A stretch of DNA of 64,000 nt from a bacterium (GTDB taxonomy: Archaea > Micrarchaeota > Micrarchaeia > Micrarchaeales > CABMGC01): the NCBI GenBank assembly GCA_021829835.1, contig JAKBPE010000001.1, positions 352 through 64,351 on the forward strand, in the 5' to 3' direction. The notes beneath the pieces are model-generated. The model searched no databases. It was not told the origin of the DNA and saw only the letters and a program-made list of their open reading frames with translations. Below, piece after piece: positions 1-64,000 of the stretch; the first letter of the stretch is position 1, and every line of letters begins with the position of its first letter. The position numbers and the translations under genes were made by a program.

Positions 1-72
1 AAGCACGCATTGAAGCGAATTACAGATGCAGGATTCTGTTTATATGCACAGAAATACGATTCTAGGAATGGA

Positions 73-85
73 TTTATATATTATT
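73..85 (+). promoter_or_regulatory. TATA-box-like element (tttatatattatt) upstream of the tRNA at 105
   Basis: The AT-rich TTTATATA motif was read directly. Its centre lies about 26-28 nt before the tRNA 5' end, which fits archaeal TATA-to-start spacing. Confidence 0.35.
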
Positions 86-104
86 GGAGATATTGTTAAG
101 GCAG

Positions 105-217
105 GCAAGCGTAGTCTAGCCTGGTTAGGACTTTGGCCTTCCAGCTTTACTCTCGCGTTGTTTATGCAACGCAAAGGATGAGAGTCAAAAACCCGGGTTC
201 AAATCCCGGCGCTTGCA
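105..217 (+). tRNA. tRNA-Gly(UCC) with a 39-nt intron (144..182) at the canonical 37/38 position
   Basis: The 7-bp acceptor stem is perfect (GCAAGCG/CGCTTGC) with discriminator A. The D arm is GTCT/GGAC with a GG-containing loop. The anticodon stem is TTGGC/GTCAA, and the loop is CTTCCA + A after intron removal (anticodon TCC at 140-142). The T arm is CCGGG-TTCAAAT-CCCGG. Mature length is 74 nt. Confidence 0.7.
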
Positions 218-298
218 TATTTCGATTATCTCTTCACATGTCAGTTAGATGCAAGTAATAGTTATGGCTCCGCAGATGTTGGTGGCCTGCAGAGTTTA

Positions 299-1390
299 AT
301 GTTGTTTGACGTGATACCTCAAAATGCTTATTATTATATAGGTTTGAGATATTTTAGGTTTCAATACATGGATTTCAGTGAGTACATAAGCAGGCATAGG
401 GAGCAGATACGCCTGAAGATCTTTGAGTACTTTAGAGGAGAAGGACCTCCTGGCTATTCCGAAATAATCAGGGATTACTCAGAACGCCAGGGCAAATATG
501 TAAGGCCAGGATTGCTTATGATTACAGGACAGATGCTCGGTGCGAAGAGTGATGAGCTTATCATTCCCGCTGCCGCAATGCAACTTTCTGAAGATTGGAT
601 ACTGATACATGATGACATTGAAGATGACTCAGAGATGAGAAGAGGAAAACCGGCCCTGCATAAAATTTACGGCTGCGAGCATGCAATAAACGCAGGAGAC
701 GGCGCACATTTATTGATGTGGCAGATGCTTAGGGATTATCTTGAAGAGTACGGAATTAAAAAGGGGCTTAGTCTATTTGACATGTTTAGCAAAATTCTTA
801 CGGCTACAGTTGAAGGCCAATACCTTGATATAGATTTTGCAAAGAGGATAAAGGAAATAGGAAAAGCAGACGAGAAGATGTATTATGGAATAGTGGAGAG
901 AAAGACAAGCTGCTATAGCGTATACGGACCTATGCAGCTGGGGGCCACTGTAGCAGGAGCAGATCAGAAGATCCTTGATCTTTTCAAAAAAATAGGGATA
1001 GAGGCAGGAAACGCGTTCCAGATAATGGATGATGTGCTGGATTTTACAGCAGATGAAAAATCCTTCGGCAAGAAAAAATATGGAGATTTATATGAAGGCA
1101 AACTTACATTGATTGCACTCCATGCCTACAAGGAAGCATCAGCAGCAGAAAAAAGGAGAATCGATAAGATATTTGCAAAGAGCAAGAATTCCAAGACCAA
1201 TGAAGATATAGATTTCTTGATAGAGATGATAGAGAAGTATAAGAGTGCTGATTATGCATACTCTATTGCCATGAAGCATGGAGCCGAAGCAAAAAGAATT
1301 CTTGATGAAAACAGGAACATGCTTCCAGATAATGAGTTCAGAGGCATATTCGAGTCCTCAGTTTATTCGCTGTTTAATAGGAAGAAGTGA
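299..1390 (+). CDS. idsA: Polyprenyl (geranylgeranyl) diphosphate synthase; the true start is probably the Met at 368 (MDFSEY...)
   Basis: It has the first Asp-rich motif LIHDDIEDDSEMRRGKP and the second Asp-rich motif FQIMDDVLDF, typical of trans-isoprenyl diphosphate synthases. Confidence 0.85.
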   Translation: MLFDVIPQNAYYYIGLRYFRFQYMDFSEYISRHREQIRLKIFEYFRGEGPPGYSEIIRDYSERQGKYVRPGLLMITGQMLGAKSDELIIPAAAMQLSEDWILIHDDIEDDSEMRRGKPALHKIYGCEHAINAGDGAHLLMWQMLRDYLEEYGIKKGLSLFDMFSKILTATVEGQYLDIDFAKRIKEIGKADEKMYYGIVERKTSCYSVYGPMQLGATVAGADQKILDLFKKIGIEAGNAFQIMDDVLDFTADEKSFGKKKYGDLYEGKLTLIALHAYKEASAAEKRRIDKIFAKSKNSKTNEDIDFLIEMIEKYKSADYAYSIAMKHGAEAKRILDENRNMLPDNEFRGIFESSVYSLFNRKK

Positions 1391-1451
1391 ATTCCATAAA
1401 ATGCTGTTGAAAACAAGAAATAGATCCAGATTGAAATGTAGTTGAATAGAA

Positions 1452-1569
1452 ATGCCAAACAGCAACAAGCTTTTCCACCCATCGGGCAGTATTTCTTATC
1501 GTGAAGAGGCTTAGCTTCCGAGTTCGGAATGGGTTCGGGCGTTTCACTCTTCCTATGGCCGTTTGACAT
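1452..1569 (-). rRNA. rrf: 5S ribosomal RNA, solitary (no 16S/23S in the window)
   Basis: The reverse complement reads ...GGCCATAGGAAGAGTGAAACGCCCGAACCCATTCCGAACTCGGAAGCTAAGCCTCTTCACGATAAGAAATACTGCCCGATGGGTGGAAAAGC.... This contains the conserved 5S core CCGAACTCGGAAGCTAAGC. A terminal 12-bp helix I pairs ATGTCAAACGGC with GCTGTTTGGCAT, including two G-U pairs. Confidence 0.88.
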
Positions 1570-1597
1570 AAATGATTATTCAGGAAAAATATATAAA

Positions 1598-2155
1598 CTA
1601 TTTGGATTTGAGTCTGGAGTAATATAATATGCTGCTTATTGTTTTGGCATCGCAGATCTGATTATGCATTATCATATGCTGGGCTTTCTCAAGGCTAACC
1701 TTTATGGTGGTTATGACCTCATCGGTTTCCCTTGAGATCTTCTTCTGCTCTAAGTTTTCCGCAAGAAAAACATGCAGAAACTGGGTGAAGCTTCCTGGAG
1801 CCTCGAATATCCCAAACATGCGTTTGAGTTTTTTAGGATAGTAACCTGTCTCTTCCTCCAGCTCTCTTCTGGCTGCTTGCACTGGGGTCTCTCCTTTGTC
1901 TATGTGGCCTGCAGGTATCTCATAAAGATATCTTTCCAACGGATGCCTATACTGTCTTTCTATTATTATACGTCCGTCATCCAGAATGGGAAGAATAGCG
2001 ACAGCGTCGTGGCCTACGACCCTGGCAAATTTAGTGCCTGTATTGGGAAGCCTCCATTCTTCAACATTGAAGATAGGTCCCCTATATGCTATTTTTTTCC
2101 TGCTTGCAGTTTTATTTTTGCTATTTCCCAGAAGAATCACCTTTTGTCTGCTCAT
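1598..2155 (-). CDS. NUDIX hydrolase (ADP-ribose pyrophosphatase-like)
   Basis: Nudix box: GHIDKGETPVQAARRELEEETGY (GX5EX7REUXEEXGU). Confidence 0.85.
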   Translation of the reverse strand: MSRQKVILLGNSKNKTASRKKIAYRGPIFNVEEWRLPNTGTKFARVVGHDAVAILPILDDGRIIIERQYRHPLERYLYEIPAGHIDKGETPVQAARRELEEETGYYPKKLKRMFGIFEAPGSFTQFLHVFLAENLEQKKISRETDEVITTIKVSLEKAQHMIMHNQICDAKTISSILYYSRLKSK

Positions 2156-2822
2156 ATCCCTGGATGTATATGTCTGAGGATAGTTTTCTGCGCGATACGC
2201 TGTGAAGAATTACCTTCCCCTTTCCATTGAATTTTGCAAGAAAGAGGCCTACCCCACCAAACATCGCAGTCCTTATATTATCGACAAATGTTATTTTGTA
2301 GCTCAGGCCTCCTGAAAAACCTGCTATGTGTCCGGGGTCTACTTCCAGAGGGATAGTGCCGTCAAGGTCATATTCGACTATGTCACCGACAACATGCAAG
2401 AATACAGTACCAGGCCCTACAAACTTCTGGAGTATCAAGCCTGCTCCTCCAAAGAACGCCGCGCCTAAGCCTATTGTTTCCATGGTAAATTTAACGCTGT
2501 CAGTTGCTGCCAGAAATGCATAATCCTCAGATACGAAGACCTCTCCTTCTCCAAGGGTTATGGCGCGTATCTTGCCAGGCATTATTCCTGAAAGGGAGAC
2601 AGAACACCTTCCCGTTTCTGCTGTAAAGACAGTAAGCATTGCTGTGGCTCCGGTCACTTTTCGCTCTATTGCGCTGACTAGGCCTCCTACAAGCCTCGGC
2701 TCCATCTTTATCTTTTCGCTCTTGCTCACGAGCTTTCCCGAATCGGCATATATCTTTTCGCCTTCATTGAGGTGGATTGATACTGCCTGCATTGACCCGC
2801 CGAGTATAGTGTAGTCCATCAT
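2121..2822 (-). CDS. AIM24/DUF124 (TIGR00266) family protein
   Basis: The 233-aa length and beta-rich sequence (SGKLVS..., GPGTVFL..., GKGKVILHS) resemble the DUF124 family. A 4-nt overlap with the gatE stop suggests one operon. Confidence 0.55.
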   Translation of the reverse strand: MMDYTILGGSMQAVSIHLNEGEKIYADSGKLVSKSEKIKMEPRLVGGLVSAIERKVTGATAMLTVFTAETGRCSVSLSGIMPGKIRAITLGEGEVFVSEDYAFLAATDSVKFTMETIGLGAAFFGGAGLILQKFVGPGTVFLHVVGDIVEYDLDGTIPLEVDPGHIAGFSGGLSYKITFVDNIRTAMFGGVGLFLAKFNGKGKVILHSVSRRKLSSDIYIQGYEQTKGDSSGK

Positions 2823-4660
2823 GATCCCATGTTTTTGATTGCTTCCTGCAGTTCTTCGCCGTCTACTATAAGGCGGTATTTGGACATTACCTCACGTATT
2901 ATCTCGTTGCGCGGCTTATCCTTAAGGTGAAGCACAAGACGCTTTAGCTCTGCCTTGTGCATCCTTAAGAGGTTTCTCTCTTTTATTATTCGGTCAACTT
3001 CCCATCTCTCTTTTGGAGATGACTTGAGTATCTCCTCTATGCCTAGCTTTGTTATCTTTTTCTTAACATAGTTTGAAAAGATGTACTCCAAGGAATCTAG
3101 GCTTATCGAGTCTACGTTGACTCCGGAGCGGCTGAGCTCCCTGAACTTCTCCAAGAGCACAGATGCTACAAGTATGGGTTCCACATCTATTCTGCCTATT
3201 ATCTCTTCATATGCGGATAACTCCTTTGACCAGAGCATCTGCTCTGCAATCTGCTTGTTCCTTATCTCATGCTCAAGTTTTTTCCTTATCCCTTCTATAT
3301 CTATTTTTTTATCATTGAGTTTTTTAGCCATCTTCTTTGTCTCTGCGGGAAGGGCATCGGTTTCAGGATACATTCTCAGACCTCCGGGGATAGGCCTTAG
3401 GAATCTTGTAGTCTTGTTCTTTGAGTTTGCGGCTCTTGTTTCTGCCGGCACTCCGTCTATTGCCATCTTGGCGCGCATCAATGCAAATTCTATAGCCTTT
3501 TCGCATCGTTCCTTTCTCTCTGCAACAAGAACGAATGAATCATTTTCCCCAAGAGCTAAAGCATCCTTTATGCCCTCGAGCTCAATCTTTGAAATCTTGT
3601 AGTTTTCCAGATTTTCATCGCTGTGGATTATGCCCTTCACTTCTGCAGTCTTTGCATACTCGCTTATCTCGCTTCCTAGCCTTGTCATGGGCCCTATCTC
3701 CAAGCCTATAAGTCCTTTGAAGCCTTCCAGCTTAGCGCCGAGCACAGAGCCACCCTGCCAGACGTAATCTGAGAGAATCTTCGCTTCCGTATGCTTGAAT
3801 ATTCTGGTAAGGTCTACAGGTTTTCCTACTGAGGCATTGCGCTTTTTCAGCTCTTCGGAGATTTCTATGAGCTTCTTCTGCCTTTCAACCTCATTCTCTA
3901 TTATCTCATCCATTGAGTCTATGTCCTGGAAACCCTTGATCTCTATCCTTGCTCCGTTTCTTATTGATATGTTGACATCCTGCCTTATCGAGCCTATTCC
4001 TCTCTGGACCTTTTTCGTAAGCCTTAAGAGGAGGCCTATCTTCATCGCTATCTTTTTGGCATCCTGCGGGGTGGGTATGACAGGATCAGTATCCACCTCT
4101 ATCAGAGGTATTCCCAGTCTATCTACACCATATACAACCTCGCTTGCAGAGTTGTGCAGTATTGAGCTTGATTCCTCTTCAAGGAATACTGAAGGTATTG
4201 GAATCTTCATTCCGTCTACCTCTATCTCGCCTTCATACCCACAGAGCATTGTACGCTGGAATGAGCTGGGATCGCTTCCGTCAACCACGCTTTTGCGCAT
4301 CGGCTCTATCTCATCTGGGATATAACAATCAAAAGATTTGGAGATAAGCATTGCTGTTTCAAGCGCATCGTTGTTGAGATTGCCTGGAGGTTCTTCATCC
4401 AGATCTACCAGGCAGGTCGATTCCCTGTATGCATGATATATGAATTTCCTTTCTTTCTGGCTTTCGAATTTTGTAGAGCTGTCAATAAACCCCAGCTCTC
4501 CGGCAACAGCCCTCTGCCTCCTCTCTATTGTCTTTATTGTGTTTTCATTAGTCAGGCTGGTATTGCAGTTGCAGTATAATTTTGTCTCTGTCTCAAGCCT
4601 CTGGTGTATCTCAAGACCACATTTGAATCCCAATTTTGAGTAGTAATCCTTCTCTTTCAT
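2819..4660 (-). CDS. gatE: Glutamyl-tRNA(Gln) amidotransferase subunit E
   Basis: It is 613 aa with the N-terminus GFKCGLEIHQRLET..KLYCNC (GatB/E core). It sits directly downstream of gatD. Confidence 0.92.
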   Translation of the reverse strand: MKEKDYYSKLGFKCGLEIHQRLETETKLYCNCNTSLTNENTIKTIERRQRAVAGELGFIDSSTKFESQKERKFIYHAYRESTCLVDLDEEPPGNLNNDALETAMLISKSFDCYIPDEIEPMRKSVVDGSDPSSFQRTMLCGYEGEIEVDGMKIPIPSVFLEEESSSILHNSASEVVYGVDRLGIPLIEVDTDPVIPTPQDAKKIAMKIGLLLRLTKKVQRGIGSIRQDVNISIRNGARIEIKGFQDIDSMDEIIENEVERQKKLIEISEELKKRNASVGKPVDLTRIFKHTEAKILSDYVWQGGSVLGAKLEGFKGLIGLEIGPMTRLGSEISEYAKTAEVKGIIHSDENLENYKISKIELEGIKDALALGENDSFVLVAERKERCEKAIEFALMRAKMAIDGVPAETRAANSKNKTTRFLRPIPGGLRMYPETDALPAETKKMAKKLNDKKIDIEGIRKKLEHEIRNKQIAEQMLWSKELSAYEEIIGRIDVEPILVASVLLEKFRELSRSGVNVDSISLDSLEYIFSNYVKKKITKLGIEEILKSSPKERWEVDRIIKERNLLRMHKAELKRLVLHLKDKPRNEIIREVMSKYRLIVDGEELQEAIKNMGS

Positions 4661-6013
4661 CTATTCACCGAACCAGTCAGCCTCGCTCTTCCTGCTTATC
4701 TCCCCTGCTATGTTTTGTGAAAGGAGCGTTTCTGCCTCATCTTTCTTATAATTTCCAAGAAGCCATCCGAGCTTTACATATGCAACTTCTGGTATCATGT
4801 CCTCACAAAACAGCCCTCCTGCTTTCTTGATCAGCCTAAGATTCCTGTATACCTTGTCATTCACCCTGCCGTTTATGCATTGTGATGTCATCCCTACAAT
4901 CATACCAGAATCAACAGCAGATTCTATGTGGCCAAGCCAGTTGAATCCGGGATAAGGCGTGGACACAGGAGCATGCCCCAATCCTGTTCCTTCTATTATT
5001 ACTCCTTTGTATCCTTTTCCTGAATAGTACTCAAGTATTCCAGGATCTGAATTAGGATGGACTTTTATGAGAGCAACCTTTGGCTCAAATCCGGTCATCA
5101 GCTTTGTCTTTTCATCGTTGCCCACTACTTTTGAATAATCTCCCATGTAGGTTATCTTTCCTTCGTAGCTTACGCTTGCTATCGGCCTGCTGTTTATAGG
5201 CTGAAAGGCATCTCTTCTGGAAGTATGCATTTTTCTGACTTTTGTGCCTCTGATCACATTGCAATATCTGTCCGAGGTAGTTGCGTGCATGCATATGCTT
5301 ACCTCTGCAATGTCACTTTCGGCTGCAACTCTTGTACCGGCAACTATATTCATGAAGGCATCGCTTGAGCCCCTGTCTGAACTCCTCTGGGATCCTACAA
5401 TCACAACAGGCCCTCTCAGATCCTTAAGCATGAAGCTCAAAGCGGCTGATGTGTAATGCATTGTGTCTGTGCCATGGGTTATTACAACACCTTTGGCACC
5501 ATCATTCAGAGAATCTGCAACTGCCTTGGCTATCTTCTGCCATTCCAGATAAGACATATCCTCGCTGGCTATGCTCATGAGATTGTTGAGTCTGAGATTT
5601 GCTATGCCTGCTATTTCAGGAACGCTGTCAAGAAGTTCTTCAGGCTTGGTCAGCATGTATACCCCTCCTGTTGCATAATCAACTTTGCTCCCTATTGTCC
5701 CTCCAGTATAGATTAGATCTACCTTATTCAGGTTAGGATTGAATTTCTTTGCAGGTTGGCTTACGTTTTCATTTTTTATAGTTTTTGAATGGCCTTCCTT
5801 ATCTTCAATTTTTTCAAGTTTTGAGTCGAGAGATAGTTTTAAACCTATGTTGTAACCGTTGTCAAGCTTTATTATGAGCACATTAGGATCTCCAGAATCC
5901 GGCCTTGGCATTAGGATTCCTTCGAATTTTCTCTTTCCTGAAGTGAGTCTGAGCCTGTCTCCCGGGAAGATGCCTGCAGTTTCCAACATTCTCTTTACTA
6001 CTTCAGAATACAT
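4661..6013 (-). CDS. gatD: Glutamyl-tRNA(Gln) amidotransferase subunit D (asparaginase-like)
   Basis: It has the asparaginase motifs TGGTIGS and THGTDTM, is 450 aa, and abuts the gatE start. Confidence 0.92.
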   Translation of the reverse strand: MYSEVVKRMLETAGIFPGDRLRLTSGKRKFEGILMPRPDSGDPNVLIIKLDNGYNIGLKLSLDSKLEKIEDKEGHSKTIKNENVSQPAKKFNPNLNKVDLIYTGGTIGSKVDYATGGVYMLTKPEELLDSVPEIAGIANLRLNNLMSIASEDMSYLEWQKIAKAVADSLNDGAKGVVITHGTDTMHYTSAALSFMLKDLRGPVVIVGSQRSSDRGSSDAFMNIVAGTRVAAESDIAEVSICMHATTSDRYCNVIRGTKVRKMHTSRRDAFQPINSRPIASVSYEGKITYMGDYSKVVGNDEKTKLMTGFEPKVALIKVHPNSDPGILEYYSGKGYKGVIIEGTGLGHAPVSTPYPGFNWLGHIESAVDSGMIVGMTSQCINGRVNDKVYRNLRLIKKAGGLFCEDMIPEVAYVKLGWLLGNYKKDEAETLLSQNIAGEISRKSEADWFGE

Positions 6014-6153
6014 ACTTTATGCATATGTTAATTCTCTTTAAATTACTTTTGCTGTTTGAAATTTTTTATGTGGAATTTCCGATTTGGCAGATGGCGGTAA
6101 TTCTATTCGGAGATATGCAAAGTTAGTTTGCCTTCCCAAGGTTTAAGCAGATG

Positions 6154-7452
6154 TCAGGTCTCTCTTTTCTGGCCTATTATGCATGCATAGGAATTCCCGG
6201 TTATCTTGACATTTATCCATTTTCCGAGATCAGACTTCTCAGCGTCTAAGACAGCGACAGGAATGTATGATGCAGTTCTTCCCGTGATTGACTTTCCTGA
6301 TGATTCTGTTAATAGCACCATTACATTTTTATTCAGATACGAAGAGAAATTTTCATGCTGCATTTTTTTGACTGTTCTTGAGAGGCTCAGGCTTCTTGCT
6401 TTTATTGTATCTCCTTTGGTTTGTTTTAGTTTTGCTGCATTTGCATGCGGCCTTGCCCCAAATTTGGATATGTTAGTTATGGTTATCCTAAGCCTATCCA
6501 GCAGTTTAAATGTAGCCTTAAAGTCGTTAATTGTCTCCCCTGGGTATCCCACTATAACATCGGTAGCTATGCACATCTCAGGAAATTTTAAACGTATGGC
6601 TTTTATATATTCTTCAAATTCTTTGACAGTGTATCTTCTGCCCATAGCCTGCAGTATCTTATCGCTGCCTGACTGCACAGGAAGATGGATAAATTTATAG
6701 ACCTTTTCTGATTTGTATGCATTAAGAAGTCTGTCAAGATATTTGTGGAGATGCTCCGGATTAAGCATTCCTACACGTATCATGAAATCTCCATTTATCT
6801 TGCTTGCTTTTTCCAACAACTCGGCTATGTCTGTGCCCCTGTCTGCACCATATGCGCCTATGTCCTGGGAGGTGAGTTCAATCTCTTTCGAACCTTTCCT
6901 TACATTTAGGTCTATTGCTTTGAGTATGAGTTTTTCTGAAAAGCTGTTGAGAGGACCTCTTGCAAATTTAGTCTCACAGAAAGAGCAGGAGCTTAGGCAT
7001 CCTTCGCTTATAGGTATTCTTGCAATTGTCAATCCAAAATCAGGTATATTCAGGGATTTGTCAGTATGGCTATTGCCTTCATAATGTACTCTCCCGTTTT
7101 CTTTTATTGAAGTTAGGGCATCGAATACTTTGGAAGTATTTCCGGTAGAGATTATGCTTGCCGAAGGAACAGCATTCTCTATGAGGTCAGGATTCGCGCT
7201 TGCCATGCATCCTGTTATGACCAGTCTTTTGCCGAGATGGTTCAGGCTTTTTAGCCTCTCGATTATCTTCTGCTCGGTGGCCTTCTTCACAGTGCACGTG
7301 TTGATTATTACAAAATCATAGTCATTTTTTAGATCTTGGTCATATTTGCCGTGTTCGACTAGGATTTCCTTCTTGGAGAGAATTCCTTCGATCATGTCGC
7401 TGTCTGCATGATTGAGCGTGCATCCGTATGTCTCAATTAGCACTTTTTCCAT
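6154..7452 (-). CDS. Radical-SAM methylthiotransferase (MiaB/MtaB/CDKAL1-like tRNA modification enzyme)
   Basis: It has the N-terminal MTTase motif ETYGCTLNHADS and the radical SAM cluster motif CLSSCSFCETKFARG. The C-terminal region is TRAM-like. Confidence 0.85.
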   Translation of the reverse strand: MEKVLIETYGCTLNHADSDMIEGILSKKEILVEHGKYDQDLKNDYDFVIINTCTVKKATEQKIIERLKSLNHLGKRLVITGCMASANPDLIENAVPSASIISTGNTSKVFDALTSIKENGRVHYEGNSHTDKSLNIPDFGLTIARIPISEGCLSSCSFCETKFARGPLNSFSEKLILKAIDLNVRKGSKEIELTSQDIGAYGADRGTDIAELLEKASKINGDFMIRVGMLNPEHLHKYLDRLLNAYKSEKVYKFIHLPVQSGSDKILQAMGRRYTVKEFEEYIKAIRLKFPEMCIATDVIVGYPGETINDFKATFKLLDRLRITITNISKFGARPHANAAKLKQTKGDTIKARSLSLSRTVKKMQHENFSSYLNKNVMVLLTESSGKSITGRTASYIPVAVLDAEKSDLGKWINVKITGNSYACIIGQKRET

Positions 7453-7535
7453 TTGGCATTACCGAGATATTAATAGTGCTTCAGATTTAAAAATAGTCAG
7501 GATAATTCGTGCTAAATCCACAATATGTTTTTCTT

Positions 7536-8300
7536 TTACTCCTTTACCATTCGGCTTCTTATTATTCTTTCTAATTTTGCACCGAATTCCTCGCGGTATT
7601 TTTTAAAGCGGATGACATTGAGTTCTTTTTCTGATAGCTTTACAGCGAATGTGTCTCCCGGATGTAGGGTTGCCACTTCTATCCCATCATACCTTAATCT
7701 GCCATTATACTTGATTATTTCTATCTCTATCTGACGTTTTGGGCCTGCTATTAAAGGGCTCCTATATGGGCCGTCTACATTTATCGGGGTTATGCAGAAG
7801 ACATCAGGATCCATTATTATAGGACCTCCTGCCGACTTGTTGTATGCGGTCGAGCCTACAAGGCTGGCCATTAATACTCCATCCCCACTCATAACAAAAG
7901 GGTATATCTCCTTCCTGTTTTTCTTATAGGTTTCATATATCTTAAAGCTTACTTCCTCTCGCTCGTTAGTCATTACTGCCTCGTTTACAACATAGTATCT
8001 CTTATTCTTGTATTCGAGTTCCATCTTGTTTCCCAGCTTTTCTATCGAGTAATCCCCTTCCTTCAGTTTTTCTATCGCGTAGTCTATCTCGTTTAGGCTT
8101 ATGTCAGAGTAATAACCTATACTGCCCTTGTCAAAACTTCTTATAGGAAGTATAGGCCCTTCAAATTCCCTTGCTGCTTTTGTGAATGTCCCATCGCCGC
8201 CTACTGCAATGCAGATGTCTCCTTTAGGCCCTGTCTTGAACGCTTTTCTTATCTTTGATATCTCGGGATATTCCTTTTTTGCAAATATTGTCACTTTCAT
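7536..8300 (-). CDS. nadK: NAD kinase
   Basis: It carries the GGDGT motif (IAVGGDGTFTKAA) and is 254 aa. Its start overlaps the lpd stop by 1 nt. Confidence 0.85.
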   Translation of the reverse strand: MKVTIFAKKEYPEISKIRKAFKTGPKGDICIAVGGDGTFTKAAREFEGPILPIRSFDKGSIGYYSDISLNEIDYAIEKLKEGDYSIEKLGNKMELEYKNKRYYVVNEAVMTNEREEVSFKIYETYKKNRKEIYPFVMSGDGVLMASLVGSTAYNKSAGGPIIMDPDVFCITPINVDGPYRSPLIAGPKRQIEIEIIKYNGRLRYDGIEVATLHPGDTFAVKLSEKELNVIRFKKYREEFGAKLERIIRSRMVKE

Positions 8301-9673
8301 TAATTACCCCTCTTTTCTCTTCCGTAAAAGAAGTGCAGCGGCCTGCCTAAGGCAGCTTCAGCCGCTTCCTGGATTCCCTCGCTGTATGTAGGATGCGGAT
8401 GTATGGTATCTGCAATGTCCTCCAGCGTTGCGCCCATCTCTATTGCAAGTGCGGCCTCAGCTATCATGGAATTCGCATCATCTGAGACTATCTCAATGCC
8501 TTCTATCAGATCATTGGAATCATATGCAACTTTAACAAAGCCTTTTGTGCGGTTCAGCGCAACTGCCCTTCCCAGAGCAGTAAGTGGAAATTTTTTAACT
8601 GACAATCCTTCCCCGGATATTCTGCCAGCTATAGCTATCTCAGGATCCGAGAATATGACAGAAGGTATGACTATATTGTCAAAACCCGAAGATTTTCCTG
8701 CAGCAACCTCTCCTGCGACTACTCCTTGGCGTATAGCTTTATGGGCAAGCATAGGCTCGCCTACGACATCACCTATAGCTAATATGTTCGGGTCTGTAGT
8801 CCTCATCGCACTGTCTGTGGATATAAATCCTTTACCATCGATTGAGACTTTGGTGTTTTCGAGACCTAGCCCTTTTGTGTAAGGATGGAGGCCTATGGCT
8901 ACTACGATTATATCTGCAGGAATGCTCTTACCATCACTCAGAGTTACAGAGTTTTCAGTATGTGATACAGGTTCGCTGTTTTTATGTATCTCTATGCCTA
9001 GAGATTCCATCCTTGAGACAACCAGTTCAGTGGCTTCGGGATCAAAATGTGACAAGACCCCAGACCTTGCTATTATATGCACTTTTGTGCCAAGCTTTGC
9101 ATATAGAGTTGCAGTCTCTACAGCGACATATCCTGCACCTATTATGGCCATTGTTTTAGGTATTATGTCTAGAGAAAGAGCAGTCTTATAGTCAATTATA
9201 TTTCCGCCGTATTCGAACCCTTTTAGCACGGAAGGCTCAGATCCTGTTGCAATTATAGCCTTCCCGAATTCCAGAGTTCTTCCGTCTGTAAGCTGGAGTT
9301 CATTTGACGAAACAAATACGGCCTCAGCCTTTGCTACTTCAATTTGGTTGGATTTGCATAGGAATGCCACGCCTTCTTCCAGTTTTTTTGAGACTGAAAT
9401 CCTCCAATCGTACATCTTTTTAGGATCTATTGACAAGGTACCAGAAATACCGAATTCTTCCGCGTGCTGTGCGCTGTAAAATAAATCAGCTATATGAATA
9501 AGTGTTTTAGATGGTATGCAGGCATAATTAAGGCAGTGGCCCCCGAGTTTATTCTTTTCTATCAACGTTACGCTCTTGCCGATTTGTGATGCTCTTATTG
9601 CTGCGACATAACCGCCCACGCCGCCACCTATCACTGCAATGTCTACTTCTTCAGGTATAGATCCCATTACCAT
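8300..9673 (-). CDS. lpd: Dihydrolipoyl dehydrogenase / pyridine nucleotide-disulfide oxidoreductase
   Basis: It has the FAD fold GGGVGGYVAAIRA, the redox disulfide GGHCLNYACIPSK and the C-terminal HPHPTYSE dimer-interface motif. Confidence 0.88.
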   Translation of the reverse strand: MVMGSIPEEVDIAVIGGGVGGYVAAIRASQIGKSVTLIEKNKLGGHCLNYACIPSKTLIHIADLFYSAQHAEEFGISGTLSIDPKKMYDWRISVSKKLEEGVAFLCKSNQIEVAKAEAVFVSSNELQLTDGRTLEFGKAIIATGSEPSVLKGFEYGGNIIDYKTALSLDIIPKTMAIIGAGYVAVETATLYAKLGTKVHIIARSGVLSHFDPEATELVVSRMESLGIEIHKNSEPVSHTENSVTLSDGKSIPADIIVVAIGLHPYTKGLGLENTKVSIDGKGFISTDSAMRTTDPNILAIGDVVGEPMLAHKAIRQGVVAGEVAAGKSSGFDNIVIPSVIFSDPEIAIAGRISGEGLSVKKFPLTALGRAVALNRTKGFVKVAYDSNDLIEGIEIVSDDANSMIAEAALAIEMGATLEDIADTIHPHPTYSEGIQEAAEAALGRPLHFFYGREKRGN

Positions 9674-9795
9674 AGAAACAGGAATAGTTGAAACTCCAGT
9701 AATAAATAATTATCGTAGATTTTTTGATGATAAAAAAAATTTGCATAGCCTCCCGCATCCCGAGTAGTCGGTTTTCATTTCGGAAATAGATGATT

Positions 9796-12700
9796 TCAAT
9801 AGGTTACAGGTGGAGGCACATGTATATTGCTGTTTTTCGGATTTGGTTCCCCATTGTTTGGTGTGTTCTTCTTTCCCTTGTCCTTTAGCATTGTTGTATA
9901 TATGAGGTATATAAGGATTACCGCAATGGCTACAATCAAGATTGATATCTCAGCCTTTTTGCTCTCTAGGGCTATAAGTAATGAAGATTTTTCCGTTGAT
10001 GAGTTCTGGGATGTGCTGACTGAAGTTGTATTCACAGTCTTCTTTATTGTTGTAGTGTTGGTTTTCGACACATTCGTAGTAGATGGTTTCGATTTGGGCA
10101 CATTCGACTTCATAAGTGCAAGAAGGATATCTTTAGGAATCTGGAATGATATTGTGCAGAGCTTTGAGTTTATGGTGAAATTGGTTATCATCTTCCAGGA
10201 ATTGCCAGAGTATTCAAATGGGAATGTCTCGTTCTGAGGCATGCTGCATGAGTAGTGGAGATCTGCATTTATTGAAAGGTTTGAGTATTGCGGATACGTA
10301 ATATTGAGAACATATAGCTTCGTATATTCGGAAGGAGGGGCTGGAGATTCCTGTGTGGAATTCGTTATGGAGATTAATGCGGATGAAGGGATTGCTTTGG
10401 TTGGATTTATTGCAAATACAGATGATGTCTTCTCGTAGTTTATTATGCTCTGATGGCCTTTTGTAGAATTGATTGTGATTGAGAGATTGCTGTTTGTTGA
10501 ATTGTATAGTGTTATAGATCTACCCGTGTTTTGGATGTTTGGAAGCGTAGTCACGTTTAGTATCTTCTTGCCTGGAAGCGGTACAACGCATACATTTGAT
10601 GCGATTGTATGCACAGCAGGTATGTAGGAGATATTAAGCAGTCTTATTATGTAGTCGTATGATGCAGTGCCTCCTATTATCTCTGTAGAGTTAGGCGAGA
10701 GAGTATACTGCAGGCCGTCTATTGTGATTCCCGTATCAGTAGGCGATATGTAGTTGGCGCGTATGTTAAAGGATTTTCCAGTAAAGTTCACTACGGCGAA
10801 ATCAGGGTTCGTAAGATTTGTTACCAAATAACATGTTGAATTTAGGTTTATTACAGATGGTTTGAATGTTCCTCCGCCTCCTGCGCCTGCGGTACCTGAG
10901 CCTGAAGAGCCACTGCTGCCTGAACTGCCACTGCCTCCACCACCGCCTCCGCCGCCTCCGCTGGGTGGTGTGGGGGTAGACGCACTACTTACTGTTATTT
11001 CAGTTGTCTGTGAATATGTGTTATAACCTGCAGAGTCAGTGACTTCTAGGCAATAATATGCAGTAGAGGATGGCGTTGCCGTATAACTGCTTGTATTGGT
11101 GCCGGATATCTGCAAGTCAGATGTACATGAGGAAGATGGTCCTGAGATCCATGTGTATGTGTATGGAGGTGTGCCGCCTGAGACTGAAGATGTGAAAGTA
11201 AGGCTCTGGCCTGTTGTTATGGACTGTTGTGTGGATGGAGATATTGAGACAGATAAAGGTGTCTCGCTTGCGAATACACCTACAACAGGATCATTTGGTA
11301 TGTTAAATTTAATACTGCATGGATTCGATGAGGAGTAAAGTATTGGAATTGGAGACCATACACTTCCATTTAGCAAATATGGAGTAACTGAACTGTATTT
11401 ACATGCGTATGAAACAGTGAGATTTGATTCTGGATTTAGAGAATATGGATTTGATTCGTTAATATACAGAACCAGTATTTTGATTGGTTTTGATCCTAGA
11501 GAGGGAATGGATGTGTTGGCTGTTTCATTCGCTACAACTATGTTTTCTAGAATACTTCTATTGAATATGGATGATAATGAGATTGTTGAATTGAATTTAG
11601 GATATTTGAGATCTACTGAATAGTTATAAGATAAGAAGAGCTGCTGAGGCAGACCCGAAGAAGTGTTTCCAACTAATTCTACTTTGTCATAACTTCTAAA
11701 GACACTGCTTGTATTTAGGCGAGGTTCTTTTGTTAGGAGGATATTATTTGTCTGAGTATTTGGGCCTGTTGCTATCTGGCTTGATGTAAGTCCGTAGAAC
11801 TTATTTCCCAATATCGATGCTGTTACGTTTGGATCGTCATTTACCACAGCTACTGCCGAAGAAGAATTAAGATCATTAAGTATTGTGTTGTTAATGACTT
11901 GTAGATTCGAATTTGAGTGAAGATTGCCTTCTTCCCCGAAAGAGATTATTGCAGGATTTCCGCTGAATGGTCCTTGTTCGATAGTATTGTTTTCTATTAA
12001 GGCATTTCCCCCATTAGGAAGATCTACACTATAACTTGCTGTGCCGTTTTCATCTTGTATCCTGTTGTCTATTATTACAGTGTTCTGCGCACGGCTCTTT
12101 ATTTCATGGCCTACTGAAGCGGCGTGAACATAGCTGTGCTTTATAGTAAACAGTTTTATGTCGTTTATGTACATGTTGTGGGTATAACCATACCCAACAG
12201 AGGAAACATTGTATACTCCATTATGGTAAAATTCGCTATTTTCTATTAGTATTGTTCCGTTAGGGTCTGGAGCCGCAAGGAGTCCATCCTGATTATTATA
12301 GAAATAACTGTTGTTTATTATCATATTTCCTCCTTCATATCTGATTCCTGCACCATTGGAGGATGAGGGATCTGAAAATGCTCCTGAAAATGAGAAATGA
12401 GTTATTGTTACAGTCACCCCGCTGCCTCCTACATCGAGTATTCCCTTGTCATTAGGTGGCTGTTCTGTTGCAACCATATTTACTACGCCGCCTACGCCTT
12501 GTAAAGTGAGATTGAAATTTATCGTCTCTGGAAAGTCGTTAGTATAGGTACCTGCTGCGACTTTTACTGTATCACCACTAGTTGCATTTGCAATTGCTGC
12601 TGCTATGCTATGATATTCTAAGCCAGGACCTACCGTTAGAGTAGTTGCATTCGAAGTTATGATTATAGGCACAACACTTATTGTTACTGGGGATGAACAT

Positions 12701-15700
12701 CCCGATTCCGGTGCATATGCAGAATCCTTTACTAGATAAGAGTAAGTAGTGTTCTGTGAAGGGCTTTCCGTGATGCCCTGTGAGACTGCGTTTGCAATAG
12801 GTGTCTGGCATGAACTCCCGGTATACCATTGATATGAATATGGTGTTGTGCCTCCTGAAGGGTTTGCAGTGAGGGTAACAGATTGTCCGGCATTGATTGC
12901 AGTTGATGATGCAGTTATGCTTCCTATGTTAAGTGGGGAATTTACAGTTATAGTATCAGGAGAGGAACATACAAATACAGAGCTGTTTGTTGTTTCGCCT
13001 GCCCCGTAAGAGTATGTCGACGATGAAGTTAACGAAATATTATATGAAGAGGATGTCGCACCTGAGATTGCGGTTGAACAACCGCTGCCTGAATACCATT
13101 GGTATGTGTATGGGAAAACTCCACCTGAAGGATCAGCAGAGAGAGTAATATATTGCCCTGAGTCAATTGTTGGGCTTGAAGGATAAATGGGATTTGCAAC
13201 AAGAGGCGTGCTTTGGCTATATCCTTTTGGAGAGAAGTCGAATGCTTCATCAAGCCCTGTTGATGTTCTTGCAGAAGTATCGGTTTCTGCAGGATATGTT
13301 GAAAGGATCCAGTTATAGGCCTGTATTGCTGTTGCGTTATTGTCTATGGAGATTATGCCAGCACTGGACATAAGAGCCAGTTGTATGTAGTTAATTTCTC
13401 CTTCGGCAGTATTTGCGCTTTGATTGTACAGGGATGTTCCAATTGAGCCTGAAGCTATATCTGCTTCCCAAACCTGTTTCCATGTCTGTAGTACTGGATT
13501 TGTTACGTTTGCTGAAGAAATATTCAAGACAGGAAGGTCGTATGTTATTCCTGCTTCAGGATTAAAGCCTTCAGGACCAGCAGTAAATCTTCCTGATATG
13601 AAATTAGTCATCCATTTTAGATAAGTCAATGCTCCTGGAACGTTACGTTCTACAGCCGCTATTACAGTGCTCGCGAAGTAATCTTGCTGCCATGGAGCCT
13701 GAATGCAGTTGGTGCCTGGACATGGGTAATAACCATATGCGCCTACGATATATCCATGAGGTTGTACAGAACTGAATGGGGAACTGCTATTTACATATGT
13801 GTCGTATAGATACTGGAATTCTACAGCTTGGTTGTTCTTGAAGAAAGAACTAAGCGGATCTGAATTTGGATCTGCAAATGCAGCATCTATTATCTGGCGA
13901 AGTCTCCAAGCATAGCCTCTTACTTGATCTGCGCCTTCTGCTACGATTACTCTGTTGTTATGCCATGTTGTATATCCAGGATTTACATCAGTAAGGGCAA
14001 ATGTTCCTTGTGCGTCTACCTGGTCAAGATAATGCATGCTGCCAGTAAGAATGTAAGGAATATATGATAGATCTGGCCAATGTGCAGGATCTATACTGAC
14101 TGGATCGCTTCCGTCTGCAAATTGTGTAACACATCCATAAAGCTCGTAACATGCACCATATGGAGGCGGATCAACACTAATATTTGGAAATGTTCCGGTA
14201 TTTAGATAAGAATTTCCTTGAGGATAGTAATAATCCCAGCCCATCGCGCCTGCCTGAGTGTCTGTAAGTTGTGCAAAATTTGATACAGTCTGGTTTTGGC
14301 TGAGCAGCCATGCCGCATTCCAGGTAGGCTGAGGTCCTATATCAGGCCTTCCACCACTTGCTGGCATGTAGAAAGTGATTCCAAAACCGCTCATTATTGT
14401 ATTGTATGCTATTGCAGTTGCAGAATTGCCTAGATTCTCAAGTGAAGAGGCGTAATACGAGACAAGCCCTTTTGAAAGTCCATCTGAAAGATTGTAGGGC
14501 TGTATTGCACCTACCTGTTCCAACTCTGCTATATTATGTACTACGTTTACTTCAGGAGCTCCGTTGCTCCAGGTTTCCCAATTCCATTCGGTGTAGTGAG
14601 GCTGGAAGATATTATTCTTTATAAGAATAGGTTGATTATTTTCTTTGATTACAAGATTATAATTTACGTCGCCACCTACAGGCTGCATTGCGTAATCATT
14701 TGCAAATAACACATCAGTATGTGTTGATCCATCTGCGTATTTTCTTATGTCGAACATTACATGGAATGATCCGCTGACATTGTAATTCACCCTTCCTTCA
14801 ACGCTTTGATTGCCTTGAAGCCAGTATGTAACCGAATTTGATGCGAGTGCGTTTGCAAGCACCGTTGATGCGTTTATCTGATAGTTAGTAACATTATAAG
14901 AAAGGGGTATTTTTTCAATTTCTGAACAATACCAGACAGTACAGCTTACATATAGATATCTGCCATGTGGGCTAATAGTTAACACTTTTGGATTTCCTCC
15001 TGCCTGAGAAGGATTGATGTCTGAGATTGTCCTTATTGTTTTATTTGTAGTCAGATTGAATACAGTTATTGTGCTTCCTGCGTCATCTGAATAGCCATCT
15101 AGTATATATGCAATTGTTCCTGAAGGGTTTATTGTCATTGCTCCTGGTCCGTAACCTATATTAGTTATATTGTAGATAGGCTCTTCTGTTGTTGTATTTA
15201 TTACACTTATTCTTGAACCTTGTATATCCAATACATAAACAAGGTTGCCTGAAGGACTTATTATTGCGATTGATGGACCAGAGTTTGCATAATTTCCTAC
15301 TGTTATTTCCTTAGATATGGTATCGTTGTTAAGATTTACCACACTTACTTGAGATCCTTGCCATACGCCATCATTGTTTACCCCTAGATCGGTAACATAT
15401 GCAGTTGTTCCTGAAGAGGTTATTTCTATGTCGCTTGGGTTCCAGAAGCCACTTATAGTGTTTGTTACTTGATAGGTGGTAAGATTTAATGTGCTTATGG
15501 AGTAATTTCCTGAATTTATTACATAGGCGAGTGGTTTTGTTGGGCTTAGGCGTATAAATGAGGGTCCATCAAATCCTTTTATAACACTGGTTACCTGATG
15601 AGTTACAAGATTTACTATCTCAATAGTGTTATTTCCCTGTGATGCCACATATGCGCTTGTTCCGGAAGGGAATAGAACTATGCTAATTGGTTCAGATCCT

Positions 15701-16653
15701 ACAACTAATGCATTTGTTACCTGCATTGTTGATGTGTTAAAGGTTAAGAGAGTAGAGTTTTCATAGCTTAGTGCATAGCCAGTTGTGCCGTTTGGATTTA
15801 AGGCCATGGCATATTTATGTTCTGTTGTTCCTGTCTGTGTTGAATATGCAGAGAGTGCGTTGGTTATATTGGGTTCACTCATTAGAGTGAGATTCACCTG
15901 CATGTTGTATCCGTTGGAAAGAATGCTCTGCAGTGTGAGTGGAATTTCCGGGTTTGCAGATACAATTCTAAACATTCCTTTGTAAAGTGAATCTGGAGGC
16001 ATTTGTGGGGCGTCCAATGTTACTACAACCATTTTTTCAGTACCGTCCGAATAGGTATTCTTTACGTCTGTCTGAACAGGATACTGAACTCCGTTTATAA
16101 CAGCTGCTATCGAATCACCAATTGGCACTTTCCCTCTTGGAAATATTTCAGCAAATGTTATGTAATGGGAGGGTATTGTCGATGGTTGGTTATTTTGTAG
16201 GTCGAAACTTACAATGTCACTGGAATTCACAGGCTGAAGCATTTTCGGTATGAAAACAAGATATGATGAAGTTAGATTGTAGCCTGCTGAGCAGGAAGAA
16301 ACAGAGGAATTTGTAGATTCTGTTACAAGATAGCTGTATACCATTGATACCTGTGGCTCGGGAGCAGCATATGTTGATGATGTAGCTCCAGATATTGCAT
16401 CTGTAGAGCTGCAGGCAGGATCCCCAGATTCGTTTGCATACCATTGATAATCGTATGAGGATGTGCCGCCTGAAGGATTTGCTGTCAGGGTTACATTGGG
16501 ACTTATTGATTGGTTGTATGTGCCTGCAGTTATATTGCCTGCGGTGATTAGGGGAGATGTGAAAACAGGAGTTTTAGATTGATTAGGTTTGTTTTGTGAG
16601 AGGTAAGAATACCTAAATGTGATAAATGAGATTATTAGGATTACCATCGCCAT
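9796..16653 (-). CDS. Giant (2285 aa) membrane-anchored mosaic surface protein combining Ig-like repeats, a YVTN-type beta-propeller, an unknown central domain, a right-handed beta-helix and a C-terminal anchor module
   Basis: The ORF is uninterrupted with a hydrophobic N-terminus. It has SGGTxPYxYQWY Ig-like repeats and repeated ...AYV.N.G.N.ISV.N..T blades at about 14940-15810. Beta-helix turns occur at about 11700-12640 (NNSYFYNNQDGLL, ENSEFYHNG, IDNRIQD, IENNTIEQG). A Gly/Ser linker lies at about 10868-10985, followed by a C-terminal TM helix (LIVAIAVILIYLIYTTML) and a basic tail. N-x-S/T sequons are dense. Confidence 0.85.
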   Translation of the reverse strand: MAMVILIISFITFRYSYLSQNKPNQSKTPVFTSPLITAGNITAGTYNQSISPNVTLTANPSGGTSSYDYQWYANESGDPACSSTDAISGATSSTYAAPEPQVSMVYSYLVTESTNSSVSSCSAGYNLTSSYLVFIPKMLQPVNSSDIVSFDLQNNQPSTIPSHYITFAEIFPRGKVPIGDSIAAVINGVQYPVQTDVKNTYSDGTEKMVVVTLDAPQMPPDSLYKGMFRIVSANPEIPLTLQSILSNGYNMQVNLTLMSEPNITNALSAYSTQTGTTEHKYAMALNPNGTTGYALSYENSTLLTFNTSTMQVTNALVVGSEPISIVLFPSGTSAYVASQGNNTIEIVNLVTHQVTSVIKGFDGPSFIRLSPTKPLAYVINSGNYSISTLNLTTYQVTNTISGFWNPSDIEITSSGTTAYVTDLGVNNDGVWQGSQVSVVNLNNDTISKEITVGNYANSGPSIAIISPSGNLVYVLDIQGSRISVINTTTEEPIYNITNIGYGPGAMTINPSGTIAYILDGYSDDAGSTITVFNLTTNKTIRTISDINPSQAGGNPKVLTISPHGRYLYVSCTVWYCSEIEKIPLSYNVTNYQINASTVLANALASNSVTYWLQGNQSVEGRVNYNVSGSFHVMFDIRKYADGSTHTDVLFANDYAMQPVGGDVNYNLVIKENNQPILIKNNIFQPHYTEWNWETWSNGAPEVNVVHNIAELEQVGAIQPYNLSDGLSKGLVSYYASSLENLGNSATAIAYNTIMSGFGITFYMPASGGRPDIGPQPTWNAAWLLSQNQTVSNFAQLTDTQAGAMGWDYYYPQGNSYLNTGTFPNISVDPPPYGACYELYGCVTQFADGSDPVSIDPAHWPDLSYIPYILTGSMHYLDQVDAQGTFALTDVNPGYTTWHNNRVIVAEGADQVRGYAWRLRQIIDAAFADPNSDPLSSFFKNNQAVEFQYLYDTYVNSSSPFSSVQPHGYIVGAYGYYPCPGTNCIQAPWQQDYFASTVIAAVERNVPGALTYLKWMTNFISGRFTAGPEGFNPEAGITYDLPVLNISSANVTNPVLQTWKQVWEADIASGSIGTSLYNQSANTAEGEINYIQLALMSSAGIISIDNNATAIQAYNWILSTYPAETDTSARTSTGLDEAFDFSPKGYSQSTPLVANPIYPSSPTIDSGQYITLSADPSGGVFPYTYQWYSGSGCSTAISGATSSSYNISLTSSSTYSYGAGETTNSSVFVCSSPDTITVNSPLNIGSITASSTAINAGQSVTLTANPSGGTTPYSYQWYTGSSCQTPIANAVSQGITESPSQNTTYSYLVKDSAYAPESGCSSPVTISVVPIIITSNATTLTVGPGLEYHSIAAAIANATSGDTVKVAAGTYTNDFPETINFNLTLQGVGGVVNMVATEQPPNDKGILDVGGSGVTVTITHFSFSGAFSDPSSSNGAGIRYEGGNMIINNSYFYNNQDGLLAAPDPNGTILIENSEFYHNGVYNVSSVGYGYTHNMYINDIKLFTIKHSYVHAASVGHEIKSRAQNTVIIDNRIQDENGTASYSVDLPNGGNALIENNTIEQGPFSGNPAIISFGEEGNLHSNSNLQVINNTILNDLNSSSAVAVVNDDPNVTASILGNKFYGLTSSQIATGPNTQTNNILLTKEPRLNTSSVFRSYDKVELVGNTSSGLPQQLFLSYNYSVDLKYPKFNSTISLSSIFNRSILENIVVANETANTSIPSLGSKPIKILVLYINESNPYSLNPESNLTVSYACKYSSVTPYLLNGSVWSPIPILYSSSNPCSIKFNIPNDPVVGVFASETPLSVSISPSTQQSITTGQSLTFTSSVSGGTPPYTYTWISGPSSSCTSDLQISGTNTSSYTATPSSTAYYCLEVTDSAGYNTYSQTTEITVSSASTPTPPSGGGGGGGGGSGSSGSSGSSGSGTAGAGGGGTFKPSVINLNSTCYLVTNLTNPDFAVVNFTGKSFNIRANYISPTDTGITIDGLQYTLSPNSTEIIGGTASYDYIIRLLNISYIPAVHTIASNVCVVPLPGKKILNVTTLPNIQNTGRSITLYNSTNSNLSITINSTKGHQSIINYEKTSSVFAINPTKAIPSSALISITNSTQESPAPPSEYTKLYVLNITYPQYSNLSINADLHYSCSMPQNETFPFEYSGNSWKMITNFTINSKLCTISFQIPKDILLALMKSNVPKSKPSTTNVSKTNTTTIKKTVNTTSVSTSQNSSTEKSSLLIALESKKAEISILIVAIAVILIYLIYTTMLKDKGKKNTPNNGEPNPKNSNIHVPPPVTY

Positions 16654-16848
16654 TAGTAAGATTATCAGGATCTGATTTTTGTTGTTGATTGGATCATCCT
16701 GATTTTAATGATGCCTACTACTTTAAAAAAGTTTTGGCGATATTAGGATTCAATGGTAAATTCTAAGTGAATTTTAAGTGCCATGTGAATTATATAAAAA
16801 AATGAAAGAGATAGTTTTGCAGTTAGCTAAAGCTGTGATAAAACAATA

Positions 16849-18033
16849 TCATTTTGCTGCGCTGACTATTTTTATTATGTCCCCGTCTTTCAATATATAA
16901 TCCTTAGCTATCCTCATTTTGTTTTTTGCGTCTATGGCATAAAGCATCTTGGCTGCTATTTCCGTATGTATCTTTGAAGCGAGGTCTAATGCTGTTGACC
17001 CTTCTGGCATGAGGATTGCGTCAGGAAGGACATTGCCTGAACTGTCAGAATACCTATTTTCATTTTCTACAGGATAAACAACAATACTATGGGACAAATT
17101 AAACACAGTTTCATTTATAATTTCCTGTATTCCGGTGCTGCCGTTTTTCTTAAGATAGGAAGAAATATATGAAAGTGCGCGCTTCTGGTCTTCAGTTGCA
17201 TTTGGGCCCATAATAAAATTAGACTCTCCCGGATTATAAGTTATGGTTCCAGATTTTGCCGCTCTCCTTAACGCTAGTTCTATTGCGCCAGAGCATCCTA
17301 TTACAGGATAGTCTTTCAGTCTATTTCTGAGTGTTTCAAGAGCGTCTTTTGGAGCTTTGTCCATCTTGTTTGCAGCTATGGCAATTGGTTTGTTTCTAGC
17401 GAGAAAAGATCTGGAGAATCTTAATGAAGACTCATGGTTCCAGGAGATGTTTGAAATAGTTATTCCATTCTCTTCTGCCGAATCCCTTATCTGATCTTCG
17501 CTTGGCTTGAAGCCTGAAAGCAGCTCTAACAGCGCTTCGATTCCATCCTTTTTCCTAGAAAGAGATTGCATGTTCTTTTCTATAATTCCGGATAGCCAGT
17601 TGGCAAGCTCTTCTTCTACCATATGTATGTCTTCCTTTTGGTCAAAGTTGCTTCCTGGTCTTCCTTGTATGTCTGTTTCACCGCTAAGATCAACTACGAG
17701 GATAAGTGCATCTGCACTTATTATGTCATTCAGGAATTGTGTGCCCATTCCCTTGCCGATATGTGCACCAGGTATAAGCCCTGCGACATCAGTTATATTT
17801 ACGGGAATTTTTCTTATTCCGTTGCCACACATGGAATTTCTAGGGTTGCATTTTATTCCTAGCTCTTTTTCAGGACATTCTTTAGTAGCATGGGCTATCC
17901 CAAGGTTCGGATTTATTGTGGTGAACGGATAGTCTGCTATATCAGCTTGTGAAAGAGTCATTGCTGAAAATATGGTGCTCTTTCCCTTGTTTGGAGCGCC
18001 TATTAGCCCGAGCATCATTGCATCGATAAACAT
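16849..18033 (-). CDS. Obg/YchF-family GTPase with C-terminal TGS-like domain
   Basis: G1 is GAPNKGKST, G3 is DVAGLIPGA, G4 is NKMD, and the C-terminus is DGDIIKIV. Confidence 0.75.
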   Translation of the reverse strand: MFIDAMMLGLIGAPNKGKSTIFSAMTLSQADIADYPFTTINPNLGIAHATKECPEKELGIKCNPRNSMCGNGIRKIPVNITDVAGLIPGAHIGKGMGTQFLNDIISADALILVVDLSGETDIQGRPGSNFDQKEDIHMVEEELANWLSGIIEKNMQSLSRKKDGIEALLELLSGFKPSEDQIRDSAEENGITISNISWNHESSLRFSRSFLARNKPIAIAANKMDKAPKDALETLRNRLKDYPVIGCSGAIELALRRAAKSGTITYNPGESNFIMGPNATEDQKRALSYISSYLKKNGSTGIQEIINETVFNLSHSIVVYPVENENRYSDSSGNVLPDAILMPEGSTALDLASKIHTEIAAKMLYAIDAKNKMRIAKDYILKDGDIIKIVSAAK

Positions 18034-18137
18034 AGGGAGATTGGATTTAATAGGGTATCTGTAACTCTTGAAATGTATTTTGAATTGATTATCTTGCGAT
18101 ATGAATATAAAATAGCGATTCCGATTTCTTCTGGCAT

Positions 18138-19055
18138 GTGGTTATAAACATGGAATTTTTAAATGGTAGGAAAGTTGTAGATGAAACTGTCCTCAAATTT
18201 GCGGCGATTCCAAGAAAAAGATTCGGAAGCAAAAGAGATAATGGAAGTGTTGTAATTATAGGGGGAAGTTCTGCTTATCATGGCGCTCCTGTTCTGGCTT
18301 CCCTGGCAGTATCGCAATCGTTGGCTGCTTTGAGAATAGGCATCGGGTATGCGGTGCTTTACGTTCCAGAATCAATATTGAATGTCGCAAGAAAACTCTC
18401 GCCTAATGTAATAATAAGACAGTTTGGGATAGACAATATAGGCGAAGGAAGTTTAAGAGATGTTTATGAATCCATAGAAAAAGCAGATGTGGTCATAATA
18501 GGTACTGGAATCGGCAGGAAAAAGAGCTCGCTTAACAGTTCTGCTAGGATAATTGATTATTCCATAACACATGATAAAAAAGTAGTGGTTGATGCTGACG
18601 CTATTTACTCAGTAAAATTCCTGAAGAAGACAGGCTCGAAAATGCTGGTGACACCACAAAAATATGAATTTGAAGAGCTTTCCGGCAGAATTCCTGAAGA
18701 TGAACACAATATGAAGGGAAGAATTGCAGGTGCTGAGAATGCTGCGAGAAGACTAGGCTGTTGCTTACTGCTTAAAGGACATAATACGATAGTTACTGAC
18801 GGAGAAGAAACAAGAATAATATGTCCACACCGTTCCACGCTTGCAACTATGGGCACAGGTGATGTCCTCTCAGGAATGATAGGAGGATACGCAGCATCAG
18901 GAGCAGACATTTTCAACTCAGGGATTGCAGCCGCATATCTCCATGCCAAAATAGGCGATAAGTTGTATGCAGAGAAAGGAAACCATATTCTGGCATCTGA
19001 TGTAGTAGATTCAATACCTGAAATAATAAAGAAATATGATAAGGAAATTGATTGA
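18138..19055 (+). CDS. nnrD: ADP/ATP-dependent NAD(P)H-hydrate dehydratase (YjeF C-terminal / carbohydrate kinase family)
   Basis: Motifs are IIGGSSAYHGAPVLA and MGTGDVLSGMIGGY. The ORF caller uses a GTG start; an ATG at 18150 is also possible. Confidence 0.8.
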   Translation: MVINMEFLNGRKVVDETVLKFAAIPRKRFGSKRDNGSVVIIGGSSAYHGAPVLASLAVSQSLAALRIGIGYAVLYVPESILNVARKLSPNVIIRQFGIDNIGEGSLRDVYESIEKADVVIIGTGIGRKKSSLNSSARIIDYSITHDKKVVVDADAIYSVKFLKKTGSKMLVTPQKYEFEELSGRIPEDEHNMKGRIAGAENAARRLGCCLLLKGHNTIVTDGEETRIICPHRSTLATMGTGDVLSGMIGGYAASGADIFNSGIAAAYLHAKIGDKLYAEKGNHILASDVVDSIPEIIKKYDKEID

Positions 19056-19127
19056 TCTTGGGTTTTGAAACTTTTCGAGAGGATACTACTGCTTTATTTA
19101 TTCGTGTTCCGAAAATACAACATATCT

Positions 19128-22100
19128 CTATTTTTTCCCAGGTTGGGAATCTGATTTGGAGATTATTTTTGGATCGGCAGGCGGCGGCTTCTGTTTTTCT
19201 GCGGTGTATTTCCCTTTTATGCGCAGGTAATAATAGACAGACAGGATTACTATTGCAATAAATATAGCCAGCAGGAGGTATTCATAGGTATTATATTGAA
19301 GATATTCGGAATTTGTTGTGTTGTTCACTTCAGATGTATTTACAGTGATTATATGGGTGCTTATATTTCTTTTTACAGTATGATTTGATATTTTGGATGT
19401 GTTGATAGTTGGAGTTGAGTTTGTAATTTTTGTATATCTACCGAGTGCAATTATAGGATCGCCCCCAGTAGTTAAAGATACAGTACAAGATTTTGAATTG
19501 ACAGTGAATTGTGTAAACTGTTCCCATGAAGAATTTGACAAAGCGAATGGGAATATCTTGTAGAAAGGTATGCTGCAGTTGTATTTCATTGTTATGGTCA
19601 TGGTTGTGTTTGTAGGAATTGCATTTTGAAGATTTATTCCTTTCACGGAAATATTCTGAACCAGAATCTTATTGTATCCTTGAGGCAGAGGAGGCAGATA
19701 TTGTGCAAGTGTTAAGTTTCTTACAGTAAATCTCTGTTGGGCAGTAAATGCAGATGTTATATTTACAGTTGTTTTCTCAGCCAAAAGATTTAGCTGTACA
19801 GGCACTGCGTTGTAGGTCATAATGTCATAAGTCTCGTTCTGGCCAGTTATATTAATAGGTTTGAGATTTGAAATAGCAATTACCTTTAATGCTATTGTGC
19901 TTTTTACAGGAGTATCGGAAAGGTTGTATATTGACATGTTATATAGGTAGGGTTCACCTGAAGCTTCAAAGATGGTTTTTGATTGGTTTGGATATAGAAC
20001 ATAGTTTTTGCCATTTACAGTTATACCTGCATTTGCATTAGTTATAAAGTTTTCTACAAAATCTAATTTTGTACCTAGAAGTGTTAAATTAAATACAGTT
20101 AGGGGAGTTATGCCGAAGACAACAAATCCGTCATTTATACTTGCCATTTGCGGTTTTGTTCCGGGAAAATTTATATTTGTGCTGTTGCCGACCGCTCCAC
20201 CGCCTGATGATGAGCCGCCTGAAGGACCTGATGAAGTTCCTGAAGAGGTTGAAGGAGAGGAAGAACTACTGATAGATATATCTGCAGTTGGTGAGTTTTC
20301 GATTTCATTTACTGTTGCTGAATCTGTGACTGTGACGTAGTATTTGACGGTCTGCGGCGTTGCGCCTGCAGGTTCCGTAAATATTGAGGATATTGCACCT
20401 GGAATTGCATTCGCGGAGCCTGAAGTGTCATTGTACCATTGGTAGAAGTAAGGAGTAGTACCTCCTGAAACTGATGCGTTTAAAGTGATTGTCTGTCCAG
20501 AAGAATAGGTACCTGATGGAGGGCTTATTGTTGGAGTACCAAGTGCGAGATTGGCTGTGACTAAATCCGTTCCTGATGTTGCGGATGTTGGCGTTGTGGC
20601 TGAATCGGTGACTATGTAGCAGTAATAGGTTGAGGAAGATGGCGAAGCGTGAATAGTATTTGAGGTTGCGCCTGTGATTGCAGTATCGGACGAGCAGGTT
20701 GATGATGTTCCATTATACCATTGGTAGGTGTATGGCGTCGTTCCTCCTGACGGATTTGCGGTTAATGTTACGCTCTGACCTGAATCTATTGTCGGGGATG
20801 AAGGCGTTACTGATCCTGCAGATAGTGCGGTGTTTACCACATCGGAATCTGTTGCGGATGTAGTTGATTCTGGCGTTGTGGCGGAATCGGTGACTATGAT
20901 GTAATATTTGACTGTCTGTGCGGTTGCGCCTGCGGTTTCCGTGAATGTTGCGGATGTTGCGCCTGGAATTGCATTCGCGGAGCCTGAAGTGTCGTTGTAC
21001 CATTGGTATGAATATGGAGTCGTTCCGCCTGAAACTGATGCGGTCAGCGAAACGCTCTGACCTGCGTCGTATGTTGCAGATGAAGGAGAGATTGTCGGCG
21101 TTACGAGTGCGGAATTTACTGTGACTAAATCCGTTCCTGATGTTGCGGATGCTGGAGATGTGGCGGAATCCGTGACTATGTAGCAGTAATATGTGTTTGA
21201 TGTTGGACTTGCGGAATACGTGGATGACGTTGCGCCTGAAATTGCGGTATCTGATGAGCACGTCGATGACGTTCCACTATACCATTGGTAGGTGTATGGC
21301 GTCGTGCCTCCTGACGGATTTGCGGTTAATGTTACGCTCTGACCTGAATCTATTTTTGGAGATGAAGGCGTGACTGCGTTCGCCAGCAATGGGGAGTTGG
21401 TTGAATAAGTTAAAGTGTTGAAAGTTGTGGAGGGAGTGGTTGCACTATCTGTTATAAAGATATTAGCAGTAAATGTGCCTGCGCCCCATATGCTATTTTG
21501 AACAAAAGAGATACTATTTGATGACACTGTTATGCCAGTATAAAGCGCATTATAAACTAAAGAGCCGATTGAATTGTAAACTAAAAAGTTATAAGTGTAG
21601 GGAGAGGTACCGGTTCCACTTGTATCTGCAGTTAATACCTGAGTCTGACCTTCATCTATTAATGAATTTGAAACTTTCCACGAATTTGAGAGGGCAGAAT
21701 TGACCGAAAACGGATTTGAATAAATGGTGTTGGCTATAACATTTGTTGTGGCGGAATCGGTAATTATTGTATTTTCTACCAGATTCCCAAGCCCTACCAT
21801 GGAATTTTGGACTTGTTCGCAGTTTGATTTGGAATTAGCAGTAACAGAACCGAATAAAGCATCAGCTTCAATACTATTTGTGTTTGCTTGTTGAACAATT
21901 AAAAAATTATAAGTAAATGGCGAAGTTCCTCCGTTGGTGCTTGCTGTGAGGCATACATATTGCCCTGCGTCCAACAAGGTGTTGCTTGGATTTGTAATTG
22001 TTGGGACCAATGCAGGATTTAATGTCATCACTCCGCTTTCAACGCTATTTAATGTAACAGGAGTCGTGGCAGAGTCTGTGACAATAACATTTGCCACTAC

Positions 22101-25001
22101 AGTATTTCCAATATATTCGGATGGGAAAGCCCATAAAAAGTTTGCTGAGGCGCTGCTGCTGACTGCATTGTATGAATTTGTTATAAAAGAATCAGTTATA
22201 CTGTTTACAACTATTACATTATAGGCATAATTCGGAGTTCCTCCTGTCCATAATGAATTAAAATTAACATTCTGGCCATAGTCATAACTTTCTGCTGTTG
22301 CTGGTGTGGCAGTCGGTTGAGTCATAACAGAATTGACTATATATGTTTCTGTTGTGGAATTTGAAGTTTCCGGAGTAGTAGCTGAATCTTTAACTTCAAT
22401 ATAATACTTCATTGTTCCTGTCATTCCTGCTGTTGCCGTGTATGTAGATAAAGTTGCTCCACTTATTACTGTTGGTGTTCCTGTTGTATCGTTATACCAT
22501 TGATAAGAATAAGGTGTAGTTCCTCCTGAAACTGATGCGGTCAGCGAGACGCTCTGACCTGAGTCATAAGTTGCAGATGAAGGAGAGATTGTCGGCGTTC
22601 CGAGTGCGAGATTAGCTGAGACTGTATCTATCGGAGAACCTGAAACCGCATTAGGTGTGGCAGAGTCTGTCACAATATAGCAGTAGTATGTAGTTGAAGT
22701 TGGAGATGCTAAATAATTTGCGGAAGTGGCGCCTGAAATTGCGGTATCTGATGAGGAACAAAGCCCTGAACTTGAAGAGGCAGTATACCATTGGTATGAA
22801 TATGGGGTTGTTCCGCCTGAAACAGCTGAAATTAAATTGACTGACTGCCCTGAATCTAATGTAGGAGAATAAGGAGTGATAGGATCTGCTAGTAATGCAT
22901 TATTTGCCCCTGCCATTGAACCTTCGCTTGTAGTAGGCATGATGTCTTTTGGAGGGGCGGTTCTAACCCTATACCATTGTGTATACTCGTTAGATGCAAA
23001 AGACACCCCACCATAATAAACTGCCCCTAATTCTGGGAATAATAAGCCTGAAGCATGAACATAGATGCTGAAAAATGGGTCAGTGTAGGTTTGATAGGTT
23101 ATTCCTAAATGGTCTGAAACATTATAAAGCATAGAATATATGCCAAAGGCATCTGGTGGGTAGTTAGTAGTGTAGAAAATGCCACCATTACCATCATATC
23201 CACAGACATTACATCCTTCTTGTGTTTGCCCTAAAAAGACAATAGAATCATTGCCTACATTATCCATGAAGCCACCGATTGTAAAAGAACCATCATATGT
23301 TGATGGGGTTGTTGAGAGTGCCTCAAAGACATTTCCTGCGGCATATCTTGTTGTGGCATTTATTGCTTCGGCATTGGCAATTGTAGATGAACCTATTAAT
23401 GTAATTCCATTATTTATGGTATAAGTTATTCCGTTTACATGCCATTTTGAACTGAGAGTCGTTCCGGCAAAATCAGAATAGAAGCTAAACACGTTGTTTC
23501 CATTGTCATACTCTGCATAGTCAGAACACGTCGCAGTCGCGGCTGGGTTCGCACAGCTGAGCTGAGGCGCTTCCCCTGTGCTCACTCCGTTCAGCAAGTT
23601 TGTGCTGGTGCTTGCGATTCCGAGGTAAATCGTGTAGGGGATTGTCATCGATGCTGGTAGCTCGTTGACTGTGTTCGCTCCGAGGTTCACCCACCAGAGG
23701 ACGTTCGCTGATGTTGAGAGTGCTGTGGACTGCTCGTTCAGGACGTTTCCTTCCAGCCAGCTTGGAATTATCGTTCCGTTGGCGTAGAAGAACTCGGTGT
23801 TCATCAGGTTGGAGGCTAGGTAGCTCGAGAACGGGATGGCGTTGAAGCCTATAATGTTTCCATTGCTTGAGACGCCTATCGCTAGAGGCGTGTTTGCCGA
23901 GACGGCTACTGACTGCGTGTTGATGATGTTGATTGGGATGTAGTAGAGGATGTTGGCTGGGCTGACTACTGGATCGTCGAGGCTGTAGTTCTGGTTTCCA
24001 AGGCCCTCGAATGTGAAGTTGTAAGGCTCTGTTGGGCTTAGGCTGAATGTCTTTGTGATGCTTACTGAGCCCATGGTGTTGTCCGAGAAGCTGAGAATCG
24101 TGTTCGAGCCTGCCTGTATCAAGGCGTTGAACGGCACTCTGTTTCCCTGAACCAGATGGCTGATTAGCTTAACTGTGATGTTGAGAGGCGCACAGTCGTT
24201 CAGCCCCCAGCATCCGTTGTAGACAGCTACAGGCAGATGGTAGCTTCCTGGCTTGGTCAGCGTCTCGTTGAAGAGCCTTGAGCTTAACTGGATGTAGGAG
24301 TAGCTTTGGTTCTTGCTTACCTGAAATTTGTTGAATTGGACTGAGCCATAGATTGAATTGTAAGTTGCGTTTATTTTGTCTGAGCCTGCTGGTATCGGCT
24401 TTGCGTTACTGTATAGTGAACCATATGGCAGAGTAGCAGTCTGATTGTGGATTAAGCCTAAGTTTATTGGTGAATTTGGGTTTACGCCTATAGCTTCCAA
24501 AGCGTTGGATTGCTGTGAGTTCCACTCGGTACTCCATTGGATAGAATTAAAGGAAGTGGAGAAATACAGTATTGTTGGTTTTGATAAGGAAATTACATTA
24601 GATACTGGCACTGCGTTGTTTATAATGTAGTTCATCCCATTGTAGCTTATTGAATTTTGACCTGGTTCGTAAAGAACATTTCCATTTAAAGTGTTTGCTG
24701 TAAGCATGTTCATGGATATTTGGAAGATGTCTGTGTAACTTGTGATGTTTAGAGACCGGTTGGTTAATCCTGAAAGAGGTCCAAGCCGAATAAGATAAGT
24801 TGAGCCTGGGGGCAGGCCGATGATTTCCAGCATGGCATTTTCTGGGCTGCTTGTGGATTGGGAAGTGGACTGATTTGGAGATGCGTGAAGCATAAACATT
24901 AAAGAAACAATCAGAACGGCTGAGATTGTCAGAATTGTTGAGAAGAAAATTAAATAATCATAGTCGATTCTTTTGAAGAAATCTGTCTTGCAATTATTCA
25001 C
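19128..25001 (-). CDS. Giant (1957 aa) membrane-anchored surface protein with a DUF2341-like plus LamG-like N-terminal region, about 11 Ig-like repeats and a C-terminal anchor module
   Basis: The ORF is uninterrupted with an N-terminal TM segment (IFFSTILTISAVLIVSLMFML). A DUF2341-like pattern is present (YYIPINIINTQS...FFYANGTIIPSWLEGN...NVLWWVNL...YTIYLG), followed by a concanavalin/LamG-like stretch. Next comes the Ig-like array, then a Ser/Gly linker at about 20195-20275. The C-terminus is a TM helix (LLLAIFIAIVILSVYYYL) plus a basic tail. Confidence 0.85.
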   Translation of the reverse strand: MNNCKTDFFKRIDYDYLIFFSTILTISAVLIVSLMFMLHASPNQSTSQSTSSPENAMLEIIGLPPGSTYLIRLGPLSGLTNRSLNITSYTDIFQISMNMLTANTLNGNVLYEPGQNSISYNGMNYIINNAVPVSNVISLSKPTILYFSTSFNSIQWSTEWNSQQSNALEAIGVNPNSPINLGLIHNQTATLPYGSLYSNAKPIPAGSDKINATYNSIYGSVQFNKFQVSKNQSYSYIQLSSRLFNETLTKPGSYHLPVAVYNGCWGLNDCAPLNITVKLISHLVQGNRVPFNALIQAGSNTILSFSDNTMGSVSITKTFSLSPTEPYNFTFEGLGNQNYSLDDPVVSPANILYYIPINIINTQSVAVSANTPLAIGVSSNGNIIGFNAIPFSSYLASNLMNTEFFYANGTIIPSWLEGNVLNEQSTALSTSANVLWWVNLGANTVNELPASMTIPYTIYLGIASTSTNLLNGVSTGEAPQLSCANPAATATCSDYAEYDNGNNVFSFYSDFAGTTLSSKWHVNGITYTINNGITLIGSSTIANAEAINATTRYAAGNVFEALSTTPSTYDGSFTIGGFMDNVGNDSIVFLGQTQEGCNVCGYDGNGGIFYTTNYPPDAFGIYSMLYNVSDHLGITYQTYTDPFFSIYVHASGLLFPELGAVYYGGVSFASNEYTQWYRVRTAPPKDIMPTTSEGSMAGANNALLADPITPYSPTLDSGQSVNLISAVSGGTTPYSYQWYTASSSSGLCSSSDTAISGATSANYLASPTSTTYYCYIVTDSATPNAVSGSPIDTVSANLALGTPTISPSSATYDSGQSVSLTASVSGGTTPYSYQWYNDTTGTPTVISGATLSTYTATAGMTGTMKYYIEVKDSATTPETSNSTTETYIVNSVMTQPTATPATAESYDYGQNVNFNSLWTGGTPNYAYNVIVVNSITDSFITNSYNAVSSSASANFLWAFPSEYIGNTVVANVIVTDSATTPVTLNSVESGVMTLNPALVPTITNPSNTLLDAGQYVCLTASTNGGTSPFTYNFLIVQQANTNSIEADALFGSVTANSKSNCEQVQNSMVGLGNLVENTIITDSATTNVIANTIYSNPFSVNSALSNSWKVSNSLIDEGQTQVLTADTSGTGTSPYTYNFLVYNSIGSLVYNALYTGITVSSNSISFVQNSIWGAGTFTANIFITDSATTPSTTFNTLTYSTNSPLLANAVTPSSPKIDSGQSVTLTANPSGGTTPYTYQWYSGTSSTCSSDTAISGATSSTYSASPTSNTYYCYIVTDSATSPASATSGTDLVTVNSALVTPTISPSSATYDAGQSVSLTASVSGGTTPYSYQWYNDTSGSANAIPGATSATFTETAGATAQTVKYYIIVTDSATTPESTTSATDSDVVNTALSAGSVTPSSPTIDSGQSVTLTANPSGGTTPYTYQWYNGTSSTCSSDTAITGATSNTIHASPSSSTYYCYIVTDSATTPTSATSGTDLVTANLALGTPTISPPSGTYSSGQTITLNASVSGGTTPYFYQWYNDTSGSANAIPGAISSIFTEPAGATPQTVKYYVTVTDSATVNEIENSPTADISISSSSSPSTSSGTSSGPSGGSSSGGGAVGNSTNINFPGTKPQMASINDGFVVFGITPLTVFNLTLLGTKLDFVENFITNANAGITVNGKNYVLYPNQSKTIFEASGEPYLYNMSIYNLSDTPVKSTIALKVIAISNLKPINITGQNETYDIMTYNAVPVQLNLLAEKTTVNITSAFTAQQRFTVRNLTLAQYLPPLPQGYNKILVQNISVKGINLQNAIPTNTTMTITMKYNCSIPFYKIFPFALSNSSWEQFTQFTVNSKSCTVSLTTGGDPIIALGRYTKITNSTPTINTSKISNHTVKRNISTHIITVNTSEVNNTTNSEYLQYNTYEYLLLAIFIAIVILSVYYYLRIKGKYTAEKQKPPPADPKIISKSDSQPGKK
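20280..22920 (-). repeat. In-frame array of Ig-like coding repeats inside the 1957-aa gene, with three A+B repeat pairs that are near-identical at DNA level
   Basis: Segments at 20707-20800 and 21271-21363 match almost base for base at an offset of 564 bp (188 codons). Similar matches link 20398-20470 to 20959-21060, and 21001-21110 to 22500-22610. Confidence 0.85.
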
Positions 25002-25446
25002 GTATTTCCCTTTTTATTCGTTTCGAATGAACATCTGCATGGATGTTATGAAACCTACACATATGCAGCGTAGTAAACAAATCAGGTTTACTGTATTATA
25101 TTTAGAGGAGAGGAAAGCTTAAAATACTTATCATTTGGCAGTTGCGGATTTGGAAAATTTGGTATTGAAGTCTTTGAAGAGAATTTTGTTCCTATTCCGT
25201 GCCGCGTTTAGATTTCGCATCAATAAAAAGAGGTCTTTTGGGTTGCAAAAAGCAAAAACAGGTTTTTGGAGCTTGAAGACCAAGCCATTGTTTTTTCCTG
25301 CATTCTTGCCTACTTGCTTATATGCAATAGGACATGTGATGTACAAGGAGTGTCTTTGACGAGGCATTAGAATGCAGATGCCAACTTCCTAAACCTTAGT
25401 TTTGGATTAGTAATTTAGTTATTTCGGATTTATTAAGAAGGTAGAC

Positions 25447-27186
25447 ATGAAGAAACTTGATTATGATCTGATAGTTTTCGGAAGTGGGATTGCGGGGTTC
25501 AAGGCAGCGATACATGCCAGCGAGAGAGATAAGAATCTCAGAATATGCATCATATCGAAACTGCATGCCATGAGAAGCCACTCTGTCTCTGCTGAGGGAG
25601 GAATTTCAGGGGTTCTCTATCCTGAAGTAAACAAAGACTCGAAGGAACTTCATGCTTACGATACAGTAAAAGGCTCTGATTATCTTGCTGACCAGGATGC
25701 TGTAGAGCTGCTTGCGGAGAGAGCTCCCAGTGAGATAAGATATCTCGACCATATAGGAGTGCCATGGAACAGAACCGATGGAGGAGAAGTGGAAGAGAGG
25801 CCATTTGGAGGAATGAGTGTTCCGAGGACTGCTTTTGCTGCGGATAAGACCGGATTTTTTATCATGAGAGCACTTTATGACCATATCCTGGAAAATAAGA
25901 ACATAGACATATATCATGAACATTTTGTCACTTCCATATCTGTAGAAAAGAAGAGATTTGCAGGGCTTACTGCCATAAACATAGGCAACGGAGAGAGTGT
26001 TGCATTCAAAGGCAAGGCTGCTATAGTTGCTACAGGAGGATTTTCAAGAATATTTAAATTTACAACAACTTCATATTCGACTACAGGAGACGGCACTGCG
26101 CTTCTCTTTAATGCTGGCTTTGCACTTAAAGACATGGAATTTGTACAGTTTCACCCCACTGCTTTGGTGCCTAGCGGCATCCTCATTACTGAAGCCGCAA
26201 GAGGAGAAGGAGGATATCTTAGAAATTCCAAAGGAGAGCGCTTTATGTCAAGATATGCGAAGTCTAAGATGGAACTTGCTCCAAGAGATATAATATCAAG
26301 ATCCATAATGACTGAGATAGAGAAAGGTCGTGGTTTCTCCAGTGATGAGTACGGGTTTGAGTACATAAACCTTGATTTAAGGCATATAGACAGCGAGAAG
26401 CTGAGCGAAAAATTGCCCATGATAGCAGAAATAACAAAGAGAATGCTTAAGCTAGATCCAAGCAGGGATCTCATACCCGTAAGGCCTGGTGCCCACTTTA
26501 CTATGGGTGGGGTACATACTGACATAGATGGAAGGGTTCTTGATTCTGAGGGCAAGGCAGCCGGAGGTATATGGGCAATAGGAGAGTGTGCCTCAGTAAG
26601 CGTGCATGGAGCCAATAGATTGGGAAGCAATTCGCTCAGCCAGTGTGCCATATGGGGGAGAATTGCCGGAGAGGAGGCTGCAGAATATATAAGGAAGGGA
26701 TTTGGAAATACTGAAAAAAGGAGATTCATGGAACATGCTGAGAATGAAGAAGCAAGATTGGATAAGATCATGGAATCTTCAGGAAAAAACAATCCTTATG
26801 AGATAAAGGCGGAGCTTCAAGAGACAATGGATTCCCACTTTTTTGTATACAGGAAAGAGGCTGTAATGAAAAAAGGAATAAAGAAAATAACAGAGCTTAG
26901 GGAGAGATTTTCAGATATTTATGTCAAAGACAGAGGCAGAAATTATAACACCAACCTTACAAATGTGCTGGAGATAGGAAACCTCTTGGAACTTGCCTCA
27001 GTTACGGCTGAAGCGGCATTGAGAAGAAAGGAGAGCAGAGGAGCGCATTCTGTAGTCGAGTATCCTGAACGCAATGATGCAGAGTGGCTAAAGCATACGA
27101 TAATATCGAAGGATGGGAAAAAAATAAGAATATCTTACATACCGGTCAAGATACTGAAATGGAAGCCTGAGCCTAGGATTTATTGA
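25447..27186 (+). CDS. sdhA: Succinate dehydrogenase / fumarate reductase flavoprotein subunit
   Basis: It has the FAD fold [10 protein letters not shown], the covalent-FAD His context [10 protein letters not shown], and FHPT, RGEGG and [11 protein letters not shown]. Confidence 0.92.
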
Positions 27187-27193
27187 TGATATA

Positions 27194-27604
27194 ATGGAAA
27201 ATTCATATGACATAAGGGGAAGACAATCAAATATATTCAGGCTGTGGAGATTTGACAAGAGTGCTCTTGCACATATGTTATCTTTCAGGATACTTATATT
27301 TGAAGCGCCTCTGGCTGCAATATTTCTTCTTCTTAGCATTATTTTCCCGCTTTCAGGAATTGTTCTTATATCACGAATTCTGGTTTTGATAGCATGGGTG
27401 CTTTTCACTCCCCAGCTTTTTGATGCCTTCAAGGCATTCTCGCTGGTCTCAAGCCGAGGCTCTGCTTTTGGAAAATTCAACGAGTATTATATGAAAACAC
27501 AGAAGAGAAACCCTAACACGGGATTATATGAGGCATTGCCCTACATAGGGCTTATAGTCTGGATGTTCTTCTTTGTTGTGCTTGCGGCGATGTGGTTTGT
27601 ATGA
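27194..27604 (+). CDS. Small polytopic membrane protein, candidate succinate dehydrogenase membrane anchor
   Basis: The 136-aa product has about three hydrophobic helices. It lies between sdhA and sdhB and overlaps the sdhB ORF start by 13 nt. I recognised no family motif. Confidence 0.5.
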   Translation: MENSYDIRGRQSNIFRLWRFDKSALAHMLSFRILIFEAPLAAIFLLLSIIFPLSGIVLISRILVLIAWVLFTPQLFDAFKAFSLVSSRGSAFGKFNEYYMKTQKRNPNTGLYEALPYIGLIVWMFFFVVLAAMWFV

Positions 27605-28590
27605 AAACATCAGATTATATGGTTATGTTTTATGCTTCAATGATAGCTGTGCCTTTCCTTTTTGTTGTAGAGACATTACTGCTCGCCTCTGGTTATATTA
27701 AGTTTACAGATATTATAGAAATCCTTACCGCAGTAGGGCTTGCAGTATATTGCGTGATAGGCTTCAAAGAAGTATATTCACATAAAAAGAGAAAGGTAAA
27801 TAGGCTTTCTGATGAGACCTCTATCCCATCAAAGGAGATAAAAATAAAGCATAACAGAGGGGAGAAGGTCCTAGAGGTAATTATTAAGAGATTTGATCTG
27901 GAAGGCAGAAGATTGGAAGCACATACGTATAAGGTTAAGGGAAACAGATTTACTACTGTTCTTGATGCTTTGTTGTCTATAAAATCAGAGCAGGACAGTT
28001 CGCTTGCGGTAAGATATAGCTGCAGGATGGGAATATGCGGCTCCTGCAGCATGGTAGTTAATGGTAGGCCGTCACTTGCATGCGAGACTCCGCTTCTTGA
28101 CACTGCAAAAGAAGATAGAATAGAGGTAGAGCCCATGAGGGCCCATCCACTCCTAAAGGATCTTGTGACTGATTTTGACGACTTTTTCAGCAAGCATAAA
28201 AAGATACATCCGGGGCTGTTCAGGGAAGACAAAAAAGAGCAGATGAATGCTTCTTCAATATATAATCAGAGCAGGGAAGAGAGAGATGTGTATCTTCCCT
28301 TCTCATACTGCATAATGTGCGGGCTATGCCAGGATGCCTGCCCTGTAGCAAATTCGAACAAGGATTTTGCAGGGCCGCAGGCACTATCACAGATATATAG
28401 GTATGCAACTGACTCCAGAGACCAGAAAGGACCTAAACGGCTCAATCTTGCAAACAGCCTTGAAGGCGCATGGGGGTGTGAATTTGCAGGAGCATGCTCA
28501 GAAGTATGCCCTAAAGGAGTAGATCCTGCAGCTGCAATACAATCATTAAAATTCAAGATGTTTGCTGGAGAGGATAAGATATCCGATTGA
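27592..28590 (+). CDS. sdhB: Succinate dehydrogenase iron-sulfur subunit with an N-terminal two-TM extension of about 90 aa
   Basis: Cluster motifs are CRMGICGSCSMVVNGRPSLAC (2Fe-2S), CIMCGLCQDACP (4Fe-4S) and CEFAGACSEVCP (3Fe-4S). The N-terminal 70 aa are hydrophobic. There is no in-frame stop or ATG/GTG between the TM part and the Fe-S domain. Confidence 0.85.
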   Translation: MVCMKTSDYMVMFYASMIAVPFLFVVETLLLASGYIKFTDIIEILTAVGLAVYCVIGFKEVYSHKKRKVNRLSDETSIPSKEIKIKHNRGEKVLEVIIKRFDLEGRRLEAHTYKVKGNRFTTVLDALLSIKSEQDSSLAVRYSCRMGICGSCSMVVNGRPSLACETPLLDTAKEDRIEVEPMRAHPLLKDLVTDFDDFFSKHKKIHPGLFREDKKEQMNASSIYNQSREERDVYLPFSYCIMCGLCQDACPVANSNKDFAGPQALSQIYRYATDSRDQKGPKRLNLANSLEGAWGCEFAGACSEVCPKGVDPAAAIQSLKFKMFAGEDKISD

Positions 28591-29987
28591 GATTGGTGGT
28601 TTATATGGCTTCAAGTTATAGAACTGAAAAAGATGTTCTTGGTAAGGTTAAGGTGCCTTCCGGGGCTTATTATGGCTCTGAGACAGCCAGAGCAGTAGAT
28701 AATTTTAGAGTCTCTGGGATGCGCCTGCAGGAAGAATTTATCGTGACATATGTAATGCTGAAAAGATGCGCAGCTGTTGCAAATTTCAATGCAATGAAGT
28801 TGGACAAGAAGAGAAAGGATGCGATAGTGAAGGCTTGCGATTTTATACTGAAAGGAAATATGATGGACCAGTTTGTTGTTGACGTCTTTCAGGCAGGAGG
28901 GGGAACTAGCACAAATATGAACGTCAATGAAGTGATAGCAAACAAGGCCATAGAGATTCTCGGAGGCAGGAAAGGAGAGTATGCCATAGTCCACCCCAAT
29001 GACCATGTGAACATGTCCCAATCTTCAAACGATACATTCCCTACAGCGATGAATATTGCCTCTTATCTTGCACTGGATTCCCTTATAAAGAGCATGAAAG
29101 AGCTTGAGAAAACCCTTGACTCCAAGCGCTCGGAATTTATGAAAATAATAAAACCGGGCAGGACTCATCTTCAGGATGCGGTACCTATACGCATGGGCGA
29201 GGAATTTAAAGGATATCTGGGGGAGGTCAGTAATGCAATAAAGGCGCTTGAGCTCTCTCGCATGCTCCTCCTCAGCTTGCCCATAGGAGGAACAGCAGTG
29301 GGCACCGGACTGAATGCAGGAAAGAAATATAAGGAGAATATGATAGCCGAGATACGGAGAACGTTCAAGGCAGATTTCAGGCTCTCCTCGAATATATTTA
29401 CAGGAATGCAGAGCAGGATAGATGAACTAAGCCTTAGCGATTCGCTGGTTGAGGCTGCTGTTGCCATTGGCAAGATATCAAACGACATAAGGTTTCTTTC
29501 ATCAGGCCCTAATTCAGGCATAGCTGAGATCCTGCTTCCTGCCGTGCAGCCTGGCTCCTCCATAATGCCGGGCAAGATAAACCCAAGCATACCTGAGATG
29601 ATGAATATGGTATGCTTCCAGGTAATAGGAAACGGAACTGTAGTGAGAGAGGCTGTTAGCGCAGGACAGCTCGAGATAAATGTCTTTGAGCCGGTCATGA
29701 TATTTAACATATTATTTTCTATAAAGATACTAGCCAATGGAACTGGGATATTTGCAAGGAAGGCTATAGCAGGCATGAAAGCAGACAGAGAGAAGATATC
29801 GACATATCTGAAGATGGATCCCTCAATAGCAACTGCGCTCTCTCCGTATATAGGCTATAGCAAAGCCGCTATGATAGCGAGGAAGGCATTCAAAGAGAAA
29901 AGAAGAGTCATCGATGTCTGCCTTGAACTTGGAGTGCTTGACAGGAAGACTCTTGAAAGGATACTAGACCCGTCAAGACAGGTATAA
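28587..29987 (+). CDS. fumC: Class II fumarate hydratase (fumarase/aspartase superfamily)
   Basis: It has the signature GSSIMPGKINP and VHPNDHVNMSQSSNDTFPTAM, which is closer to FumC than to aspartase. It is adjacent to sdhAB. Confidence 0.8.
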   Translation: MRLVVYMASSYRTEKDVLGKVKVPSGAYYGSETARAVDNFRVSGMRLQEEFIVTYVMLKRCAAVANFNAMKLDKKRKDAIVKACDFILKGNMMDQFVVDVFQAGGGTSTNMNVNEVIANKAIEILGGRKGEYAIVHPNDHVNMSQSSNDTFPTAMNIASYLALDSLIKSMKELEKTLDSKRSEFMKIIKPGRTHLQDAVPIRMGEEFKGYLGEVSNAIKALELSRMLLLSLPIGGTAVGTGLNAGKKYKENMIAEIRRTFKADFRLSSNIFTGMQSRIDELSLSDSLVEAAVAIGKISNDIRFLSSGPNSGIAEILLPAVQPGSSIMPGKINPSIPEMMNMVCFQVIGNGTVVREAVSAGQLEINVFEPVMIFNILFSIKILANGTGIFARKAIAGMKADREKISTYLKMDPSIATALSPYIGYSKAAMIARKAFKEKRRVIDVCLELGVLDRKTLERILDPSRQV

Positions 29988-30123
29988 TTTAGGATAGGAC
30001 TTATGTGGTGCGTTGCCTTCAATGGATTTGTATTATTTCCCTTCATTTCCGAAACGACTAGATATATTTATAAAAATTAAGATGTATGATAATATATGAT
30101 AAATATAAGGAATAAGTGAAACT

Positions 30124-30867
30124 ATGGATCTTTTAGTATTATGCGGAGGCTATGCCACACGCCTTGAACCTATAACCCTCTTCATACCGAAACCGTTACT
30201 GCCGATAGGAGGAAGACCTATAATTGACAATATAATTGACGGTGTAAAAGACTGCCAGCACATAAACAGGATAATAATATCTACCAACAAGAAGTTTGAA
30301 TCCCAGTTCAGGTACTGGATGGAAAATAAGAAAGCGTCTGGCTTCCAGAAGGAATTCGAGTTGATTGTGGAGCCAACAACCGAGCATAAAGGCAAACTAG
30401 GAGCCATAAAGGGCATTGAGTATGCAATTGAGAAAGCCGGGATAAAAGATGACATGATGATAGTTGCAGGAGATAATTTCTATAGCTGGAGTCTCTCAGG
30501 AGCGATTAAGGAGTTTCTTGATTCTGAGAGGAAGGTCACAATATGCGTACACGATGTAAAAGTTCCAGAAGAAGCAAGGAAGTTTGGGATAGTTCAGCTT
30601 GATGGCCGTAGGGTAGTCAAGTTTGATGAAAAGCCCGAGAAACCTTCCTCGACAATGGCAAGTACCGGAGTCTATCTCTATCCTAAAGAAATAGTTTCAA
30701 GATTTAAGGAATATCTTTCGGATGGAAATAATCCTGATGCGCCCGGATACTTTTTGAGTTGGCTTATAAACAAGACAGAGATAGAAGCAGTAATAAACGA
30801 GGGAGAATGGTTTGATATAGGAACATTGGATACATACCAAAAAGTTTATACCCAATTCAATAAATAG
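30124..30867 (+). CDS. Sugar-phosphate nucleotidyltransferase (NTP_transferase family)
   Basis: The N-terminal motif is LCGGYATRLEPITLFIPKPLLPIGGRPII. Confidence 0.75.
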   Translation: MDLLVLCGGYATRLEPITLFIPKPLLPIGGRPIIDNIIDGVKDCQHINRIIISTNKKFESQFRYWMENKKASGFQKEFELIVEPTTEHKGKLGAIKGIEYAIEKAGIKDDMMIVAGDNFYSWSLSGAIKEFLDSERKVTICVHDVKVPEEARKFGIVQLDGRRVVKFDEKPEKPSSTMASTGVYLYPKEIVSRFKEYLSDGNNPDAPGYFLSWLINKTEIEAVINEGEWFDIGTLDTYQKVYTQFNK

Positions 30868-30934
30868 TTCTGGATCCAATATCTAAGAGAGGGAGACGAA
30901 GAAGCTGAAGTTCTTATTGCTTACGGCTATACAA

Positions 30935-32044
30935 TCATATGCTGGAATTTGCATATTGAATGGCATCCACAGTGGTTTGGGGAAGCGAGAGGTATCTGCA
31001 GTCTGTAACAACTATAGGCGAGGATATTACATTATAGTATTTTGCAAGTACAGCCTGCCTGTTTACATACGTGCCAGCTGAATTCAGGCAATTGTTGATC
31101 TTACTTGTGTTCAATCCTGCATTTGAAGCATAAGCTGATAACTGCGCCTGTGAGATGTAGCTTCCCGAATATGAGTTTTCAAGGCTCTTTGTGAATGATA
31201 CGAATGGCTGGCCTCCCTGTTCAGAAGAGCAGAAGAGATAATCGCCGAGCTGCATTGTCTTGTTTAAGCCATATACATTGGCTATGCCTTGTGAATACTG
31301 CGTAAATAATATCTCGAGGGATATCTTTATCTTTGAGCCGTATTCGGCTTGCAGTGAAGTCATGTTTGCAAGGCTACTTATGCCTCCAGGACTATAAGGG
31401 TCAACAAACCAGTAAACTTGAAGCGGCGAGGCTGTACCACAAGCCACCTTTCCAGAAAGTGCCACAACTCCTTTTGATACTACGAGATTTCCTGAAGCTT
31501 GATAGACAGGTGCTGCCGGAGCTATAGTCTGTATCATAGGGATTATCTCCGATACGTTGCTGTCATTTATCATCATAGAGAAATGGAGAAGCTCTCCTCC
31601 GGAAGGGTTTTCTATTGGAAATGAGACATACCAGTAATGATTTGAAGGGTTGTAGCTGAAGTTCATAAGATTTACTTCTGAGATGTATGGAAGCAGAGAG
31701 AGAGATGTATTTATAGTACTGTATCCTGCCAGGAATTCTTCAGCATATGATTTTATCTGGCTCTCATTGTGCAGCGGAAGTATGCATCTACCGTTTGCTA
31801 TGCCATATTCACATGTTAGAAAGCTTGTTGTATTTGTGGAAACATTTGAAGTGGAGATATTTACCAGAGGTTGTTTGTAGAAAGATATGACAAGCAGTAC
31901 TGCTATCAGTATTACAACTAAGGATATCAATGCGAGATGTATGCTGTCAAGGCCTCCAGTCTTGCCCAGGGGCTTTACTATGACGCTTGGCGCCTTAATC
32001 TGATTTTCCTTTTTTGCAGGCATATTTATACCATTATTATGCAA
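30935..32044 (-). CDS. Membrane-anchored extracytoplasmic protein, possibly with a degenerate DsbA/thioredoxin-like C-terminal domain
   Basis: An N-terminal TM helix is present (LALISLVVILIAVLLVISF). VYWFVDPYSPGG occupies the position of a DsbA F.D..CP.C motif but has no Cys pair. The C-terminal pattern NCLNS...V..QA..A...NVISSPIVV is DsbA-like. This is low-certainty motif recognition. Confidence 0.4.
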   Translation of the reverse strand: MHNNGINMPAKKENQIKAPSVIVKPLGKTGGLDSIHLALISLVVILIAVLLVISFYKQPLVNISTSNVSTNTTSFLTCEYGIANGRCILPLHNESQIKSYAEEFLAGYSTINTSLSLLPYISEVNLMNFSYNPSNHYWYVSFPIENPSGGELLHFSMMINDSNVSEIIPMIQTIAPAAPVYQASGNLVVSKGVVALSGKVACGTASPLQVYWFVDPYSPGGISSLANMTSLQAEYGSKIKISLEILFTQYSQGIANVYGLNKTMQLGDYLFCSSEQGGQPFVSFTKSLENSYSGSYISQAQLSAYASNAGLNTSKINNCLNSAGTYVNRQAVLAKYYNVISSPIVVTDCRYLSLPQTTVDAIQYANSSI

Positions 32045-32072
32045 TTGTTTATAATTCCAGAGGATGATATAA

Positions 32073-32179
32073 CGGGCCCGGCGGGAATTTCATGGCACTG
32101 CAGTCTTCCGCATTGCCTTTTGAACCCGCGGCCTTTTCCTTAGGACGGAACCGATCTATCCAAGCTGAGCTACGGGCCC
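32073..32179 (-). tRNA. tRNA-Arg(CCU) with a putative non-canonical intron of about 32 nt in the T-loop (between positions 58-60)
   Basis: The reverse complement is GGGCCCG-TA-GCTC-AGCTTGGATA-GATC-G-GTTCC-GTCCTAA-GGAAA-AGGCC-GCGGG-TTCAAA[AGGCAATGCGGAAGACTGCAGTGCCATGAAAT]T-CCCGC-CGGGCCC-G. The acceptor and T stems are perfect only if the bracketed insert is removed. The D stem and the 27-43 pair each have one mismatch. Confidence 0.65.
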
Positions 32180-32186
32180 ATTATCA

Positions 32187-34103
32187 TTACATCCTTTCTG
32201 TTGTGTCAATATTTATTAAACAAAGCATATTAAATAATGCTTGTTTTACCGCCATAACTATCCCTGTCCTTAAGGTTCTGTATTCCTCACCGGAAAGCAC
32301 GGGCATTTTTTCATAGAAATTTGAAAATATCAGTGATAGCTCCATAACATATGTAGCTATTATGCTTGGCTTGTATTCCCTGCAGGCTTTCTCTATGGTT
32401 TCCTGCATTGCGCCTATCTGCTTTATTATCATGAAATCTTCGCCCCTTGTTATCTTTTTGAAATCGGCATCTGCAAGCCGAATGCCTTCCTTGCCTACGC
32501 CTGCCCTTTCGAGTATCCTTGAAGCCCTGGCGTACATATACATGCAGTATGGTCCGCTGTTGGAGTTTAAGTCGAGTGCCTTGTCCCATTCGAAGAGAAC
32601 CTTCTTTTCTGGATCTGTTTTCAGAAACTCAAATTTTATAGCAGCTAATGCCACTTTGCGCGATACCTCTTTTATGTCTATATCAGATCTTGGCTTCTCA
32701 GCATTTGATACTATGTCTGATGTCATTTTTTCCATCTCCTCAAGAAGCGAGTCTGCAGTATAGCTCTTGGTTGTGCCAATCCATCCTCCTTTTCTTCCGC
32801 TTAATGTTCCGCCTTTGACGCTTACTTCTCCATACGATAAATGCAGTATGCGCTGCTCTCCTGTTATTTCTTCAAATATTCTTTTTAGGAGGTTTTGGGG
32901 ATGCTGCTGTGCAGCTCCTATTATATTTATTGCAAGGTCTGCTTTTCCGAAACCCATCGCCTTCCCATTTTCTGAAGAGGTGTATGCCTTCTTTCCATTA
33001 GGCTGAATAATGAATTCGGAAAAATTGAATTGGCAGTCTATGATCCCAAGTTTCCACATATGAAATGCGAGGTCTTTTGCCAGATATGTGGCTACCCCAT
33101 TGCTTCGTATCAATACCTTCCTGTTTTCTTCGTCATCAGTTTCCGCATCGGTCGCCTGGCCGGGTTCTTTGTTAGCTATGACAACACAGCCTGCGTACTT
33201 TCCTTCAGTGCATTTTTGGGTTATCTTCTTTTCGGCGAGAAAATCAATGGCATGCTTTAGCAGCTTCTCCCTGACTATATCGCTCTCCCATACCAAGACA
33301 TCGTGGTATATGCCGTATGAGAATGCGGTATCGTACTGCGCCCTTACGCTTTTTTCGGAGATCTTCCTTATCTCAACGGATTCCTTGCTGGACGTATCCT
33401 CCATTTTTTTAAGTATTGCGTTGACTTCTTTTTCTGCATGCCTCTCTGTTATCTCCTTGTTTATCTCAACATATGCCTCTCCCAGAAGCGTGTCGTATTT
33501 TTTGGTATCTTCATGCAGGAACTTCTCTCTGCCCCATAGGATCTCAGCCATCTGCAAGCCAAGGTCGTCTATGTAATCTTCCCGCTCCACAATGTATGAA
33601 TTTGCCTCAAATATCCTGGATATTGAATCGCCGAGGAGAGCATTGCGGAGATGGCCTATATGCCACGGCTTGTTAGGGTTTACACTTGGAAATTCTATTA
33701 TGACCTTCCTGGCTGAGCCAATGCTTGAAATTCCGTATTTTTCTTTTTCTGAAAATATCGCTTCAAGAACATGTTTTGAGTATTCCGCTTCGTCCAGCCA
33801 TAGGTTTATGTATCCGTTTTCATTTTTTATCCTGCTTGTAAAATCTTCTTTCCCCAGATACGTTTCGAGCTTTGATGCCATCTCATGTGCGATCTCCATA
33901 GGCGATTTTTTTGCGAGCCTTGCCAGAGCAAAGCATATTGATGAGCTTAGGTCTCCCTGTTCAGGTCTTGGTGTTGATATCGAGTTGTGTATCTCTCTGG
34001 AAAAGACATTGAAATCTGGAATGACCTCGCTGAAGGACTTCCTTATTTCCGAAGCCAAAGCTTCTTCAAATACTCTTTTTATTTTAATTGAATTCAGATT
34101 CAA
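32187..34103 (-). CDS. argS: Arginine--tRNA ligase
   Basis: It has the HIGH-region NPNKPWHIGHLRNALLGD and a class I fold, is 638 aa, and has a DALR-like C-terminal anticodon-binding region. Confidence 0.92.
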   Translation of the reverse strand: MNLNSIKIKRVFEEALASEIRKSFSEVIPDFNVFSREIHNSISTPRPEQGDLSSSICFALARLAKKSPMEIAHEMASKLETYLGKEDFTSRIKNENGYINLWLDEAEYSKHVLEAIFSEKEKYGISSIGSARKVIIEFPSVNPNKPWHIGHLRNALLGDSISRIFEANSYIVEREDYIDDLGLQMAEILWGREKFLHEDTKKYDTLLGEAYVEINKEITERHAEKEVNAILKKMEDTSSKESVEIRKISEKSVRAQYDTAFSYGIYHDVLVWESDIVREKLLKHAIDFLAEKKITQKCTEGKYAGCVVIANKEPGQATDAETDDEENRKVLIRSNGVATYLAKDLAFHMWKLGIIDCQFNFSEFIIQPNGKKAYTSSENGKAMGFGKADLAINIIGAAQQHPQNLLKRIFEEITGEQRILHLSYGEVSVKGGTLSGRKGGWIGTTKSYTADSLLEEMEKMTSDIVSNAEKPRSDIDIKEVSRKVALAAIKFEFLKTDPEKKVLFEWDKALDLNSNSGPYCMYMYARASRILERAGVGKEGIRLADADFKKITRGEDFMIIKQIGAMQETIEKACREYKPSIIATYVMELSLIFSNFYEKMPVLSGEEYRTLRTGIVMAVKQALFNMLCLINIDTTERM

Positions 34104-34107
34104 AATA

Positions 34108-35340
34108 TCACAGCATTTTCATGAGTGTGGATTCAAGTTTTTTGGCTGAACCTTCACCGATATATATTCTTGCGTCGTAGACTGTCTTTCCTATCAGCAG
34201 GTCCAATATCAGCGAGTTTCCCTCTTTTAGAGGCAGTACTGCGCCTTTTCTGCGTATGTAGATCATGGATGTGTCTTCCATGAATTTGAGATCGTTCATT
34301 ACATTGGGAAATATCATCTCCGGGTCTATGCCTGATTCTCTAGCAAGCTCTGATTTGAGTGAGCTGTCATAGGCTATCTTGTTTATAAGAGATATTTCTT
34401 TTGGGATTTTGCCGTCAGGCAGAAAGTTAGTTGAGGAATAGGCCAATTTTAAAGGAATCCTTCCTAGAAACATCATTACCATATGCTTACGTTTTTGGTC
34501 TGATCCTTTAGAGAGGTAGTTATACATGGCTGCGATGACTGTATCGTCAGTATAGCCGATTATCTCATCCTCTGTTGAGAGAGAATTGGGATCGGCTATA
34601 AACCCCTCTTCTACAAGAAAGCCGAATATTCTCTGAAGAAGTATATCGAAGCCTGCGGTGGTCTTGTGGTATACCAGAGCTTTGTAGAGATGATATCTTC
34701 CAAGTATGAAATGCTCCACCGGAGATTCATCCTTCTCGAATACTATGCGGTCTTTTTCAAACCTCATTATGCGCAGAAGGCTCATTATGCCTACATTCCC
34801 GTAAGGAACTCCCGTATTGTATGAATCCCTAAGCATGTAATCGGATTTGTCTGCGTCTAAAGCAGATGAGAGAAGCATGCCGAACTCTTTTTTTCCTTGT
34901 CCGGATATTATGCGCGTTATCTCTTCTGCACGATAATTTTCCAGCTTTTCTGCAATAATCTTCTTTATAATCTCTGCACCGAATTCTTCATGGGATATTC
35001 CGTCTAGCCTTTCCTTGACATATTTTTCTATTGTGTGTGAGAATGGATAATGCCCGATGTCATGAAGAAGAGCAGCAAGCCTGAGCTTTTGGGTATCTTC
35101 TTCGGATACCTCGCCTTCAACTGCATTCTTGAGAAATATATCCATCATGAACATAGTTCCGAGGCTGTGTGCAAAGCGGGTATGCATCGCTCCAGGGTAG
35201 ACAGTATACACAGTGCCTAATTGCTTTATCTGCCTGAGCCTCTGGAAGATTGGGGTGTCTATTATCCTGAGTTCAGTATCAGTCAGACCTATGTAACCGT
35301 GAACGTTGTCGTATACCTGCTTTTTTATTCTTAATCCCAT
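34108..35340 (-). CDS. HD-domain metal-dependent phosphohydrolase (dNTP triphosphohydrolase-like)
   Basis: HD motifs are RFAHSLGTMF and LLHDIGHYPFSH, plus DADKSDYMLRDSYNTG. Confidence 0.8.
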   Translation of the reverse strand: MGLRIKKQVYDNVHGYIGLTDTELRIIDTPIFQRLRQIKQLGTVYTVYPGAMHTRFAHSLGTMFMMDIFLKNAVEGEVSEEDTQKLRLAALLHDIGHYPFSHTIEKYVKERLDGISHEEFGAEIIKKIIAEKLENYRAEEITRIISGQGKKEFGMLLSSALDADKSDYMLRDSYNTGVPYGNVGIMSLLRIMRFEKDRIVFEKDESPVEHFILGRYHLYKALVYHKTTAGFDILLQRIFGFLVEEGFIADPNSLSTEDEIIGYTDDTVIAAMYNYLSKGSDQKRKHMVMMFLGRIPLKLAYSSTNFLPDGKIPKEISLINKIAYDSSLKSELARESGIDPEMIFPNVMNDLKFMEDTSMIYIRRKGAVLPLKEGNSLILDLLIGKTVYDARIYIGEGSAKKLESTLMKML

Positions 35341-35387
35341 AATTAAAGATAGGTATTGATGTTTATATAATTATAAGGGTTGTCTGA

Positions 35388-36617
35388 ATGTTGGATGAGA
35401 ATTTTAGGATTTTGGATGAAAGGATAACAGGTTATAGAGAAGATATGATAGCCTTGATATCTAAGATGATCGAGATAAAAGCAATATCCCCAATATCTGG
35501 AGGCATGGGGGAATCGGAACGTGCTTCAATGCTGGAAGACACGCTTAAACAATGGGGTTTTAGACCGGAGAGATACGACTATTCTGATGAGACAGGAAGC
35601 AGAAGGTCTAACCTTGTAGTGAAAATTGGCTCTGAGGAGAGAACTCTCTGGATAGTTGCACATATCGATACGGTGAGCGAGGGCAATCTTTCTTTGTGGA
35701 AGAGCGACCCTTTCAAGGCAAAAATTGAGGGAGATAGAATTTATGGAAGGGGAACACAGGATAATGGACAGGGAGTTATATCAGGAATGTTTGCATTGAA
35801 GGCTTTGAAGGATACTGGAACAAAACTTAGATTCAATATGGGGCTTGCTCTTGTTGCTGATGAAGAGCTTGGAAGCAGGTATGGAATACAGAAACTTATA
35901 GAAGAAGGCATTTTCAGAAAAGATGATCTGGTCCTTGTGCCTGACTGGGGCAGTGCTAAAGGAGACAAGATAGAGATAGCGGAAAAGGGCATGCTCTGGC
36001 TTAAGATAAGCGTGCTTGGAAAGCAGACTCATGCAAGCACTCCTGAAAAAGGAGTCAATGCCTACATGCAGTCCATAAGATTCCTTAATAGAGTAGATAA
36101 GATGCTTCATGAAAAATATAATGCGTCTAATGCTATATTCGATCCTCCGGTATCTACTTTTGAGATGACAAAGCATGAGAAAAATATAGATAGCATAAAC
36201 ATAATACCTAGCCTTGAGGTCTCTTATCTTGACTGCAGAATTCTTCCAGAGTATGACATAAGCCTGGTCATAAGAGACATAAGGGAGGTAGCGGCAATGG
36301 GAGAATTCAGTGATGTCGAGATAAAAATAGAAGAGTTTAACAGGGAAGATGCAACTCCGCAGACAGAGGAAGGCTCTGAAGTGGTCCAGATATTAAAATA
36401 TGCATTGAAGAGACTCAGAGGCCTTGATTCTGAAGTAGTCGGGATAGGGGGAGGCACGTGTGCAGCCTTCTTCAGGAAGAAGGGCATACAGACAGCAGTC
36501 TGGTCTACAGGAGAATCTGTTGCCCATGAGCCTAACGAGTATGTAGAGCTCTCCAATATAGAAGATGATTCCAAGGTTTTTGCTTACATAGCAGCAGCTA
36601 AGGATGTTCCTTCATGA
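35388..36617 (+). CDS. M20 family metallopeptidase / deacylase (ArgE/DapE-like)
   Basis: Metal-ligand contexts are AHIDTV, GTQDNGQG and ADEELGS. The product is 409 aa. Confidence 0.75.
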   Translation: MLDENFRILDERITGYREDMIALISKMIEIKAISPISGGMGESERASMLEDTLKQWGFRPERYDYSDETGSRRSNLVVKIGSEERTLWIVAHIDTVSEGNLSLWKSDPFKAKIEGDRIYGRGTQDNGQGVISGMFALKALKDTGTKLRFNMGLALVADEELGSRYGIQKLIEEGIFRKDDLVLVPDWGSAKGDKIEIAEKGMLWLKISVLGKQTHASTPEKGVNAYMQSIRFLNRVDKMLHEKYNASNAIFDPPVSTFEMTKHEKNIDSINIIPSLEVSYLDCRILPEYDISLVIRDIREVAAMGEFSDVEIKIEEFNREDATPQTEEGSEVVQILKYALKRLRGLDSEVVGIGGGTCAAFFRKKGIQTAVWSTGESVAHEPNEYVELSNIEDDSKVFAYIAAAKDVPS

Positions 36618-37338
36618 ATTCCAGTATTATTTCAGACACATCGTCAGGATTGCTATAGTGTGGAGTATGCCTTGCGTTCTTTATTATCTCAAGCCTGCTG
36701 TTAGGAAGCAGTTCTGAAAAAAGCAACGCATATCTTATGCTTATTATCTTGTCCTCTCCACCCCAGATTATCAGTGAAGGAATCTTTATCTCGCCTAATG
36801 TCTTCTCGTCTAGCTCGCCTTCGCGGAACTGGTCATTAAGTATGTTCTCCATTACATGTTTTTTTGCATCAAGCTCAAGAACCCTTTCCAGCATTTTCTT
36901 CTTGTAATCTTCACGGTTCTTGTCGCCTTTTATTTCTTCGTAAAAAACTTTCAGGCCTCCGGAGTCTTCAAGAATAAGCCCTTTCACGGGGTTCTTCCTT
37001 GCAAATTCGGCGCAGACCCAGCCGCCGTAGGAATGCCCCATAAGGTATGGAAACTTTATCTTTTCAGCATTGAATACCTCTTTCAGTATTTCAGTCTGAA
37101 TGCCTACTTTGTAATCGATTTCGGGAGAATCTGAGCTTCCGTGGCCCAGAAGATCAATCATGCAGATATCGAGGCTTTCCGGAAATTTTCCCACAAGGCG
37201 TTTCCACGTCAGTGTGCTGGAAGCCATCCCGTGAATCAGCACAAGGCTCTTTCCAGTGTTTGATTTATGCCTTCTGTAATGGATTCTGCCGTGCTTTGTC
37301 TCAATGAAAGAGTCTTTGAAGGAGTTTTCGTAATCCAT
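36598..37338 (-). CDS. Alpha/beta hydrolase
   Basis: It has the nucleophile elbow GHSYGG and HGMASS near the oxyanion region. The C-terminal His context is ARHTPH. Confidence 0.75.
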   Translation of the reverse strand: MDYENSFKDSFIETKHGRIHYRRHKSNTGKSLVLIHGMASSTLTWKRLVGKFPESLDICMIDLLGHGSSDSPEIDYKVGIQTEILKEVFNAEKIKFPYLMGHSYGGWVCAEFARKNPVKGLILEDSGGLKVFYEEIKGDKNREDYKKKMLERVLELDAKKHVMENILNDQFREGELDEKTLGEIKIPSLIIWGGEDKIISIRYALLFSELLPNSRLEIIKNARHTPHYSNPDDVSEIILEFMKEHP

Positions 37339-37357
37339 ATGCAGACCAGAATCATAA

Positions 37358-38212
37358 CTACTGTTTTGAAAATAAAGACCTTGCTATCAATATTGAATTC
37401 CTAAGTTCTTTCAGTCTTCTGTAGCCATAGGCTACCCATTCTTTCCCGAATGGAAGATAGAGATAGACATCGTGGTTTTTTGCAAGCTCGTATGCATACC
37501 CATTCATTATTCCGTTGAGCATTCCGAATGAGATTTCGGCTTCTGATTTTTTAGACATTTTTATTGCTTTTTCTATAAGGCCTTTGTCATGGGTGGCAAC
37601 CATGAACCTTTCTGAATTTTTGAAAAGCAGGCTCATTATTGAGGCAAAATTGGCAGTTGCTTCAGCCCTCGTAGGAAAAGCAGAGCTTGAATCTTCTTTG
37701 TAGGCGCCTTTTACAAGCCGTATGATAGAGCCTTCTTCAAGCAGAGATTTTACATCGTGCAGGCTTCTCCTGAGATATGACTGTATGCATATGCCAGTAT
37801 TTCCGTTCCTTGCCCCGCTCAGGTAGAGAGCTATGCTCCTTTCAGTGTATATGCTCTCTTCCATATCCATCCAGACAAACACATTCTTTTTCCTTGCATG
37901 ACTGACTATCTTGGAGTAATTGACACTGGCAGTCTTCCAATCAATGGACAGTCCTATTTGAGTCGGTTTTACTGCTATGGATGCTTTCAACTTTTTTTTA
38001 TTTATAGCAGAAATGAGTTCCATGTATTTTTCTAGGGCTTCGTTGGACTTCTTTTTGTCAGTTATGCTTTCTCCCAGATAATTGATTATAGAGCCTGTAT
38101 TCCTGAGATTCATTCTTTCGGTTATTTCCAATGCGTCCTCTATCTTCTCTCCTGCTATCCATCTTCCTGCAAGGGCCTTTTCTAAGATTCCGCTTATACC
38201 CGTTATAGACAC
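37358..38212 (-). CDS. Proline dehydrogenase family protein
   Basis: The 284-aa TIM-barrel PutA-like sequence includes VWMDMEES, RLVKGAY and LPFGKEWVAYGYRRL. Confidence 0.7.
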   Translation of the reverse strand: MSITGISGILEKALAGRWIAGEKIEDALEITERMNLRNTGSIINYLGESITDKKKSNEALEKYMELISAINKKKLKASIAVKPTQIGLSIDWKTASVNYSKIVSHARKKNVFVWMDMEESIYTERSIALYLSGARNGNTGICIQSYLRRSLHDVKSLLEEGSIIRLVKGAYKEDSSSAFPTRAEATANFASIMSLLFKNSERFMVATHDKGLIEKAIKMSKKSEAEISFGMLNGIMNGYAYELAKNHDVYLYLPFGKEWVAYGYRRLKELRNSILIARSLFSKQ

Positions 38213-38405
38213 CAGTTGCGTATTTTATTTGGTCTCTGTTTTAGACAGATCAGTATTTACTTGGAATAGATAGACTTAATAAGTTATTAACCAAATAGTA
38301 ATTAACATCGTACTCAATTAAATTTGGAGTATGCCTTTATTTACATAGCATATGTAACTAGAAGACAGATAAAAGCTTAATTTTACCATGCAGAGGGGTA
38401 TCTGA

Positions 38406-39119
38406 TTGGAAACCTTAAAAGTTAGAAGAAGCGTTGAAGAAAAGCCTAGGATAGGAGTAGATCTCGACGGTGTTGTCTTTGCCAGTTTTGAAAAAGTAAG
38501 AAGGATAGCAAACAGGAGGAATGGCACAAAAGTACCATATCATCAACTTAAGGATTACAATATACACAATTGCATGCCAGGAAGCTCGGCGGAACAGATC
38601 TCGGAGATTTTTAATTATCTATGGCTGAAGCATCCTGAAGAGATAAAGTTAATAGATAGCGCCATACCTAAAACGCTGAGAGCATTGAGAAGGCATTTTG
38701 AGGTAAATATAACAACAGCTGCGGGAAAAGGTTCGGAACAGGTATATCCAAATATAATACGGCTTCTGAGAGAAAATAGGATAAGCTATGATAACTTATT
38801 CCATGTGCGTTCACTTGAAGAAAAAATAAGTCTTGGCCTTGATATATACTTTGAAGATGATTTTAGAATACACGAGCTGGCAAGAATGAAACAGCATGTT
38901 ATTTTAATGCCGCAGCCTTGGGTGATTGAGTATTTGAAGAATAATCCCGCAAGTCAAGATAGGGATCTCATGATTAAACCACATCCATCTGATTTGAAAA
39001 AGCTCAACGGCTCATTATATGGGAAAACTGCTAAGGGAATTTCCATTCTGCCCGGAGACAATCTTGAGGAAGCATGGAGAAATATAAGGATACTTATGCT
39101 TCAAGGTCTTAAAAGATAA
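38406..39119 (+). CDS. HAD-superfamily hydrolase (NT5C-like nucleotidase fold)
   Basis: It has the N-terminal HAD motif I IGVDLDGVV. The remainder is weakly diagnostic. Confidence 0.5.
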   Translation: METLKVRRSVEEKPRIGVDLDGVVFASFEKVRRIANRRNGTKVPYHQLKDYNIHNCMPGSSAEQISEIFNYLWLKHPEEIKLIDSAIPKTLRALRRHFEVNITTAAGKGSEQVYPNIIRLLRENRISYDNLFHVRSLEEKISLGLDIYFEDDFRIHELARMKQHVILMPQPWVIEYLKNNPASQDRDLMIKPHPSDLKKLNGSLYGKTAKGISILPGDNLEEAWRNIRILMLQGLKR

Positions 39120-39120
39120 T

Positions 39121-40074
39121 GTGCATTGCATGAAGAATCTCGACATCTTTTGCGTCGCTGAGGTCGCAATAGACCACATCGCAGATGCAGGTAGCATCAC
39201 AGATAATGCCTCTTCGACATTACTGCATTCTGTAAAGCGTTATTATGGAGGCATGGGTGGCAATTTTTCAGCAGTTGCAAGCATTTTCGGAGTCAAGGTG
39301 GGAATACTTGCAGCAATAGGCAGGGATGACCCTGACAGTATTGATTACAAAAGATACCTTGAAAATAGGAAGATAGATACGGATTGCCTTCTTCAGGAGG
39401 AATGGTCAAGCATCTCCAAATGCTTTATCTTCAACGAGAATGAAAAACAGAGGCTCTTTTTCTATCCTGGAACATCAATCCAGTATACTGAGAAGTATAT
39501 GAAATATGCTATGGAGTTGGCAGGAGAGATAAAATCAGAGGCACTTTATGCCGCATTTACGGATTTTGAGCTCAATAAATTTTATCTTTCCAAAGGAAAT
39601 GCCAGGGTAAAGGCTTATGCCCCTGCACATAATACACATAGGCATTCCAGAAAAGATTTTTCAGAATGCCTTGAACACACCGATATTCTCTTTGTCAATG
39701 AAAATGAAGCTGGAATAATGGAAAGGATAATGGAGAAAAACATTTTCGAGATAGCTGAAGATTTTGACATAGAGGTTGTAGCGAGAACCATGGGAAAGGA
39801 TGGCAGCGAGATTATAGTAGATGGAAAACCTACAGCTATACCTGCCTGCAAAATAGACAAAATGCTTGATCCGTCTGGAGCCGGAGATGCGTTTGCAGGA
39901 GCATTTATGGCTAATTACATAAAAGGAAGGGATGCCATAAGTTCAGCTAAGATAGCCTCTGCAACAGCATCATTCATTGTAGAGGAGAGAGGCTGCCAGA
40001 CCGGAATTCCTTCAATTAGCGCACTCCAGGAAAGAATAAGCAAGAATTATGAGAATGTAATTCTAAAAGAATAA
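39121..40074 (+). CDS. PfkB-family carbohydrate/nucleoside kinase
   Basis: It has the C-terminal PfkB signature DPSGAGDAFAGAF and the N-terminal GG dipeptide region YYGGMGGN. Confidence 0.8.
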   Translation: MHCMKNLDIFCVAEVAIDHIADAGSITDNASSTLLHSVKRYYGGMGGNFSAVASIFGVKVGILAAIGRDDPDSIDYKRYLENRKIDTDCLLQEEWSSISKCFIFNENEKQRLFFYPGTSIQYTEKYMKYAMELAGEIKSEALYAAFTDFELNKFYLSKGNARVKAYAPAHNTHRHSRKDFSECLEHTDILFVNENEAGIMERIMEKNIFEIAEDFDIEVVARTMGKDGSEIIVDGKPTAIPACKIDKMLDPSGAGDAFAGAFMANYIKGRDAISSAKIASATASFIVEERGCQTGIPSISALQERISKNYENVILKE

Positions 40075-40150
40075 TCTGCAAATCTTCTTGTTTTAGTTTT
40101 GCCTGATTCTAATTTTTAGCCAGAGTCCCTATTTTGAGTAGAGATTGCTT

Positions 40151-41668
40151 TCAGGACGGAGTGCCTTCAGGAAGCGCATTTGTGATATTCATGGCATTTG
40201 CTATGTATGTTCCTACTAGAACTATTATTATGTTTATTGCAAGTGCTATCATTCCGATGAATACTGGACCTAAGCCTGTCCCTATAAGTGTGGTTGTCCA
40301 GCTTGCATAGCTGTTTGCAGCTTCAAGCATGTATACGCCGGAAATGACACCGGCTAACAGGCCGAAGAACAATGCCCGCCTATTTAGTTTCTTGGTTATC
40401 ATTCCGAATATGAATGATGGGAGTACCTGCAGTATGAGTATGCCTCCGAAAAGCTGAAGCTGTATTGCATATGTTGCCGGTATCAGGAATACGAAGCCTA
40501 ATGCAAGGAACTTGAAGACTACAGCGAATATCTGTGCTGTTCTGGTTTCCTGCTTATCTGTCATTTTTGGCTTTATCTCCTTTGCTATGTTTCTTGTGAA
40601 TAGGTTGGCTGCGGCTATCGCCATTATGGCTGCAGGAACCAATCCACCTATGAATACACCTAGAAGAGCAGCGCCTGAAAGCCACGATGGAAGCATCGTA
40701 AGTATAAGTCCCGGAACTACCTGAGTGCCTTGCACTGAAGCAGGAAATGATCTTACATAGCTAAGTGCTGCTGGTACCCCGTATATCAAAAATCCGAACA
40801 TAGCGAGAAACGCTAGGCCTATACTGTATAATGGCAGGAGCGATGCGGTCTTTCTCACCGAATCTGCGCTTTTCTGCGCCAGTGAAGCATTGACTACGTG
40901 AGGATATAGGTAAAGTGCAAGAGCACTGAATACGAAGAGACTCCAGTATGCATTATACAAACTGGAAGGAAGCTGGAAATAATGTATTGCTGTCGCTGAT
41001 GCGTTTGTAAATGCAGTATGGAAACTGCCTATAGTTATTGCGGCGACTATTATTGCAACTACGCTGACAAGTATTAAAGCGTCTTTCAGGATGCCGCTCA
41101 GTGTTGCTCCCCTTAATCCGCTTGTCCATGTAAAAGCTGCAAGTATTATGAATGATATTATGAGTGAGAACTCTATAACTGTCTGTACTGCTCCGAAGCC
41201 GTGGAGAAGTGCTATTAAGACTGCCTGCATCCCGACTATCTGCAATGCTATATATGGAAGCTCAGCAACAATGCCGACAAGAGCTATTGATACGGCCAGG
41301 AGCCTGCTGTTGAAGACACCCTTTACAAAATCTGCCATTGTGACATATCCGTGCTCATTGGCTATCTTCCAGAATTTGGGCATGGCCCACATTGCAAATG
41401 CGTATGTTATTATTACATAAGGAGCAGCGAAAAAGTATATTGCCCCTTTAGCAAACAGGGAAGATGGAACTGCTATGAAAGTATATGCCGTATATATATC
41501 AGCGCCAAGAAGAAACCATCCGAGAAAAGTTCCTAATCTTCCGCCTGCAAGACCCCATTCCTTGAGCTTGGTAAGGTCTCCCTTTCGCCATCTTGCACCG
41601 TAAAATCCAAGAAATACGAATATGACAAAGAGCACCAGGAATATTAATATTGACAGTAGGTCTATCAT
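40151..41668 (-). CDS. Sodium:solute symporter family transporter
   Basis: The 505-aa product has about 13 hydrophobic helices. It is paired with an upstream DUF3311-type small membrane gene, a common SSS arrangement. Confidence 0.75.
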   Translation of the reverse strand: MIDLLSILIFLVLFVIFVFLGFYGARWRKGDLTKLKEWGLAGGRLGTFLGWFLLGADIYTAYTFIAVPSSLFAKGAIYFFAAPYVIITYAFAMWAMPKFWKIANEHGYVTMADFVKGVFNSRLLAVSIALVGIVAELPYIALQIVGMQAVLIALLHGFGAVQTVIEFSLIISFIILAAFTWTSGLRGATLSGILKDALILVSVVAIIVAAITIGSFHTAFTNASATAIHYFQLPSSLYNAYWSLFVFSALALYLYPHVVNASLAQKSADSVRKTASLLPLYSIGLAFLAMFGFLIYGVPAALSYVRSFPASVQGTQVVPGLILTMLPSWLSGAALLGVFIGGLVPAAIMAIAAANLFTRNIAKEIKPKMTDKQETRTAQIFAVVFKFLALGFVFLIPATYAIQLQLFGGILILQVLPSFIFGMITKKLNRRALFFGLLAGVISGVYMLEAANSYASWTTTLIGTGLGPVFIGMIALAINIIIVLVGTYIANAMNITNALPEGTPS

Positions 41669-41919
41669 GATCTTCCCCTGGTTTTCTTTCTTGAAGATTT
41701 TTTAAGCTCTCTTTCTTCGTTCTTTTCCTTGCCGTGCCATAATACAGCTGCAACATAGTAAAGTATTGCACTTAGAGGCATCCATAGGATTTGATACCAA
41801 TAAAAGAAAGATATTCCTCCTAGTTTTGGATTTATCGAATTGTACATAGGTATTGCAAGCAAAGCTATAAGTGGTATCAAAAGAAGGACTGCTATTATAG
41901 CATCTACGGTTTTTACCAA
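41665..41919 (-). CDS. DUF3311-like small membrane protein (symporter accessory subunit)
   Basis: It is 84 aa with two TM helices and contains NPKLGGISFFYWYQILW. A 4-nt overlap joins it to the symporter gene. Confidence 0.6.
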   Translation of the reverse strand: MVKTVDAIIAVLLLIPLIALLAIPMYNSINPKLGGISFFYWYQILWMPLSAILYYVAAVLWHGKEKNEERELKKSSRKKTRGRS

Positions 41920-42167
41920 CCCACTACCCTATTTCCCAGTAATTCAAAAGAATGAAAAGAAATATAAAGATTCCCTAATAGGTGAAGTTTGCAGAGATTT
42001 AGAACCTCAAGAATAGTTACGAGGTAGAGAGGTCTTTTATCGTCGTATATAATTAATTTATTCGCTGCCATAAAAAACCTGAGAAGCAAAAATAGAAAAG
42101 GAACATTTGTTATGTACGTGCTTTTCGCTTACTAAATTTGGGCAGAAAAGACGCGTACTGATGCTCT

Positions 42168-42356
42168 TCAGGCTTCTTTTATAGCTGCCTTTACCTTTGC
42201 CATTGTTGCAGAGTCTATTTTAGCCATATTATGTGCTTTCTTGGCATGTTCAGATATTTTTCCCATAAGACTGGATTCCGAATCTGCCTTTGCCTCAAAA
42301 CCACATGACATCCCTATATCCTTGCATGCAAATTTCTTTGCCATTTTATACACCAT
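42168..42356 (-). CDS. DUF1059 family small protein
   Basis: The sequence MAKKFACKDIGMSCGFEA...HAKKAHNM is typical of DUF1059. The likely start is the internal Met (MAKKF). Confidence 0.65.
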   Translation of the reverse strand: MVYKMAKKFACKDIGMSCGFEAKADSESSLMGKISEHAKKAHNMAKIDSATMAKVKAAIKEA

Positions 42357-42441
42357 TATCTAGGAGGAATGAATCACTTTATAAAGACACGCAGAAGGAA
42401 AGTTGACATAGCTACTTCGACTCAAGCTTATTAGATGTTTG

Positions 42442-42666
42442 TGTGACATCCTCTCCCAACTAAAGATTGGGAGCTTCCAGGGTAGCTATGATTGGTCGTC
42501 ATGATGCCACCCGTGTAGTTCCCGCTTCCTTGGCAACCACCTCCCTTGCGGAAGGTCTTACATCGTCTCCACAGGCTTGACTTCCCGAATGTCCTTCGGT
42601 AGCTCTATCGAGTATATTTATCGATGCGTTAATGTCCTTATCTCTTGACATACCACACTTCCCGCA
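42442..42666 (-). mobile_element. tnpB: Remnant of an IS200/IS605-family element: TnpB C-terminal fragment plus right-end (omega-RNA-like) region
   Basis: The ORF tail [39 protein letters not shown]...[10 protein letters not shown] matches the zinc-finger/RuvC-III end of TnpB and its downstream read-through region. A perfect 7-bp hairpin follows (CTCCCAA-N7-TTGGGAG, 42453-42473), then the terminal GGATGTCACA. No N-terminal TnpB part or TnpA is present. Confidence 0.7.
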
Positions 42667-42960
42667 TAGAAATGATGCAATGGTAAATATAACAAAACCC
42701 AGGTTGAACATCCGTGACCTTCCATAAATATCTCCGATCCTTCCGAGCTGAGTTGAAAGAACAGCAACTACAATTATGTAGATCAATATTACCTATATTA
42801 TGGTAGAAATGTTAGAATGCAGTGTTATTGTTATTGCAGGAAAAGCGAGAAGCACTATAGTTGAGTCTATAGAAGCCATCAACGTTTCTATTACTATTAT
42901 TAGAAGTATTAGATTTTCCTTATCGTTTTTCTTTTCTAACGTGATTTCACCGCTTTGTAT
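42661..42960 (-). pseudogene. MFS (DHA2/EmrB-like) transporter pseudogene, N-terminal fragment with an in-frame stop, truncated by the TnpB remnant
   Basis: The minus-strand translation is ...[84 protein letters not shown]. The MFS TM1-TM3 motifs are visible, there is a TAG stop inside, and there is no credible start codon. Confidence 0.7.
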
Positions 42961-43196
42961 TTATAAGATTTATTTTATGCTTCAGATCTAATGAAAAGTC
43001 CACTATCAAAACAATAGCAATATATTGCAAAATAATATAAATGCATATTTCCATAGATTCCAGTGTTGGATAGATTTAAGCACTGTTATTTATTAGTAGA
43101 ATTTAGTTTTAACCCGAGTGAATGTTTTATGTTTAGAAAACATCTGGAATAGATGAATAGACAGATTATAAGTTAAAAACCAAAAGAGAGATTATA

Positions 43197-43757
43197 ATGA
43201 GTATATACGTTTCAATACAGAACATCAATTTTGAGGTATACAAAGCTACACAGGTTATAGGCAGCGATGCCGCTTACCATGTAATGTCTTATGTTGTGGA
43301 GAGTTACTTGATAGTTCTCCCTTTGATAATGATATATATGGTTTATAAAAAGGACAAGAATGTTTTTTCATTTGCGCTTGCAGGACTTGTATTTTACCTA
43401 ATAGGAGATATATTGAAGAAAATAATACAGGAACCTAGGCCTTGCGCTCTTTCAGGTATTGAATACATGAAAAATTACTGCGATACTGGTTATTCGTTTC
43501 CTTCTAACCATGCAACAGTCCTGACAGGACTGGCATTATTCATAAATTACAAGTACCTTAGGGCTCTGTATATACTGTGGGTTATTCTGCTTCTTTTTAG
43601 CAAAGTCTTCCTTGCACAGCATTATTTCACTGATATAATAGCAGGAATTATAATAAGCCTCGTAGTTGGAAGAATAGTACAGGTTTACAGCAAGAAGATA
43701 AACGACTTCTTTTCTTCGATATTTAATAGAGTTTTCGGCAGAATATATAAATTCTGA
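43197..43757 (+). CDS. PAP2-family (type 2 phosphatidic acid / polyprenyl-diphosphate) phosphatase
   Basis: All three PAP2 motifs are present: KKIIQEPRP, FPSNH and SKVFLAQHYFTD. Confidence 0.85.
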   Translation: MSIYVSIQNINFEVYKATQVIGSDAAYHVMSYVVESYLIVLPLIMIYMVYKKDKNVFSFALAGLVFYLIGDILKKIIQEPRPCALSGIEYMKNYCDTGYSFPSNHATVLTGLALFINYKYLRALYILWVILLLFSKVFLAQHYFTDIIAGIIISLVVGRIVQVYSKKINDFFSSIFNRVFGRIYKF

Positions 43758-43896
43758 AGAGCGTTTTGCTTGTTGCATTAATATCGTCTTTAGAGTCTTC
43801 TGATGCTTCTGTATTGTGTAAGAATAGGGATATTATTCCAGACAGCTGCCCTTATTTCTCCTTCTGTCCTGTAGATTGAAGGACTGTTATCTGAAT

Positions 43897-44367
43897 CTAA
43901 GAAGAAGCATTGAGAATATGCAATTTGGTAAGGATCTGCCATGAATATGGGCTGGGGATTTTTTCGTCACCTGCCCAGAAAAGCCCGCCTATTTTTCTTT
44001 TAGGATCTGCGCCGAATTTTATAAGTAATATTGCCGCTTCGTTGTTAAGATTCTTTGCAGCGATATGTATCGGCCTTGCATAGCCTATAGAGCTAAATCT
44101 GTATATTATGCCTCCTTTGTTAGGATCTGCATTGTTTATCAAGAGTTCTTCCATCACAGGAAGACTATTCTTTTTTGTTGCGTGCATAAGAGGTCTATAT
44201 CCAAATACCCCATCAGGAGAGGCTCCTCTCCTGATGATAGAAGATATTTCTTCCCTGGTGGAGTTATCACGTATAGCTTTACGCATTTCCCTTGCTAGCA
44301 CTAATTGTGTGTGTTTTGTTTGGATATAGGACATACTTGATTTATTGAATTTTTTGATATATAACAC
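43897..44367 (-). CDS. Ankyrin-repeat protein
   Basis: It has about three ANK repeats (RPLMHATKKNSLPVMEELLINNADPN; RPIHIAAKNLNNEAAILLIKFGADP). Confidence 0.75.
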   Translation of the reverse strand: MLYIKKFNKSSMSYIQTKHTQLVLAREMRKAIRDNSTREEISSIIRRGASPDGVFGYRPLMHATKKNSLPVMEELLINNADPNKGGIIYRFSSIGYARPIHIAAKNLNNEAAILLIKFGADPKRKIGGLFWAGDEKIPSPYSWQILTKLHILNASS

Positions 44368-44480
44368 AGCATGTTGTCTTGTGTTGATGTAGAATCCGTT
44401 AAAGTATTCTATATGTTCTATAAATTCCTATTATCGATGAGTGGTACCAAAAAATAACAAAGATAGAGCCTGCATAAAGA

Positions 44481-44852
44481 TTATAGATCTTCGTATAATG
44501 AACCAAATCTTTTCATTCTGTTTGCTATCATCTTTGACGCGTCAATATAATCAGTAAGCGCAGCTGAGCCTTTCTCAGTTATTCCATATTGTTTTCTCTG
44601 CTTTTCAGATCTATTTTCCGAATCCAAGGCCTTTATGTACCCGTTTCTTTCTAGCCACTCGAGAGTGGTATATGTTGCCGCTGGACCCGGCCTCCACATC
44701 CCTCCTGTTTTTTCGAATATCTGTTCCATTATCTCAAAACCGTACATAGGCCTCTTTGATATCAACCTGAGGATGTACGGTTTGAGAAGCCCATGGGGAA
44801 CAATGCTTACTCTGAACGGACCGCACTTACAGTATCCTGAAGTTATAGACAT
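44481..44852 (-). CDS. PadR-family transcriptional regulator
   Basis: It has the winged-helix pattern LKPYILRLISKRPMYGFEIMEQI...GPAATYTTLEWLERNGYI. Confidence 0.8.
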   Translation of the reverse strand: MSITSGYCKCGPFRVSIVPHGLLKPYILRLISKRPMYGFEIMEQIFEKTGGMWRPGPAATYTTLEWLERNGYIKALDSENRSEKQRKQYGITEKGSAALTDYIDASKMIANRMKRFGSLYEDL

Positions 44853-44860
44853 AGTCTACA

Positions 44861-45094
44861 CTATTTGTCGCTTTTGCCAGATTCGCTTGCTCTAAGTTCG
44901 TCTATCCTTTTATCTATGAATTTTATCTCCTCCATTAGATCGTCTTTATAGTATTTTAGGCGTTCGGCAGTTTCTTCCTCTGACAGATCTACATGCAAGG
45001 AATTCATATGCCCCTCTCTTCCCTTGTTCCCGCAGCCATTTCCACAGCAGCCTCCGCATCCACATCCACGACCTTCTTTTTCTATGTTTCTCAT
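44861..45094 (-). CDS. Small Cys/Gly-rich coiled-coil protein (DUF5320-like architecture)
   Basis: It is 77 aa. The N-terminus is GRGCGCGGCCGNGCGNKGREGH, followed by a charged helical tail (EEETAERLKYYKDDLMEEIKFIDKRIDEL). It sits 8 nt upstream of padR on the same strand. Confidence 0.45.
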   Translation of the reverse strand: MRNIEKEGRGCGCGGCCGNGCGNKGREGHMNSLHVDLSEEETAERLKYYKDDLMEEIKFIDKRIDELRASESGKSDK

Positions 45095-45182
45095 TATATC
45101 ACTAGTGATATATATAATGATATAAATATTTAGACCTTTTTATCCCAGCAGGGAAGGCACTGTTAGACTGCCAGGAATTCAA

Positions 45183-45227
45183 TGTGACATCCTCTACTAA
45201 GTGAATGTTGGGAGTTTCTAATGATGC
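45183..45227 (-). repeat. Orphan, internally deleted copy of the IS200/IS605 right-end sequence seen at 42442-42507
   Basis: It shares TGTGACATCCTCT, TTGGGAG(C/T)TTC and ATGATGC blocks in the same order and orientation as the TnpB remnant end. No ORF is attached. Confidence 0.55.
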
Positions 45228-45325
45228 TTTTTTAATGTTAAAGCAAAGTATTAATAGATTAGACGTGGAGTTTAAAATGTCCTGAAGTTTAGAAATACTT
45301 GTATCTTTGCTATAGTTGAATATGG

Positions 45326-46483
45326 ATGGAAATAATATTGGCTCTTTTAGCGCTTCTTGCTTTTGCGTTAATATTAGGCAACATAGTAGAGAGATTTAGG
45401 ATACCTGCAGTAGTAGGGAACATATTATCAGGAATTCTATTAGGACCCATGGTATTTGGATTTCTAAAGTATAATAGCAGCCTGTCTGGAATTGCAGAGA
45501 TATCATTATTCTTCATAATGCTTTTAGTTGGGATAGAAGCAACAACCGAACTTCTTACAAAACACATAAGAAGCGCAGTAGTATTGTCCGCATCAAGTTT
45601 TATTCTGCCAGTTTCAATAATGATTTTAATAGCAGCTTTTATCTTCCACCTAAGTTTCACCGAGGCAGTAGTTACTGCAACTGCAATAGGTGTGCCTTCG
45701 ATATCTATAATATCAGTTTTGGTAATGCGTTATAATCTCTTAGAGACTGGAGATGGAGCCAGAATAGTTTCAAGTGTTGTGCTGACAGACACAATCGCAT
45801 TTGTGATATTGGCAGCCATAGGAGTCAGTTCCGTGCCTATCTATATTGTAATCATTTCAGTCTTTGTATTCCTGCTTGTTTTGCTTTTTGTGGATAAGAT
45901 CATCAGGCGCCATGCTCTTTTTATTAGGAAAAAACTGATGAAGGAGTACCGCACGAGAGGAGGGGAAGAGTTGATATTTGCTGGAATAATATTAGTTGGA
46001 CTCATAGGTTCTGCAGTTCTACAGGTTGCAGGGATAACTTATGTTCTAGGAGCATTTTTTGCAGGGCTTCTTATACGGGATGTGGTTGTTGGGAAAAAGG
46101 TTTATGGCGTACTTAAAAGAACATTCAGCAGGATAACGACCAGCTTCTTCATACCTATCTTTTTTAGCATAGCAGGGCTCCAGGTCATCCTGCCTTCACA
46201 TTATTTGGGACTTATGACTTTGCTTATAGTTGTGAGCGGGTCAGTAGGTGGAATCCTGAGTTACTTTGCAGGCATGAAACTTCTTAAAAAATTGAGACCT
46301 GCCAGCGCTACTGCGTTACTAGGCAGCAGAGGAGCAGTAGGAATTATAATAGCAAATATAGCACTTCTTCAGGGAGACATAAACGCAGAACTTTATTCAA
46401 TAATAATACTTGCAACAATAATACTCTCTGTGATTCTTCCGGCATTGATTGGCGGTGAAGATAAAATTATGCGCAGGCAATAA
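45326..46483 (+). CDS. Cation:proton antiporter (CPA2 / Na+/H+ exchanger family)
   Basis: It is 385 aa with about 11-12 TM helices. The N-terminal sequence LGNIVERFRIPAVVGNILSGILLGP is typical of Kef/NapA-type exchangers. Confidence 0.75.
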   Translation: MEIILALLALLAFALILGNIVERFRIPAVVGNILSGILLGPMVFGFLKYNSSLSGIAEISLFFIMLLVGIEATTELLTKHIRSAVVLSASSFILPVSIMILIAAFIFHLSFTEAVVTATAIGVPSISIISVLVMRYNLLETGDGARIVSSVVLTDTIAFVILAAIGVSSVPIYIVIISVFVFLLVLLFVDKIIRRHALFIRKKLMKEYRTRGGEELIFAGIILVGLIGSAVLQVAGITYVLGAFFAGLLIRDVVVGKKVYGVLKRTFSRITTSFFIPIFFSIAGLQVILPSHYLGLMTLLIVVSGSVGGILSYFAGMKLLKKLRPASATALLGSRGAVGIIIANIALLQGDINAELYSIIILATIILSVILPALIGGEDKIMRRQ

Positions 46484-46564
46484 AAAACCTAATCGTTGAG
46501 AGCTAGGTTGAAACGGGAACTTTCGCAACAGTTTTATGAATACTAATTTAAGCTTTCCTGTAAA

Positions 46565-47473
46565 ATGATACGTAGGATCTACATGGCTAAATCAGATACA
46601 AAGAAGAATACAGTGCAGGCCAAACCAAAAAAAAGGCACAGGAAACTTGCCGCATTGGTAATCATACTTATTATAATAGGAATAGCAGGTGTGTTGTATG
46701 AAATGTATGGCAGCATACCCGTCAGTCTGATTTCTGTGGCGAGCTCCGGGAAGCCAATTACAGCTTCGGCTTTAGAGGGTGTGCTTCTTCAGAAGGTTGC
46801 ATCTTCCCAGACATTTAGCGCAAATTATACAGGAACAATTATAATCAATAATCAAGATCCTGGATTTTTGTTTTCTTTCGGAAAATATGCCAACAACACC
46901 TTCTTTTACGAAGCTGATTTTGAAAGGATTTTCGGAAGCGGGTTCAACAATCTTGTTGCTCCTGCAGGGTTCGGAACGATAGTGTATAATGGTACCCTGC
47001 CTTCGCTCATTCCTACCGATGTATGCATCAATGTTTCGGACGACCCTGCAGTGCTTGCTTCAGTGAACAATGGAGGAGTACCTACAACACTCAGTATTCC
47101 GGGATTCCCAACTAGAAATTACCTATGCGGTCTTCCTGGCAGCCAGTTTGGAAATAATGTTGCAAATCTTTTTTTGAATGAGACAAGCATAAGCGGCCTT
47201 CAGGTTTCATCATACAGTTTAAGATCGTTTGACAGCAATCCATGCTACTTTGTATCTGGAACAGCAATGGCAGATGTAAACAGCACAATTCTAGGATACG
47301 CTGGATCTAGAGAAGAACCGGCTTCCCTGAATTTCAGCTCATGCATAAGCGCGAAGTATGATGTGCCTTTCAATTTTACGGTTGATGCTATTGGAACTTA
47401 TGGTGGAAAGACGCAACTTGGAATAAATATAAGCAATATAAACCAATATCCGGGGCTTGGAAATTTTGCATGA
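46565..47473 (+). CDS. Membrane-anchored extracytoplasmic hypothetical protein
   Basis: It has a basic N-terminus plus a single TM helix (LAALVIILIIIGIAGVLY), and the remainder is rich in N-x-S/T. I recognised no family. Confidence 0.55.
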   Translation: MIRRIYMAKSDTKKNTVQAKPKKRHRKLAALVIILIIIGIAGVLYEMYGSIPVSLISVASSGKPITASALEGVLLQKVASSQTFSANYTGTIIINNQDPGFLFSFGKYANNTFFYEADFERIFGSGFNNLVAPAGFGTIVYNGTLPSLIPTDVCINVSDDPAVLASVNNGGVPTTLSIPGFPTRNYLCGLPGSQFGNNVANLFLNETSISGLQVSSYSLRSFDSNPCYFVSGTAMADVNSTILGYAGSREEPASLNFSSCISAKYDVPFNFTVDAIGTYGGKTQLGINISNINQYPGLGNFA

Positions 47474-47491
47474 ATTGCCGAGAAAGGGATA

Positions 47492-47682
47492 CAAACAAAA
47501 AGTAAATTTGGACTAGGTGTAAATCACACCTTAGGTCTTCCCGTTGCGAACAGGGCGCTCTGGACTTTTGTCGTTTTTCTCCAGGGATTCGAGCCACCGT
47601 AGATTTTATTTTCTAAAATGCGAACATATGTGTCTCGCACACAGATTATAGCGCATTTGAAAATATAAACAGATACGGTGCA
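47492..47682 (-). repeat. Left-most copy (A) of the island repeat: 25-nt direct repeat, diverged pseudo-tRNA-Ala (47509-47565) and conserved hairpin (47626-47646)
   Basis: The reverse complement contains ...CCCTG-TTCGCAA-CGGGA...AGGTG-TGATTTA-CACCT-AGTCCA, keeping the Ala CGC anticodon loop. CACCGTAGATTTTATTTT...ATGCGAACAT(C/A)TGTGTC..CGCACACAGATTAT is shared with copies at 49.68 and 50.69 kb. Confidence 0.7.
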
Positions 47683-47792
47683 ATTCTAGCCGTAATCGCA
47701 CCCACTGTTTTAGATTAACTTTTCCAAAAAGGTTATGCACCCAGACTTTTTGGTAAAGCTTTTCGTAAAAAGATTTCACATGTCACCCATTC

Positions 47793-49091
47793 CTATGTCA
47801 GGGCCCATTCCCAGAACGGCAGATACACTATCTTTATTCCATCTACATCCTCACTGCCATTGTAATCATAAGTAATTATGATTCCTTCCTTAAGCTTAAG
47901 CGCTTTTGCAGCTTCAACTAATGCTGAAGTTTCCCTGTCTTTTACATCAATGCTAGAAAGTTCATAACATACTTGTATTAGTTTAGTAGGTTTCCAGCCC
48001 ACAATGAAATCGATCTCCTTACCAGATCTCAGTTTTAGATAGTGAATATTGTCTGATACTTTTTTCCTTCTGAGCAACTCGATAAACACTGCATTTTCAA
48101 GTGCCCTTCCCTTGTCTATATCTGTAAACAATTTTGATAATCCAATGTCAACAATGTAACTCTTTACTTGCCTAGCAAAACGCTTTCTTGGGCTTTTTAA
48201 ATATTGTTCCAAGATTTCAGCAAAGAATACGGATTTGGAGTATTCTAAAAAGTTAAGAATTGTGACTCTGCTAATCTCAAAGCCCATACTGTTGAAATAA
48301 TTCTGGGCCTTTGTTGAGCTGAAATAAGTTGAATAGTTACTAGCAATTATCTTAAGGAAAATGTTTAATGCCCCCGTTTCCCTCAAATTATATCTCTTTA
48401 TTATGTCCCTAAAGAATATGGCATCAAAGTATGATGATAAAAGATCCATTTTTCTTGTAGTATCATTTGAAAGTATAACTTCTGGAAAAGATCCGTATTC
48501 AAGAAATTCGTCTAGTGCTTTTAGTACGGTACCTTTCTTTGAAGAAAATTTTATGCCACTAATCTCCGCGGTTATCCCTTTCGATTTTAGCATCTCACTA
48601 AAAGAGAACGGATAAACAGTATAGGAAAGATTTCTGCCTGCAAGCGCCGTTGCTATTTCGCTGCTAAGTAGCTCTGATGATGACCCAGTTATTATAATTC
48701 TATACTTCTTAGTGTCATATACCTTCCTTATCCATTTATCCCAATTCTCTACGTTTTGAATCTCGTCTAAGAACAGATATACAATTCCCCCCATGGGATT
48801 GAATATTTGCGAATGTGCGATTAGAAGATTATCCATGTCTGTTGCTTTAGTAGCTATTAGGCGCTCATTCTCAAAATTAACATAAATAATATTGTCTTTT
48901 GTTACCCTTCTTTTCATTAGCGCTTTAATGTGCTGAAACATTAAGCTTGTTTTGCCCGAACGTCTTACACCTGCAATGACAATTACTTTATCTGCATTTA
49001 AATCTAACGTAATTTTCCTTTCTATGACTTCTGGGAGTTCCATCTCTTTCCAGAGAGTAAGCACATACTTAAAGTCATCAATTCTAGCCAT
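47793..49091 (-). CDS. AAA+ ATPase of the COG1373 type (AAA_14 + DUF4143)
   Basis: Walker A is AGVRRSGKTS and Walker B is YLFLDEIQ. The product is 432 aa with a DUF4143-like C-terminal part. Confidence 0.75.
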   Translation of the reverse strand: MARIDDFKYVLTLWKEMELPEVIERKITLDLNADKVIVIAGVRRSGKTSLMFQHIKALMKRRVTKDNIIYVNFENERLIATKATDMDNLLIAHSQIFNPMGGIVYLFLDEIQNVENWDKWIRKVYDTKKYRIIITGSSSELLSSEIATALAGRNLSYTVYPFSFSEMLKSKGITAEISGIKFSSKKGTVLKALDEFLEYGSFPEVILSNDTTRKMDLLSSYFDAIFFRDIIKRYNLRETGALNIFLKIIASNYSTYFSSTKAQNYFNSMGFEISRVTILNFLEYSKSVFFAEILEQYLKSPRKRFARQVKSYIVDIGLSKLFTDIDKGRALENAVFIELLRRKKVSDNIHYLKLRSGKEIDFIVGWKPTKLIQVCYELSSIDVKDRETSALVEAAKALKLKEGIIITYDYNGSEDVDGIKIVYLPFWEWALT

Positions 49092-49265
49092 ATTGGTATA
49101 GTATGCTATACATATTTATATGCTTTACGTTTAGTATACTGTACGTAAATAAAGAGATCCGGTTCGTTAACTCTGCATCCCTACATCTTTTGTGCAATTC
49201 CATCTGATATGCATGCTGAAACTTGGAAAGGTTAAGTTTTACAGGATTTGCTAGGCAATTGGATG

Positions 49266-49290
49266 CAAACAAAAAGTAAATTTGAACTAG
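49266..49290 (-). repeat. Second copy of the 25-nt direct repeat caaacaaaaagtaaatttgRactag
   Basis: It matches 47492-47516 at 24 of 25 positions. It contains only the last few nt of a tRNA 3' end (CTAGTTCA) plus the 3' flank. Confidence 0.7.
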
Positions 49291-49345
49291 CCCTTAATAA
49301 AAGGTAGTATATCCTCGGCCTTGAATAAAAATGGGCTTGGAGGAC

Positions 49346-49570
49346 TTACTGACTTGCAATTTCTATTATCTTATCTTTACTCGCTGCACCTTTTATTATT
49401 CTTATACCTGCCCTTTTCACATTGAAATACGACGAAAGAGCACTTATTACAGCTATATTAGCACGACCTTCAATCGCCTTTTCTTTAACCTTAAGTTTAT
49501 AACTTGTAGGGTTTATCTTTTGCAATACCTCGAATTTGGAATTTGGAATCACTTTTACTTTTATTAACAT
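49346..49570 (-). CDS. DUF167 (YggU/UPF0235) family protein
   Basis: The 74-aa sequence IKVKVIPNSK...KLKVKEKAIEGRANIAVISALSSYFNVKRAGIRIIKGAASKDKIIEI matches the DUF167 pattern. Confidence 0.7.
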   Translation of the reverse strand: MLIKVKVIPNSKFEVLQKINPTSYKLKVKEKAIEGRANIAVISALSSYFNVKRAGIRIIKGAASKDKIIEIASQ

Positions 49571-49584
49571 AGTAACACTTAGAG

Positions 49585-49974
49585 ATTTGGACTCGGCAGG
49601 GATCTCGCCAGCGACCTCGCCGTTGCGAACGAGTGTGAGTCCCTAGCTTTTTCGTCTAGCTTTTGTTTCATTTTAGCACCGTAGATTTTATTTTCGTTAA
49701 ATACGGACATCTGTGTCTTCGCACACAGATTATGGCGGGTTTAAAAAATAATATCGTCGAGATCGCATTCAGACCCGCTTGCGGATTCGTCACCAGATTT
49801 TTCCTCAGCTTCTTGATAAAACTTCTTCCCAAGAAGTTTTGTGGACTCGACAAGACATCAACAATTGAGTATGATGTATAAAAACCATTATCTAAATGGT
49901 GTTTGATGGTATTTGATTGTATTTACTTACATTCACTAGCATTCTATGGTCTTGACTCCAACTTTCCTAGCAAG
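49585..49974 (-). repeat. Composite island repeat, copy C (pseudo-tRNA, hairpin 49709-49730, 23-nt palindrome 49818-49840, tail running into the vapC 3' end)
   Basis: By eye it aligns nearly base for base with 50591-50998 (a few substitutions and one indel of about 20 nt). Confidence 0.85.
49588..49643 (-). pseudogene. D-armless pseudo-tRNA-Ala (copy C)
   Basis: The reverse complement is GGGACTCACACTCG-TTCGCAA-CGGCGAGGTC-GCTGG-CGAGATC-CCTGC-CGAGTCCA. It shares the anticodon loop and the 3' acceptor end CGAGTCCA with the bona fide tRNA-Ala at 51710-51781, but it lacks the D arm and has a mispaired T stem. Confidence 0.7.
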
Positions 49975-50322
49975 TTCTGCCTGATTGCCATCGCAGGTTA
50001 CTAGCTCGTAAGAGTTCTTTAGCGCCGCAGCTACGAACATAGCATCGTATATAGATGAATTGTATTTCTTAGCAATTTCAAAGGCCTTAATGATATGCTT
50101 TTTTTCTTCTATAAATCTGAAAGTACTTGGGTACCTCTCAAGGATCTCCACCACTTTCTTATAATCAAGCTCATTCTTACGGACTTTCTTCAGAAGTGCG
50201 CTGCCTAACTCTATCATGGAAAGTTCTATGCTTATGGGCTCATAGAGATACACCTCCACATCTTCCCATCCTGGCTCTTCTGAAAAGTACTTGACAATAA
50301 CGGAACTATCAATGAGTCTCAT
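49936..50322 (-). CDS. vapC: PIN-domain ribonuclease toxin
   Basis: The N-terminus MRLIDSSVIVKYF carries the catalytic Asp. Later acidic residues occur in IYDAMFVAAAL and VTCDGNQ. It overlaps the upstream antitoxin gene by 14 nt. Confidence 0.8.
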   Translation of the reverse strand: MRLIDSSVIVKYFSEEPGWEDVEVYLYEPISIELSMIELGSALLKKVRKNELDYKKVVEILERYPSTFRFIEEKKHIIKAFEIAKKYNSSIYDAMFVAAALKNSYELVTCDGNQAELARKVGVKTIEC

Positions 50323-50527
50323 TTCTATCTTCTCTTATCGATTTTACCGCAAATCCTGCTTTTGATGGCTTTGAGGTTTTAACAATTTCTTTCAATTCGA
50401 GTAAAACTTTTTTGGCATTTGCCTTCCATGCCATATCCTCTATATAATCTTTTGGGTTTATGCCAGCTTTTTTAAGCTGCTCCATAGTACCACGCTTTAC
50501 TCTAATACTTATTACTTCGGTGTCCAT
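50309..50527 (-). CDS. vapB: RHH/CopG-like antitoxin; start trimmed to the Met at 50527
   Basis: MDTEVISIRVKRGTMEQLKK shows a beta-strand plus helix RHH pattern. The longer ORF (to 50677) would run through the pseudo-tRNA repeat, so I prefer the internal start. Confidence 0.65.
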   Translation of the reverse strand: MDTEVISIRVKRGTMEQLKKAGINPKDYIEDMAWKANAKKVLLELKEIVKTSKPSKAGFAVKSIREDRNETH

Positions 50528-50540
50528 AATTATATTATGG
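50524..50540 (-). promoter_or_regulatory. Inverted repeat CCATAAT-TAT-ATTATGG overlapping the vapB start codon (candidate operator)
   Basis: A perfect 7-bp inverted repeat was read directly and covers the ATG at 50525-50527. Confidence 0.35.
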
Positions 50541-50590
50541 CATACAGATATATAAACATTTTTGTTTACATAATTGATTACATAAATAAT

Positions 50591-50998
50591 AAGTGGACTC
50601 GGCAGGGATCTCACCAGCAACCTCGCCATTGCAAACGGGTGTGAGTCCCTAGCTTTTTCGTCTATATTTCTAGCCATTTAGTTCACCGTAGATTTTATTT
50701 TTTCAAATGCGAACATCTGTGTCTTCGCACACAGATTATGGCGGATTTAAAAATATAAACAGATACGGTGCAGATATCGTCGAGATCGCATTCAGATCCG
50801 CTTGTGGATTCGTCGCCAGATTTTTCCTCAGCTTCTTGATAAAACTTCTTCCCAAGAAGTTTTGTGGACTCGACAAGACATCAACAATTGAGTATGATGT
50901 ATAAAAACAATTATCTAAATGGTGTTTAATGGTATTTGATTGTACTTGCTTACATTCACTAGCATTCTATTGTCTTGACTCCAACTTTCCTAGCAAGC
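50591..50998 (-). repeat. Composite island repeat, copy D (pseudo-tRNA, hairpin 50715-50736, palindrome 50841-50863, tail running into the second PIN gene 3' end)
   Basis: See copy C. This copy additionally retains the TATAAACAGATACGGTGCA block found in copy A (47664-47682) but deleted from copy C. Confidence 0.85.
50594..50649 (-). pseudogene. D-armless pseudo-tRNA-Ala (copy D)
   Basis: The reverse complement is GGGACTCACACCCG-TTTGCAA-TGGCGAGGTT-GCTGG-TGAGATC-CCTGC-CGAGTCCA. It has the same architecture as copy C with a few substitutions, and the anticodon loop is now TTTGCAA. Confidence 0.7.
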
Positions 50999-51389
50999 CT
51001 ATTAGCTCCTTTGTGGAAATAATACGTATTCTTTTTTGTGTGCTAAAATCCAGATCATGGCTCCATATAAGTGTATTTTCATAGAGTGCACAAGAGATGT
51101 AAAGCCAGTCCTTAGAATCATCTACGAGGCTTGCCGCAGCAAGGAGGAAAGGTCTAAGATTCTTGTCTGGAACGAGGATAAGCTGGCCAAGAATCTTGTC
51201 AACTAATCTGTAAAATTCTTCATTGTTCAGTCCTGATTTTTTTCTTACTTCGGCAAGATGGCGTGCAAATTCATCAACAATGAATTCTGGCGCAAAAAGG
51301 GACAGCGCCGGGTTAAAGAACAGTTTTCTTGTTGTTGAATCTTTTATGAGGCATGCAAACAGCATGTTTGCATCAACGGTTATTTTCAT
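50967..51389 (-). CDS. PIN-domain toxin (second family, unrelated in sequence to 49936-50322)
   Basis: MKITVDANMLFACL carries the N-terminal Asp, and acidic residues occur at DDSKDW and SHDLDF. It overlaps the upstream antitoxin gene by 17 nt. Confidence 0.75.
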   Translation of the reverse strand: MKITVDANMLFACLIKDSTTRKLFFNPALSLFAPEFIVDEFARHLAEVRKKSGLNNEEFYRLVDKILGQLILVPDKNLRPFLLAAASLVDDSKDWLYISCALYENTLIWSHDLDFSTQKRIRIISTKELIGLLGKLESRQ

Positions 51390-51624
51390 TTAGGAGCGCC
51401 TCTGCATGTTTTGCAGCATTCTTTGCAATTTTTGCACTTATAGGCTTCCAAGTTTTCCAATTAAGTCTGCTCTTCTTAGCTATGCTTTCGGCTTCCTCAA
51501 AATCTGCAATTTTCTGTTCTATTACATTTCTTACTGCACTTGACCATTTGACATAGGAGTACTTCTCCATCTCCTTTTTCAACTCATCGCTTATCGAAAG
51601 GGTAATATTTGGCACATGAATCAC
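51373..51624 (-). CDS. RHH/CopG-like antitoxin (GTG start)
   Basis: ITLSISDELKKEMEKY..VKWSSAVRNVIEQKI shows an RHH pattern. The gene is coupled to the PIN gene. Confidence 0.65.
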   Translation of the reverse strand: MIHVPNITLSISDELKKEMEKYSYVKWSSAVRNVIEQKIADFEEAESIAKKSRLNWKTWKPISAKIAKNAAKHAEALLNENNR

Positions 51625-51639
51625 ATAATTATTATGTGA
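51621..51639 (-). promoter_or_regulatory. Inverted repeat TCACATAAT-T-ATTATGTGA overlapping the antitoxin start (candidate operator)
   Basis: A perfect 9-bp inverted repeat was read directly and spans the GTG start at 51622-51624. Confidence 0.35.
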
Positions 51640-51709
51640 ATGAACATATTTAATACTTACTATTCAAGCATGAAGGCGATTCACATACAACTCTGTCGTA
51701 AACGTGATT

Positions 51710-51781
51710 TGGACTCGGCGGGATTCGCACCCGCGGCCTTTTCGTTGCGAACGAAACGCGCTGCTACTGCGCCACGAGCCC
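51710..51781 (-). tRNA. tRNA-Ala(CGC), intact, 72 nt, no encoded CCA
   Basis: The reverse complement is GGGCTCG-TG-GCGC-AGTAGCA-GCGC-G-TTTCG-TTCGCAA-CGAAA-AGGCC-GCGGG-TGCGAAT-CCCGC-CGAGTCC-A. All stems pair, and the G3:U70 alanine identity pair is present. AT-rich TATA-like sequence lies upstream (51791-51825). Confidence 0.9.
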
Positions 51782-52052
51782 TTTTTTATTTTTTATAAAT
51801 CAAATATTAAAATAATTATAAAACTATAAATTCATAAGTGCAACTATGCAATGCAACTATACAATTCATAGAATAATAATGCGTAGGTTGTCTTCTGGCT
51901 TTGCAAGTTACATGCCACAAACACACCGTTAAGGGCCATATATTAGAAAGACTTAAATAGGTAGAAGATTACTGTTATATAGAAAAGCAGATGCAGTAGT
52001 CCAATTAAGCTACTAATTATTTTGATAGCGGTTTCTTTGTATACTACTAATT

Positions 52053-53471
52053 TTGCTTTCAGATGTGAATAAAATGAAAGCATTTTCGGAAATGGGGCTA
52101 GAACCCCGACTAGTGGAAACGTTAAAGAGGCACAATTTTGTCAACCCTACAGAGGTACAGGAGAATACAATACCTGTTGCCCTGGAAGGCAAAGACGTGA
52201 TTGTAAGAGCGAAGACAGGAACAGGTAAGACTCTCGCATTCCTGATACCTATAAAACAGAGAAGCAAGCCTGGGCCATACCCAGAGGCAATTGTTCTTGC
52301 ACCTACAAGAGAACTTGCGCTGCAGATAGCGGACGTTGCAAAAAAACTCAATTCAAGTCCAAATCATGGAATTGCTGTAGTCTATGGAGGAGCCTCCATA
52401 AACGTGCAGATACAGGATCTCAGGAGAAATCCAGACATAATAATAGGCACGCCTGGAAGAGTAATAGACCTTATAGAGAGAGGAGCGCTTAATCTGGAGA
52501 GGATAAAGTTTCTTGTGCTTGACGAAGCTGACACCATGCTTGATATGGGATTCATACTGGATGTTGAATTTATACTGTCAAAAACACCTAGGGAGAAGCA
52601 GACTATGATCTTTTCGGCAACTATGCCAGAAAAGATAAGGACAATAGCTAAAAGGCATATGAACGACCCTGCATTCATAAGGATAGGTGAAGAGGACGAT
52701 ATAGTCGTTTCCAAGATAAAGCACCTTTACGCAGAGGTAGACAACAGAATGAAGTTTGCAACATTGCTTGCTTACATAGAAGGATACAAGCCAAAGAAGG
52801 CGATTATATTTGCCCAGACTAAGTATGCTGCCAATGCAATATACGAAGCCATGAAAGGCCAGGGACTCGATGTAGTCATGATGCATGGAGGTCTTACTCA
52901 GGCAAAAAGGGAGCATTCGCTTAGGGAGTTTAAGAACAATGGGAGGTTCCTAATAGCGACTAATGTTGCAGCTAGGGGAATAGACATAGCAGGAATCTCA
53001 GATATAATAAATTTTGATGTGACAGAAGACCCTAGGACATATGTGCACAGAGTGGGCAGGTCAGCAAGGATGAATAATGACGGAAGGTCATTCACTATAG
53101 TCAATGGATCCCAGAGGAATATAATTTCAGACATAGAAGATTCAGTCAATGTCAAGTTTGAGAAGATCTCACCTGACGGAAGCGCCTACAAGGACATAGT
53201 AATCTTCAGGAGAGGAGGCGGAGGAAGCTTCGGAGGAGGAAGAGGGGAATTCAGAGAAAGGCGCGGCAGTCCGAGAAGGCAGTGGGGCAATAACAACTTC
53301 GAGAGGGGAGGAAGGCCCGGGCAGAATTCTGGAGAGAGGTTTAGGCGCAGCGAAGGCTTCCATGGAAGCGGAGAGAGAAGCGGAAGAAGTTTCAACAGGG
53401 AAGGAGGAAACAACAGATTCCACTCCAGAGGAGGCTTCAGGTCCCAGAAACGCTCCAACACAAGGCATTAA
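52053..53471 (+). CDS. DEAD-box ATP-dependent RNA helicase with an Arg/Gly-rich C-terminal tail
   Basis: Motifs AKTGTGKT, PTRELA, DEAD, SAT and HRVGRSAR are present. The last 90 aa or so are RGG/RG-rich low complexity. A start at the MKAFSEMG Met is possible. Confidence 0.9.
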   Translation: MLSDVNKMKAFSEMGLEPRLVETLKRHNFVNPTEVQENTIPVALEGKDVIVRAKTGTGKTLAFLIPIKQRSKPGPYPEAIVLAPTRELALQIADVAKKLNSSPNHGIAVVYGGASINVQIQDLRRNPDIIIGTPGRVIDLIERGALNLERIKFLVLDEADTMLDMGFILDVEFILSKTPREKQTMIFSATMPEKIRTIAKRHMNDPAFIRIGEEDDIVVSKIKHLYAEVDNRMKFATLLAYIEGYKPKKAIIFAQTKYAANAIYEAMKGQGLDVVMMHGGLTQAKREHSLREFKNNGRFLIATNVAARGIDIAGISDIINFDVTEDPRTYVHRVGRSARMNNDGRSFTIVNGSQRNIISDIEDSVNVKFEKISPDGSAYKDIVIFRRGGGGSFGGGRGEFRERRGSPRRQWGNNNFERGGRPGQNSGERFRRSEGFHGSGERSGRSFNREGGNNRFHSRGGFRSQKRSNTRH

Positions 53472-53517
53472 CCAGAATATCTGATTGGCTTTTTAGCTGT
53501 TTCCGTTTAATATATTT

Positions 53518-54921
53518 TTGATGGACGGAAAAAAAGCAAAAGAAGCAGATAGGATATTCCAACATGTGTTAAAGAATATAAAGCCCAGCAGAGCCGAGGC
53601 CCGCGATATCATATACAATGTAAACAATGTAGTACTGAAGCTCAAGGAGATAGTGCCTGGCAATGTAGAAATAAGGGTAGTGGGCTCGATAGCCAGAAGC
53701 ACTAATCTGAAAGGAGACAGTGATGTTGACGTCTTCATGCTTTTTGACAGAAGCGTAAGCAAAGAAAGTCTCTCGAAGAAAGGGCTTGAATACGGCAGGA
53801 GGCTCGTTGATCCTAAAAAAGGAGAGAGATACGAGATAAAATACGCGGAGCACCCTTATGTGCGCGTATACCTCGAATCGGGAATCAAAGCAGACATAGT
53901 TCCTGCAAGCAAGATTGAGAGTGCAGAGTCAATGGCAACTTCTGTTGACAGGACTCCAATGCATACTGAATTTGTGAATTCATCAATTACAAACAAACAG
54001 AGAGACGATGTAAGACTGCTTAAGTATCTCTTGAAAGCACATGGAATATATGGAGCAGAAGCAAAGACCGGCGGATTCTCAGGGTATCTATGCGAACTCC
54101 TGATAATACAGTTTGGCTCGCTCCTGAAGTTTCTGGAGTGGGCATGCAGGATAAAACCCCCTGTTACACTATATCCTATAATGAAGAAGGCAGTTGCTGA
54201 GGATGAAGAAGCATTCCGAAAATTCGGGAAGAGACTTGTAGTAATAGATCCAGTAGACATAAACAGGAATGTTGCAGCTGCTGTCTCTGAGGAATCTTTT
54301 GCCAAGCTTGTTCTTGTGGCTAGAGCATTTATATCAAATCCTACGCTTAAGTCATTTTACGGAAGTGGCTTCACTTCTTCGAAAAGCGAAGAACTCATTT
54401 ATGGGTTTATGAAAAAATCAGGTTTGCAATTCATAACACTTGAATTCAGAATATCAGATAAGAGCCCTGAGATAATATGGCCGCAGGTAAATAAGACAGC
54501 AAAGAAGATAGAGGATCTTCTGTGTAATAATGGATTTGAGACAGCCTTTAGCGTATCATGGATAGATGGCAATGAAGCACTAATAATGATGGCATTGCCT
54601 ATGCAATCTGTAAAATCAAGAATGATTAAAGGACCAGACATCTTCAAGACAGAGAACACATCACAATTCATAGAGAAGCATGGCAAGGGAATGGGCTTCC
54701 TGATTAAGGAGAGCACCCTTTATGCTCTTGAGAAGAACAGATATCCTGATGCTGAGAGCATATTCGGAGATATTGTGAAAGGAAAGCTGATAGATAAGCA
54801 TAAAGACATAAACCTCAAGAATGCGAAGGTCCTTATCAACAGAATATCCAAGAAGCATGCATATTCTGCATATGTAGAATTGAGTGCAAAACTAAACATT
54901 CGTGGATTTGGTGGAGAATAA
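53518..54921 (+). CDS. cca: CCA-adding enzyme (archaeal class I tRNA nucleotidyltransferase)
   Basis: The nucleotidyltransferase motif is GSIARSTNLKGDSDVDVFMLF, followed by YAEHPYV and TPMHTEF. The 467-aa length is typical of the archaeal enzyme. Confidence 0.88.
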   Translation: MMDGKKAKEADRIFQHVLKNIKPSRAEARDIIYNVNNVVLKLKEIVPGNVEIRVVGSIARSTNLKGDSDVDVFMLFDRSVSKESLSKKGLEYGRRLVDPKKGERYEIKYAEHPYVRVYLESGIKADIVPASKIESAESMATSVDRTPMHTEFVNSSITNKQRDDVRLLKYLLKAHGIYGAEAKTGGFSGYLCELLIIQFGSLLKFLEWACRIKPPVTLYPIMKKAVAEDEEAFRKFGKRLVVIDPVDINRNVAAAVSEESFAKLVLVARAFISNPTLKSFYGSGFTSSKSEELIYGFMKKSGLQFITLEFRISDKSPEIIWPQVNKTAKKIEDLLCNNGFETAFSVSWIDGNEALIMMALPMQSVKSRMIKGPDIFKTENTSQFIEKHGKGMGFLIKESTLYALEKNRYPDAESIFGDIVKGKLIDKHKDINLKNAKVLINRISKKHAYSAYVELSAKLNIRGFGGE

Positions 54922-56632
54922 GAGGCTTGCGGAGATCTTCAATGCCATAGCAGACATGATGGAGATAGAGGAGGAAAAACGTATTTTTGAGATAAAGGCT
55001 TACAGGAAGGCTGCACTCTCCATAGAGTCTATGAGCGAGGACATATCCCATATCTATAAAAGCAGCGGCATTGAGGGGCTGATGGAGATAGACGGCGTGG
55101 GCACAGGCATAGCCAAAAAAATAAAAGAGTACGAGGAAACAGGAAAGGTATCCAAATATGAAGAATACAAGAAAAGGTTTCCTTTTGATATCCTAGCTCT
55201 TATCAGTGTCCAGGGAATAGGCCCGAAGACAGCGTATCTGCTCTACAAGAATTTGGGAGTGAAGACGCTTGATGATCTAAAGAAGGCAGTGTCGAAGCAT
55301 AAGATACAGAAGATGGAGGGCTTGGGGGAGAAGACCGAGAAAAAGATAGCAGAGGGGCTGAATGTCCTTGAGAGAATAAGCGGAAGGATGTCACTTGGTT
55401 TCGCTCTGCCTTATGCGGAACACATTTCAAAATTGATAATGGATTCGGGGCTTGCAGGAAAGGCATGTATTGCAGGTTCGACAAGAAGAATGAAAGACAC
55501 CATCGGAGACCTTGACATACTTGTAACTTCTGAACATCCTGAAAAGATCATGGAGTTTATTTCAAAGATGGATGAAACAGAGGAAGTGATTGCCAGAGGA
55601 GATACCAAGATTACAATAAGACTTGATTCTGGAATCAACTGCGATATACGGGTAATAGAGAAAACCTCTTTTGGCTCTGGCCTGCAGTATTTCACAGGAA
55701 GCAAGGCCCATAATATAAAGGTAAGGAAGATTGCGATAAAGAAAGGATACAAACTCAACGAGTATGGTCTATTTAAGGGAAGTAAGTTGGTTGCAGGGGA
55801 GAACGAAGATGAGGTCTATCAGAAGCTGGGCTTGGAGTGGATGGAGCCTGAGATGCGCGAAGATAGGGGAGAAGTCGAACTTGCCGCCGAGAATAAGCTT
55901 CCCAAGATTATACAGGAAAAAGATATTCTCGGAGACCTGCATGTCCATACCAATTACAGTGACGGAAATGAGAAGATGGAGGATATGGTCATTGAAGCCA
56001 TCCGGCTTGGAAGGCGATACATAGGATTCACAGACCATTCGGAGAGCGAACACATTGCAAACGGAATGGACAGAAAGAAGTTTGAGAAGTATTCCGAAGA
56101 TATAGACAAGCTTAATGATAAGTATAAAGGAAGGATAACCCTACTTAAGAGTTCTGAGACAGACATACTTGCAGATGGAAGCCTTGATTGGGATAATGAT
56201 ATTCTTGAAGAAATGGATTATGTATTGGCAAGCGTACATACGGGGCTTGGAATGTCCAAGGATGAGATGACAGAGAGGATTATAAGGAGTATGGAGAACG
56301 GAGAAGTAGACATACTTGGGCATCCTACGGATAGATTAATAAACAGAAGGCCGCCGATAAATATGGATCTTGAAATGGTCTTTGAAGCTGCTGGAAAATA
56401 TGATGTTGCCCTTGAGATAAACTCTTCGCCTGAAAGGCTTGACCTCAATGATGAGAATATAATTCTTGCAAAAAGGTTTGGGACAAAATTTGCAATAAAC
56501 ACAGATTCACATATGAAATCACACTTAAAATCCATAAGGTATGGGATAGGAATCGCAAAGAGAGGCTGGCTTAGGGCTGAAGACATAATAAACTCCAGGC
56601 CTATCGATAAGCTTAAAAATCTGTTTAGATAG
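54902..56632 (+). CDS. polX: Family X DNA polymerase with C-terminal PHP phosphoesterase domain
   Basis: HhH regions are present (GIGPKTAYLLY). The pol-beta catalytic motif is GSTRRMKDTIGDLDILV. PHP motifs are LHVHTNYSDG and ILGHPTDR. A GTG start overlaps the cca end by 20 nt. Confidence 0.88.
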   Translation: MDLVENKRLAEIFNAIADMMEIEEEKRIFEIKAYRKAALSIESMSEDISHIYKSSGIEGLMEIDGVGTGIAKKIKEYEETGKVSKYEEYKKRFPFDILALISVQGIGPKTAYLLYKNLGVKTLDDLKKAVSKHKIQKMEGLGEKTEKKIAEGLNVLERISGRMSLGFALPYAEHISKLIMDSGLAGKACIAGSTRRMKDTIGDLDILVTSEHPEKIMEFISKMDETEEVIARGDTKITIRLDSGINCDIRVIEKTSFGSGLQYFTGSKAHNIKVRKIAIKKGYKLNEYGLFKGSKLVAGENEDEVYQKLGLEWMEPEMREDRGEVELAAENKLPKIIQEKDILGDLHVHTNYSDGNEKMEDMVIEAIRLGRRYIGFTDHSESEHIANGMDRKKFEKYSEDIDKLNDKYKGRITLLKSSETDILADGSLDWDNDILEEMDYVLASVHTGLGMSKDEMTERIIRSMENGEVDILGHPTDRLINRRPPINMDLEMVFEAAGKYDVALEINSSPERLDLNDENIILAKRFGTKFAINTDSHMKSHLKSIRYGIGIAKRGWLRAEDIINSRPIDKLKNLFR

Positions 56633-56633
56633 A

Positions 56634-56930
56634 GTGTTAGTGATGATAATCAAAAGGCAGATATATAGAGAAGTACATGGAGATCAAGCTGAAGCCGTTC
56701 TAGCTTTGAGGAAGCTTGCAGAGAAATCAGAGCAGGTGGCACAAGAGGCACTGAACAAAGGAAATTATGGAATGGCACAGCAGAAATACCATATTGCTGC
56801 CCTATTTCTCGGCCGTGCAATGGGCCGTTGGCCGCCTGTGGAGGTATTGCGCCAGATAAAAGAAGCACAGGACTTCGCCTTAAAACATGAGTATTTATCA
56901 TCAGTTTTGAAGGGTACTCGGAGAAATTGA
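56634..56930 (+). CDS. Hypothetical helical protein (98 aa, GTG start)
   Basis: The ORF begins 1 nt after the polX stop. I recognised no family, and support comes from its position only. Confidence 0.35.
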   Translation: MLVMIIKRQIYREVHGDQAEAVLALRKLAEKSEQVAQEALNKGNYGMAQQKYHIAALFLGRAMGRWPPVEVLRQIKEAQDFALKHEYLSSVLKGTRRN

Positions 56931-56992
56931 GTCTATACTTTCTGAAGCGTGAAAAAAATAAGGAGATTAGAGGAAACCTGGAAAATAAACAG

Positions 56993-58141
56993 TTACGGAA
57001 GGTATTCCTTGTTTTTTATCTTTTCGCTTATATAATCGTCTACGAAGGTTAACCTTGGCCCTTGGAGGGCATCCTGCTCCAGCTTCTTTTTGGATTTTAT
57101 CATTCGTTCAAGCTCTACCTGCCACTCCTTATGCTTCCGTATCCATTCATAGTCAAGCATCTCCTGAGCTCTCTTCAAGTCTACCTCGGATGCGTTTATG
57201 GTAAGCTTGTTCAAGAAGTCATACTTGTCGAGATCTGACATTGTGACACCTAGAAATCTTGCGCTTGGAGTTGCGACGTCTGATCCTATATATGCAAGAT
57301 TTATACTTCCTGTCTTTATGGTCCAGTAGATATACCATCCCCACGCATCTGAATCAGTAAAAACATAGACAGGCAGTCCCATGTCTGAAAGCTTGCGTAT
57401 AAGCCTCCTTGTGCCTCTTGCTGCCTGGCCTTGTGGAGTTATAAGAATGCAGTTCTCCTTCTTCCAGAAGAGGTCTTCATTGAGGCGCTGCCATAGTGCA
57501 TCCTTCTCGACAACTATGACGTATTTTGCTTTGACATTGACAAATTCTATATCATTGTCGACATCGCTTGGTATAGCCCAGCCACTCCTACCCTGCTTTG
57601 AGCAGTCTATCTCTATCTTTTCATTTCCGAATGTATCGATTATCTTGACATTTCCTGCGAGGACTCCCTTTCTGTTAGCATTCAGATTCAACTCTTCGCG
57701 CTTTAGACCCAAGGAAACTTCAAGATCTTCTATAAGCGGATTTGATTCTGCCTGTTCGCTGAAGACATTCTCATCTATGTCTTCTCCAAGCGAGAATTTA
57801 AGCTGGTAGAATAATCCCCTTATCGTAGTGTGTAGGTTCTCTTTCACGAAGCGGTGGCATTTTGATGCTATCGCTATAGTCTGCATGAATCTTTTTGACT
57901 GAGAGACATTCGTGAAGGTTCTCTCCTCGGTGGAATCGCCGAGCTTCAAATATCCATTCTCCTGGTCAAAGACAACATTGCTCCTTGTTCTTGTAAGAGT
58001 AGTGAATTTAGGGGGCTTCCCTATGTTTATGTCTCTGACTATCGCCGTTCCCATCTCCTCTATTTTCTTATCAGGAAGCAGAGATTTAACTGCAGAATCA
58101 TGGGATTTTGCCTTCTGGGGATTACCGCTTTTTGCTGTCAT
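56993..58141 (-). CDS. top6A: DNA topoisomerase VI subunit A (Spo11 family)
   Basis: The Toprim Glu context is VVEKDALWQRL and the DxD motif is FTDSDAWGWYIY. It has an N-terminal CAP/5Y-CAP-like region (IRGLFYQL) and is 382 aa. Confidence 0.9.
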   Translation of the reverse strand: MTAKSGNPQKAKSHDSAVKSLLPDKKIEEMGTAIVRDINIGKPPKFTTLTRTRSNVVFDQENGYLKLGDSTEERTFTNVSQSKRFMQTIAIASKCHRFVKENLHTTIRGLFYQLKFSLGEDIDENVFSEQAESNPLIEDLEVSLGLKREELNLNANRKGVLAGNVKIIDTFGNEKIEIDCSKQGRSGWAIPSDVDNDIEFVNVKAKYVIVVEKDALWQRLNEDLFWKKENCILITPQGQAARGTRRLIRKLSDMGLPVYVFTDSDAWGWYIYWTIKTGSINLAYIGSDVATPSARFLGVTMSDLDKYDFLNKLTINASEVDLKRAQEMLDYEWIRKHKEWQVELERMIKSKKKLEQDALQGPRLTFVDDYISEKIKNKEYLP

Positions 58142-58142
58142 T

Positions 58143-60131
58143 TCATCTTCCCTTTAGGTTTTTCCCATCAACAACCAGAGGGGCTTTCTCCTTCGAGTCG
58201 CTTGTGATGTATTTTCTAAGTTTTTCCGTTATTGAAATGGATCTGTCACTCTTCTTCAATGCCTCTTCGAGGACATCTGCTATATTCTTTACAGGGACTA
58301 TTTTTATCTTGTGGAGCTCCTTTGCATTTAAGTATATATCCTGTGCGTTGTCAGCAGGTATTATCACTGTCTTTATACCTGCTTCTATTGCCGCAAGGAC
58401 CTTGTTGTTTACTCCGCCCACAGGAAGAACTTCACCCCTGACTGAGAGAGAGCCTGTCATCGCGATCTCCTGGTTGATAGGTATGCCTTCCAGCGCAGAT
58501 ATTACGGCAACTGCTATCGAGATGCTTGCACTGTCGCCTTCAACGCCTTCATATGTCTGAAGGAATTGGACATGAACATCGTAGCTTGCCATATCGCGAT
58601 TCATATGCTTCTTTATTATTGCATTTATGTTCTTGACTGCCTCTTTGGCTATGCTGCCCAGCTTCCCTGTAACTATAAGCTTTCCTTCAGTTCTTGAAGA
58701 TGCAGGAGTTACCTCAGCTACTATAGGAAGGATTATCCCTGCTGAAAGATATGAAGAACCCACCACTGCGAGGCCATTTACTCTGCCAAGCGCAAACCCT
58801 TTTGTCCTGAATATCTTGTAATCTTTCCTGTATTCTATTACCTGTGCTACATACTGGCTCTCTATAGGCTTTGCGAGACCTATCGCAGAGGCTACATCGT
58901 TGGCTTCGACAAGCTTTCTCTTGTGCTCAACTGCTATGTCTCCTGCAGCGCGTATAAGGCCGCCGAGATCCCTCATTACAAGGGTAAGCCTGTTCTTCCT
59001 TCCGCTTCTTCTTTTCGCCTCTTCTATTATTGCCATGCATGCATCATAACTGAATGGAGGTATCTTCTTGTCTTTTTTGATCTCTTGTGCTATGAACCTG
59101 ACTATCTTTTCACGGTTTTGTTCTGTATCTGGCATTGAAGATTCCATGTAGACCTCATACCCATACCCTCTTATTCTTGAGCGCAGCGCGGGATGCATTT
59201 TCTGCATGTCTGGAAGGTTTCCTGCGGCAACAAGAAGAAAATCACATGGCACTCCTTCTGTTCTGACCATTGCGCCTGAACTCATCTCACTCTGACCTGT
59301 TATTGAATATTTCTTTTCCTGCATCGCTGTTAAAAGTTCCTGCTGCGATTTGGGCTCCAGATCTGCAACTTCGTCTATGAAGAGCACTCCTTTATTTGCC
59401 CTGTGTATTGCACCGCTCTCTACCCTGAGGTGAGGTGGTGTTCCTAGACCTCCAGATTGCAGTGGATCATGCCTTACGTCACCGAATAGTGCGCCGGCTT
59501 TTGAGCCTGTTGCGTCTACGAAAGGAGCATGTCTGAGTCCGGTGTTGTCTACTATGAGCTTCGGTTCCCCAGTATCGAACATCCCAGGCATTATGCCCCC
59601 TACGCGTTTGAATCCGCTTACAAATAATGCGACCGCACCGAATATCAATACGCCCAGTATTACTGCGGCAAGTACAAATACCTCATAGCCTTTTATGAAA
59701 TTCATCAATGAAACTACTATAAGCACGCCTACTATAACCGCAACTATGGGAATTATATTGCTCTTGCCTTTGCCTGAGTCAATCCTGTTTTTGGTCCTTT
59801 CACGCTGAATGATCTGCCTTCCTTGGCCATCGGGAAGAGGTTTAGATGGATCTATCTTTTCAGGATATGTCTGTACAACCTTGATAGTAGGCCTGTTTTC
59901 ATCGTTTGGATTTTTGTATACAAGTACATCCTCAATGTCGGTATTTTCCAGAAGTTCTGCCATGCCCTGGGCTAGCATTGTCTTTCCTACTCCAGGCTCG
60001 CCTATCAGAAGAACATTTCTATGCTGTGATGCTGCTTTTTTTGTTATGGCTACTGCTCGCTCCTGGCCTATTACCTGATCAATCATCTTTTCAGGAATCT
60101 TTATTTCGTCGGTGGATTTGAATTTCTTCAT
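58143..60131 (-). CDS. lonB: Archaeal membrane-bound Lon protease (LonB)
   Basis: Walker A is GEPGVGKT and Walker B is VLFIDEV. A two-TM insertion sits inside the AAA+ module ([17 protein letters not shown]...[19 protein letters not shown]). The protease Ser context is [12 protein letters not shown]. Confidence 0.92.
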
Positions 60132-60478
60132 CGCAACTGAAATATAATCATAGATTAATATTTATATAGATGATTATTTGCTTAGGTAGTCGAGTCACAA
60201 TTTTCTTTCAATAATAGAGGGCTTTTGTTGTGGAATCTACTTTGAGAAGCCTTTCTTCGGGAGGATATGGAAGGCGAACTACCGAACGGTTAAACTGGAG
60301 GTAGTGAGAATAAAAGCGTTTAGAGGGTGGGGAAGATAAATAGATTACTCTAAACGCATCCTTGTATAAGTACAGAAAAGATTAATAAACATTTCGTTTT
60401 TGACTTGTAATTAATAGCTTGATATTTAATGTTTTATATATTACTATAATTTGATATTATTGCAAATGTATACATATA

Positions 60479-61447
60479 ATGACATTGACATTAATTATAG
60501 CGGAACAGCATACGGATTACAAAAAATTGATAAAAATGAAAAAAGAAAGCGATGAAGAAGCAAGACACAAGTTCAAGGGAAGAATCCTGGACATATTGAT
60601 ACTGTCATTGATACTCATAGCCACATTCTTCGTAGTTTTAATACATCTGCAAATATCAGGACAGCGCATTGATACAATTCTCGAGTCTATCATATTTGGA
60701 ATAATCCTAATAGAGATATGCGGGGTCATAATCTATTACTACTTCCAGAAAAGGATAGCACATGAAGAAGCAAGACCTCTCAGAAGCCTCTTTAGGATAG
60801 TTGCATATGTGATTCTGGCAATTATAATACTCACAGAACTGAATGTGAATGTCACAGGAATACTGGTAAGCGCAGGCTTTCTTGGCATAGTCTTAGGTCT
60901 TGCTGCGCAGTCAACCCTTTCGAACTTTATATCAGGAGTATACCTTCTCTCAAGCAAGGCATTTGAGCCTGGAGACAGGGTTATAATACAGACATGGCAG
61001 TACAGCATGATGCCACCAACATATCCGCATGATAAATTCATACCCGGATTTACAGGCACTATCAAGAGCATAGGGGTTCTTTACACAGAGCTCAAGAGCG
61101 TCGAGAGGAGTGAAGAAGACGCTTTGATGCTTGTGCCTAACAGCATAGTGGCTCAGGCACTTGTCATAAACTACCATAAAGAGGCTAAGACAACAACAAA
61201 GCTTCAATTTGATATTGATATGAAGACAGATTATGAAGAAATAAAAAAGATAATAAAGACAGTCATGGACAGTTATGGAAAGAAAGTAGAACATTATTCT
61301 GTAGATGTAGATTCGTTCCATAACACATTTTATGTGATATCGATACACTTGAAAGTCGATGAAATAAACAAGAATACTATTAAGAATAAGATATATGAAG
61401 AACTTATACTATATACAAATAGAAAAGAAAAGAAGAAGCACAGATAA
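60479..61447 (+). CDS. Small-conductance mechanosensitive channel (MscS family)
   Basis: The TM3/beta-domain junction is GIVLGLAAQSTLSNFISGVYLLSSKAFEPGDRV. A start at the internal Met (MKKESDE) is possible. Confidence 0.8.
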   Translation: MTLTLIIAEQHTDYKKLIKMKKESDEEARHKFKGRILDILILSLILIATFFVVLIHLQISGQRIDTILESIIFGIILIEICGVIIYYYFQKRIAHEEARPLRSLFRIVAYVILAIIILTELNVNVTGILVSAGFLGIVLGLAAQSTLSNFISGVYLLSSKAFEPGDRVIIQTWQYSMMPPTYPHDKFIPGFTGTIKSIGVLYTELKSVERSEEDALMLVPNSIVAQALVINYHKEAKTTTKLQFDIDMKTDYEEIKKIIKTVMDSYGKKVEHYSVDVDSFHNTFYVISIHLKVDEINKNTIKNKIYEELILYTNRKEKKKHR

Positions 61448-61458
61448 GAACTTGAATC

Positions 61459-61785
61459 TTAGCTTAATCCTACAAAGGCAGCTCCTACTACTATGATGGT
61501 TATTCCAAGCCACCTCAGTGCAGATATCTGTTCTCCGAGAAAGAAGAATGCAAGAATACTTGCAAATATATAGCTAAGGCTTCCTATTCCGTAGGCCCAG
61601 CTTAGGTGACTTCTGCCAAGTATGTACAAGTATATAACAGTAGAAAGAAGATATGCAATAAGCCCGAATAGGAGATAGTATAGTTGGCTTGAAAGCCCTA
61701 TCTTGAATAGAAGCTGGCCTATACTCCCAAGAAATGTACTTAGTATAAGTATGAAAAGCATCTCTTTTTTGCTATGTGTCTTCAT
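61459..61785 (-). CDS. Small four-TM EamA/SMR-like (DMT superfamily) membrane protein
   Basis: It is 108 aa with four hydrophobic helices. It is paired with a similar upstream gene, as in ArnE/F-type or paired-SMR systems. Confidence 0.55.
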   Translation of the reverse strand: MKTHSKKEMLFILILSTFLGSIGQLLFKIGLSSQLYYLLFGLIAYLLSTVIYLYILGRSHLSWAYGIGSLSYIFASILAFFFLGEQISALRWLGITIIVVGAAFVGLS

Positions 61786-61792
61786 GAAACCA

Positions 61793-62224
61793 TCAATAAG
61801 TAAGCGCGACTATCGTTATTCCGATTATTATTAACAGAATTCCAAAGACTCTCTTCCTGTTGAATTTTTCCCCAAGTAGATATCTGGATATTATGCTCAC
61901 GAATATGAAAGTGCTTGCGAATGTGGGATATACGAATGAGAGTTCACCTGTCTTGAGGGCCTTGAGATAGATTACAAGGCTTACCAGATAGGCTATTCCG
62001 CCTATCCATAATCCCTTATTTCTAAAAAGTTGTTTTATATGGTGCTTCTTAAGATCAAAAACAGGCACATACCGTTTGAAGAGATATTGGGCAAACGCTG
62101 CGAATGCTGCAGCTATGAGTGTTATTGCTATTATTGACTCTTCTTGATACATGATAAGGAAATGCGATACAAGGCTTAAATTCCTTTGTGATTCGCAGAA
62201 ATCCGGGAATGGATAATCTGACAC
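61793..62224 (-). CDS. Small EamA/SMR-like membrane protein (partner of 61459-61785); the likely start is an internal Met (MYQEES)
   Basis: After a non-hydrophobic leader of about 25 aa there are four hydrophobic helices. The genes lie in tandem with a 7-nt gap. Confidence 0.5.
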   Translation of the reverse strand: MSDYPFPDFCESQRNLSLVSHFLIMYQEESIIAITLIAAAFAAFAQYLFKRYVPVFDLKKHHIKQLFRNKGLWIGGIAYLVSLVIYLKALKTGELSFVYPTFASTFIFVSIISRYLLGEKFNRKRVFGILLIIIGITIVALTY

Positions 62225-62228
62225 TGTT

Positions 62229-62768
62229 TTAAATCGTCTTATTTTTGAGATTGAATTCCTTTTTTATCTTTGCTATCTTAGGACGTATTACGAACATGCA
62301 GTATGGTTGGAGCGGATTGAGTTTATAGTAATCTTTATGGTAATCTTCAGAGGGATAGAACTCATCAAGCTTCTTGACTTCGGTTGCTATAGGCTTATCG
62401 AAGTCGCCAGCGATTCCTTTTATGTAATCTTCTATAACTTTCCTGTCTTCCTCTTCTTCATAGAGTATTATAGAACGATATTGCGATCCAACATCAGCGC
62501 CCTGTTTATTGACAGACGTTGGATCATGTGCCTTAAAGAATATTTCCAAGATTGTTTTAAGTGAGATTATATTAGGAAGGTATTCCAGTTTTATAACTTC
62601 TGCATGGCCAGTAGTGCCGTTGCATACTTCCTTGTATGTTGGGTTTTTTGTTCTTCCTCCGGCGTAGCCTGGGTTAATCTTGATAATTCCTTCGAATAAT
62701 TCGAAAACGGCTTCTGTGCACCAGAAACAGCCTCCGCCCAGGACTATTGACCTTGTTTCGTTTCCCAT
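62229..62768 (-). CDS. msrA: Peptide-methionine (S)-S-oxide reductase
   Basis: It has the active-site motif GGGCFWCTEA and the HDPT and GxQY regions. Confidence 0.9.
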   Translation of the reverse strand: MGNETRSIVLGGGCFWCTEAVFELFEGIIKINPGYAGGRTKNPTYKEVCNGTTGHAEVIKLEYLPNIISLKTILEIFFKAHDPTSVNKQGADVGSQYRSIILYEEEEDRKVIEDYIKGIAGDFDKPIATEVKKLDEFYPSEDYHKDYYKLNPLQPYCMFVIRPKIAKIKKEFNLKNKTI

Positions 62769-62897
62769 AATGGTGTTTTGACAATGTCTTATTTAGATGC
62801 ATCTCTTCTTGCTGCAGAATATATATTGAAGAACGGAAGTTGAAATTGGCATTATTTCTTTTTATTTCTTTGTGATAAATTAGTATGAAGTGAGATC

Positions 62898-63266
62898 ATG
62901 GCAGAAGTGAGTTATGAGCCGATAAAAAAAATAGTTGTGCATCATATTGAGAAACTCAATTTGGAGGAATTAGTCATAGCCATGGCAGGTCCTAATCTGC
63001 CTCCTAGAATCTTTTGGCATGATGGAATACTATTCCACATATTTTATTGTGCAGATGCAAGATATAGCGAAGAGCAGATGAAGAAAGGCACACTGGTATG
63101 TAAAAGCATATTCTATGCAGAGCTTCCTGAGTATGAATCTATAATATCGATAAACAGTGAGGCTTTTGGAAGCATAAAGGCATATATAGAAAAGGTCGGT
63201 TGGTCAAAACTATACGCAGATATAGTATTATGGATAAAGGAGTGGAACAGGAAGAACACAGTATAG
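62898..63266 (+). CDS. Hypothetical protein (122 aa)
   Basis: This clean ORF lies between msrA and msrB on the opposite strand. I recognised no family. Confidence 0.4.
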   Translation: MAEVSYEPIKKIVVHHIEKLNLEELVIAMAGPNLPPRIFWHDGILFHIFYCADARYSEEQMKKGTLVCKSIFYAELPEYESIISINSEAFGSIKAYIEKVGWSKLYADIVLWIKEWNRKNTV

Positions 63267-63268
63267 AT

Positions 63269-63634
63269 TTATTCTTTCTCAGGAACGAATACCATAGATA
63301 TTGAATTCACACAGTGGCGAACATTCTTTTTTGTGAAACCTTCGCCTTCAAAGACATGTCCCAGATGTGCACCGCATTTTGCACAGGTTATTTCAGTTCT
63401 TACGCCGTCCTTGTCAGGAGTTCTCTTTACAGCTCCTTTTATCTCTTCGTCGAAACTAGGCCATCCGCAGCCTGAATCGAATTTGGATTCTGATTTATAG
63501 AGCTTTGAGCCGCATCTCTTGCAGAAGTATACGCCTTTTCTGAAATTGCTTTCGTATTCCCCTGAAAAAGGAGGCTCTGTATTTTTGCCGATTATTACAG
63601 CTTCTTCTTCAGGTGTGAGTTTGTTTAGTTTCAT
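63269..63634 (-). CDS. msrB: Peptide-methionine (R)-S-oxide reductase
   Basis: The zinc CxxC pairs are CKRCGSKL and CAKCGAHLGHVF. The catalytic motif is RHCVNS. Confidence 0.9.
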   Translation of the reverse strand: MKLNKLTPEEEAVIIGKNTEPPFSGEYESNFRKGVYFCKRCGSKLYKSESKFDSGCGWPSFDEEIKGAVKRTPDKDGVRTEITCAKCGAHLGHVFEGEGFTKKNVRHCVNSISMVFVPEKE

Positions 63635-63708
63635 AGTTTAGACCATTGTTTCAGTGTCGACTTTATGAAGATATACTGGAAGAGTATGGCTAAATGCATT
63701 GCGCCATT

Positions 63709-63984
63709 TCATATCTCAAATTCGAGATCAAGAAATACAAGGCCTAAGACAGCTATTGTCTGTATTGCCACTATTATGATTCTGTCGCTTGGATACATCA
63801 TGGAAAGATTGCTTATATAACCGGCTAACCAGTCGCTGAATATTGTAGCGAGAATTATCACACATACAAATACCATGAATCTATGGCCTTCGGATATTCT
63901 TCCTTCCCGTGAATGTCTTGCTTTGAAAACGCCGCGATACAATAGATAACGCATAAAGATAGTCGCTGCAAAATAGCTTATCAA
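63709..63984 (-). CDS. Small membrane protein, hypothetical (may extend past the window edge)
   Basis: It is 91 aa with about three hydrophobic helices, and the ORF start lies 16 nt from the window end. Confidence 0.35.
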   Translation of the reverse strand: MISYFAATIFMRYLLYRGVFKARHSREGRISEGHRFMVFVCVIILATIFSDWLAGYISNLSMMYPSDRIIIVAIQTIAVLGLVFLDLEFEI

Positions 63985-64000
63985 AGCAGTAAAGATATAT

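Follow-up and report, generated by a model that had tools for sequence, protein, structure and literature searches.

A 2285-aa protein encoded in the window, the 64,000-nucleotide stretch of DNA analysed here, was found to carry a seven-bladed YVTN beta-propeller which, judging from the alignment with its homologues, is nested inside a loop of a conserved family of about 700 aa (module 1). Both this family and that of a right-handed beta-helix located further along the protein (module 2) have numerous bacterial members. In our reading, which we hold with about even confidence, the product would be a tethered surface glycoprotein that binds or processes glycans and consists partly of bacterial modules acquired horizontally. 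An earlier note on this DNA had suggested a glycosylated surface protein that might serve as an adhesin or in polymer processing, and this still seems to be the best reading: the module assignments held up, and the function is what we infer from them. The gene and its parts, from the N-terminus to the C-terminus, and a related gene nearby were as follows.

9796..16653 (-), whole surface-protein gene: 2285 aa plus stop, a single ATG-started frame of 2285 codons without a break
16600..16653 (-), aa 1-18: N-terminal hydrophobic segment, signal peptide or signal anchor (by eye), MAMVILIISFITFRYSYL
16249..16599 (-), aa 19-135: Ig-like (SprB-type) repeat 1, motif at aa 61, SprB and Ig_3 matches
15874..16248 (-), aa 136-260: RIFT barrel, PcRGLX_1st-like, and the strand before the insertion (PF19501, model, alignment)
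14896..15873 (-), aa 261-586: 7-bladed YVTN beta-propeller, nested insertion (profiles, model, Foldseek, alignment)
14533..14895 (-), aa 587-707: beta-sandwich of the module 1 family (AlphaFold pLDDT mostly >90; conserved across homologues)
13204..14532 (-), aa 708-1150: helical (alpha/alpha)6-toroid-like domain (model pLDDT 85, pTM 0.90; Foldseek)
12649..13203 (-), aa 1151-1335: Ig-like repeats 2 and 3 (profile matches and motif)
11704..12648 (-), aa 1336-1650: right-handed beta-helix, bounds approximate (homologues, conserved columns)
11263..11703 (-), aa 1651-1797: domain G (BLASTP likeness to J)
10963..11262 (-), aa 1798-1897: Ig-like repeat 4 (Ig_3 best stretch aa 1802-1860; motif at aa 1825)
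10870..10962 (-), aa 1898-1928: Gly/Ser hinge (read from sequence)
10099..10869 (-), aa 1929-2185: domain J, membrane-proximal, sequon-rich (5.4 sequons per 100 aa)
9949..10098 (-), aa 2186-2235: Ser/Thr/Asn-rich stalk (44% S+T, 8 sequons per 100 aa)
9886..9948 (-), aa 2236-2256: single transmembrane helix, anchor (Kyte-Doolittle window peak 2.7)
9796..9885 (-), aa 2257-2285 plus stop: short Lys-rich cytoplasmic tail (read from sequence)
19128..25001 (-), two genes off: 1957-aa paralogous surface protein (shared Ig repeats and C-terminal cassette)

The earlier list of modules did not include the barrel at aa 136-260, domain G (~150 aa) or domain J (~260 aa).

The propeller was recognized by the profiles TIGR02276 (2e-10) and PF10282 (2e-5) and by its sequence similarity to PDB 1L0Q, the surface-layer protein of Methanosarcina mazei (E 6e-19). 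Its AlphaFold model exhibited about seven blades of four strands each, for which Foldseek also returned 1L0Q as the best match (3e-17); further down its list came other beta-propellers, for the most part 7-bladed G-beta/WD40 chains. The YVTN propeller read from the sequence was thus confirmed, but not the linear string of modules in which it had been placed: the alignment located ~330 extra residues (aa ~261-586) exactly at the site where bacterial module 1 members have ~10, and an archaeal relative (P0052) exhibited the same insertion. The region of ~550 aa that follows, previously noted as uncharacterised and Trp/Tyr-rich, is indeed enriched in these residues (W 2.7% and Y 6.9% at aa 587-1150, versus 1.1% and 5.9% in the whole protein) but is not an orphan, as it forms, together with aa 136-260, one large and conserved uncharacterised family of ~700 aa. 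We obtained 43 matches to this family, which aligned along ~95% of the region with identities of 27-40%, and 2020 clusters at 50% identity (E <= 1e-30). The 79 genome loci recovered belonged nearly all to Acetobacteraceae or to Alphaproteobacteria outside that family, with Acidiphilium and acid-mine MAGs among them, and members of the family bear RTX, CBM60, Calx-beta or DUF4082 extensions.

The barrel region of module 1 aligned with the N-termini of the bacterial members and was modelled with a pLDDT >90; overall, the models of the module 1 and propeller pieces reached a pLDDT of 83-85 and a pTM of 0.78-0.90. The profile PF19501 (PcRGLX RIFT barrel) was matched in 15 of 40 module 1 homologues, down to 2.8e-6, and below the Pfam cut-off in the archaeal protein (E 0.012). 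PcRGLX/YetA-like proteins (CAZy PL26 exo-rhamnogalacturonan lyase) are composed of a barrel, a beta-sandwich and an alpha/alpha toroid, and the module 1 models display these domains in the same order. No sequence match to PcRGLX was found beyond the barrel, and no PcRGLX lyase was present among the 50 best Foldseek matches of the toroid, so that the resemblance lies in the architecture and does not by itself establish membership. Among the 50 matches listed, the solved folds closest to the toroid were (alpha/alpha)6 carbohydrate-active enzymes, namely GH121 (HypBA2, 6M5A), cellobiose/GlcNAc 2-epimerases, GH88/GH105 unsaturated glucuronyl hydrolases and PL15 lyases; with E-values all >= 2.9e-3, target-normalised TM-scores <=0.50, identities of 6-12% in 49 of the 50 and Foldseek probabilities up to 0.99, this likeness is one of fold class only. 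Among the conserved family columns aligned to the archaeal protein, 51 were retained and 21 were substituted, including several Arg and Asp positions (R830P, R897W, D810Y and D707N), which suggests that module 1 may be non-catalytic or may have a changed specificity.

The module 2 family is highly conserved, with >1257 homologues at 50-60% identity. No direct Pfam match was found for the beta-helix of the archaeal protein, and the right-handed fold assigned to it was supported through several scanned homologues that matched PF13229, with values as low as 3e-11. Of 93 conserved columns, 86 were retained, and the invariant motif of the family, G-H-E-I-K-S-R-A, was found at aa 1515-1522 (cluster residues H1516, E1517, K1519 and R1521); as far as the alignment can tell, hardly anything of the conserved polar cluster has been lost. 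The archaeal protein shared 55% identity with the bacterial members, which shared 58% among themselves. Many of the 120 homologues listed carried Beta_helix, CBM60, RTX or Hint domains, and the beta-helix was absent from the close archaeal relatives P0026 and P0047. No solved structure matched either module family by sequence, and to our knowledge neither family has a known catalytic activity or substrate.

Fusions of the two modules, again with module 1 on the N-terminal side of module 2, occurred in three acid-mine Proteobacteria loci (L023, L038 and L040) and in one from a 'Ca. Adlerbacteria' MAG of the CPR (L027), the latter with LamG and PG-binding domains; in another locus (L001), the two genes were near neighbours. 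Both families occurred within 10 kb in only 5 of 79 bacterial loci, indicating that the coupling is recurrent but not general, and the bacterial genes of both families stand among unrelated genes. The bacterial members are mostly secreted, with RTX, CBM60 or Calx-beta domains. Secreted RTX/CBM60 proteins of Acetobacteraceae (for example from Roseomonas, Humitalea and Acidiphilium) that bear either module are, like the fused forms, true homologues, with identities of 27-40% for module 1 and 52-60% for module 2. The further domains of these bacterial forms are RTX (T1SS-type) repeats, CBM60, Hint, LamG or PG-binding; unlike the archaeal protein, they have no propeller, Ig spacers or TM anchor.

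The remainder of the protein is consistent with a surface location, which is indicated by the N-terminal hydrophobic segment, the single C-terminal TM helix and an excess of sequons. The Ig-like repeats reported earlier, four in number with the SGGxxxYxYxW motif at aa 61, 1176, 1266 and 1825, matched SprB (E 2.6e-11, four stretches) and Ig_3 (4.3e-9), and PKD only marginally (E 0.016). The Gly/Ser hinge was confirmed, as was the membrane anchor, a single helix followed by a basic tail; no PGF motif was read in the sequence before this helix. The N-glycosylation sequons described as extremely frequent numbered 76, versus 43.8 ± 5.5 expected from 2000 shuffles (z = 5.8; shuffle maximum 63), with a density of 3.3 per 100 aa versus ~0-1 for most of the remaining ORFs in the window, and the protein is predicted to be N-glycosylated. 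Domain G had no match in the Pfam scan; it was also present in P0026 and P0047, and its last ~58 aa form a two-Cys unit resembling the end of J (BLASTP G versus J, E 3e-5). Domain J, for which neither Pfam nor PDB gave a match, is common to the 2285-aa protein and the 1957-aa paralogue (28-30% identity). The paralogue exhibited the same Ig repeats, which were 40-57% identical to repeat 1 and 43-52% identical to repeats 2 and 3, and the same C-terminal cassette of hinge, J, stalk and TM helix, with another N-terminal head.

The earlier note knew of no description of this combination of domains. The general theme of propeller, PKD/Ig and beta-helix is in fact on record for archaeal surface proteins (Jing et al. 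2002, Structure 10:1453, cited by PMC10354927 and by PMC5498576) and for the Micrarchaeon Mia14 as well (PMC5498576); what appears to be undescribed is only its pairing with the RIFT-sandwich-toroid family and a nested propeller. As presented in those citing papers, the Methanosarcina proteins share with the present one a 7-bladed YVTN propeller, Ig-fold repeats and a right-handed beta-helix, but have the propeller in tandem rather than nested in another domain family. The present protein also differs in its SprB/Ig_3-type repeats, in a beta-helix drawn from a specific bacterial family and in the additional RIFT-sandwich-toroid module. The Mia14 surface proteins (PKD, YVTN and CARDB; PMC5498576), which probably share lineage type and habitat with the present protein, are likewise large and strain-specific and combine YVTN with Ig-fold domains. 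CARDB and LamG are absent from the present protein, unlike Mia14-type DPANN surface proteins, and the parts of the literature available to us report no pair of bacterial-origin enzyme-like modules for Mia14.

A possible though somewhat unlikely alternative is that the protein is a non-catalytic part of the envelope, whether an adhesin or a sheath protein associated with the S-layer; its propeller, Ig-like repeats, beta-helix and toroid would then do no more than provide scaffolds or lectin-like surfaces for binding. Such a structural or adhesive role has been proposed for Methanosarcina YVTN/PKD/beta-helix surface proteins and for the beta-helix adhesin-like proteins of methanogens (PMC11532034), as these are presented in PMC10354927, PMC5498576 and PMC11532034, and the domain theme itself is established in archaeal envelope proteins. 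The surface-layer protein 1L0Q is the best PDB match of any part of the protein, module 1 has lost several conserved polar residues, and the existence of an envelope-protein family is suggested by the heavy predicted glycosylation and by the anchor cassette shared with the paralogue. However, the conservation of the beta-helix across the archaea-bacteria divide, including the invariant H-E-x-K-x-R cluster, would be unusual for a mere scaffold, and in bacteria both families consist of soluble secreted proteins equipped with carbohydrate-binding modules, a pattern expected of enzymes.

It is improbable that the protein is a major glycocalyx component, of essentially novel domain combination, in a wall-less archaeon of the Thermoplasmatales type. 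The protein does seem to be surface-anchored and is sequon-rich, and the samples are of the acid-mine type, where Thermoplasmatales abound; acid-mine MAGs are also a source of bacterial homologues. The host nevertheless is probably Micrarchaeota-like (DPANN), a placement based on one marker: for the YchF encoded beside the gene, 13 of the 14 closest organism-named homologues (54-59% identity) belonged to Candidatus Micrarchaeota/Micrarchaeia and one to Marsarchaeota, and no named Thermoplasmatales homologue was present among the top 120. As an S-layer was observed in a cultured Micrarchaeon (PMC8975820), the supposed lack of a rigid wall in this lineage is doubtful, and the general domain theme is not new, as far as Jing et al. 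(2002) is represented in the papers citing it.

An assembly chimera or pseudogene, with the long ORF arising from repeat-driven misassembly, can be practically dismissed: the Ig modules are repeated and have 40-57% identical counterparts in the paralogue 2.5 kb away, one contig (L007) departs both in the final 900 nt and in the DNA beyond them, and the exact protein is not indexed in a collection of 15 billion proteins, but the gene is real and uninterrupted, as first noted, being found with 0-2 nt differences and identical neighbours in at least five independent metagenomes/MAGs (ENA ERZ27237009, ERZ27237515 and ERZ27237490; NCBI GCA_021845465.1; JGI 3300033990), while its frame stays open over 6.9 kb, its Ig repeats (~30-55% identical at the protein level) are too divergent to mislead an assembler, and relatives from other species share the domain boundaries. 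The neighbouring genes are housekeeping genes, and the gene appears to form its own transcription unit; an A/T-rich upstream spacer of 195 nt with TATA-like runs and an oligo-T tract 3' of the stop codon were read from the sequence.

Under the preferred reading of a tethered glycan-binding or -processing glycoprotein, an acid-mine-drainage archaeon would carry the protein on its cell surface as a type-I-like glycoprotein. The TM helix, Ser/Thr stalk, domain J and Gly/Ser hinge, an anchoring cassette that the paralogue would use as well, may hold an ectodomain of ~1900 residues off the membrane. This ectodomain would display two bacterial-type enzyme-like modules, possibly acquired horizontally from Acetobacteraceae-type neighbours, with the Ig-like repeats as spacers and an archaeal-type YVTN propeller inserted into a loop of module 1. 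Modules 1 and 2 could act on one extracellular substrate, which they would bind and cleave or modify; the likeliest candidate is a polysaccharide or glycoconjugate, acidic or neutral. Micrarchaeota are found attached to Thermoplasmatales hosts, within an EPS matrix in which galactose/mannose conjugates are plentiful (PMC8975820), and for large DPANN surface proteins such as those of Mia14, with their PKD and YVTN domains, a role in host contact and a partly horizontal acquisition have been proposed (PMC5498576). The target of the glycan binding or processing would be either the EPS of the biofilm or a partner cell's glycocalyx.

On the minus strand at 9796..16653, the ORF reading of the window gave a single uninterrupted frame that starts with ATG and spans 2285 codons. 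Five independent assemblies (ENA ERZ27237009, ERZ27237515 and ERZ27237490; NCBI GCA_021845465.1; JGI 3300033990) carry this gene between the same neighbours, with 0-2 nucleotide changes. The ORF described in the earlier note is therefore confirmed, and the chimeric misassembly that would have undone it is rejected. The surface topology signals and the modular architecture of the encoded protein were established as follows (all on the minus strand).

Start of the protein: N-terminal hydrophobic segment, read from the sequence
aa 61, 1176, 1266 and 1825: SGGxxxYxYxW motifs
aa 136-260: RIFT barrel
aa 261-586: beta-propeller
aa 587-1150: beta-sandwich and (alpha/alpha)6-like toroid
aa ~1336-1650: predicted right-handed beta-helix
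aa 1651-1797: domain G
aa 1898-1928: Gly/Ser run
aa 1929-2185: domain J
aa 2236-2256: single, strong transmembrane (TM) helix, followed by a Lys-rich tail

All modules named in the earlier note were recovered, including the Gly/Ser hinge and the membrane anchor, whereas the barrel, G and J had been overlooked. The excess of N-x-S/T sequons that it had pointed out was also borne out: 76 were observed versus 43.8 ± 5.5 expected from 2000 composition-preserving shuffles (z = 5.8; shuffle maximum of 63), with a density of 3.3 per 100 aa versus roughly 0-1 in most other ORFs of the window. No PGF motif was present before the C-terminal TM helix, in ...ALESKKAEISILIVAIAVILIYLIYTTMLKDKGKK..., nor was there a PGF-CTERM match in NCBIfam. 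In Pfam, no HemolysinCabind match indicative of RTX GGxGxD nonapeptide repeats was obtained for the protein, which ends in a TM helix instead.

A further copy of the gene, on ENA ERZ27237454 contig k141_217828 (9825-16827), was identical over its first 5960 nt; its last ~900 nt carried 115 substitutions (~13%) and encoded a shorter tail, and the downstream DNA was unrelated to the window. This variant reflects either recombination between strains within the membrane-proximal cassette or a chimera formed at the contig end. The exact 2285-aa sequence was reported as absent from a 15-billion-protein collection and was also missing from the homologue search output, even though several contigs in the collection have 2285-aa products called on them; the absence seems to stem from a gap in the index rather than from biology. 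The GC skew of the + strand rose from about -0.1 (2001-10000) to +0.25 (10001-12000) at the 3' end of the gene, with genes across the jump all on the minus strand. The most likely cause is the C-rich codons for Ser, Thr, Asn and Pro in the stalk and J region, and not a replication feature.

TIGR02276, the YVTN repeat of NCBIfam, matched the propeller with a score of 40.5 (cut-off 27.85; E 2e-10), and the 7-bladed 'Lactonase' propeller PF10282 of Pfam with 24.3 (cut-off 21.7; 2.1e-5). The best PDB sequence match was 1L0Q, a surface-layer protein of Methanosarcina mazei (6.4e-19), the AlphaFold model contained about seven four-stranded blades, and its Foldseek matches were propellers. The protein is thus a member of the YVTN beta-propeller repeat family, in agreement with the multi-blade propeller previously read from its sequence. 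The Ig-like repeats were also supported: the four motifs listed correspond to the SGG..Y.Y.W signature of the ~90-aa Ig-fold repeat that defines SprB/Ig_3 membership, and both Pfam families scored above cut-off (SprB PF13573, 43.4 bits versus 28, 2.6e-11, in four stretches; Ig_3 PF13927, 37.2 bits versus 30, 4.3e-9).

The region following the propeller, which the earlier note had described as an unknown domain of 550 aa, was found to belong, together with aa 136-260, to a large RIFT-sandwich-toroid family. A search with aa 590-1150 matched 43 proteins, most of them ~600-950 aa long and aligned over ~95% of the query at 27-40% identity. When these were aligned against aa 136-1150, their N-termini matched aa 136-258 and the remainder aa 589-1150; between the two, the homologues had about 10 residues versus about 330, corresponding to the propeller, in the window protein. 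This difference at one point establishes that the propeller is nested, having been inserted into a loop of a family that already existed. The same insertion was found in P0052, a fragment of a related archaeal protein (54% identity). A possible occurrence of further insertions in representatives was rejected, the long matched stretches being RTX tails.

PF19501, the N-terminal RIFT barrel of PcRGLX/YetA-like (PL26) proteins, was detected in 15 of the 40 aligned members (best 2.8e-6) and weakly in the window protein, where its 15.9 bits (E 0.012) fell short of the 22.1 cut-off. Beyond this barrel, Pfam has no family for the module, and a Pfam search at E ≤ 10 on the isolated segments of the protein labelled B, D, F, G and J returned nothing except this weak match. 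The AlphaFold model of aa 136-1150 (pLDDT 83, pTM 0.78) showed, in order, the barrel, a 7-bladed propeller, a beta-sandwich and a helical domain; that of aa 586-1150 reached a pLDDT of 85 and a pTM of 0.90. With the whole 1015-aa model, Foldseek retrieved propellers only and was uninformative on the toroid. With aa 586-1150 there was no strong match (target-normalised TM-scores ≤0.50), and the best were (alpha/alpha)6 carbohydrate-active enzymes: GH121 HypBA2 (2.9e-3), cellobiose/GlcNAc 2-epimerases, GH88/GH105 hydrolases and PL15 lyases. PDB profile searches with the alignments of this family and of the beta-helix family yielded only RTX repeats and marginal beta-helix caps. These comparisons do not place the window protein in PL26 or any other defined lyase family.

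An exhaustive profile search at E ≤ 1e-30 gave 2020 clusters at 50% identity, the top 150 being essentially full-length. Among species-representative genomes, nearly all occurrences were in Acetobacteraceae and other Alphaproteobacteria; Acidiphilium and several acid-mine MAGs were among the carriers. Its members often carried RTX repeats, CBM60, Calx-beta or DUF4082, and are therefore secreted, carbohydrate-associated proteins, to which homology is established here. Most bacterial homologues of the modules are of the RTX/T1SS type, whereas the window protein is TM-anchored and devoid of RTX. Its RIFT-sandwich-toroid module (module 1) is more diverged than its beta-helix: it was 32% identical to the bacterial members, versus 43% among the bacteria, and of the conserved columns aligning to it, 51 were kept, whereas 21 had changed, among them several Arg and Asp positions. 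Conserved residues in the toroid part include R769, D771, H858, D861, Y867, R912, R919, D991 and R1022.

The right-handed beta-helix proposed in the earlier note was upheld indirectly. Neither PF13229 nor any other Pfam family matched aa ~1336-1650, even at E ≤ 10; the segment nevertheless had more than 1257 homologues at 50-60% identity. PF13229 was annotated on many of the 120 homologues listed, and several that were scanned directly matched it, down to 3e-11: homologues 52-60% identical over ~95% of the segment did so at 1e-9 to 3e-11. Through these homologues, we infer that the segment adopts the same fold. Conservation in this family is unusually high: among 32 sequences, 34 columns were invariant, including G-H-E-I-K-S-R-A at aa 1515-1522, conserved residues include H1492, N1493, H1516, E1517, K1519, R1521 and D1544, and the window protein retained 86 of the 93 columns conserved at ≥90%; the strong conservation of this polar cluster is established. 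Its identity to bacterial members (55%) versus that among them (58%) places the window beta-helix inside bacterial diversity.

Known beta-helix lyases and epimerases have catalytic and Ca-binding residues specific to each family, such as the DPHD motif in C5-epimerases and a Lys/Arg pair in PL6 enzymes. No DPHD motif was found in the beta-helix, whose invariant cluster is G-H-E-I-K-S-R-A, and the PDB profile search went no further than marginal matches to the N-terminal cap (tail fibre, 0.023; BcAlyPL6, 0.2; pectinesterase, 0.65); assignment to PL1, PL3, PL6, PL9 or AlgE/AlgG was thus rejected. Comparison with GH28, PL6 and AlgE motifs gave no convincing fit, and none is claimed. No characterised member of either family was found and, apart from the generic beta-helix and N-terminal barrel matches, neither corresponds to a specific Pfam family.

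Fusion of the two families is recurrent. In 4 of the 79 bacterial loci, both were encoded in one ORF of ~1500-1630 aa, with the same N-to-C order as in the window protein.

L023, L038 and L040: fused forms in acid-mine Proteobacteria MAGs, with RTX linkers
L027, 9920-14809: 1629-aa fusion with LamG_3 and PG_binding_1 and with Pro/Thr linkers, on JAYVXU010000041.1, from a MAG labelled Candidatus Adlerbacteria (CPR), binning taken as labelled

At locus L001 the two genes were 0.7 kb apart with two short ORFs in between, and at L049 both families lay within 10 kb. A second ORF with the beta-helix family was observed 3 kb downstream of the L027 fusion (18159-21854). Linkers differed by lineage, being RTX, Pro/Thr or, in the window protein, Ig repeats, and two archaeal relatives at 57-60% identity, P0026 and P0047 (orthologue fragments of a related species, on ENA contigs), lacked the beta-helix; the fusions therefore look independent. 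At the beta-helix position, P0026 and P0047 had a third, different Ig-like domain, and P0052 lacked Ig repeat 1. These comparisons point to rapid shuffling of modules within the family. By Rosetta-stone reasoning, the recurrent fusion is evidence that the two bacterial-type families share a substrate or a pathway, although it is not universal, both families being present at only 5 of the 79 loci. Gene neighbourhoods gave no clue to function: bacterial genes of both families were orphans among unrelated genes, and the archaeal gene lies among housekeeping genes.

For both modules, the close relatives that carry a name are Acetobacteraceae. Likely archaeal module 1 sequences amounted to a handful, all fragments, 42-67% identical to the window protein, and a metagenome scan for archaeal orthologues found none. 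A transfer of the modules from bacteria to archaea would be the parsimonious reading.

As for the host, 14 of the closest 120 homologues of the adjacent YchF were organism-named; 13 of these were assigned to Candidatus Micrarchaeota, Micrarchaeia or related ranks (54-59% identity) and the remaining one to Marsarchaeota, with no Thermoplasmatales among them. The host is probably a Micrarchaeota-like DPANN archaeon of acid mine drainage, with moderate confidence from a single marker. It does not resemble a wall-less member of the Thermoplasmatales, and the lack of a rigid wall suspected in the earlier note is doubtful. A cultured Micrarchaeon possesses an S-layer; it attaches to wall-less Thermoplasmatales hosts inside an EPS matrix rich in galactose and mannose glycoconjugates (PMC8975820). 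In the Micrarchaeon Mia14, large PKD/YVTN surface proteins that are strain-specific have been proposed to act in contact with the host, and several are predicted horizontal acquisitions from other archaea (PMC5498576). The window also contains a 5S rRNA and, at 105-217 (+), a 113-nt tRNA detected by Rfam (53 bits) and not reported by ARAGORN, which is probably an intron-containing archaeal tRNA.

A 1957-aa paralogue is encoded at 19128..25001 (-). It has Ig repeats in common with the window protein (40-57% identity), as well as the C-terminal cassette formed by the last Ig repeat, the Gly/Ser hinge, J, the stalk and the TM helix (30% over 512 aa), whereas its N-terminal head of ~700 aa differs and had no Pfam match. 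The organism therefore possesses a family of surface proteins in which a common stalk carries interchangeable heads. At least 10 Ig-like repeats were counted in the paralogue. A 369-aa ORF (30935-32044, -), with 8% Asn and a sequon density of 3.25 per 100 aa, stands well clear of the remaining ORFs in the window and may be another surface glycoprotein.

The earlier note considered the domain combination undescribed, which held only in part. Archaeal envelope proteins combining YVTN propeller, Ig-fold and beta-helix have been known since Jing et al. 2002, according to the passages citing that work in PMC10354927 and PMC5498576, and methanogens are well known to have adhesin-like proteins with beta-helix and Ig domains (PMC11532034); the class itself is thus not new. 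As far as we could find, four elements are new: the membership of the 'unknown' region in a large uncharacterised RIFT-sandwich-toroid family; the nesting of a propeller within that family; its recurrent fusion, in three unrelated lineages, to a specific conserved beta-helix family; and a DPANN-type archaeon in which both modules probably originate from bacteria.

In the mechanism that we propose, the ectodomain would be N-glycosylated and would extend ~2000 residues away from the membrane. Its toroid module and beta-helix would bind an extracellular glycan and cleave or modify it, the target being biofilm EPS or the glycocalyx of a partner cell, and the propeller would provide an extra binding surface beside the toroid. 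We give roughly even chances to such a tethered glycan-binding or glycan-processing surface protein, a function to which the distant (alpha/alpha)6 matches and the conserved polar cluster would lend themselves. A purely structural or adhesive role, with which the substituted Arg and Asp of module 1 would be compatible, appears possible but rather unlikely; if the modules are inactive scaffolds, the window protein is one more large archaeal envelope protein. More speculatively, and in our opinion improbably, the modules could be founders of two uncharacterised carbohydrate-active enzyme families acting sequentially on one extracellular polymer. The fused pair would then have been independently surface-tethered by ultra-small episymbionts of both domains of life, namely this Micrarchaeota-like archaeon and a CPR bacterium. 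During attachment, they would use it to open or remodel the glycocalyx or EPS of the partner cell, and in the archaeal version the nested propeller would cover the active site like a lid, with a role in host binding or regulation.

The nested propeller provides a clean example of domain insertion following what was probably a gene transfer between domains of life. Should the modules be active, a first function would be obtained for two large bacterial families (at least 2000 clusters at 50% identity and more than 1257 sequences, respectively), and the window protein would be a concrete candidate for the way in which a DPANN-type archaeon handles the sugar coat of its host or the biofilm matrix.

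Follow-up and report, generated by a model that had tools for sequence, protein, structure and literature searches.

Two giant proteins with a common C-terminal module

The stretch of DNA analysed here (the window, 64,000 nucleotides) carries genes for two giant proteins, called protein 1 and protein 2 below (Table 1). Protein 1 starts with a hydrophobic signal/anchor, followed by a YVTN-type beta-propeller and a large stretch without an assigned domain. Then come Ig/PKD-like domains of the PSGGTxPYxYQWY type, a beta-helix-like region, an internal copy of the domain that we call B, an Ig-like domain and the C-terminal module. A protein identical to protein 1 is called on 12 ENA metagenome contigs. 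Protein 2 also has an N-terminal hydrophobic signal/anchor and continues through a region without an assigned domain and a long Ig-like/PKD-like array to its C-terminal module. There is a 282-nt tandem repeat inside the protein 2 gene (20555-21376).

Table 1. Positions in the window of the two giant protein genes and of the parts of their C-terminal modules.
Feature	Position	Strand	Residues and remarks	Basis
Giant protein 1	9796..16653	-	2285 aa	ORF list, translation, Pfam/NCBIfam
Protein 1 stop codon	9796-9798	-		
Protein 1 tail	9799..9885	-	aa 2257-2285; short, Lys/Pro-rich, predicted cytoplasmic	translation
Protein 1 C-terminal TM helix (single)	9886..9948	-	aa 2236-2256, ISILIVAIAVILIYLIYTTML	hydropathy scan
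Protein 1 stalk	9949..10101	-	aa 2185-2235; Thr/Asn/Ser/Lys-rich, several N-x-S/T sequons	translation
Protein 1 domain B	10102..10518	-	aa 2046-2184; ~12-strand all-beta	AF2 model
Protein 1 variable loop		-	aa 2029-2045; just before domain B, poorly predicted	AF2 model
Protein 1 domain A	10570..10869	-	aa 1929-2028; nine-strand all-beta	AF2 model
Protein 1 hinge	10870..10998	-	aa 1886-1928, Gly/Ser-rich, PSGGGGGGGGGSGSSGSSGSSGSGTAGAGGGG	translation, DNA
Protein 1 internal domain B copy	11269..11613	-	aa 1681-1795; upstream of hinge	family HMM, tblastn, shuffles
Giant protein 2	19128..25001	-	1957 aa, GTG start	ORF list, translation, Pfam Ig_3/SprB/Ig_7
Protein 2 tail	19131-19223	-	aa 1927-1957; basic, Lys/Pro-rich	translation
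Protein 2 TM helix	19224-19280	-	aa 1908-1926	hydropathy scan
Protein 2 stalk	19281-19430	-	aa 1858-1907	translation
Protein 2 domain B	19431..19865	-	aa 1713-1857	Cys pair, conserved Trp, DP before last strand
Protein 2 domain A	19866..20162	-	aa 1614-1712	family HMM, AF2 model
Protein 2 hinge	20163..20279	-	aa 1575-1613; Ser/Gly-rich	translation

In the module a Gly-rich hinge leads into domain A (~100 aa); a variable loop separates this from domain B (~140 aa), after which come a Thr/Ser/Asn stalk, a TM helix and a basic tail. The initial annotation had placed it at 9796-10985 and 19128-20275. The module lies there, but neither range is a multiple of three, and the in-frame limits are 9796-10986 and 19128-20276. 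A hinge is common to both proteins, as described initially, although that of protein 2 is Ser/Gly-rich and not poly-Gly.

The two C-termini are homologous. More specifically, BLASTP with compositional matrix adjustment aligned the two regions (~340 aa) from the first beta segment to the TM helix with 28% identity over 336 columns (95 bits, E=5e-26). Against 1000 composition-preserving shuffles the Smith-Waterman z was 24.8 for the globular part, 10.9 for domain A (segment 1) and 20.0 for domain B (segment 2). The initial annotation, whose open reading frames and quoted peptides are found where it put them, had proposed such a paralogous module and had named N/S/T richness beforehand as the bias that could undo the alignment; significance survives the correction. 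N, S and T abound in both regions, and a mere 2.5 kb separates the two genes, which share a strand; this speaks for a chance or compositional likeness of two similar tails, or else for a purely local duplication or gene conversion. We give practically no credence to this reading. The composition-adjusted E-value and the shuffle z together defeat the compositional argument, an identity of only 28% excludes recent gene conversion, and the module is carried by 561 related metagenomic clusters and 15 other species genomes.

The second motif had also been noticed upstream of the hinge of protein 1, and the searches bear this out: the internal copy matches positions 138-251 of the family HMM (i-E=4.5e-07), gives tblastn E-values of about 0.006-0.008 and has shuffle z values of 8.1 and 10.6.

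Structure and conservation of domains A and B

AlphaFold2 models, which the initial annotation had suggested making, are confident and all-beta, with pLDDT 88.2 for the module of protein 1 and 93.3 for that of protein 2. Helix is limited to turns of 3-4 residues in both. Across residues 1-100, i.e. domain A of protein 1, pLDDT is 86-98, and domain A of protein 2 has the same strand order. Of the two alignable beta segments described initially, both are homologous between the proteins, but they are two separate domains. An internal duplication relating A to B was considered and rejected (hhalign probability 0.7%). A and B are independent and unrelated, and each occurs separately in other proteins.

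Domain A starts with a conserved (K/L)P directly after the hinge, and N39, G47, Y55 and P84 (module numbering) are among its residues conserved across 41 sequences. No other piece is as well kept between orthologues: protein 1 and its orthologue L001 share 88% identity in A, 70% in the neighbouring Ig domain, 58% in B and 40% in the stalk.

The signature of domain B is Cys...Trp...Cys, ~30 residues across. It corresponds to C2136/W2153/C2166 in protein 1 (C208, W225 and C238 in module numbering) and to C1809/W1826/C1839 in protein 2, so the conserved Cys pairs that the initial annotation had proposed looking for exist in both proteins, and the internal copy in protein 1 has its own (C1751/C1779) together with a DP motif. 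Among 162 instances of domain B, 150 have both cysteines, 4 have neither and 160 keep the Trp. Such co-conservation and co-loss of the cysteines suggests that domain B is stabilised by a disulfide. A DP stands at the turn before the last strand in 129 of the 162 domains. Sequons for N-glycosylation are conserved at module positions N170 (33/41) and N189 (32/41). Five sequon columns of the 41-sequence alignment hold in half of its members or more, with ~5.7 sequons per 100 aa of module, as would suit a heavily glycosylated protein.

Known families offer little for comparison. Pfam and NCBIfam, searched with the whole proteins and both C-terminal regions (and Pfam with 41 family members), matched nothing consistently in the module; Ig_3, PKD, SprB and CARDB profiles match the ectodomains of proteins 1 and 2 and nothing in their last 382-396 aa. 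The archaeal S-layer models (S_layer_N/S_layer_C, DUF1608) gave no Pfam or NCBIfam match. Neither C-terminus contains PGF and no NCBIfam match to PGF-CTERM was found with whole proteins or C-terminal regions; likewise, LPXTG is absent from both tails and no NCBIfam or Pfam sorting signal of that kind was matched. Foldseek against the PDB with the two high-confidence models returned no match at E ≤ 1e-3. Model 1 weakly matched ZU5 (6m3p_E) and DUF1608 (3u2g), neither of which came back for model 2. The only matches common to both were weak ones, to GAIN (4dlo_B) and to VHH-like structures, the latter at E>0.8 and indicative of a generic beta-sandwich. One uncharacterised phage protein among the BFVD viral structures (E=4.4e-5, rmsd 14 A) is uninformative. 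No homologue found in Pfam, NCBIfam or the PDB by Foldseek assigns a function to A or B.

Carriers of the module

The family is large. With an HMM of the family, which the initial annotation had proposed building, an exhaustive HMMER scan of 1.84 billion (1.84e9) cluster representatives gave 561 matches at E ≤ 1e-3, of which 345 pass E ≤ 1e-10. Over HMM positions 1-253 the i-E is 2.9e-111 for protein 1 and 2.8e-106 for protein 2, but both had gone into the HMM; carriers independent of it range from 1e-15 to 1e-85. A word-indexed protein search had returned 5 and then 3 relatives, and given the exhaustive result these small counts reflect a limit of that search, not rarity. In GTDB species genomes 15 carriers were found, 13 titled as Micrarchaeota/Micrarchaeaceae MAGs and 2 as 'uncultured archaeon'. 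The module thus appears to be specific to one archaeal phylum, the Micrarchaeota, a restriction that rests on a GTDB scan seeded with one peptide motif. No relatives were found in the IMG/VR viral contigs.

The same order of Gly-rich hinge, A, B, T/S/P-rich stalk, TM helix and basic tail recurs at the 15 loci of other genomes and in 151 metagenomic representatives. A TM helix follows the module in 141 of these 151. The stalk has a median length of 35 aa (T 21%, S 13%, A 9%, P 9%) and the tail of 22 aa (K 15%, R 15%); 83 of 95 A domains have a Gly-rich hinge in front of them, with a median tract of 17 aa. Carriers of the main architecture (n=109) vary little in the spacing between the first residue of A and the TM helix, with a median of 264 aa and a 10-90% range of 249-290.

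There are exceptions to this layout. Domain A is found alone or twice in some carriers, and in A-only carriers the distance to the TM helix is much shorter and more variable (median 156 aa, n=26). In one carrier, L002, the TM helix comes directly after the module. Spacer length is therefore not fixed throughout the family, and a strict 'molecular ruler' is weakened by the short spans of the A-only carriers. Nor is domain B solely membrane-proximal: some copies lie upstream of the hinge, at a distance from the membrane.

What stands in front of the module is unrelated from carrier to carrier: PQQ beta-propeller, polysaccharide deacetylase, phosphoesterase, DUF2341, peptidase A4 with Kelch repeats, Ig/PKD arrays or a YVTN propeller. 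Stand-alone forms of 340-400 aa (P0005, P0027, P0064) have only a signal sequence ahead of it. The comparative architecture of these loci and representatives supports the initial proposal of a stalk-and-anchor cassette carrying varied ectodomains, its exact role being a matter of interpretation. At the level of predicted topology, an anchor role is supported.

A candidate pedestal of Micrarchaeota surface proteins

It is probable, in our opinion, that the 3' ends of the two genes encode a common membrane-proximal 'pedestal and anchor' of surface glycoproteins of Micrarchaeota (DPANN). The proteins would be exported via the N-terminal signal sequence and remain tethered as type I membrane proteins, held by the C-terminal TM helix with the basic tail in the cytoplasm. 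Outside the membrane there would be an extended Thr/Ser/Asn-rich stalk of 35-50 aa, presumably glycosylated, and beyond it two rigid, heavily N-glycosylated beta-sandwich domains, B with its putative disulfide and then A. The Gly-rich hinge, free of side chains, could mechanically uncouple this pedestal from the attached ectodomain, be it an adhesin-like Ig/PKD/propeller array or an enzyme. In this way the functional part may be raised off the membrane, to or through the S-layer covering the cells. Domain A, the best conserved piece and placed right behind the hinge, probably makes the contact with some conserved partner in the envelope.

C-terminal units shared by many unrelated ectodomains within a lineage are familiar from archaeal PGF-CTERM/archaeosortase, from the C-terminal beta-sandwich domain of T9SS and from LPXTG. 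The module resembles these sorting cassettes in ending with a hydrophobic helix and a basic tail. The difference is that its conserved part consists of ~250 aa of folded domains, whereas cassettes of the PGF-CTERM/LPXTG type are a short signal. The ectodomains also have precedents. According to Golyshina et al. (2017, PMC5498576), 'Ca. Mancarchaeum acidiphilum' Mia14, of the same phylum, has giants with PKD, YVTN and Kelch domains, and proteins 1 and 2 share ectodomain types with them. Surface proteins of the same kind, with YVTN, PKD and beta-helix parts, are those of Methanosarcina (Jing et al. 2002, cited there). Very large secreted archaeal proteins made of beta-propellers, PKD/Ig-like domains and beta-helices have been proposed to act in cell-cell contact, those of Micrarchaeota as mediators of host contact (PMC5498576). 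The available part of that paper covers ectodomain folds only and does not mention the conserved C-terminal module.

The Micrarchaeota S-layer lies 20-25 nm above the membrane and an N-glycosylation system is expressed (bioRxiv 10.1101/2021.04.28.441871). A bolder form of the pedestal proposal, conceivable but in our judgement doubtful, makes the module an S-layer passage device. The stalk, B and A would together be a ruler spanning the 20-25 nm, A would dock into the underside or the pores of the lattice, and the poly-Gly hinge, as the only part thin enough, would thread through it, so that the ectodomain is displayed outside. If this is true, the module would mark, across the phylum, those proteins of Micrarchaeota symbionts that are addressed to the outside and face the host.

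The S-layer could also be the ligand proper. In the S-layer of Sulfolobales, SlaB spans the pseudo-periplasm with beta-sandwich domains and an elongated stalk and has one TM helix, at its C-terminus. The module has beta-sandwiches, a stalk and a C-terminal TM helix as well, and by analogy A and/or B would attach to the underside of the Micrarchaeota S-layer protein, with carriers, notably the stand-alone forms, tethering the lattice and giant ectodomains being shown through it via the poly-Gly hinge. We regard this docking as unlikely. The Micrarchaeum S-layer protein has no clear membrane anchor and a second TM protein was suggested as its stalk (bioRxiv 10.1101/2021.04.28.441871); SlaA and SlaB are both named for the host S-layer (PMC11329633). 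The existence of the stand-alone proteins, the strong constraint on domain A between orthologues and the narrow span from A to the TM helix are in line with docking, and by our estimate two beta-sandwiches and an extended stalk of ~35 aa would together be roughly as long as the 20-25 nm gap. On the other hand, the short-span A-only carriers do not fit one fixed gap and there is no S-layer gene within the window. Foldseek did weakly match 3u2g, the DUF1608 domain of the Methanosarcina S-layer (probability 0.91), but at E=0.28 this is not significant, and the second model did not repeat it. SlaB itself differs from the module in having a coiled-coil stalk, where the module has a Thr-rich low-complexity one, and in lacking the large variable ectodomains that the module carries; profile searches against PDB sequences and Foldseek revealed no sequence or significant structural similarity between the two.

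Two further readings give the sandwiches an activity of their own. That A and/or B are glycan- or ligand-binding domains of lectin or adhesin type, recognising the cell's own glycans or the host surface instead of serving as passive spacers, we find improbable. The Candida Als N-terminal domain (2y7l, 2y7m, 2y7n, 2y7o, 2ylh) also consists of two tandem beta-sandwiches on a Thr-rich stalk and is the only solved family reached by the sequence profile, at E ~1e-5 (for Als9, 9e-6 over the whole sequence). However, the alignment is gappy and fragmented, the per-domain E is 0.006 with a bias of 6.9 bits, Als structures are absent from the Foldseek lists and the Pfam scan of 41 members found no Als family. 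Most likely this match is a compositional echo of an N/S/T-rich profile. The weak structural neighbours, Ig V-like domains and phage distal-tail/receptor-binding-type proteins, and the presence of B in ectodomain positions upstream of the hinge would suit binding. No Pfam adhesin or lectin family was matched by more than one of the 41 members, and a host-binding site would be poorly placed next to the membrane under a giant ectodomain. Juxtamembrane cleavage seems to us very improbable. GAIN (adhesion GPCRs) and SEA (mucins) are likewise conserved folded modules that sit at the membrane beneath glycosylated ectodomains of the adhesion type, which are very large and variable. Asp-Pro is the most acid-labile peptide bond, and many Micrarchaeota inhabit acid drainage. 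The DP of domain B, located between the last two predicted strands, might be an acid-labile or autocatalytic cleavage site of GAIN, SEA or GDPH-like kind, after which the ectodomain would stay non-covalently attached or be released. The GAIN match recurs in both models (4dlo_B; probability 0.85/0.47, E 0.13/0.85, TM 0.31-0.32), but these E-values are not significant. Neither protein has a GPS-type HL(S/T) motif before the last strand, Pfam found no GPS, GAIN or SEA domain in the two proteins or the 41 members, and SEA is an alpha/beta fold whereas both models are all-beta. Asp-Pro autocleavage is further weakened by protein 1 itself, whose terminal B has Asp-Ile in this place. Since DP is also kept in internal copies of B that lie a long way from the membrane, the motif looks like a feature of the fold.

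To return to the pedestal and anchor, the work of the hinge-A-B-stalk-TM module is of a familiar type, but the lineage-specific domain pair that does it has not been described before, as far as our literature searches show. Conserved C-terminal anchor cassettes are already known in other lineages, so no new biological principle is involved. Micrarchaeota are tiny, genome-reduced symbionts whose contact with host archaea must go via surface proteins, and to our knowledge almost nothing is known about how such proteins are mounted on their S-layer-covered cells. The module offers a testable idea for how large glycoproteins are placed relative to the S-layer, and A and B are two new beta-sandwich domain families that merit database entries. 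With the module HMM as a sequence handle, the surface proteins that any given Micrarchaeota genome puts on display can be listed, among them secreted acid peptidases, deacetylases and phosphoesterases along with candidate host adhesins.

Homology of the two C-termini

The giant proteins p1 and p2 are encoded in a window of archaeal origin, surrounded by housekeeping genes that include GatD/GatE, NAD kinase and an Obg-like GTPase. Also nearby are a radical-SAM methylthiotransferase-like gene and genes for a pyridine-nucleotide disulfide oxidoreductase, NAD(P)HX dehydratase and a succinate dehydrogenase flavoprotein. A protein identical to p1 is predicted from 12 contigs in ENA metagenome assemblies.

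The peptides from which the initial annotation had proposed a shared C-terminal module were found in both proteins. In BLASTP with compositional matrix adjustment, the last 396 aa of p1 and the last 382 aa of p2 align over 336 columns with 28% identity (95 bits, E=5e-26). When compared with 1000 shuffles that preserve composition, the globular part scores 24.8 SD above the mean in local alignment, the first segment 10.9 SD and the second segment 20.0 SD. Correction for N/S/T richness thus does not abolish significance, and the homology of the two modules stands. The additional copy of the second motif suspected inside p1 is also real, as judged by tblastn (E ~0.006-0.008), the family HMM (i-E 4.5e-07) and shuffling (z 8-11). 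A cysteine pair is present in all three copies with a spacing of 28-30 residues.

Positions of the features discussed (numbering of the window unless a protein, the module or another locus is named)
Feature	Position	Strand	Description
p1	9796-16653	minus	ORF, 2285 aa
p2	19128-25001	minus	ORF, 1957 aa, GTG start
p1 internal B copy	p1 aa 1681-1795
p1 central region	13200-14850 approx. (aa about 600-1150)
p1 asparagine-motif region	11700-12650 approx. (aa about 1335-1650)
p2 tandem repeat	20555-21376	minus	282 nt, 2.9 copies, 66% matches
Asp-Pro of domain B	module 247-248; p2 aa 1848-1849, window about 19455-19460; p1 internal copy aa 1788-1789
5S rRNA and tRNA entry	1454-1566 (-) and 105-217 (+)
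L003 (GC-richer relative)	L003 10800-11362		long tail
L008	L008 5770-8658		A alone
L012	L012 2-1714		A alone
L014	L014 1686-4598		module followed by two TM segments
L018	L018 6782-11176		tandem carriers

Two conserved beta domains

AlphaFold2 with family alignments gave confident models of both modules (p1: pLDDT 88.2, pTM 0.63; p2: pLDDT 93.3, pTM 0.78), each with the same two all-beta domains: A of ~100 aa with nine strands and B of ~140 aa with approximately twelve strands. The loop linking A and B in p1 is long and unpredicted (residues 101-114, pLDDT <50). A and B are unrelated (hhalign probability 0.7%).

Among 41 diverse members W225 (module numbering) is invariant (41/41), C208 and C238 are each kept in 40, and N39, G47, P84 and Y55 are also among the best conserved positions. 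Of 162 B-domain instances, 160 retain the Trp and 150 both cysteines, and four lack both cysteines. N-x-S/T sequons occur in the module at ~5.7 per 100 aa, and in the alignment at least half of the members share a sequon at each of five columns. Comparison of p1 with an orthologue fragment from locus L001 gives 88% identity in domain A, 70% in the adjoining Ig-like domain, 58% in B, 40% in the stalk and 38% in the internal B copy, which places the strongest constraint on A, the domain directly after the hinge.

The module has no match among Pfam and NCBIfam models, and neither structural model has a Foldseek match in the PDB at E<=1e-3. Weak matches of the first model are the ankyrin ZU5 domain, the BAI3 GAIN domain and the Methanosarcina S-layer DUF1608 domain; with the second only GAIN and nanobody-like Ig matches recur (E >0.8). 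A BFVD search returned one uncharacterised phage protein (E=4.4e-5) with poor superposition, and among IMG/VR viral contigs no relative of the module was found. The sequence profile matched the N-terminal domain of the Candida Als9 adhesin among PDB chains (whole-sequence E=9e-6) with a per-domain E of 0.006, a bias of 6.9 bits and long gaps, and Foldseek did not confirm it. We therefore take A and B to be beta-sandwich domains without any recognisable characterised relative.

The carrier family

Searches with the family HMM and a genome scan yielded many further carriers, i.e. proteins with domain A and/or B, among cluster representatives and GTDB species genomes. When 1.84 billion cluster representatives were scanned exhaustively with HMMER, 561 matched at E<=1e-3, of which 345 reached E<=1e-10 and 47 E<=1e-30, while word-indexed homologue searches returned five and three relatives and missed p1 and p2 themselves. 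Low-identity, compositionally biased families such as this one are badly under-sampled by indexed search. Among GTDB species, each represented by one genome, a motif-seeded scan confirmed 15 carrier loci, 13 of them titled as Micrarchaeota/Micrarchaeaceae MAGs and two as 'uncultured archaeon'.

Architecture was analysed in the 151 representatives with analysable sequence. A TM segment follows the last module domain in 141; the stalk leading to it measures 35 aa in the median (T 21%, S 13%, A 9%, P 9%) and the tail 22 aa (K 15%, R 15%). Of the 95 A domains whose upstream sequence is long enough, 83 are preceded by a Gly-rich tract. A then B is the most frequent arrangement; B alone, A alone, A-A, B-hinge-A and B-hinge-A-B also occur, the last being that of p1.

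Several loci depart from this layout. L014 has two TM segments and another extracellular-looking domain after the module; in L008 and L012 a lone A precedes a different beta-rich domain of ~190 aa and a TM helix, and in L009/L010 A precedes an Ig-like 'GGFGNYTYTWY' domain and a TM helix. The tail in L003 is ~180 aa long, Arg/Lys/Glu-rich and coiled-coil-like, as compared to the usual ~25 aa, and that of the metagenomic representative P0007 is ~200 aa with Cys-rich motifs. Judging from these long tails, some carriers may bind partners in the cytoplasm or send signals to them.

The N-terminal parts are unrelated from carrier to carrier. The p1 ectodomain combines a YVTN propeller and Ig/PKD-like domains with a beta-helix-like region and a large region without assignment; that of p2 is an Ig-like array; other carriers have a PQQ propeller, polysaccharide deacetylase, phosphoesterase, peptidase A4 with Kelch repeats or DUF2341. 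The p2 tandem repeat encodes consecutive Ig-like 'SGQSVTLTA.PSGGTTPYTYQWY' domains, and a carrier of >3761 aa in L003 has ~30 near-identical 94-aa Ig-like repeats ahead of the module; together these suggest rapid expansion of such repeats. The p1 central region, which has no Pfam match, is clearly homologous to the N-terminal part of carrier P0096 ('VVSFDLQNNQ...YITF.E.F' and 'HVMFDIRKYADGSTHTDV' in p1, 'VVGFDLQNNQ' and 'HVVFDIREYADGSTYTDV' in P0096) and may be an unrecognised enzyme or binding domain. Another stretch of p1, with repeated 'N-x-x-I-x-N', 'NNQDGLL' and 'HNMYIND' motifs, resembles a pectate-lyase-type right-handed beta-helix and has no Pfam or NCBIfam match at E<0.1.

Carriers are often adjacent, with two in the window and three in L011. 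Some of 340-400 aa consist of a signal sequence, Thr-rich linker, hinge and module, with nothing else. In L018, directly downstream of glycosyltransferase and polysaccharide-flippase genes, carriers of 987 and 392 aa with very similar modules stand in tandem. The shorter has hardly anything beyond signal, hinge, A, B, stalk and TM helix, and could be a dedicated component of the envelope instead of a scaffold for display.

A proposed pedestal for surface proteins

The recurrent architecture and the unrelated N-terminal parts agree with the earlier proposal of a stalk-and-anchor cassette bearing varied ectodomains. Beyond that proposal, the cassette consists of two domains independent of each other, occurs widely within one phylum and falls outside Pfam and NCBIfam. 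The data are best explained if hinge, A, B, stalk, TM helix and tail together make up the common pedestal and anchor of Micrarchaeota surface glycoproteins. The TM helix and basic tail would serve as membrane anchor, the glycosylated stalk and two rigid domains as a spacer lifting the protein above the membrane, and the Gly hinge would let the ectodomain move freely. We infer the topology, glycosylation, disulfide and spacer role of the module; the hydrophobic N-terminal segments of both p1 and p2 predict a type I topology.

In Micrarchaeota the S-layer lies ~20-25 nm above the membrane, its protein has no evident membrane anchor, and an N-glycosylation system is expressed (bioRxiv 10.1101/2021.04.28.441871). 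PMC5498576 describes four giant PKD/YVTN/Kelch surface proteins, ~2.5% of the genome, in the cultured relative Mia14, thought to mediate host contact. A shared C-terminal module is not mentioned in the accessible portions of either source. A more specific picture is conceivable, though we consider it improbable: the pedestal would bridge the pseudo-periplasm, with A docking onto the S-layer and the poly-Gly segment passing through the lattice. It would fit the conservation of A and the narrow span from the start of A to the TM helix in carriers with the main arrangement, A-B-TM (median 264 aa, 10-90% range 249-290, n=109), but as a universal rule it is contradicted by A-only carriers, where the span is widely variable (median 156 aa).

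An Asp-Pro in the turn before the last B strand is found in 129 of the 162 B-domain instances. Asp-Pro is the most acid-labile peptide bond. Acid waters are home to many Micrarchaeota (bioRxiv 10.1101/2021.04.28.441871). Autoproteolysis at this conserved site is unlikely, because the terminal B of p1 lacks the Pro, having Asp-Ile instead, and internal B copies retain Asp-Pro.

The module is an undescribed, apparently lineage-specific domain pair. Its purpose, a shared C-terminal anchor cassette, is familiar, and as a system it is of a known kind. It can help to catalogue the surface proteome of Micrarchaeota and is a starting point for structural work on the envelope.

The window also holds an isolated 5S rRNA gene, with neither 16S nor 23S close by, and a tRNA that ARAGORN did not call. 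The Rfam match of the latter is 113 nt long and spans all 71 model positions, implying an intron of ~40 nt. An isolated 5S gene and an intron-type tRNA are consistent with an archaeal genome in which the rRNA genes are unlinked.

Follow-up and report, generated by a model that had tools for sequence, protein, structure and literature searches.

The window analyzed here, a stretch of 64,000 nt from a Micrarchaeota (DPANN) archaeon, carries on its minus strand argS, a tRNA-Arg(CCU) gene interrupted in its T loop and a protein-coding gene that we call gene X (Table 1). The first ORF is assigned to ArgRS by the NCBIfam model NF002447 (503 bits, for a cut-off of 460), and PF03485, PF00750 and PF05746 are present in 1332 homologues; the argS start codon is uncertain, the earliest candidate in the ORF being a TTG at 34103. 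The tRNA begins (G1, 32179) 7 nt past the argS stop codon on the same strand, as a first-pass annotation had reported, and the GATAAT of this spacer does not vary among the six closest relatives. Gene X, which starts 49 nt past the tRNA 3′ end, gave no match in Pfam or NCBIfam.

Table 1. Features of the argS-tRNA-Arg(CCU)-gene X locus, in window positions.
Feature	Position	Strand	Basis or remark
argS (arginine--tRNA ligase) CDS	34103..32187	minus	ORF list and translation; stop TAA 32189-32187
Block 1, argS codons -18 to -13 (caa gca tta ttt aat atg)	32243..32226	minus	A/T-rich, frozen synonymous sites; candidate BRE/TATA or upstream promoter element
Block 2 (TATA-like element of the first-pass annotation)	32220..32208	minus	conserved codons -10 to -7 (tta ata aat att, 32219-32208)
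Spacer / 5′ leader tgataat, 7 nt	32186-32180	minus	between argS stop and tRNA 5′ end
tRNA 5′ exon, positions 1-59	32179..32119	minus	anticodon CCU 32144-32142; A20 present
T arm with BHB-like motif	32129..32086	minus	MFE fold and forced-register analysis
Intron, 32 nt	32118..32087	minus	between tRNA positions 59 and 60
tRNA 3′ exon, U60 to G73	32086..32073	minus	CCA not encoded
Gene X, 363 aa	32023..30935	minus	N-terminal membrane helix, many N-x-S/T sites

The pre-tRNA is 107 nt long (minus strand, 32179..32073, with the discriminator G73 at 32073) and reads, in order, GGGCCCG UA GCUC AGCUUGGAUA GAUC G GUUCC GUCCUAA GGAAA AGGCC GCGGG UUCAAA[AGGCAAUGCGGAAGACUGCAGUGCCAUGAAAU]U CCCGC CGGGCCC G, where the bracketed AGGCAAUGCGGAAGACUGCAGUGCCAUGAAAU is the 32-nt insert, identical to the stretch quoted in the first-pass annotation. 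When the insert is removed in silico, ARAGORN calls a 75-nt tRNA-Arg(cct) in the window and in 42 orthologues, which bears out the proposed identity of the locus as a tRNA-Arg(CCU) with a T-loop intron. Both exons are contiguous and collinear, ruling out a split or permuted tRNA gene. Three features of the tRNA are odd, namely a C11.U24 mismatch, a G32 and a non-Watson-Crick 27.43 pair; all of them are kept in relatives.

In its unspliced form, the gene is called neither by ARAGORN, in default or anticodon-intron mode, nor as a tRNA by Rfam at the gathering threshold. A permissive Rfam search gave 15.7 bits for RF00005 (threshold 29) with the T arm skipped, a low score that is expected from the T-loop insert; intron-less orthologues reach 58-62 bits with the same model. 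These non-calls are a limit of the tools and no argument against the gene. Other permissive Rfam matches at the locus (among them mir-971, ncS54 and sR19) were rejected as being at chance level, with all E > 1. Default tRNA finders thus overlook this gene, and annotation without detection of non-canonical introns would leave the genome seemingly devoid of its AGG decoder, a risk shared by at least 33 other Micrarchaeota species.

The MFE structure consists of the T stem, a 3-nt bulge, a 4-bp helix, an AAA/A loop and a hairpin (z = -3.3). The T stem, GCGGG (32129-32125) paired with CCCGC (32085-32081), is followed by a central helix of 4 bp between UUCA (32124-32121) and the UGAA of the intron 3′ end (32092-32089), and beyond it lies the internal intron hairpin, GGCA.UGCGG/CUGCA.UGCC. 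At the 3′ site, AUU (32088-32086) forms a canonical 3-nt bulge, while at the 5′ site AAA (32120-32118) faces a single A (32093) in a 3x1 internal loop. A motif of the bulge-helix-bulge (BHB) type, strict in its 3′ half and relaxed in its 5′ half, can therefore be drawn at the junctions where the first-pass annotation had suggested looking for one. That annotation had also held that an intron at such a position calls for a splicing endonuclease with relaxed recognition; the need is real, yet its cause is the shape of the junction and not position 59/60 itself, because 5′ cleavage would have to take place in a 3x1 internal loop and not in a clean 3-nt bulge.

Among 34 orthologous introns, UUCA pairs with the intron 3′ end at all four positions in 28 and at three of four in the other 6. 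Since plain MFE folding of the T arm favors a 6x6 internal loop over the BHB in 18 of the 34 sequences, the BHB was scored in a forced register, which gave 13 strict 3-4-3 junctions, 6 strict ones with one central-helix mismatch, 5 relaxed ones and 10 of the bulge-helix-loop class. A self-splicing group I or group II intron is ruled out by size, the insert being just 32 nt long against a core of hundreds of nt, and Rfam intron models gave no significant match at the locus with E values up to 10. The tRNA-Trp intron of haloarchaea encodes a C/D-box guide RNA; such an origin is ruled out here, as the intron interior is unconserved and has no relevant Rfam match, and neither a C box (RUGAUGA) nor a D box (CUGA) was found on reading the 32-nt sequence.

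We compared 80 species-level argS loci. tRNA-Arg(CCU) lies downstream of argS, on the same strand, in 47 of them, and the steadiest neighbor is gene X, which follows the tRNA in 41 of 43 loci, at a distance of mostly 12-65 nt from the tRNA 3′ end. The synthetase-tRNA linkage is conserved across the phylum and is not a peculiarity of this genome; as the intron is also of a known kind, the first-pass description of the locus as unusual was overstated. An insert of 13-42 nt occupies the same T-loop site in 33 of the 43 complete tRNA copies, and is absent from ten orthologues, whose T loop is exactly UUCAAAU, or UCCAAAU at locus L020. Across an alignment of 35 distinct spliced sequences, pairing holds in 95.2% of cells. 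Compensatory changes affect 8 of the 21 cloverleaf pairs, two of them in the T stem enclosing the insert, and maintain all four stems. The covariation score was reached by none of 500 shuffles, and slid controls collapse. Exons are essentially unchanged among relatives whose ArgRS proteins are just 60-69% identical, and in close relatives they are identical except for one compensated anticodon-stem pair (locus L002). The intron interior diverges among the six close relatives, whereas its boundaries are conserved and the pairing of UGAA with UUCA is retained.

The intron is found in most major ArgRS clades. As judged from this distribution, the data show that the T-loop intron is old: it is kept at one site across most Micrarchaeota clades and has been lost at least three times. 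An intron kept for so long bears on the question of whether non-canonical introns arrived recently or have been resident since early times. At locus L018, an anticodon-loop intron with a second anticodon arm reading UCU suggested that two isoacceptors might arise by alternative splicing; this idea was set aside, the BHB being poor.

These comparisons bear on two other readings of the insert. The locus could be a pseudogene undergoing decay, or a tRNA-like sequence that arose by chance and was broken by an insertion, as might be suspected from the rejection of the unspliced sequence by standard gene finders and from the D-stem mismatch and the unusual G32. However, these two oddities, like the 27.43 pair, are not marks of decay because they are conserved in relatives, and the near-identity of the exons despite the divergence of ArgRS, the compensatory changes in the stems and the synteny retained in 47 of the 80 species refute both versions, to which we assign a negligible probability. 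The 32 nt could also be retained, the tRNA or tRNA-like RNA working with an enlarged T-loop hairpin. The insert does form a stable hairpin, and its splicing in this organism is a prediction from sequence. Nevertheless, the T loop of a normal tRNA contacts the D loop, and an insert at 59/60 would destroy this contact. Moreover, the length and sequence of the insert vary freely, with just the central-helix and bulge bases kept, and the ten insert-free orthologues have an intact T loop. An insert of the same kind is excised in vitro in ARMAN-2 (PMC3239211). Retention is accordingly very improbable, if less so than decay.

We consider instead that the locus is very probably a functional Micrarchaeota tRNA-Arg(CCU) gene with a 32-nt, protein-spliced (BHB-type) intron at T-loop position 59/60. 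In the precursor, the invariant U54-A57 of the T loop would pair with UGAA at the intron 3′ end to form the 4-bp central helix, with the T stem as outer helix and the intron hairpin as inner helix. The splicing endonuclease would cut inside the canonical 3-nt bulge on the 3′ side (AU/U, the slash marking the cut) and within the 3x1 internal loop on the 5′ side (A58 A59/A), making the motif a relaxed one, and an RNA ligase would then join the exons to give the T loop UUCAAAU. We infer that the endonuclease is of the broad-specificity epsilon-2 type, as in the phylum; no splicing endonuclease (EndA) was found by Pfam and NCBIfam among 41 ORFs of the window, those of at least 100 aa with the two giant ORFs set aside. 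The ends would be trimmed by RNase P (5′) and RNase Z (3′), followed by addition of CCA, and a gene for the CCA-adding enzyme is present within the window.

The 3′ end of argS is under a nucleotide constraint of its own, concentrated in two blocks, both of them candidate TATA elements. Third positions hold 1.1-2.0 bits of information in Block 1; in codons -40 to -20, these genes have 0.05-0.75 (mostly <0.5). Block 2, whose first base (32220) is the final base of argS codon -11, also has frozen synonymous sites and is near-identical in relatives with ArgRS 68-69% identical; it includes an Asn in place of the Gly found without exception at 62 argS loci, those outside the deep clade in which argS and the tRNA are separated by a tight gap (<=20 nt). 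The freezing of both blocks is limited to this tight-gap clade, where the A/T content of the argS 3′ end exceeds the gene average by 0.136, against ~0 elsewhere. A TATA matrix was derived from 28 promoters of this tRNA that are intergenic; with it, tight loci score 6.3 bits vs 2.6 in the others (Mann-Whitney 1e-8). Because all tight-gap loci form one clade, these promoter statistics reflect one long-maintained origin and not independent replicates. The best site of the window, AATAAATAT (32217..32209; 6.8 bits), begins 38 nt before the tRNA 5′ end, 6-9 nt farther upstream than at loci with intergenic promoters. At the other stable-RNA genes of the window, a TATA box is found between -32 and -23. 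Archaeal TATA boxes lie some 25-30 nt ahead of the transcription start. In most tight loci the top site is Block 1, ATATATAA, at about -52 to -55. The A/T-rich stretch that the first-pass annotation had singled out is present as described, and its proposal of a TATA-like element buried in argS gains comparative support from the frozen synonymous sites and the matrix score.

On this comparative evidence, the final ~55 nt of argS seem to serve also as the tRNA promoter. Transcription would most likely initiate from there; with the TATA-like site at 32217-32209, the start is predicted to lie about 6-9 nt ahead of the mature 5′ end. Since no terminator lies between argS and the tRNA, read-through from argS probably contributes too. 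The more original point of the locus is this overlap between a protein-coding 3′ end and the predicted promoter of the next gene, which would show dual coding, cleanly and in a natural setting, in archaeal genomes that are very compact, and the arrangement offers a testable case of a synthetase co-expressed with its substrate tRNA.

A less likely alternative, to which we would give about one chance in a handful, is that the tRNA has no promoter of its own, and is produced only by read-through from the promoter of argS (or of HD-argS) with release by RNase P and RNase Z; the frozen A/T blocks would then serve otherwise, possibly as an unstructured mRNA end giving access to RNase P. The compactness of the array speaks for this: just 7 nt separate the two genes here, 17 loci have gaps of 0-20 nt, no oligo-T tract separates argS from the tRNA, such a tract follows the tRNA in just 2 of 43 loci, and gene X mostly lies within 12-65 nt, often with a GGTG Shine-Dalgarno-like motif, which leaves no room for a promoter. 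The frozen blocks, however, are TATA-like and score like the intergenic promoters of the same tRNA elsewhere, and they are limited to loci where the intergenic promoter space has been lost. Furthermore, the tight clade includes one nested locus, L020, with a 364-nt gap, where a TATA-like stretch can be seen by eye at about -33 to -26 relative to the tRNA. We therefore favor a promoter embedded in argS, with read-through as an addition.

A bolder view, which we hold to be improbable, is that the argS-tRNA-Arg(CCU)-gene X array forms a regulatory unit, in which the end of the reading frame is shaped as a promoter, the tRNA serves as a processing site and ArgRS may exert feedback. If so, the argS 3′ end would long have been shaped as the promoter of the cognate tRNA, to the point of displacing an otherwise invariant Gly in the subclade of the window, the tRNA would act as a processing site at the 3′ end of read-through argS mRNA, and the embedded tRNA could bind ArgRS, linking synthetase level and tRNA supply.

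Introns at position 59/60 have already been published for ARMAN-2, and that of the window is a further example. A broad-specificity epsilon-2 endonuclease has been described from Micrarchaeota (PMC3239211), and the ARMAN-2 epsilon-2 EndA cuts a 13-nt 59/60 intron from pre-tRNA-Cys in vitro (PMC3239211; PMC12397907). The two cases share the phylum, the insertion point and a BHB, or relaxed BHB, whose central helix is formed by T-loop bases, and the short introns among the orthologues (13-15 nt) belong to the bulge-helix-loop type cleaved in vitro. The window intron differs in residing in tRNA-Arg(CCU) instead of tRNA-Cys, in being longer (32 nt) with an inner hairpin, and in its 5′ site, a 3x1 internal loop in place of an open loop. 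In Thermoproteales and other Crenarchaeota, non-canonical tRNA introns are cut by (alpha-beta)2 endonucleases (PMC3239211). These introns likewise lie outside 37/38, often have relaxed hBH or HBh′ motifs and occur together with a broad-specificity enzyme, but the phylum and the enzyme architecture are different, and while Thermoproteales introns look recently gained, the Micrarchaeota T-loop intron is old and has been repeatedly lost.

The window also holds a canonical 37/38 BHB intron, of 39 nt, in tRNA-Gly(UCC) (105-217). The T-loop intron would share with it the splicing chemistry, the 3-4-3 rule and cutting after the second base of each bulge; in contrast, its outer helix is the T stem and not the anticodon stem, and its 5′ bulge is relaxed. 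As for the gene arrangement, a limited search of the literature on synthetase/cognate-tRNA gene adjacency in archaea found nothing relevant. The pair pylS-pylT is a linked synthetase and tRNA gene pair, and tRNA-punctuated transcripts are also known. As in these systems, a synthetase gene here adjoins its cognate tRNA, which may be an RNase P/Z site between coding regions. The locus differs in that the synthetase is a standard ArgRS and the tRNA one among several isoacceptors for arginine, in that their linkage is confined to one phylum, and in that the tRNA promoter is apparently embedded in the coding sequence of the synthetase.

The argS ORF scores 503 bits against NCBIfam NF002447 (cut-off 460), identifying it as an arginine--tRNA ligase, and all three ArgRS Pfam domains were found among its homologues. 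The closest ArgRS relatives are labelled Candidatus Micrarchaeota, Micrarchaeia or Micrarchaeaceae by their source records, and the window has a G+C content of ~41%; on sequence grounds its host is a DPANN archaeon of the same phylum as ARMAN-2. The first-pass annotation had described a 7-nt gap between argS and tRNA-Arg(CCU), a 32-nt insert in the T-loop, a T arm GCGGG-UUCAAAU-CCCGC once this insert is taken out and a perfect acceptor stem, all of which are present in the sequence. With default settings, ARAGORN found tRNA-Ala alone in the window and missed the unspliced tRNA-Arg(CCU), for which the anticodon-intron mode gave no call either. Rfam at gathering threshold retrieved the 5S rRNA and the two other tRNAs of the window and missed this gene as well, while a permissive Rfam search scored it at 15.7 bits, skipping the T arm. 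Upon deletion of the 32 nt in silico, the ARAGORN check proposed at first pass called a 75-nt tRNA-Arg(cct); intron-less orthologues score 58-62 bits with the Rfam tRNA model.

Features of the window around and beyond the argS-tRNA-Arg(CCU) locus
Feature	Position	Strand	Remarks
tRNA-Gly(UCC) gene	105-217	+	39-nt intron at canonical 37/38; Rfam 53 bits; ARAGORN intron mode only
GatE/GatD, archaeal Glu-tRNA-Gln amidotransferase	2819-6013	-	
Giant ORF	9796-16653	-	2285 aa
Giant ORF	19128-25001	-	1957 aa
Gene X	32023..30935	-	363 aa; N-terminal membrane helix, many N-x-S/T sites
tRNA-Arg(CCU) gene	32179..32073	-	After the spacer, GGGCCCGUAGCUCAGCUUGGAUAGAUCGGUUCCGUCCUAAGGAAAAGGCCGCGGGUUCAAA-[AGGCAAUGCGGAAGACUGCAGUGCCAUGAAAU]-UCCCGCCGGGCCCG, intron in brackets; last base 32073
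argS-tRNA spacer	32186-32180	-	TGATAAT, 7 nt
argS ORF	34103..32187	-	3' end GAA AGG ATG TAA, stop 32189-32187
argS block 1	codons -18 to -13		Tight-gap clade typically CAA nnA ATA TAT AAT ATG
argS block 2	codons -10 to -7		Tight-gap clade typically TTA TTA GGT ATA
Two PIN-domain genes	49936-51389	-	Small ORFs upstream; look like toxin-antitoxin pairs
CCA-adding enzyme gene	53518-54921	+	None of the three window tRNA genes encodes CCA

Using an ArgRS alignment to scan a single genome for each species, we obtained 80 Micrarchaeota argS loci. Within the fetched flank, tRNA-Arg(CCU) lies downstream of argS on the same strand in 47 of them, with a gap of 0-20 nt in 17, 33-135 nt in 14 and 0.2-4 kb in 16; six of the 33 remaining loci have <500 nt of downstream flank and are not countable as true absences. 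A T-loop insert of 13-42 nt occupies the identical site in 33 of the 43 complete tRNA copies. Nine copies are without it and carry the T arm GCGGG-UUCAAAU-CCCGC or a covarying equivalent, and one (L018) has an anticodon-loop intron in its place. Since the T-loop intron is found in most major clades of a neighbour-joining ArgRS tree and is absent from at least three subclades, it is old and was repeatedly lost rather than recently inserted. In the L018 tRNA gene (5885-5990, +), the 31-nt insert contains a nearly identical second anticodon arm, with UCU vs CCU (GATGCCGTCCTAAGG ... GATGCCGTTCTAAGG), which might conceivably let one gene yield two isoacceptors; the bulge-helix-bulge (BHB) is poor in the minimum free energy (MFE) fold. 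At two near-identical loci, L024 (5828-5882) and L026 (4738-4792, both +), the tRNA leaves the exon just past CCTAA of the anticodon loop (…CGTCCTAA|CTCGCATGGGTGCGA) and the contig ends at that point, which may reflect either a break in the assembly or an intron at a further position.

To assess the cloverleaf, we used 35 distinct spliced sequences, in which 95.2% of the cells are paired. Both sides change in eight of the 21 pairs (three acceptor-stem pairs, three anticodon-stem pairs and two T-stem pairs across the insert), and the covariation score was equalled by none of 500 shuffles. Pairing fell to 23-47% when the 3' partners were shifted by 1-3 columns. Such covariation and pairing argue that the gene is functional, with two co-evolving exons. 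Some features of the tRNA are unusual: G32 is near-universal among the orthologues, window included, positions 27 and 43 oppose a purine and an A without pairing in 33 of the 35 sequences, and a D-stem mismatch, C11.U24, is confined to the window's own subclade. Because they are common to relatives, these are lineage traits and not signs of decay. The window tRNA also has both A20 and C35, the main ArgRS identity elements.

The 107-nt precursor folds at -47.1 kcal/mol (z = -3.3). In this MFE fold, the T stem GCGGG/CCCGC is followed by the bulge AUU (3 nt, 3' strand), the helix U54-A57/UGAA (4 bp), an AAA on the 5' strand facing one A, and a hairpin within the intron. The search for a BHB at the junctions suggested at first pass thus found a BHB-like motif with a canonical 3' half. 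Applying the rule derived from the canonical 37/38 case, by which cleavage falls past the second base in each bulge, predicts cuts at A59|A and AU|U60, i.e., position 59/60, and a mature T-loop UUCAAAU identical to that of intron-less orthologues. The motif is relaxed because the 5' site sits within a 3x1 internal loop. When 34 T-loop introns were scored in a forced register, the central helix was pairable at 4/4 positions in 28 and at 3/4 in six; 13 were strict 3-4-3 BHBs, six were strict with a single mismatch in the central helix, five, including the window, were relaxed, and 10 were bulge-helix-loop. In six close relatives (ArgRS 96% to 60% identical to that of the window), the exons are identical, except for one compensated anticodon-stem pair in L002, and the boundaries UUCAAA|A and AUG(A/G)AAN|U are kept while the hairpin interior has diverged, a pattern that reads as the signature of a spliced BHB intron and not of a functional insert. 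The earlier claim that a relaxed endonuclease is needed is borne out by the motif shape and not by position 59/60 alone. No splicing endonuclease gene was found among the 41 window ORFs scanned.

In the ArgRS tree, all loci whose gap is at most 20 nt (tight loci) group in a single deep clade, within which L020 is nested as an exception. We compared synonymous sites in 16 non-redundant members of this clade with those of the other 62 loci. In the tight clade, third codon positions are near-fixed in two blocks of argS, with 1.1-2.0 bits at nine of 10 block codons and 0.8 at codon -7; they are A or T, two ATG codons excepted, codon -14 being 69% A/T. In the same genes, information at codons -40 to -20 is 0.05-0.75 bits (mostly <0.5), their synonymous sites being largely randomised, and the block codons of the other 62 loci mostly carry 0-0.5 bits. 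The A/T excess over the gene average in the block region is 0.136 in the tight clade and ~0 elsewhere. Loci with a gap of 33 nt or more have an obvious TATA box inside the spacer, and a matrix made from 28 longer-gap loci (consensus TTTAAATAT), whose sites mostly begin 35-27 nt upstream of the tRNA, scored the terminal 66 nt of argS at 6.3 bits on average in tight loci vs 2.6 in others (Mann-Whitney 1e-8, uncorrected for phylogeny). The best site is block 1 in most tight loci, starting ~52-55 nt upstream of the tRNA where the gap is 0-3 nt, and block 2 in the window's subclade, AATAAATAT at -38 (32217-32209). The Gly of the ArgRS LLGI motif, kept by all 62 loci outside the tight clade, is replaced by Asn (LINI/LLNI) in the window (32208-32219, -), L081, L003, L001, L083 and L002, which removes the sole G/C bases of the TATA-like block and leaves the A/T run uninterrupted. 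Here an overlapping DNA signal seems to have driven a change in the protein.

These data suggest a model in which the spacer collapsed and the tRNA promoter was retained within the argS reading frame. With block 2 as TATA box, the window transcript would start ~6-9 nt upstream of the mature 5' end, inside TAATGATAAT, which fits the conservation of GATAAT there. Alternatively, with block 1 as TATA box and a proximal element in block 2, the start would lie near 32207. L020 (5740-6242, +) has a 364-nt gap despite its position in the tight clade, and keeps both frozen blocks (ttatataacatg…cttttaggtata); its tRNA is preceded at about -33 to -26 by a TATA-like stretch. Either a recent insertion accounts for this arrangement, or the blocks may serve a further role. 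The promoters of tRNA-Gly (TTTATATA at -32), tRNA-Ala (TTTAATAT at -30) and 5S rRNA (TTTATATA at -31) match the geometry of the longer-gap loci. All three genes have one of these boxes 23-32 nt upstream of the mature 5' end, implying near-leaderless primary transcripts. The stable-RNA genes lie at 1454-1566 (-), 51710-51781 (-) and 105 (+), and the 5S rRNA gene stands alone.

The first-pass annotation, essentially correct in its overall interpretation, had offered a buried TATA element or co-transcription with argS. The former is better supported, by the frozen synonymous sites and the matrix score, and the latter is likely as well: read-through from argS would add to transcription from the candidate promoter, because there is no oligo-T tract between argS and tRNA-Arg(CCU), only two of 43 loci have one downstream of the tRNA, and gene X, which starts mostly 12-65 nt past the tRNA and often has a GGTG Shine-Dalgarno-like motif ahead, leaves no room for a promoter. 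Gene X has no match in Pfam or NCBIfam. It comes after the tRNA at 41 of 43 loci, even with argS kilobases away, and this pairing, more constant than that of argS and tRNA (L001-L079 and the window), suggests tRNA-X co-transcription. From the read-through evidence, we infer that the whole HD-argS-tRNA-X array may form a single transcription unit in which the tRNA acts as punctuation. The conserved linkage between synthetase and tRNA, with what appears to be a promoter inside coding sequence, represents a modest but real novelty.

Introns interrupt two of the window's three tRNA genes, a proportion consistent with that reported for ARMAN-2 (56%; PMC3239211). Fujishima et al. described a pre-tRNA-Cys with a 59/60 intron and a relaxed hBH motif, as well as a tRNA-Pro with introns at 53/54 and 59/60, and showed that the three-unit epsilon-2 endonuclease, a broad-specificity type described for ARMAN-2, cleaves both canonical and 59/60 introns in vitro (PMC3239211); a 2025 structure paper confirmed activity on BHB and BHL substrates (PMC12397907). 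The tRNA-Arg(CCU) intron is therefore a further example of an already described kind, sharing position 59/60 with the ARMAN-2 pre-tRNA-Cys intron and differing from it in length (32 nt vs 13 nt).
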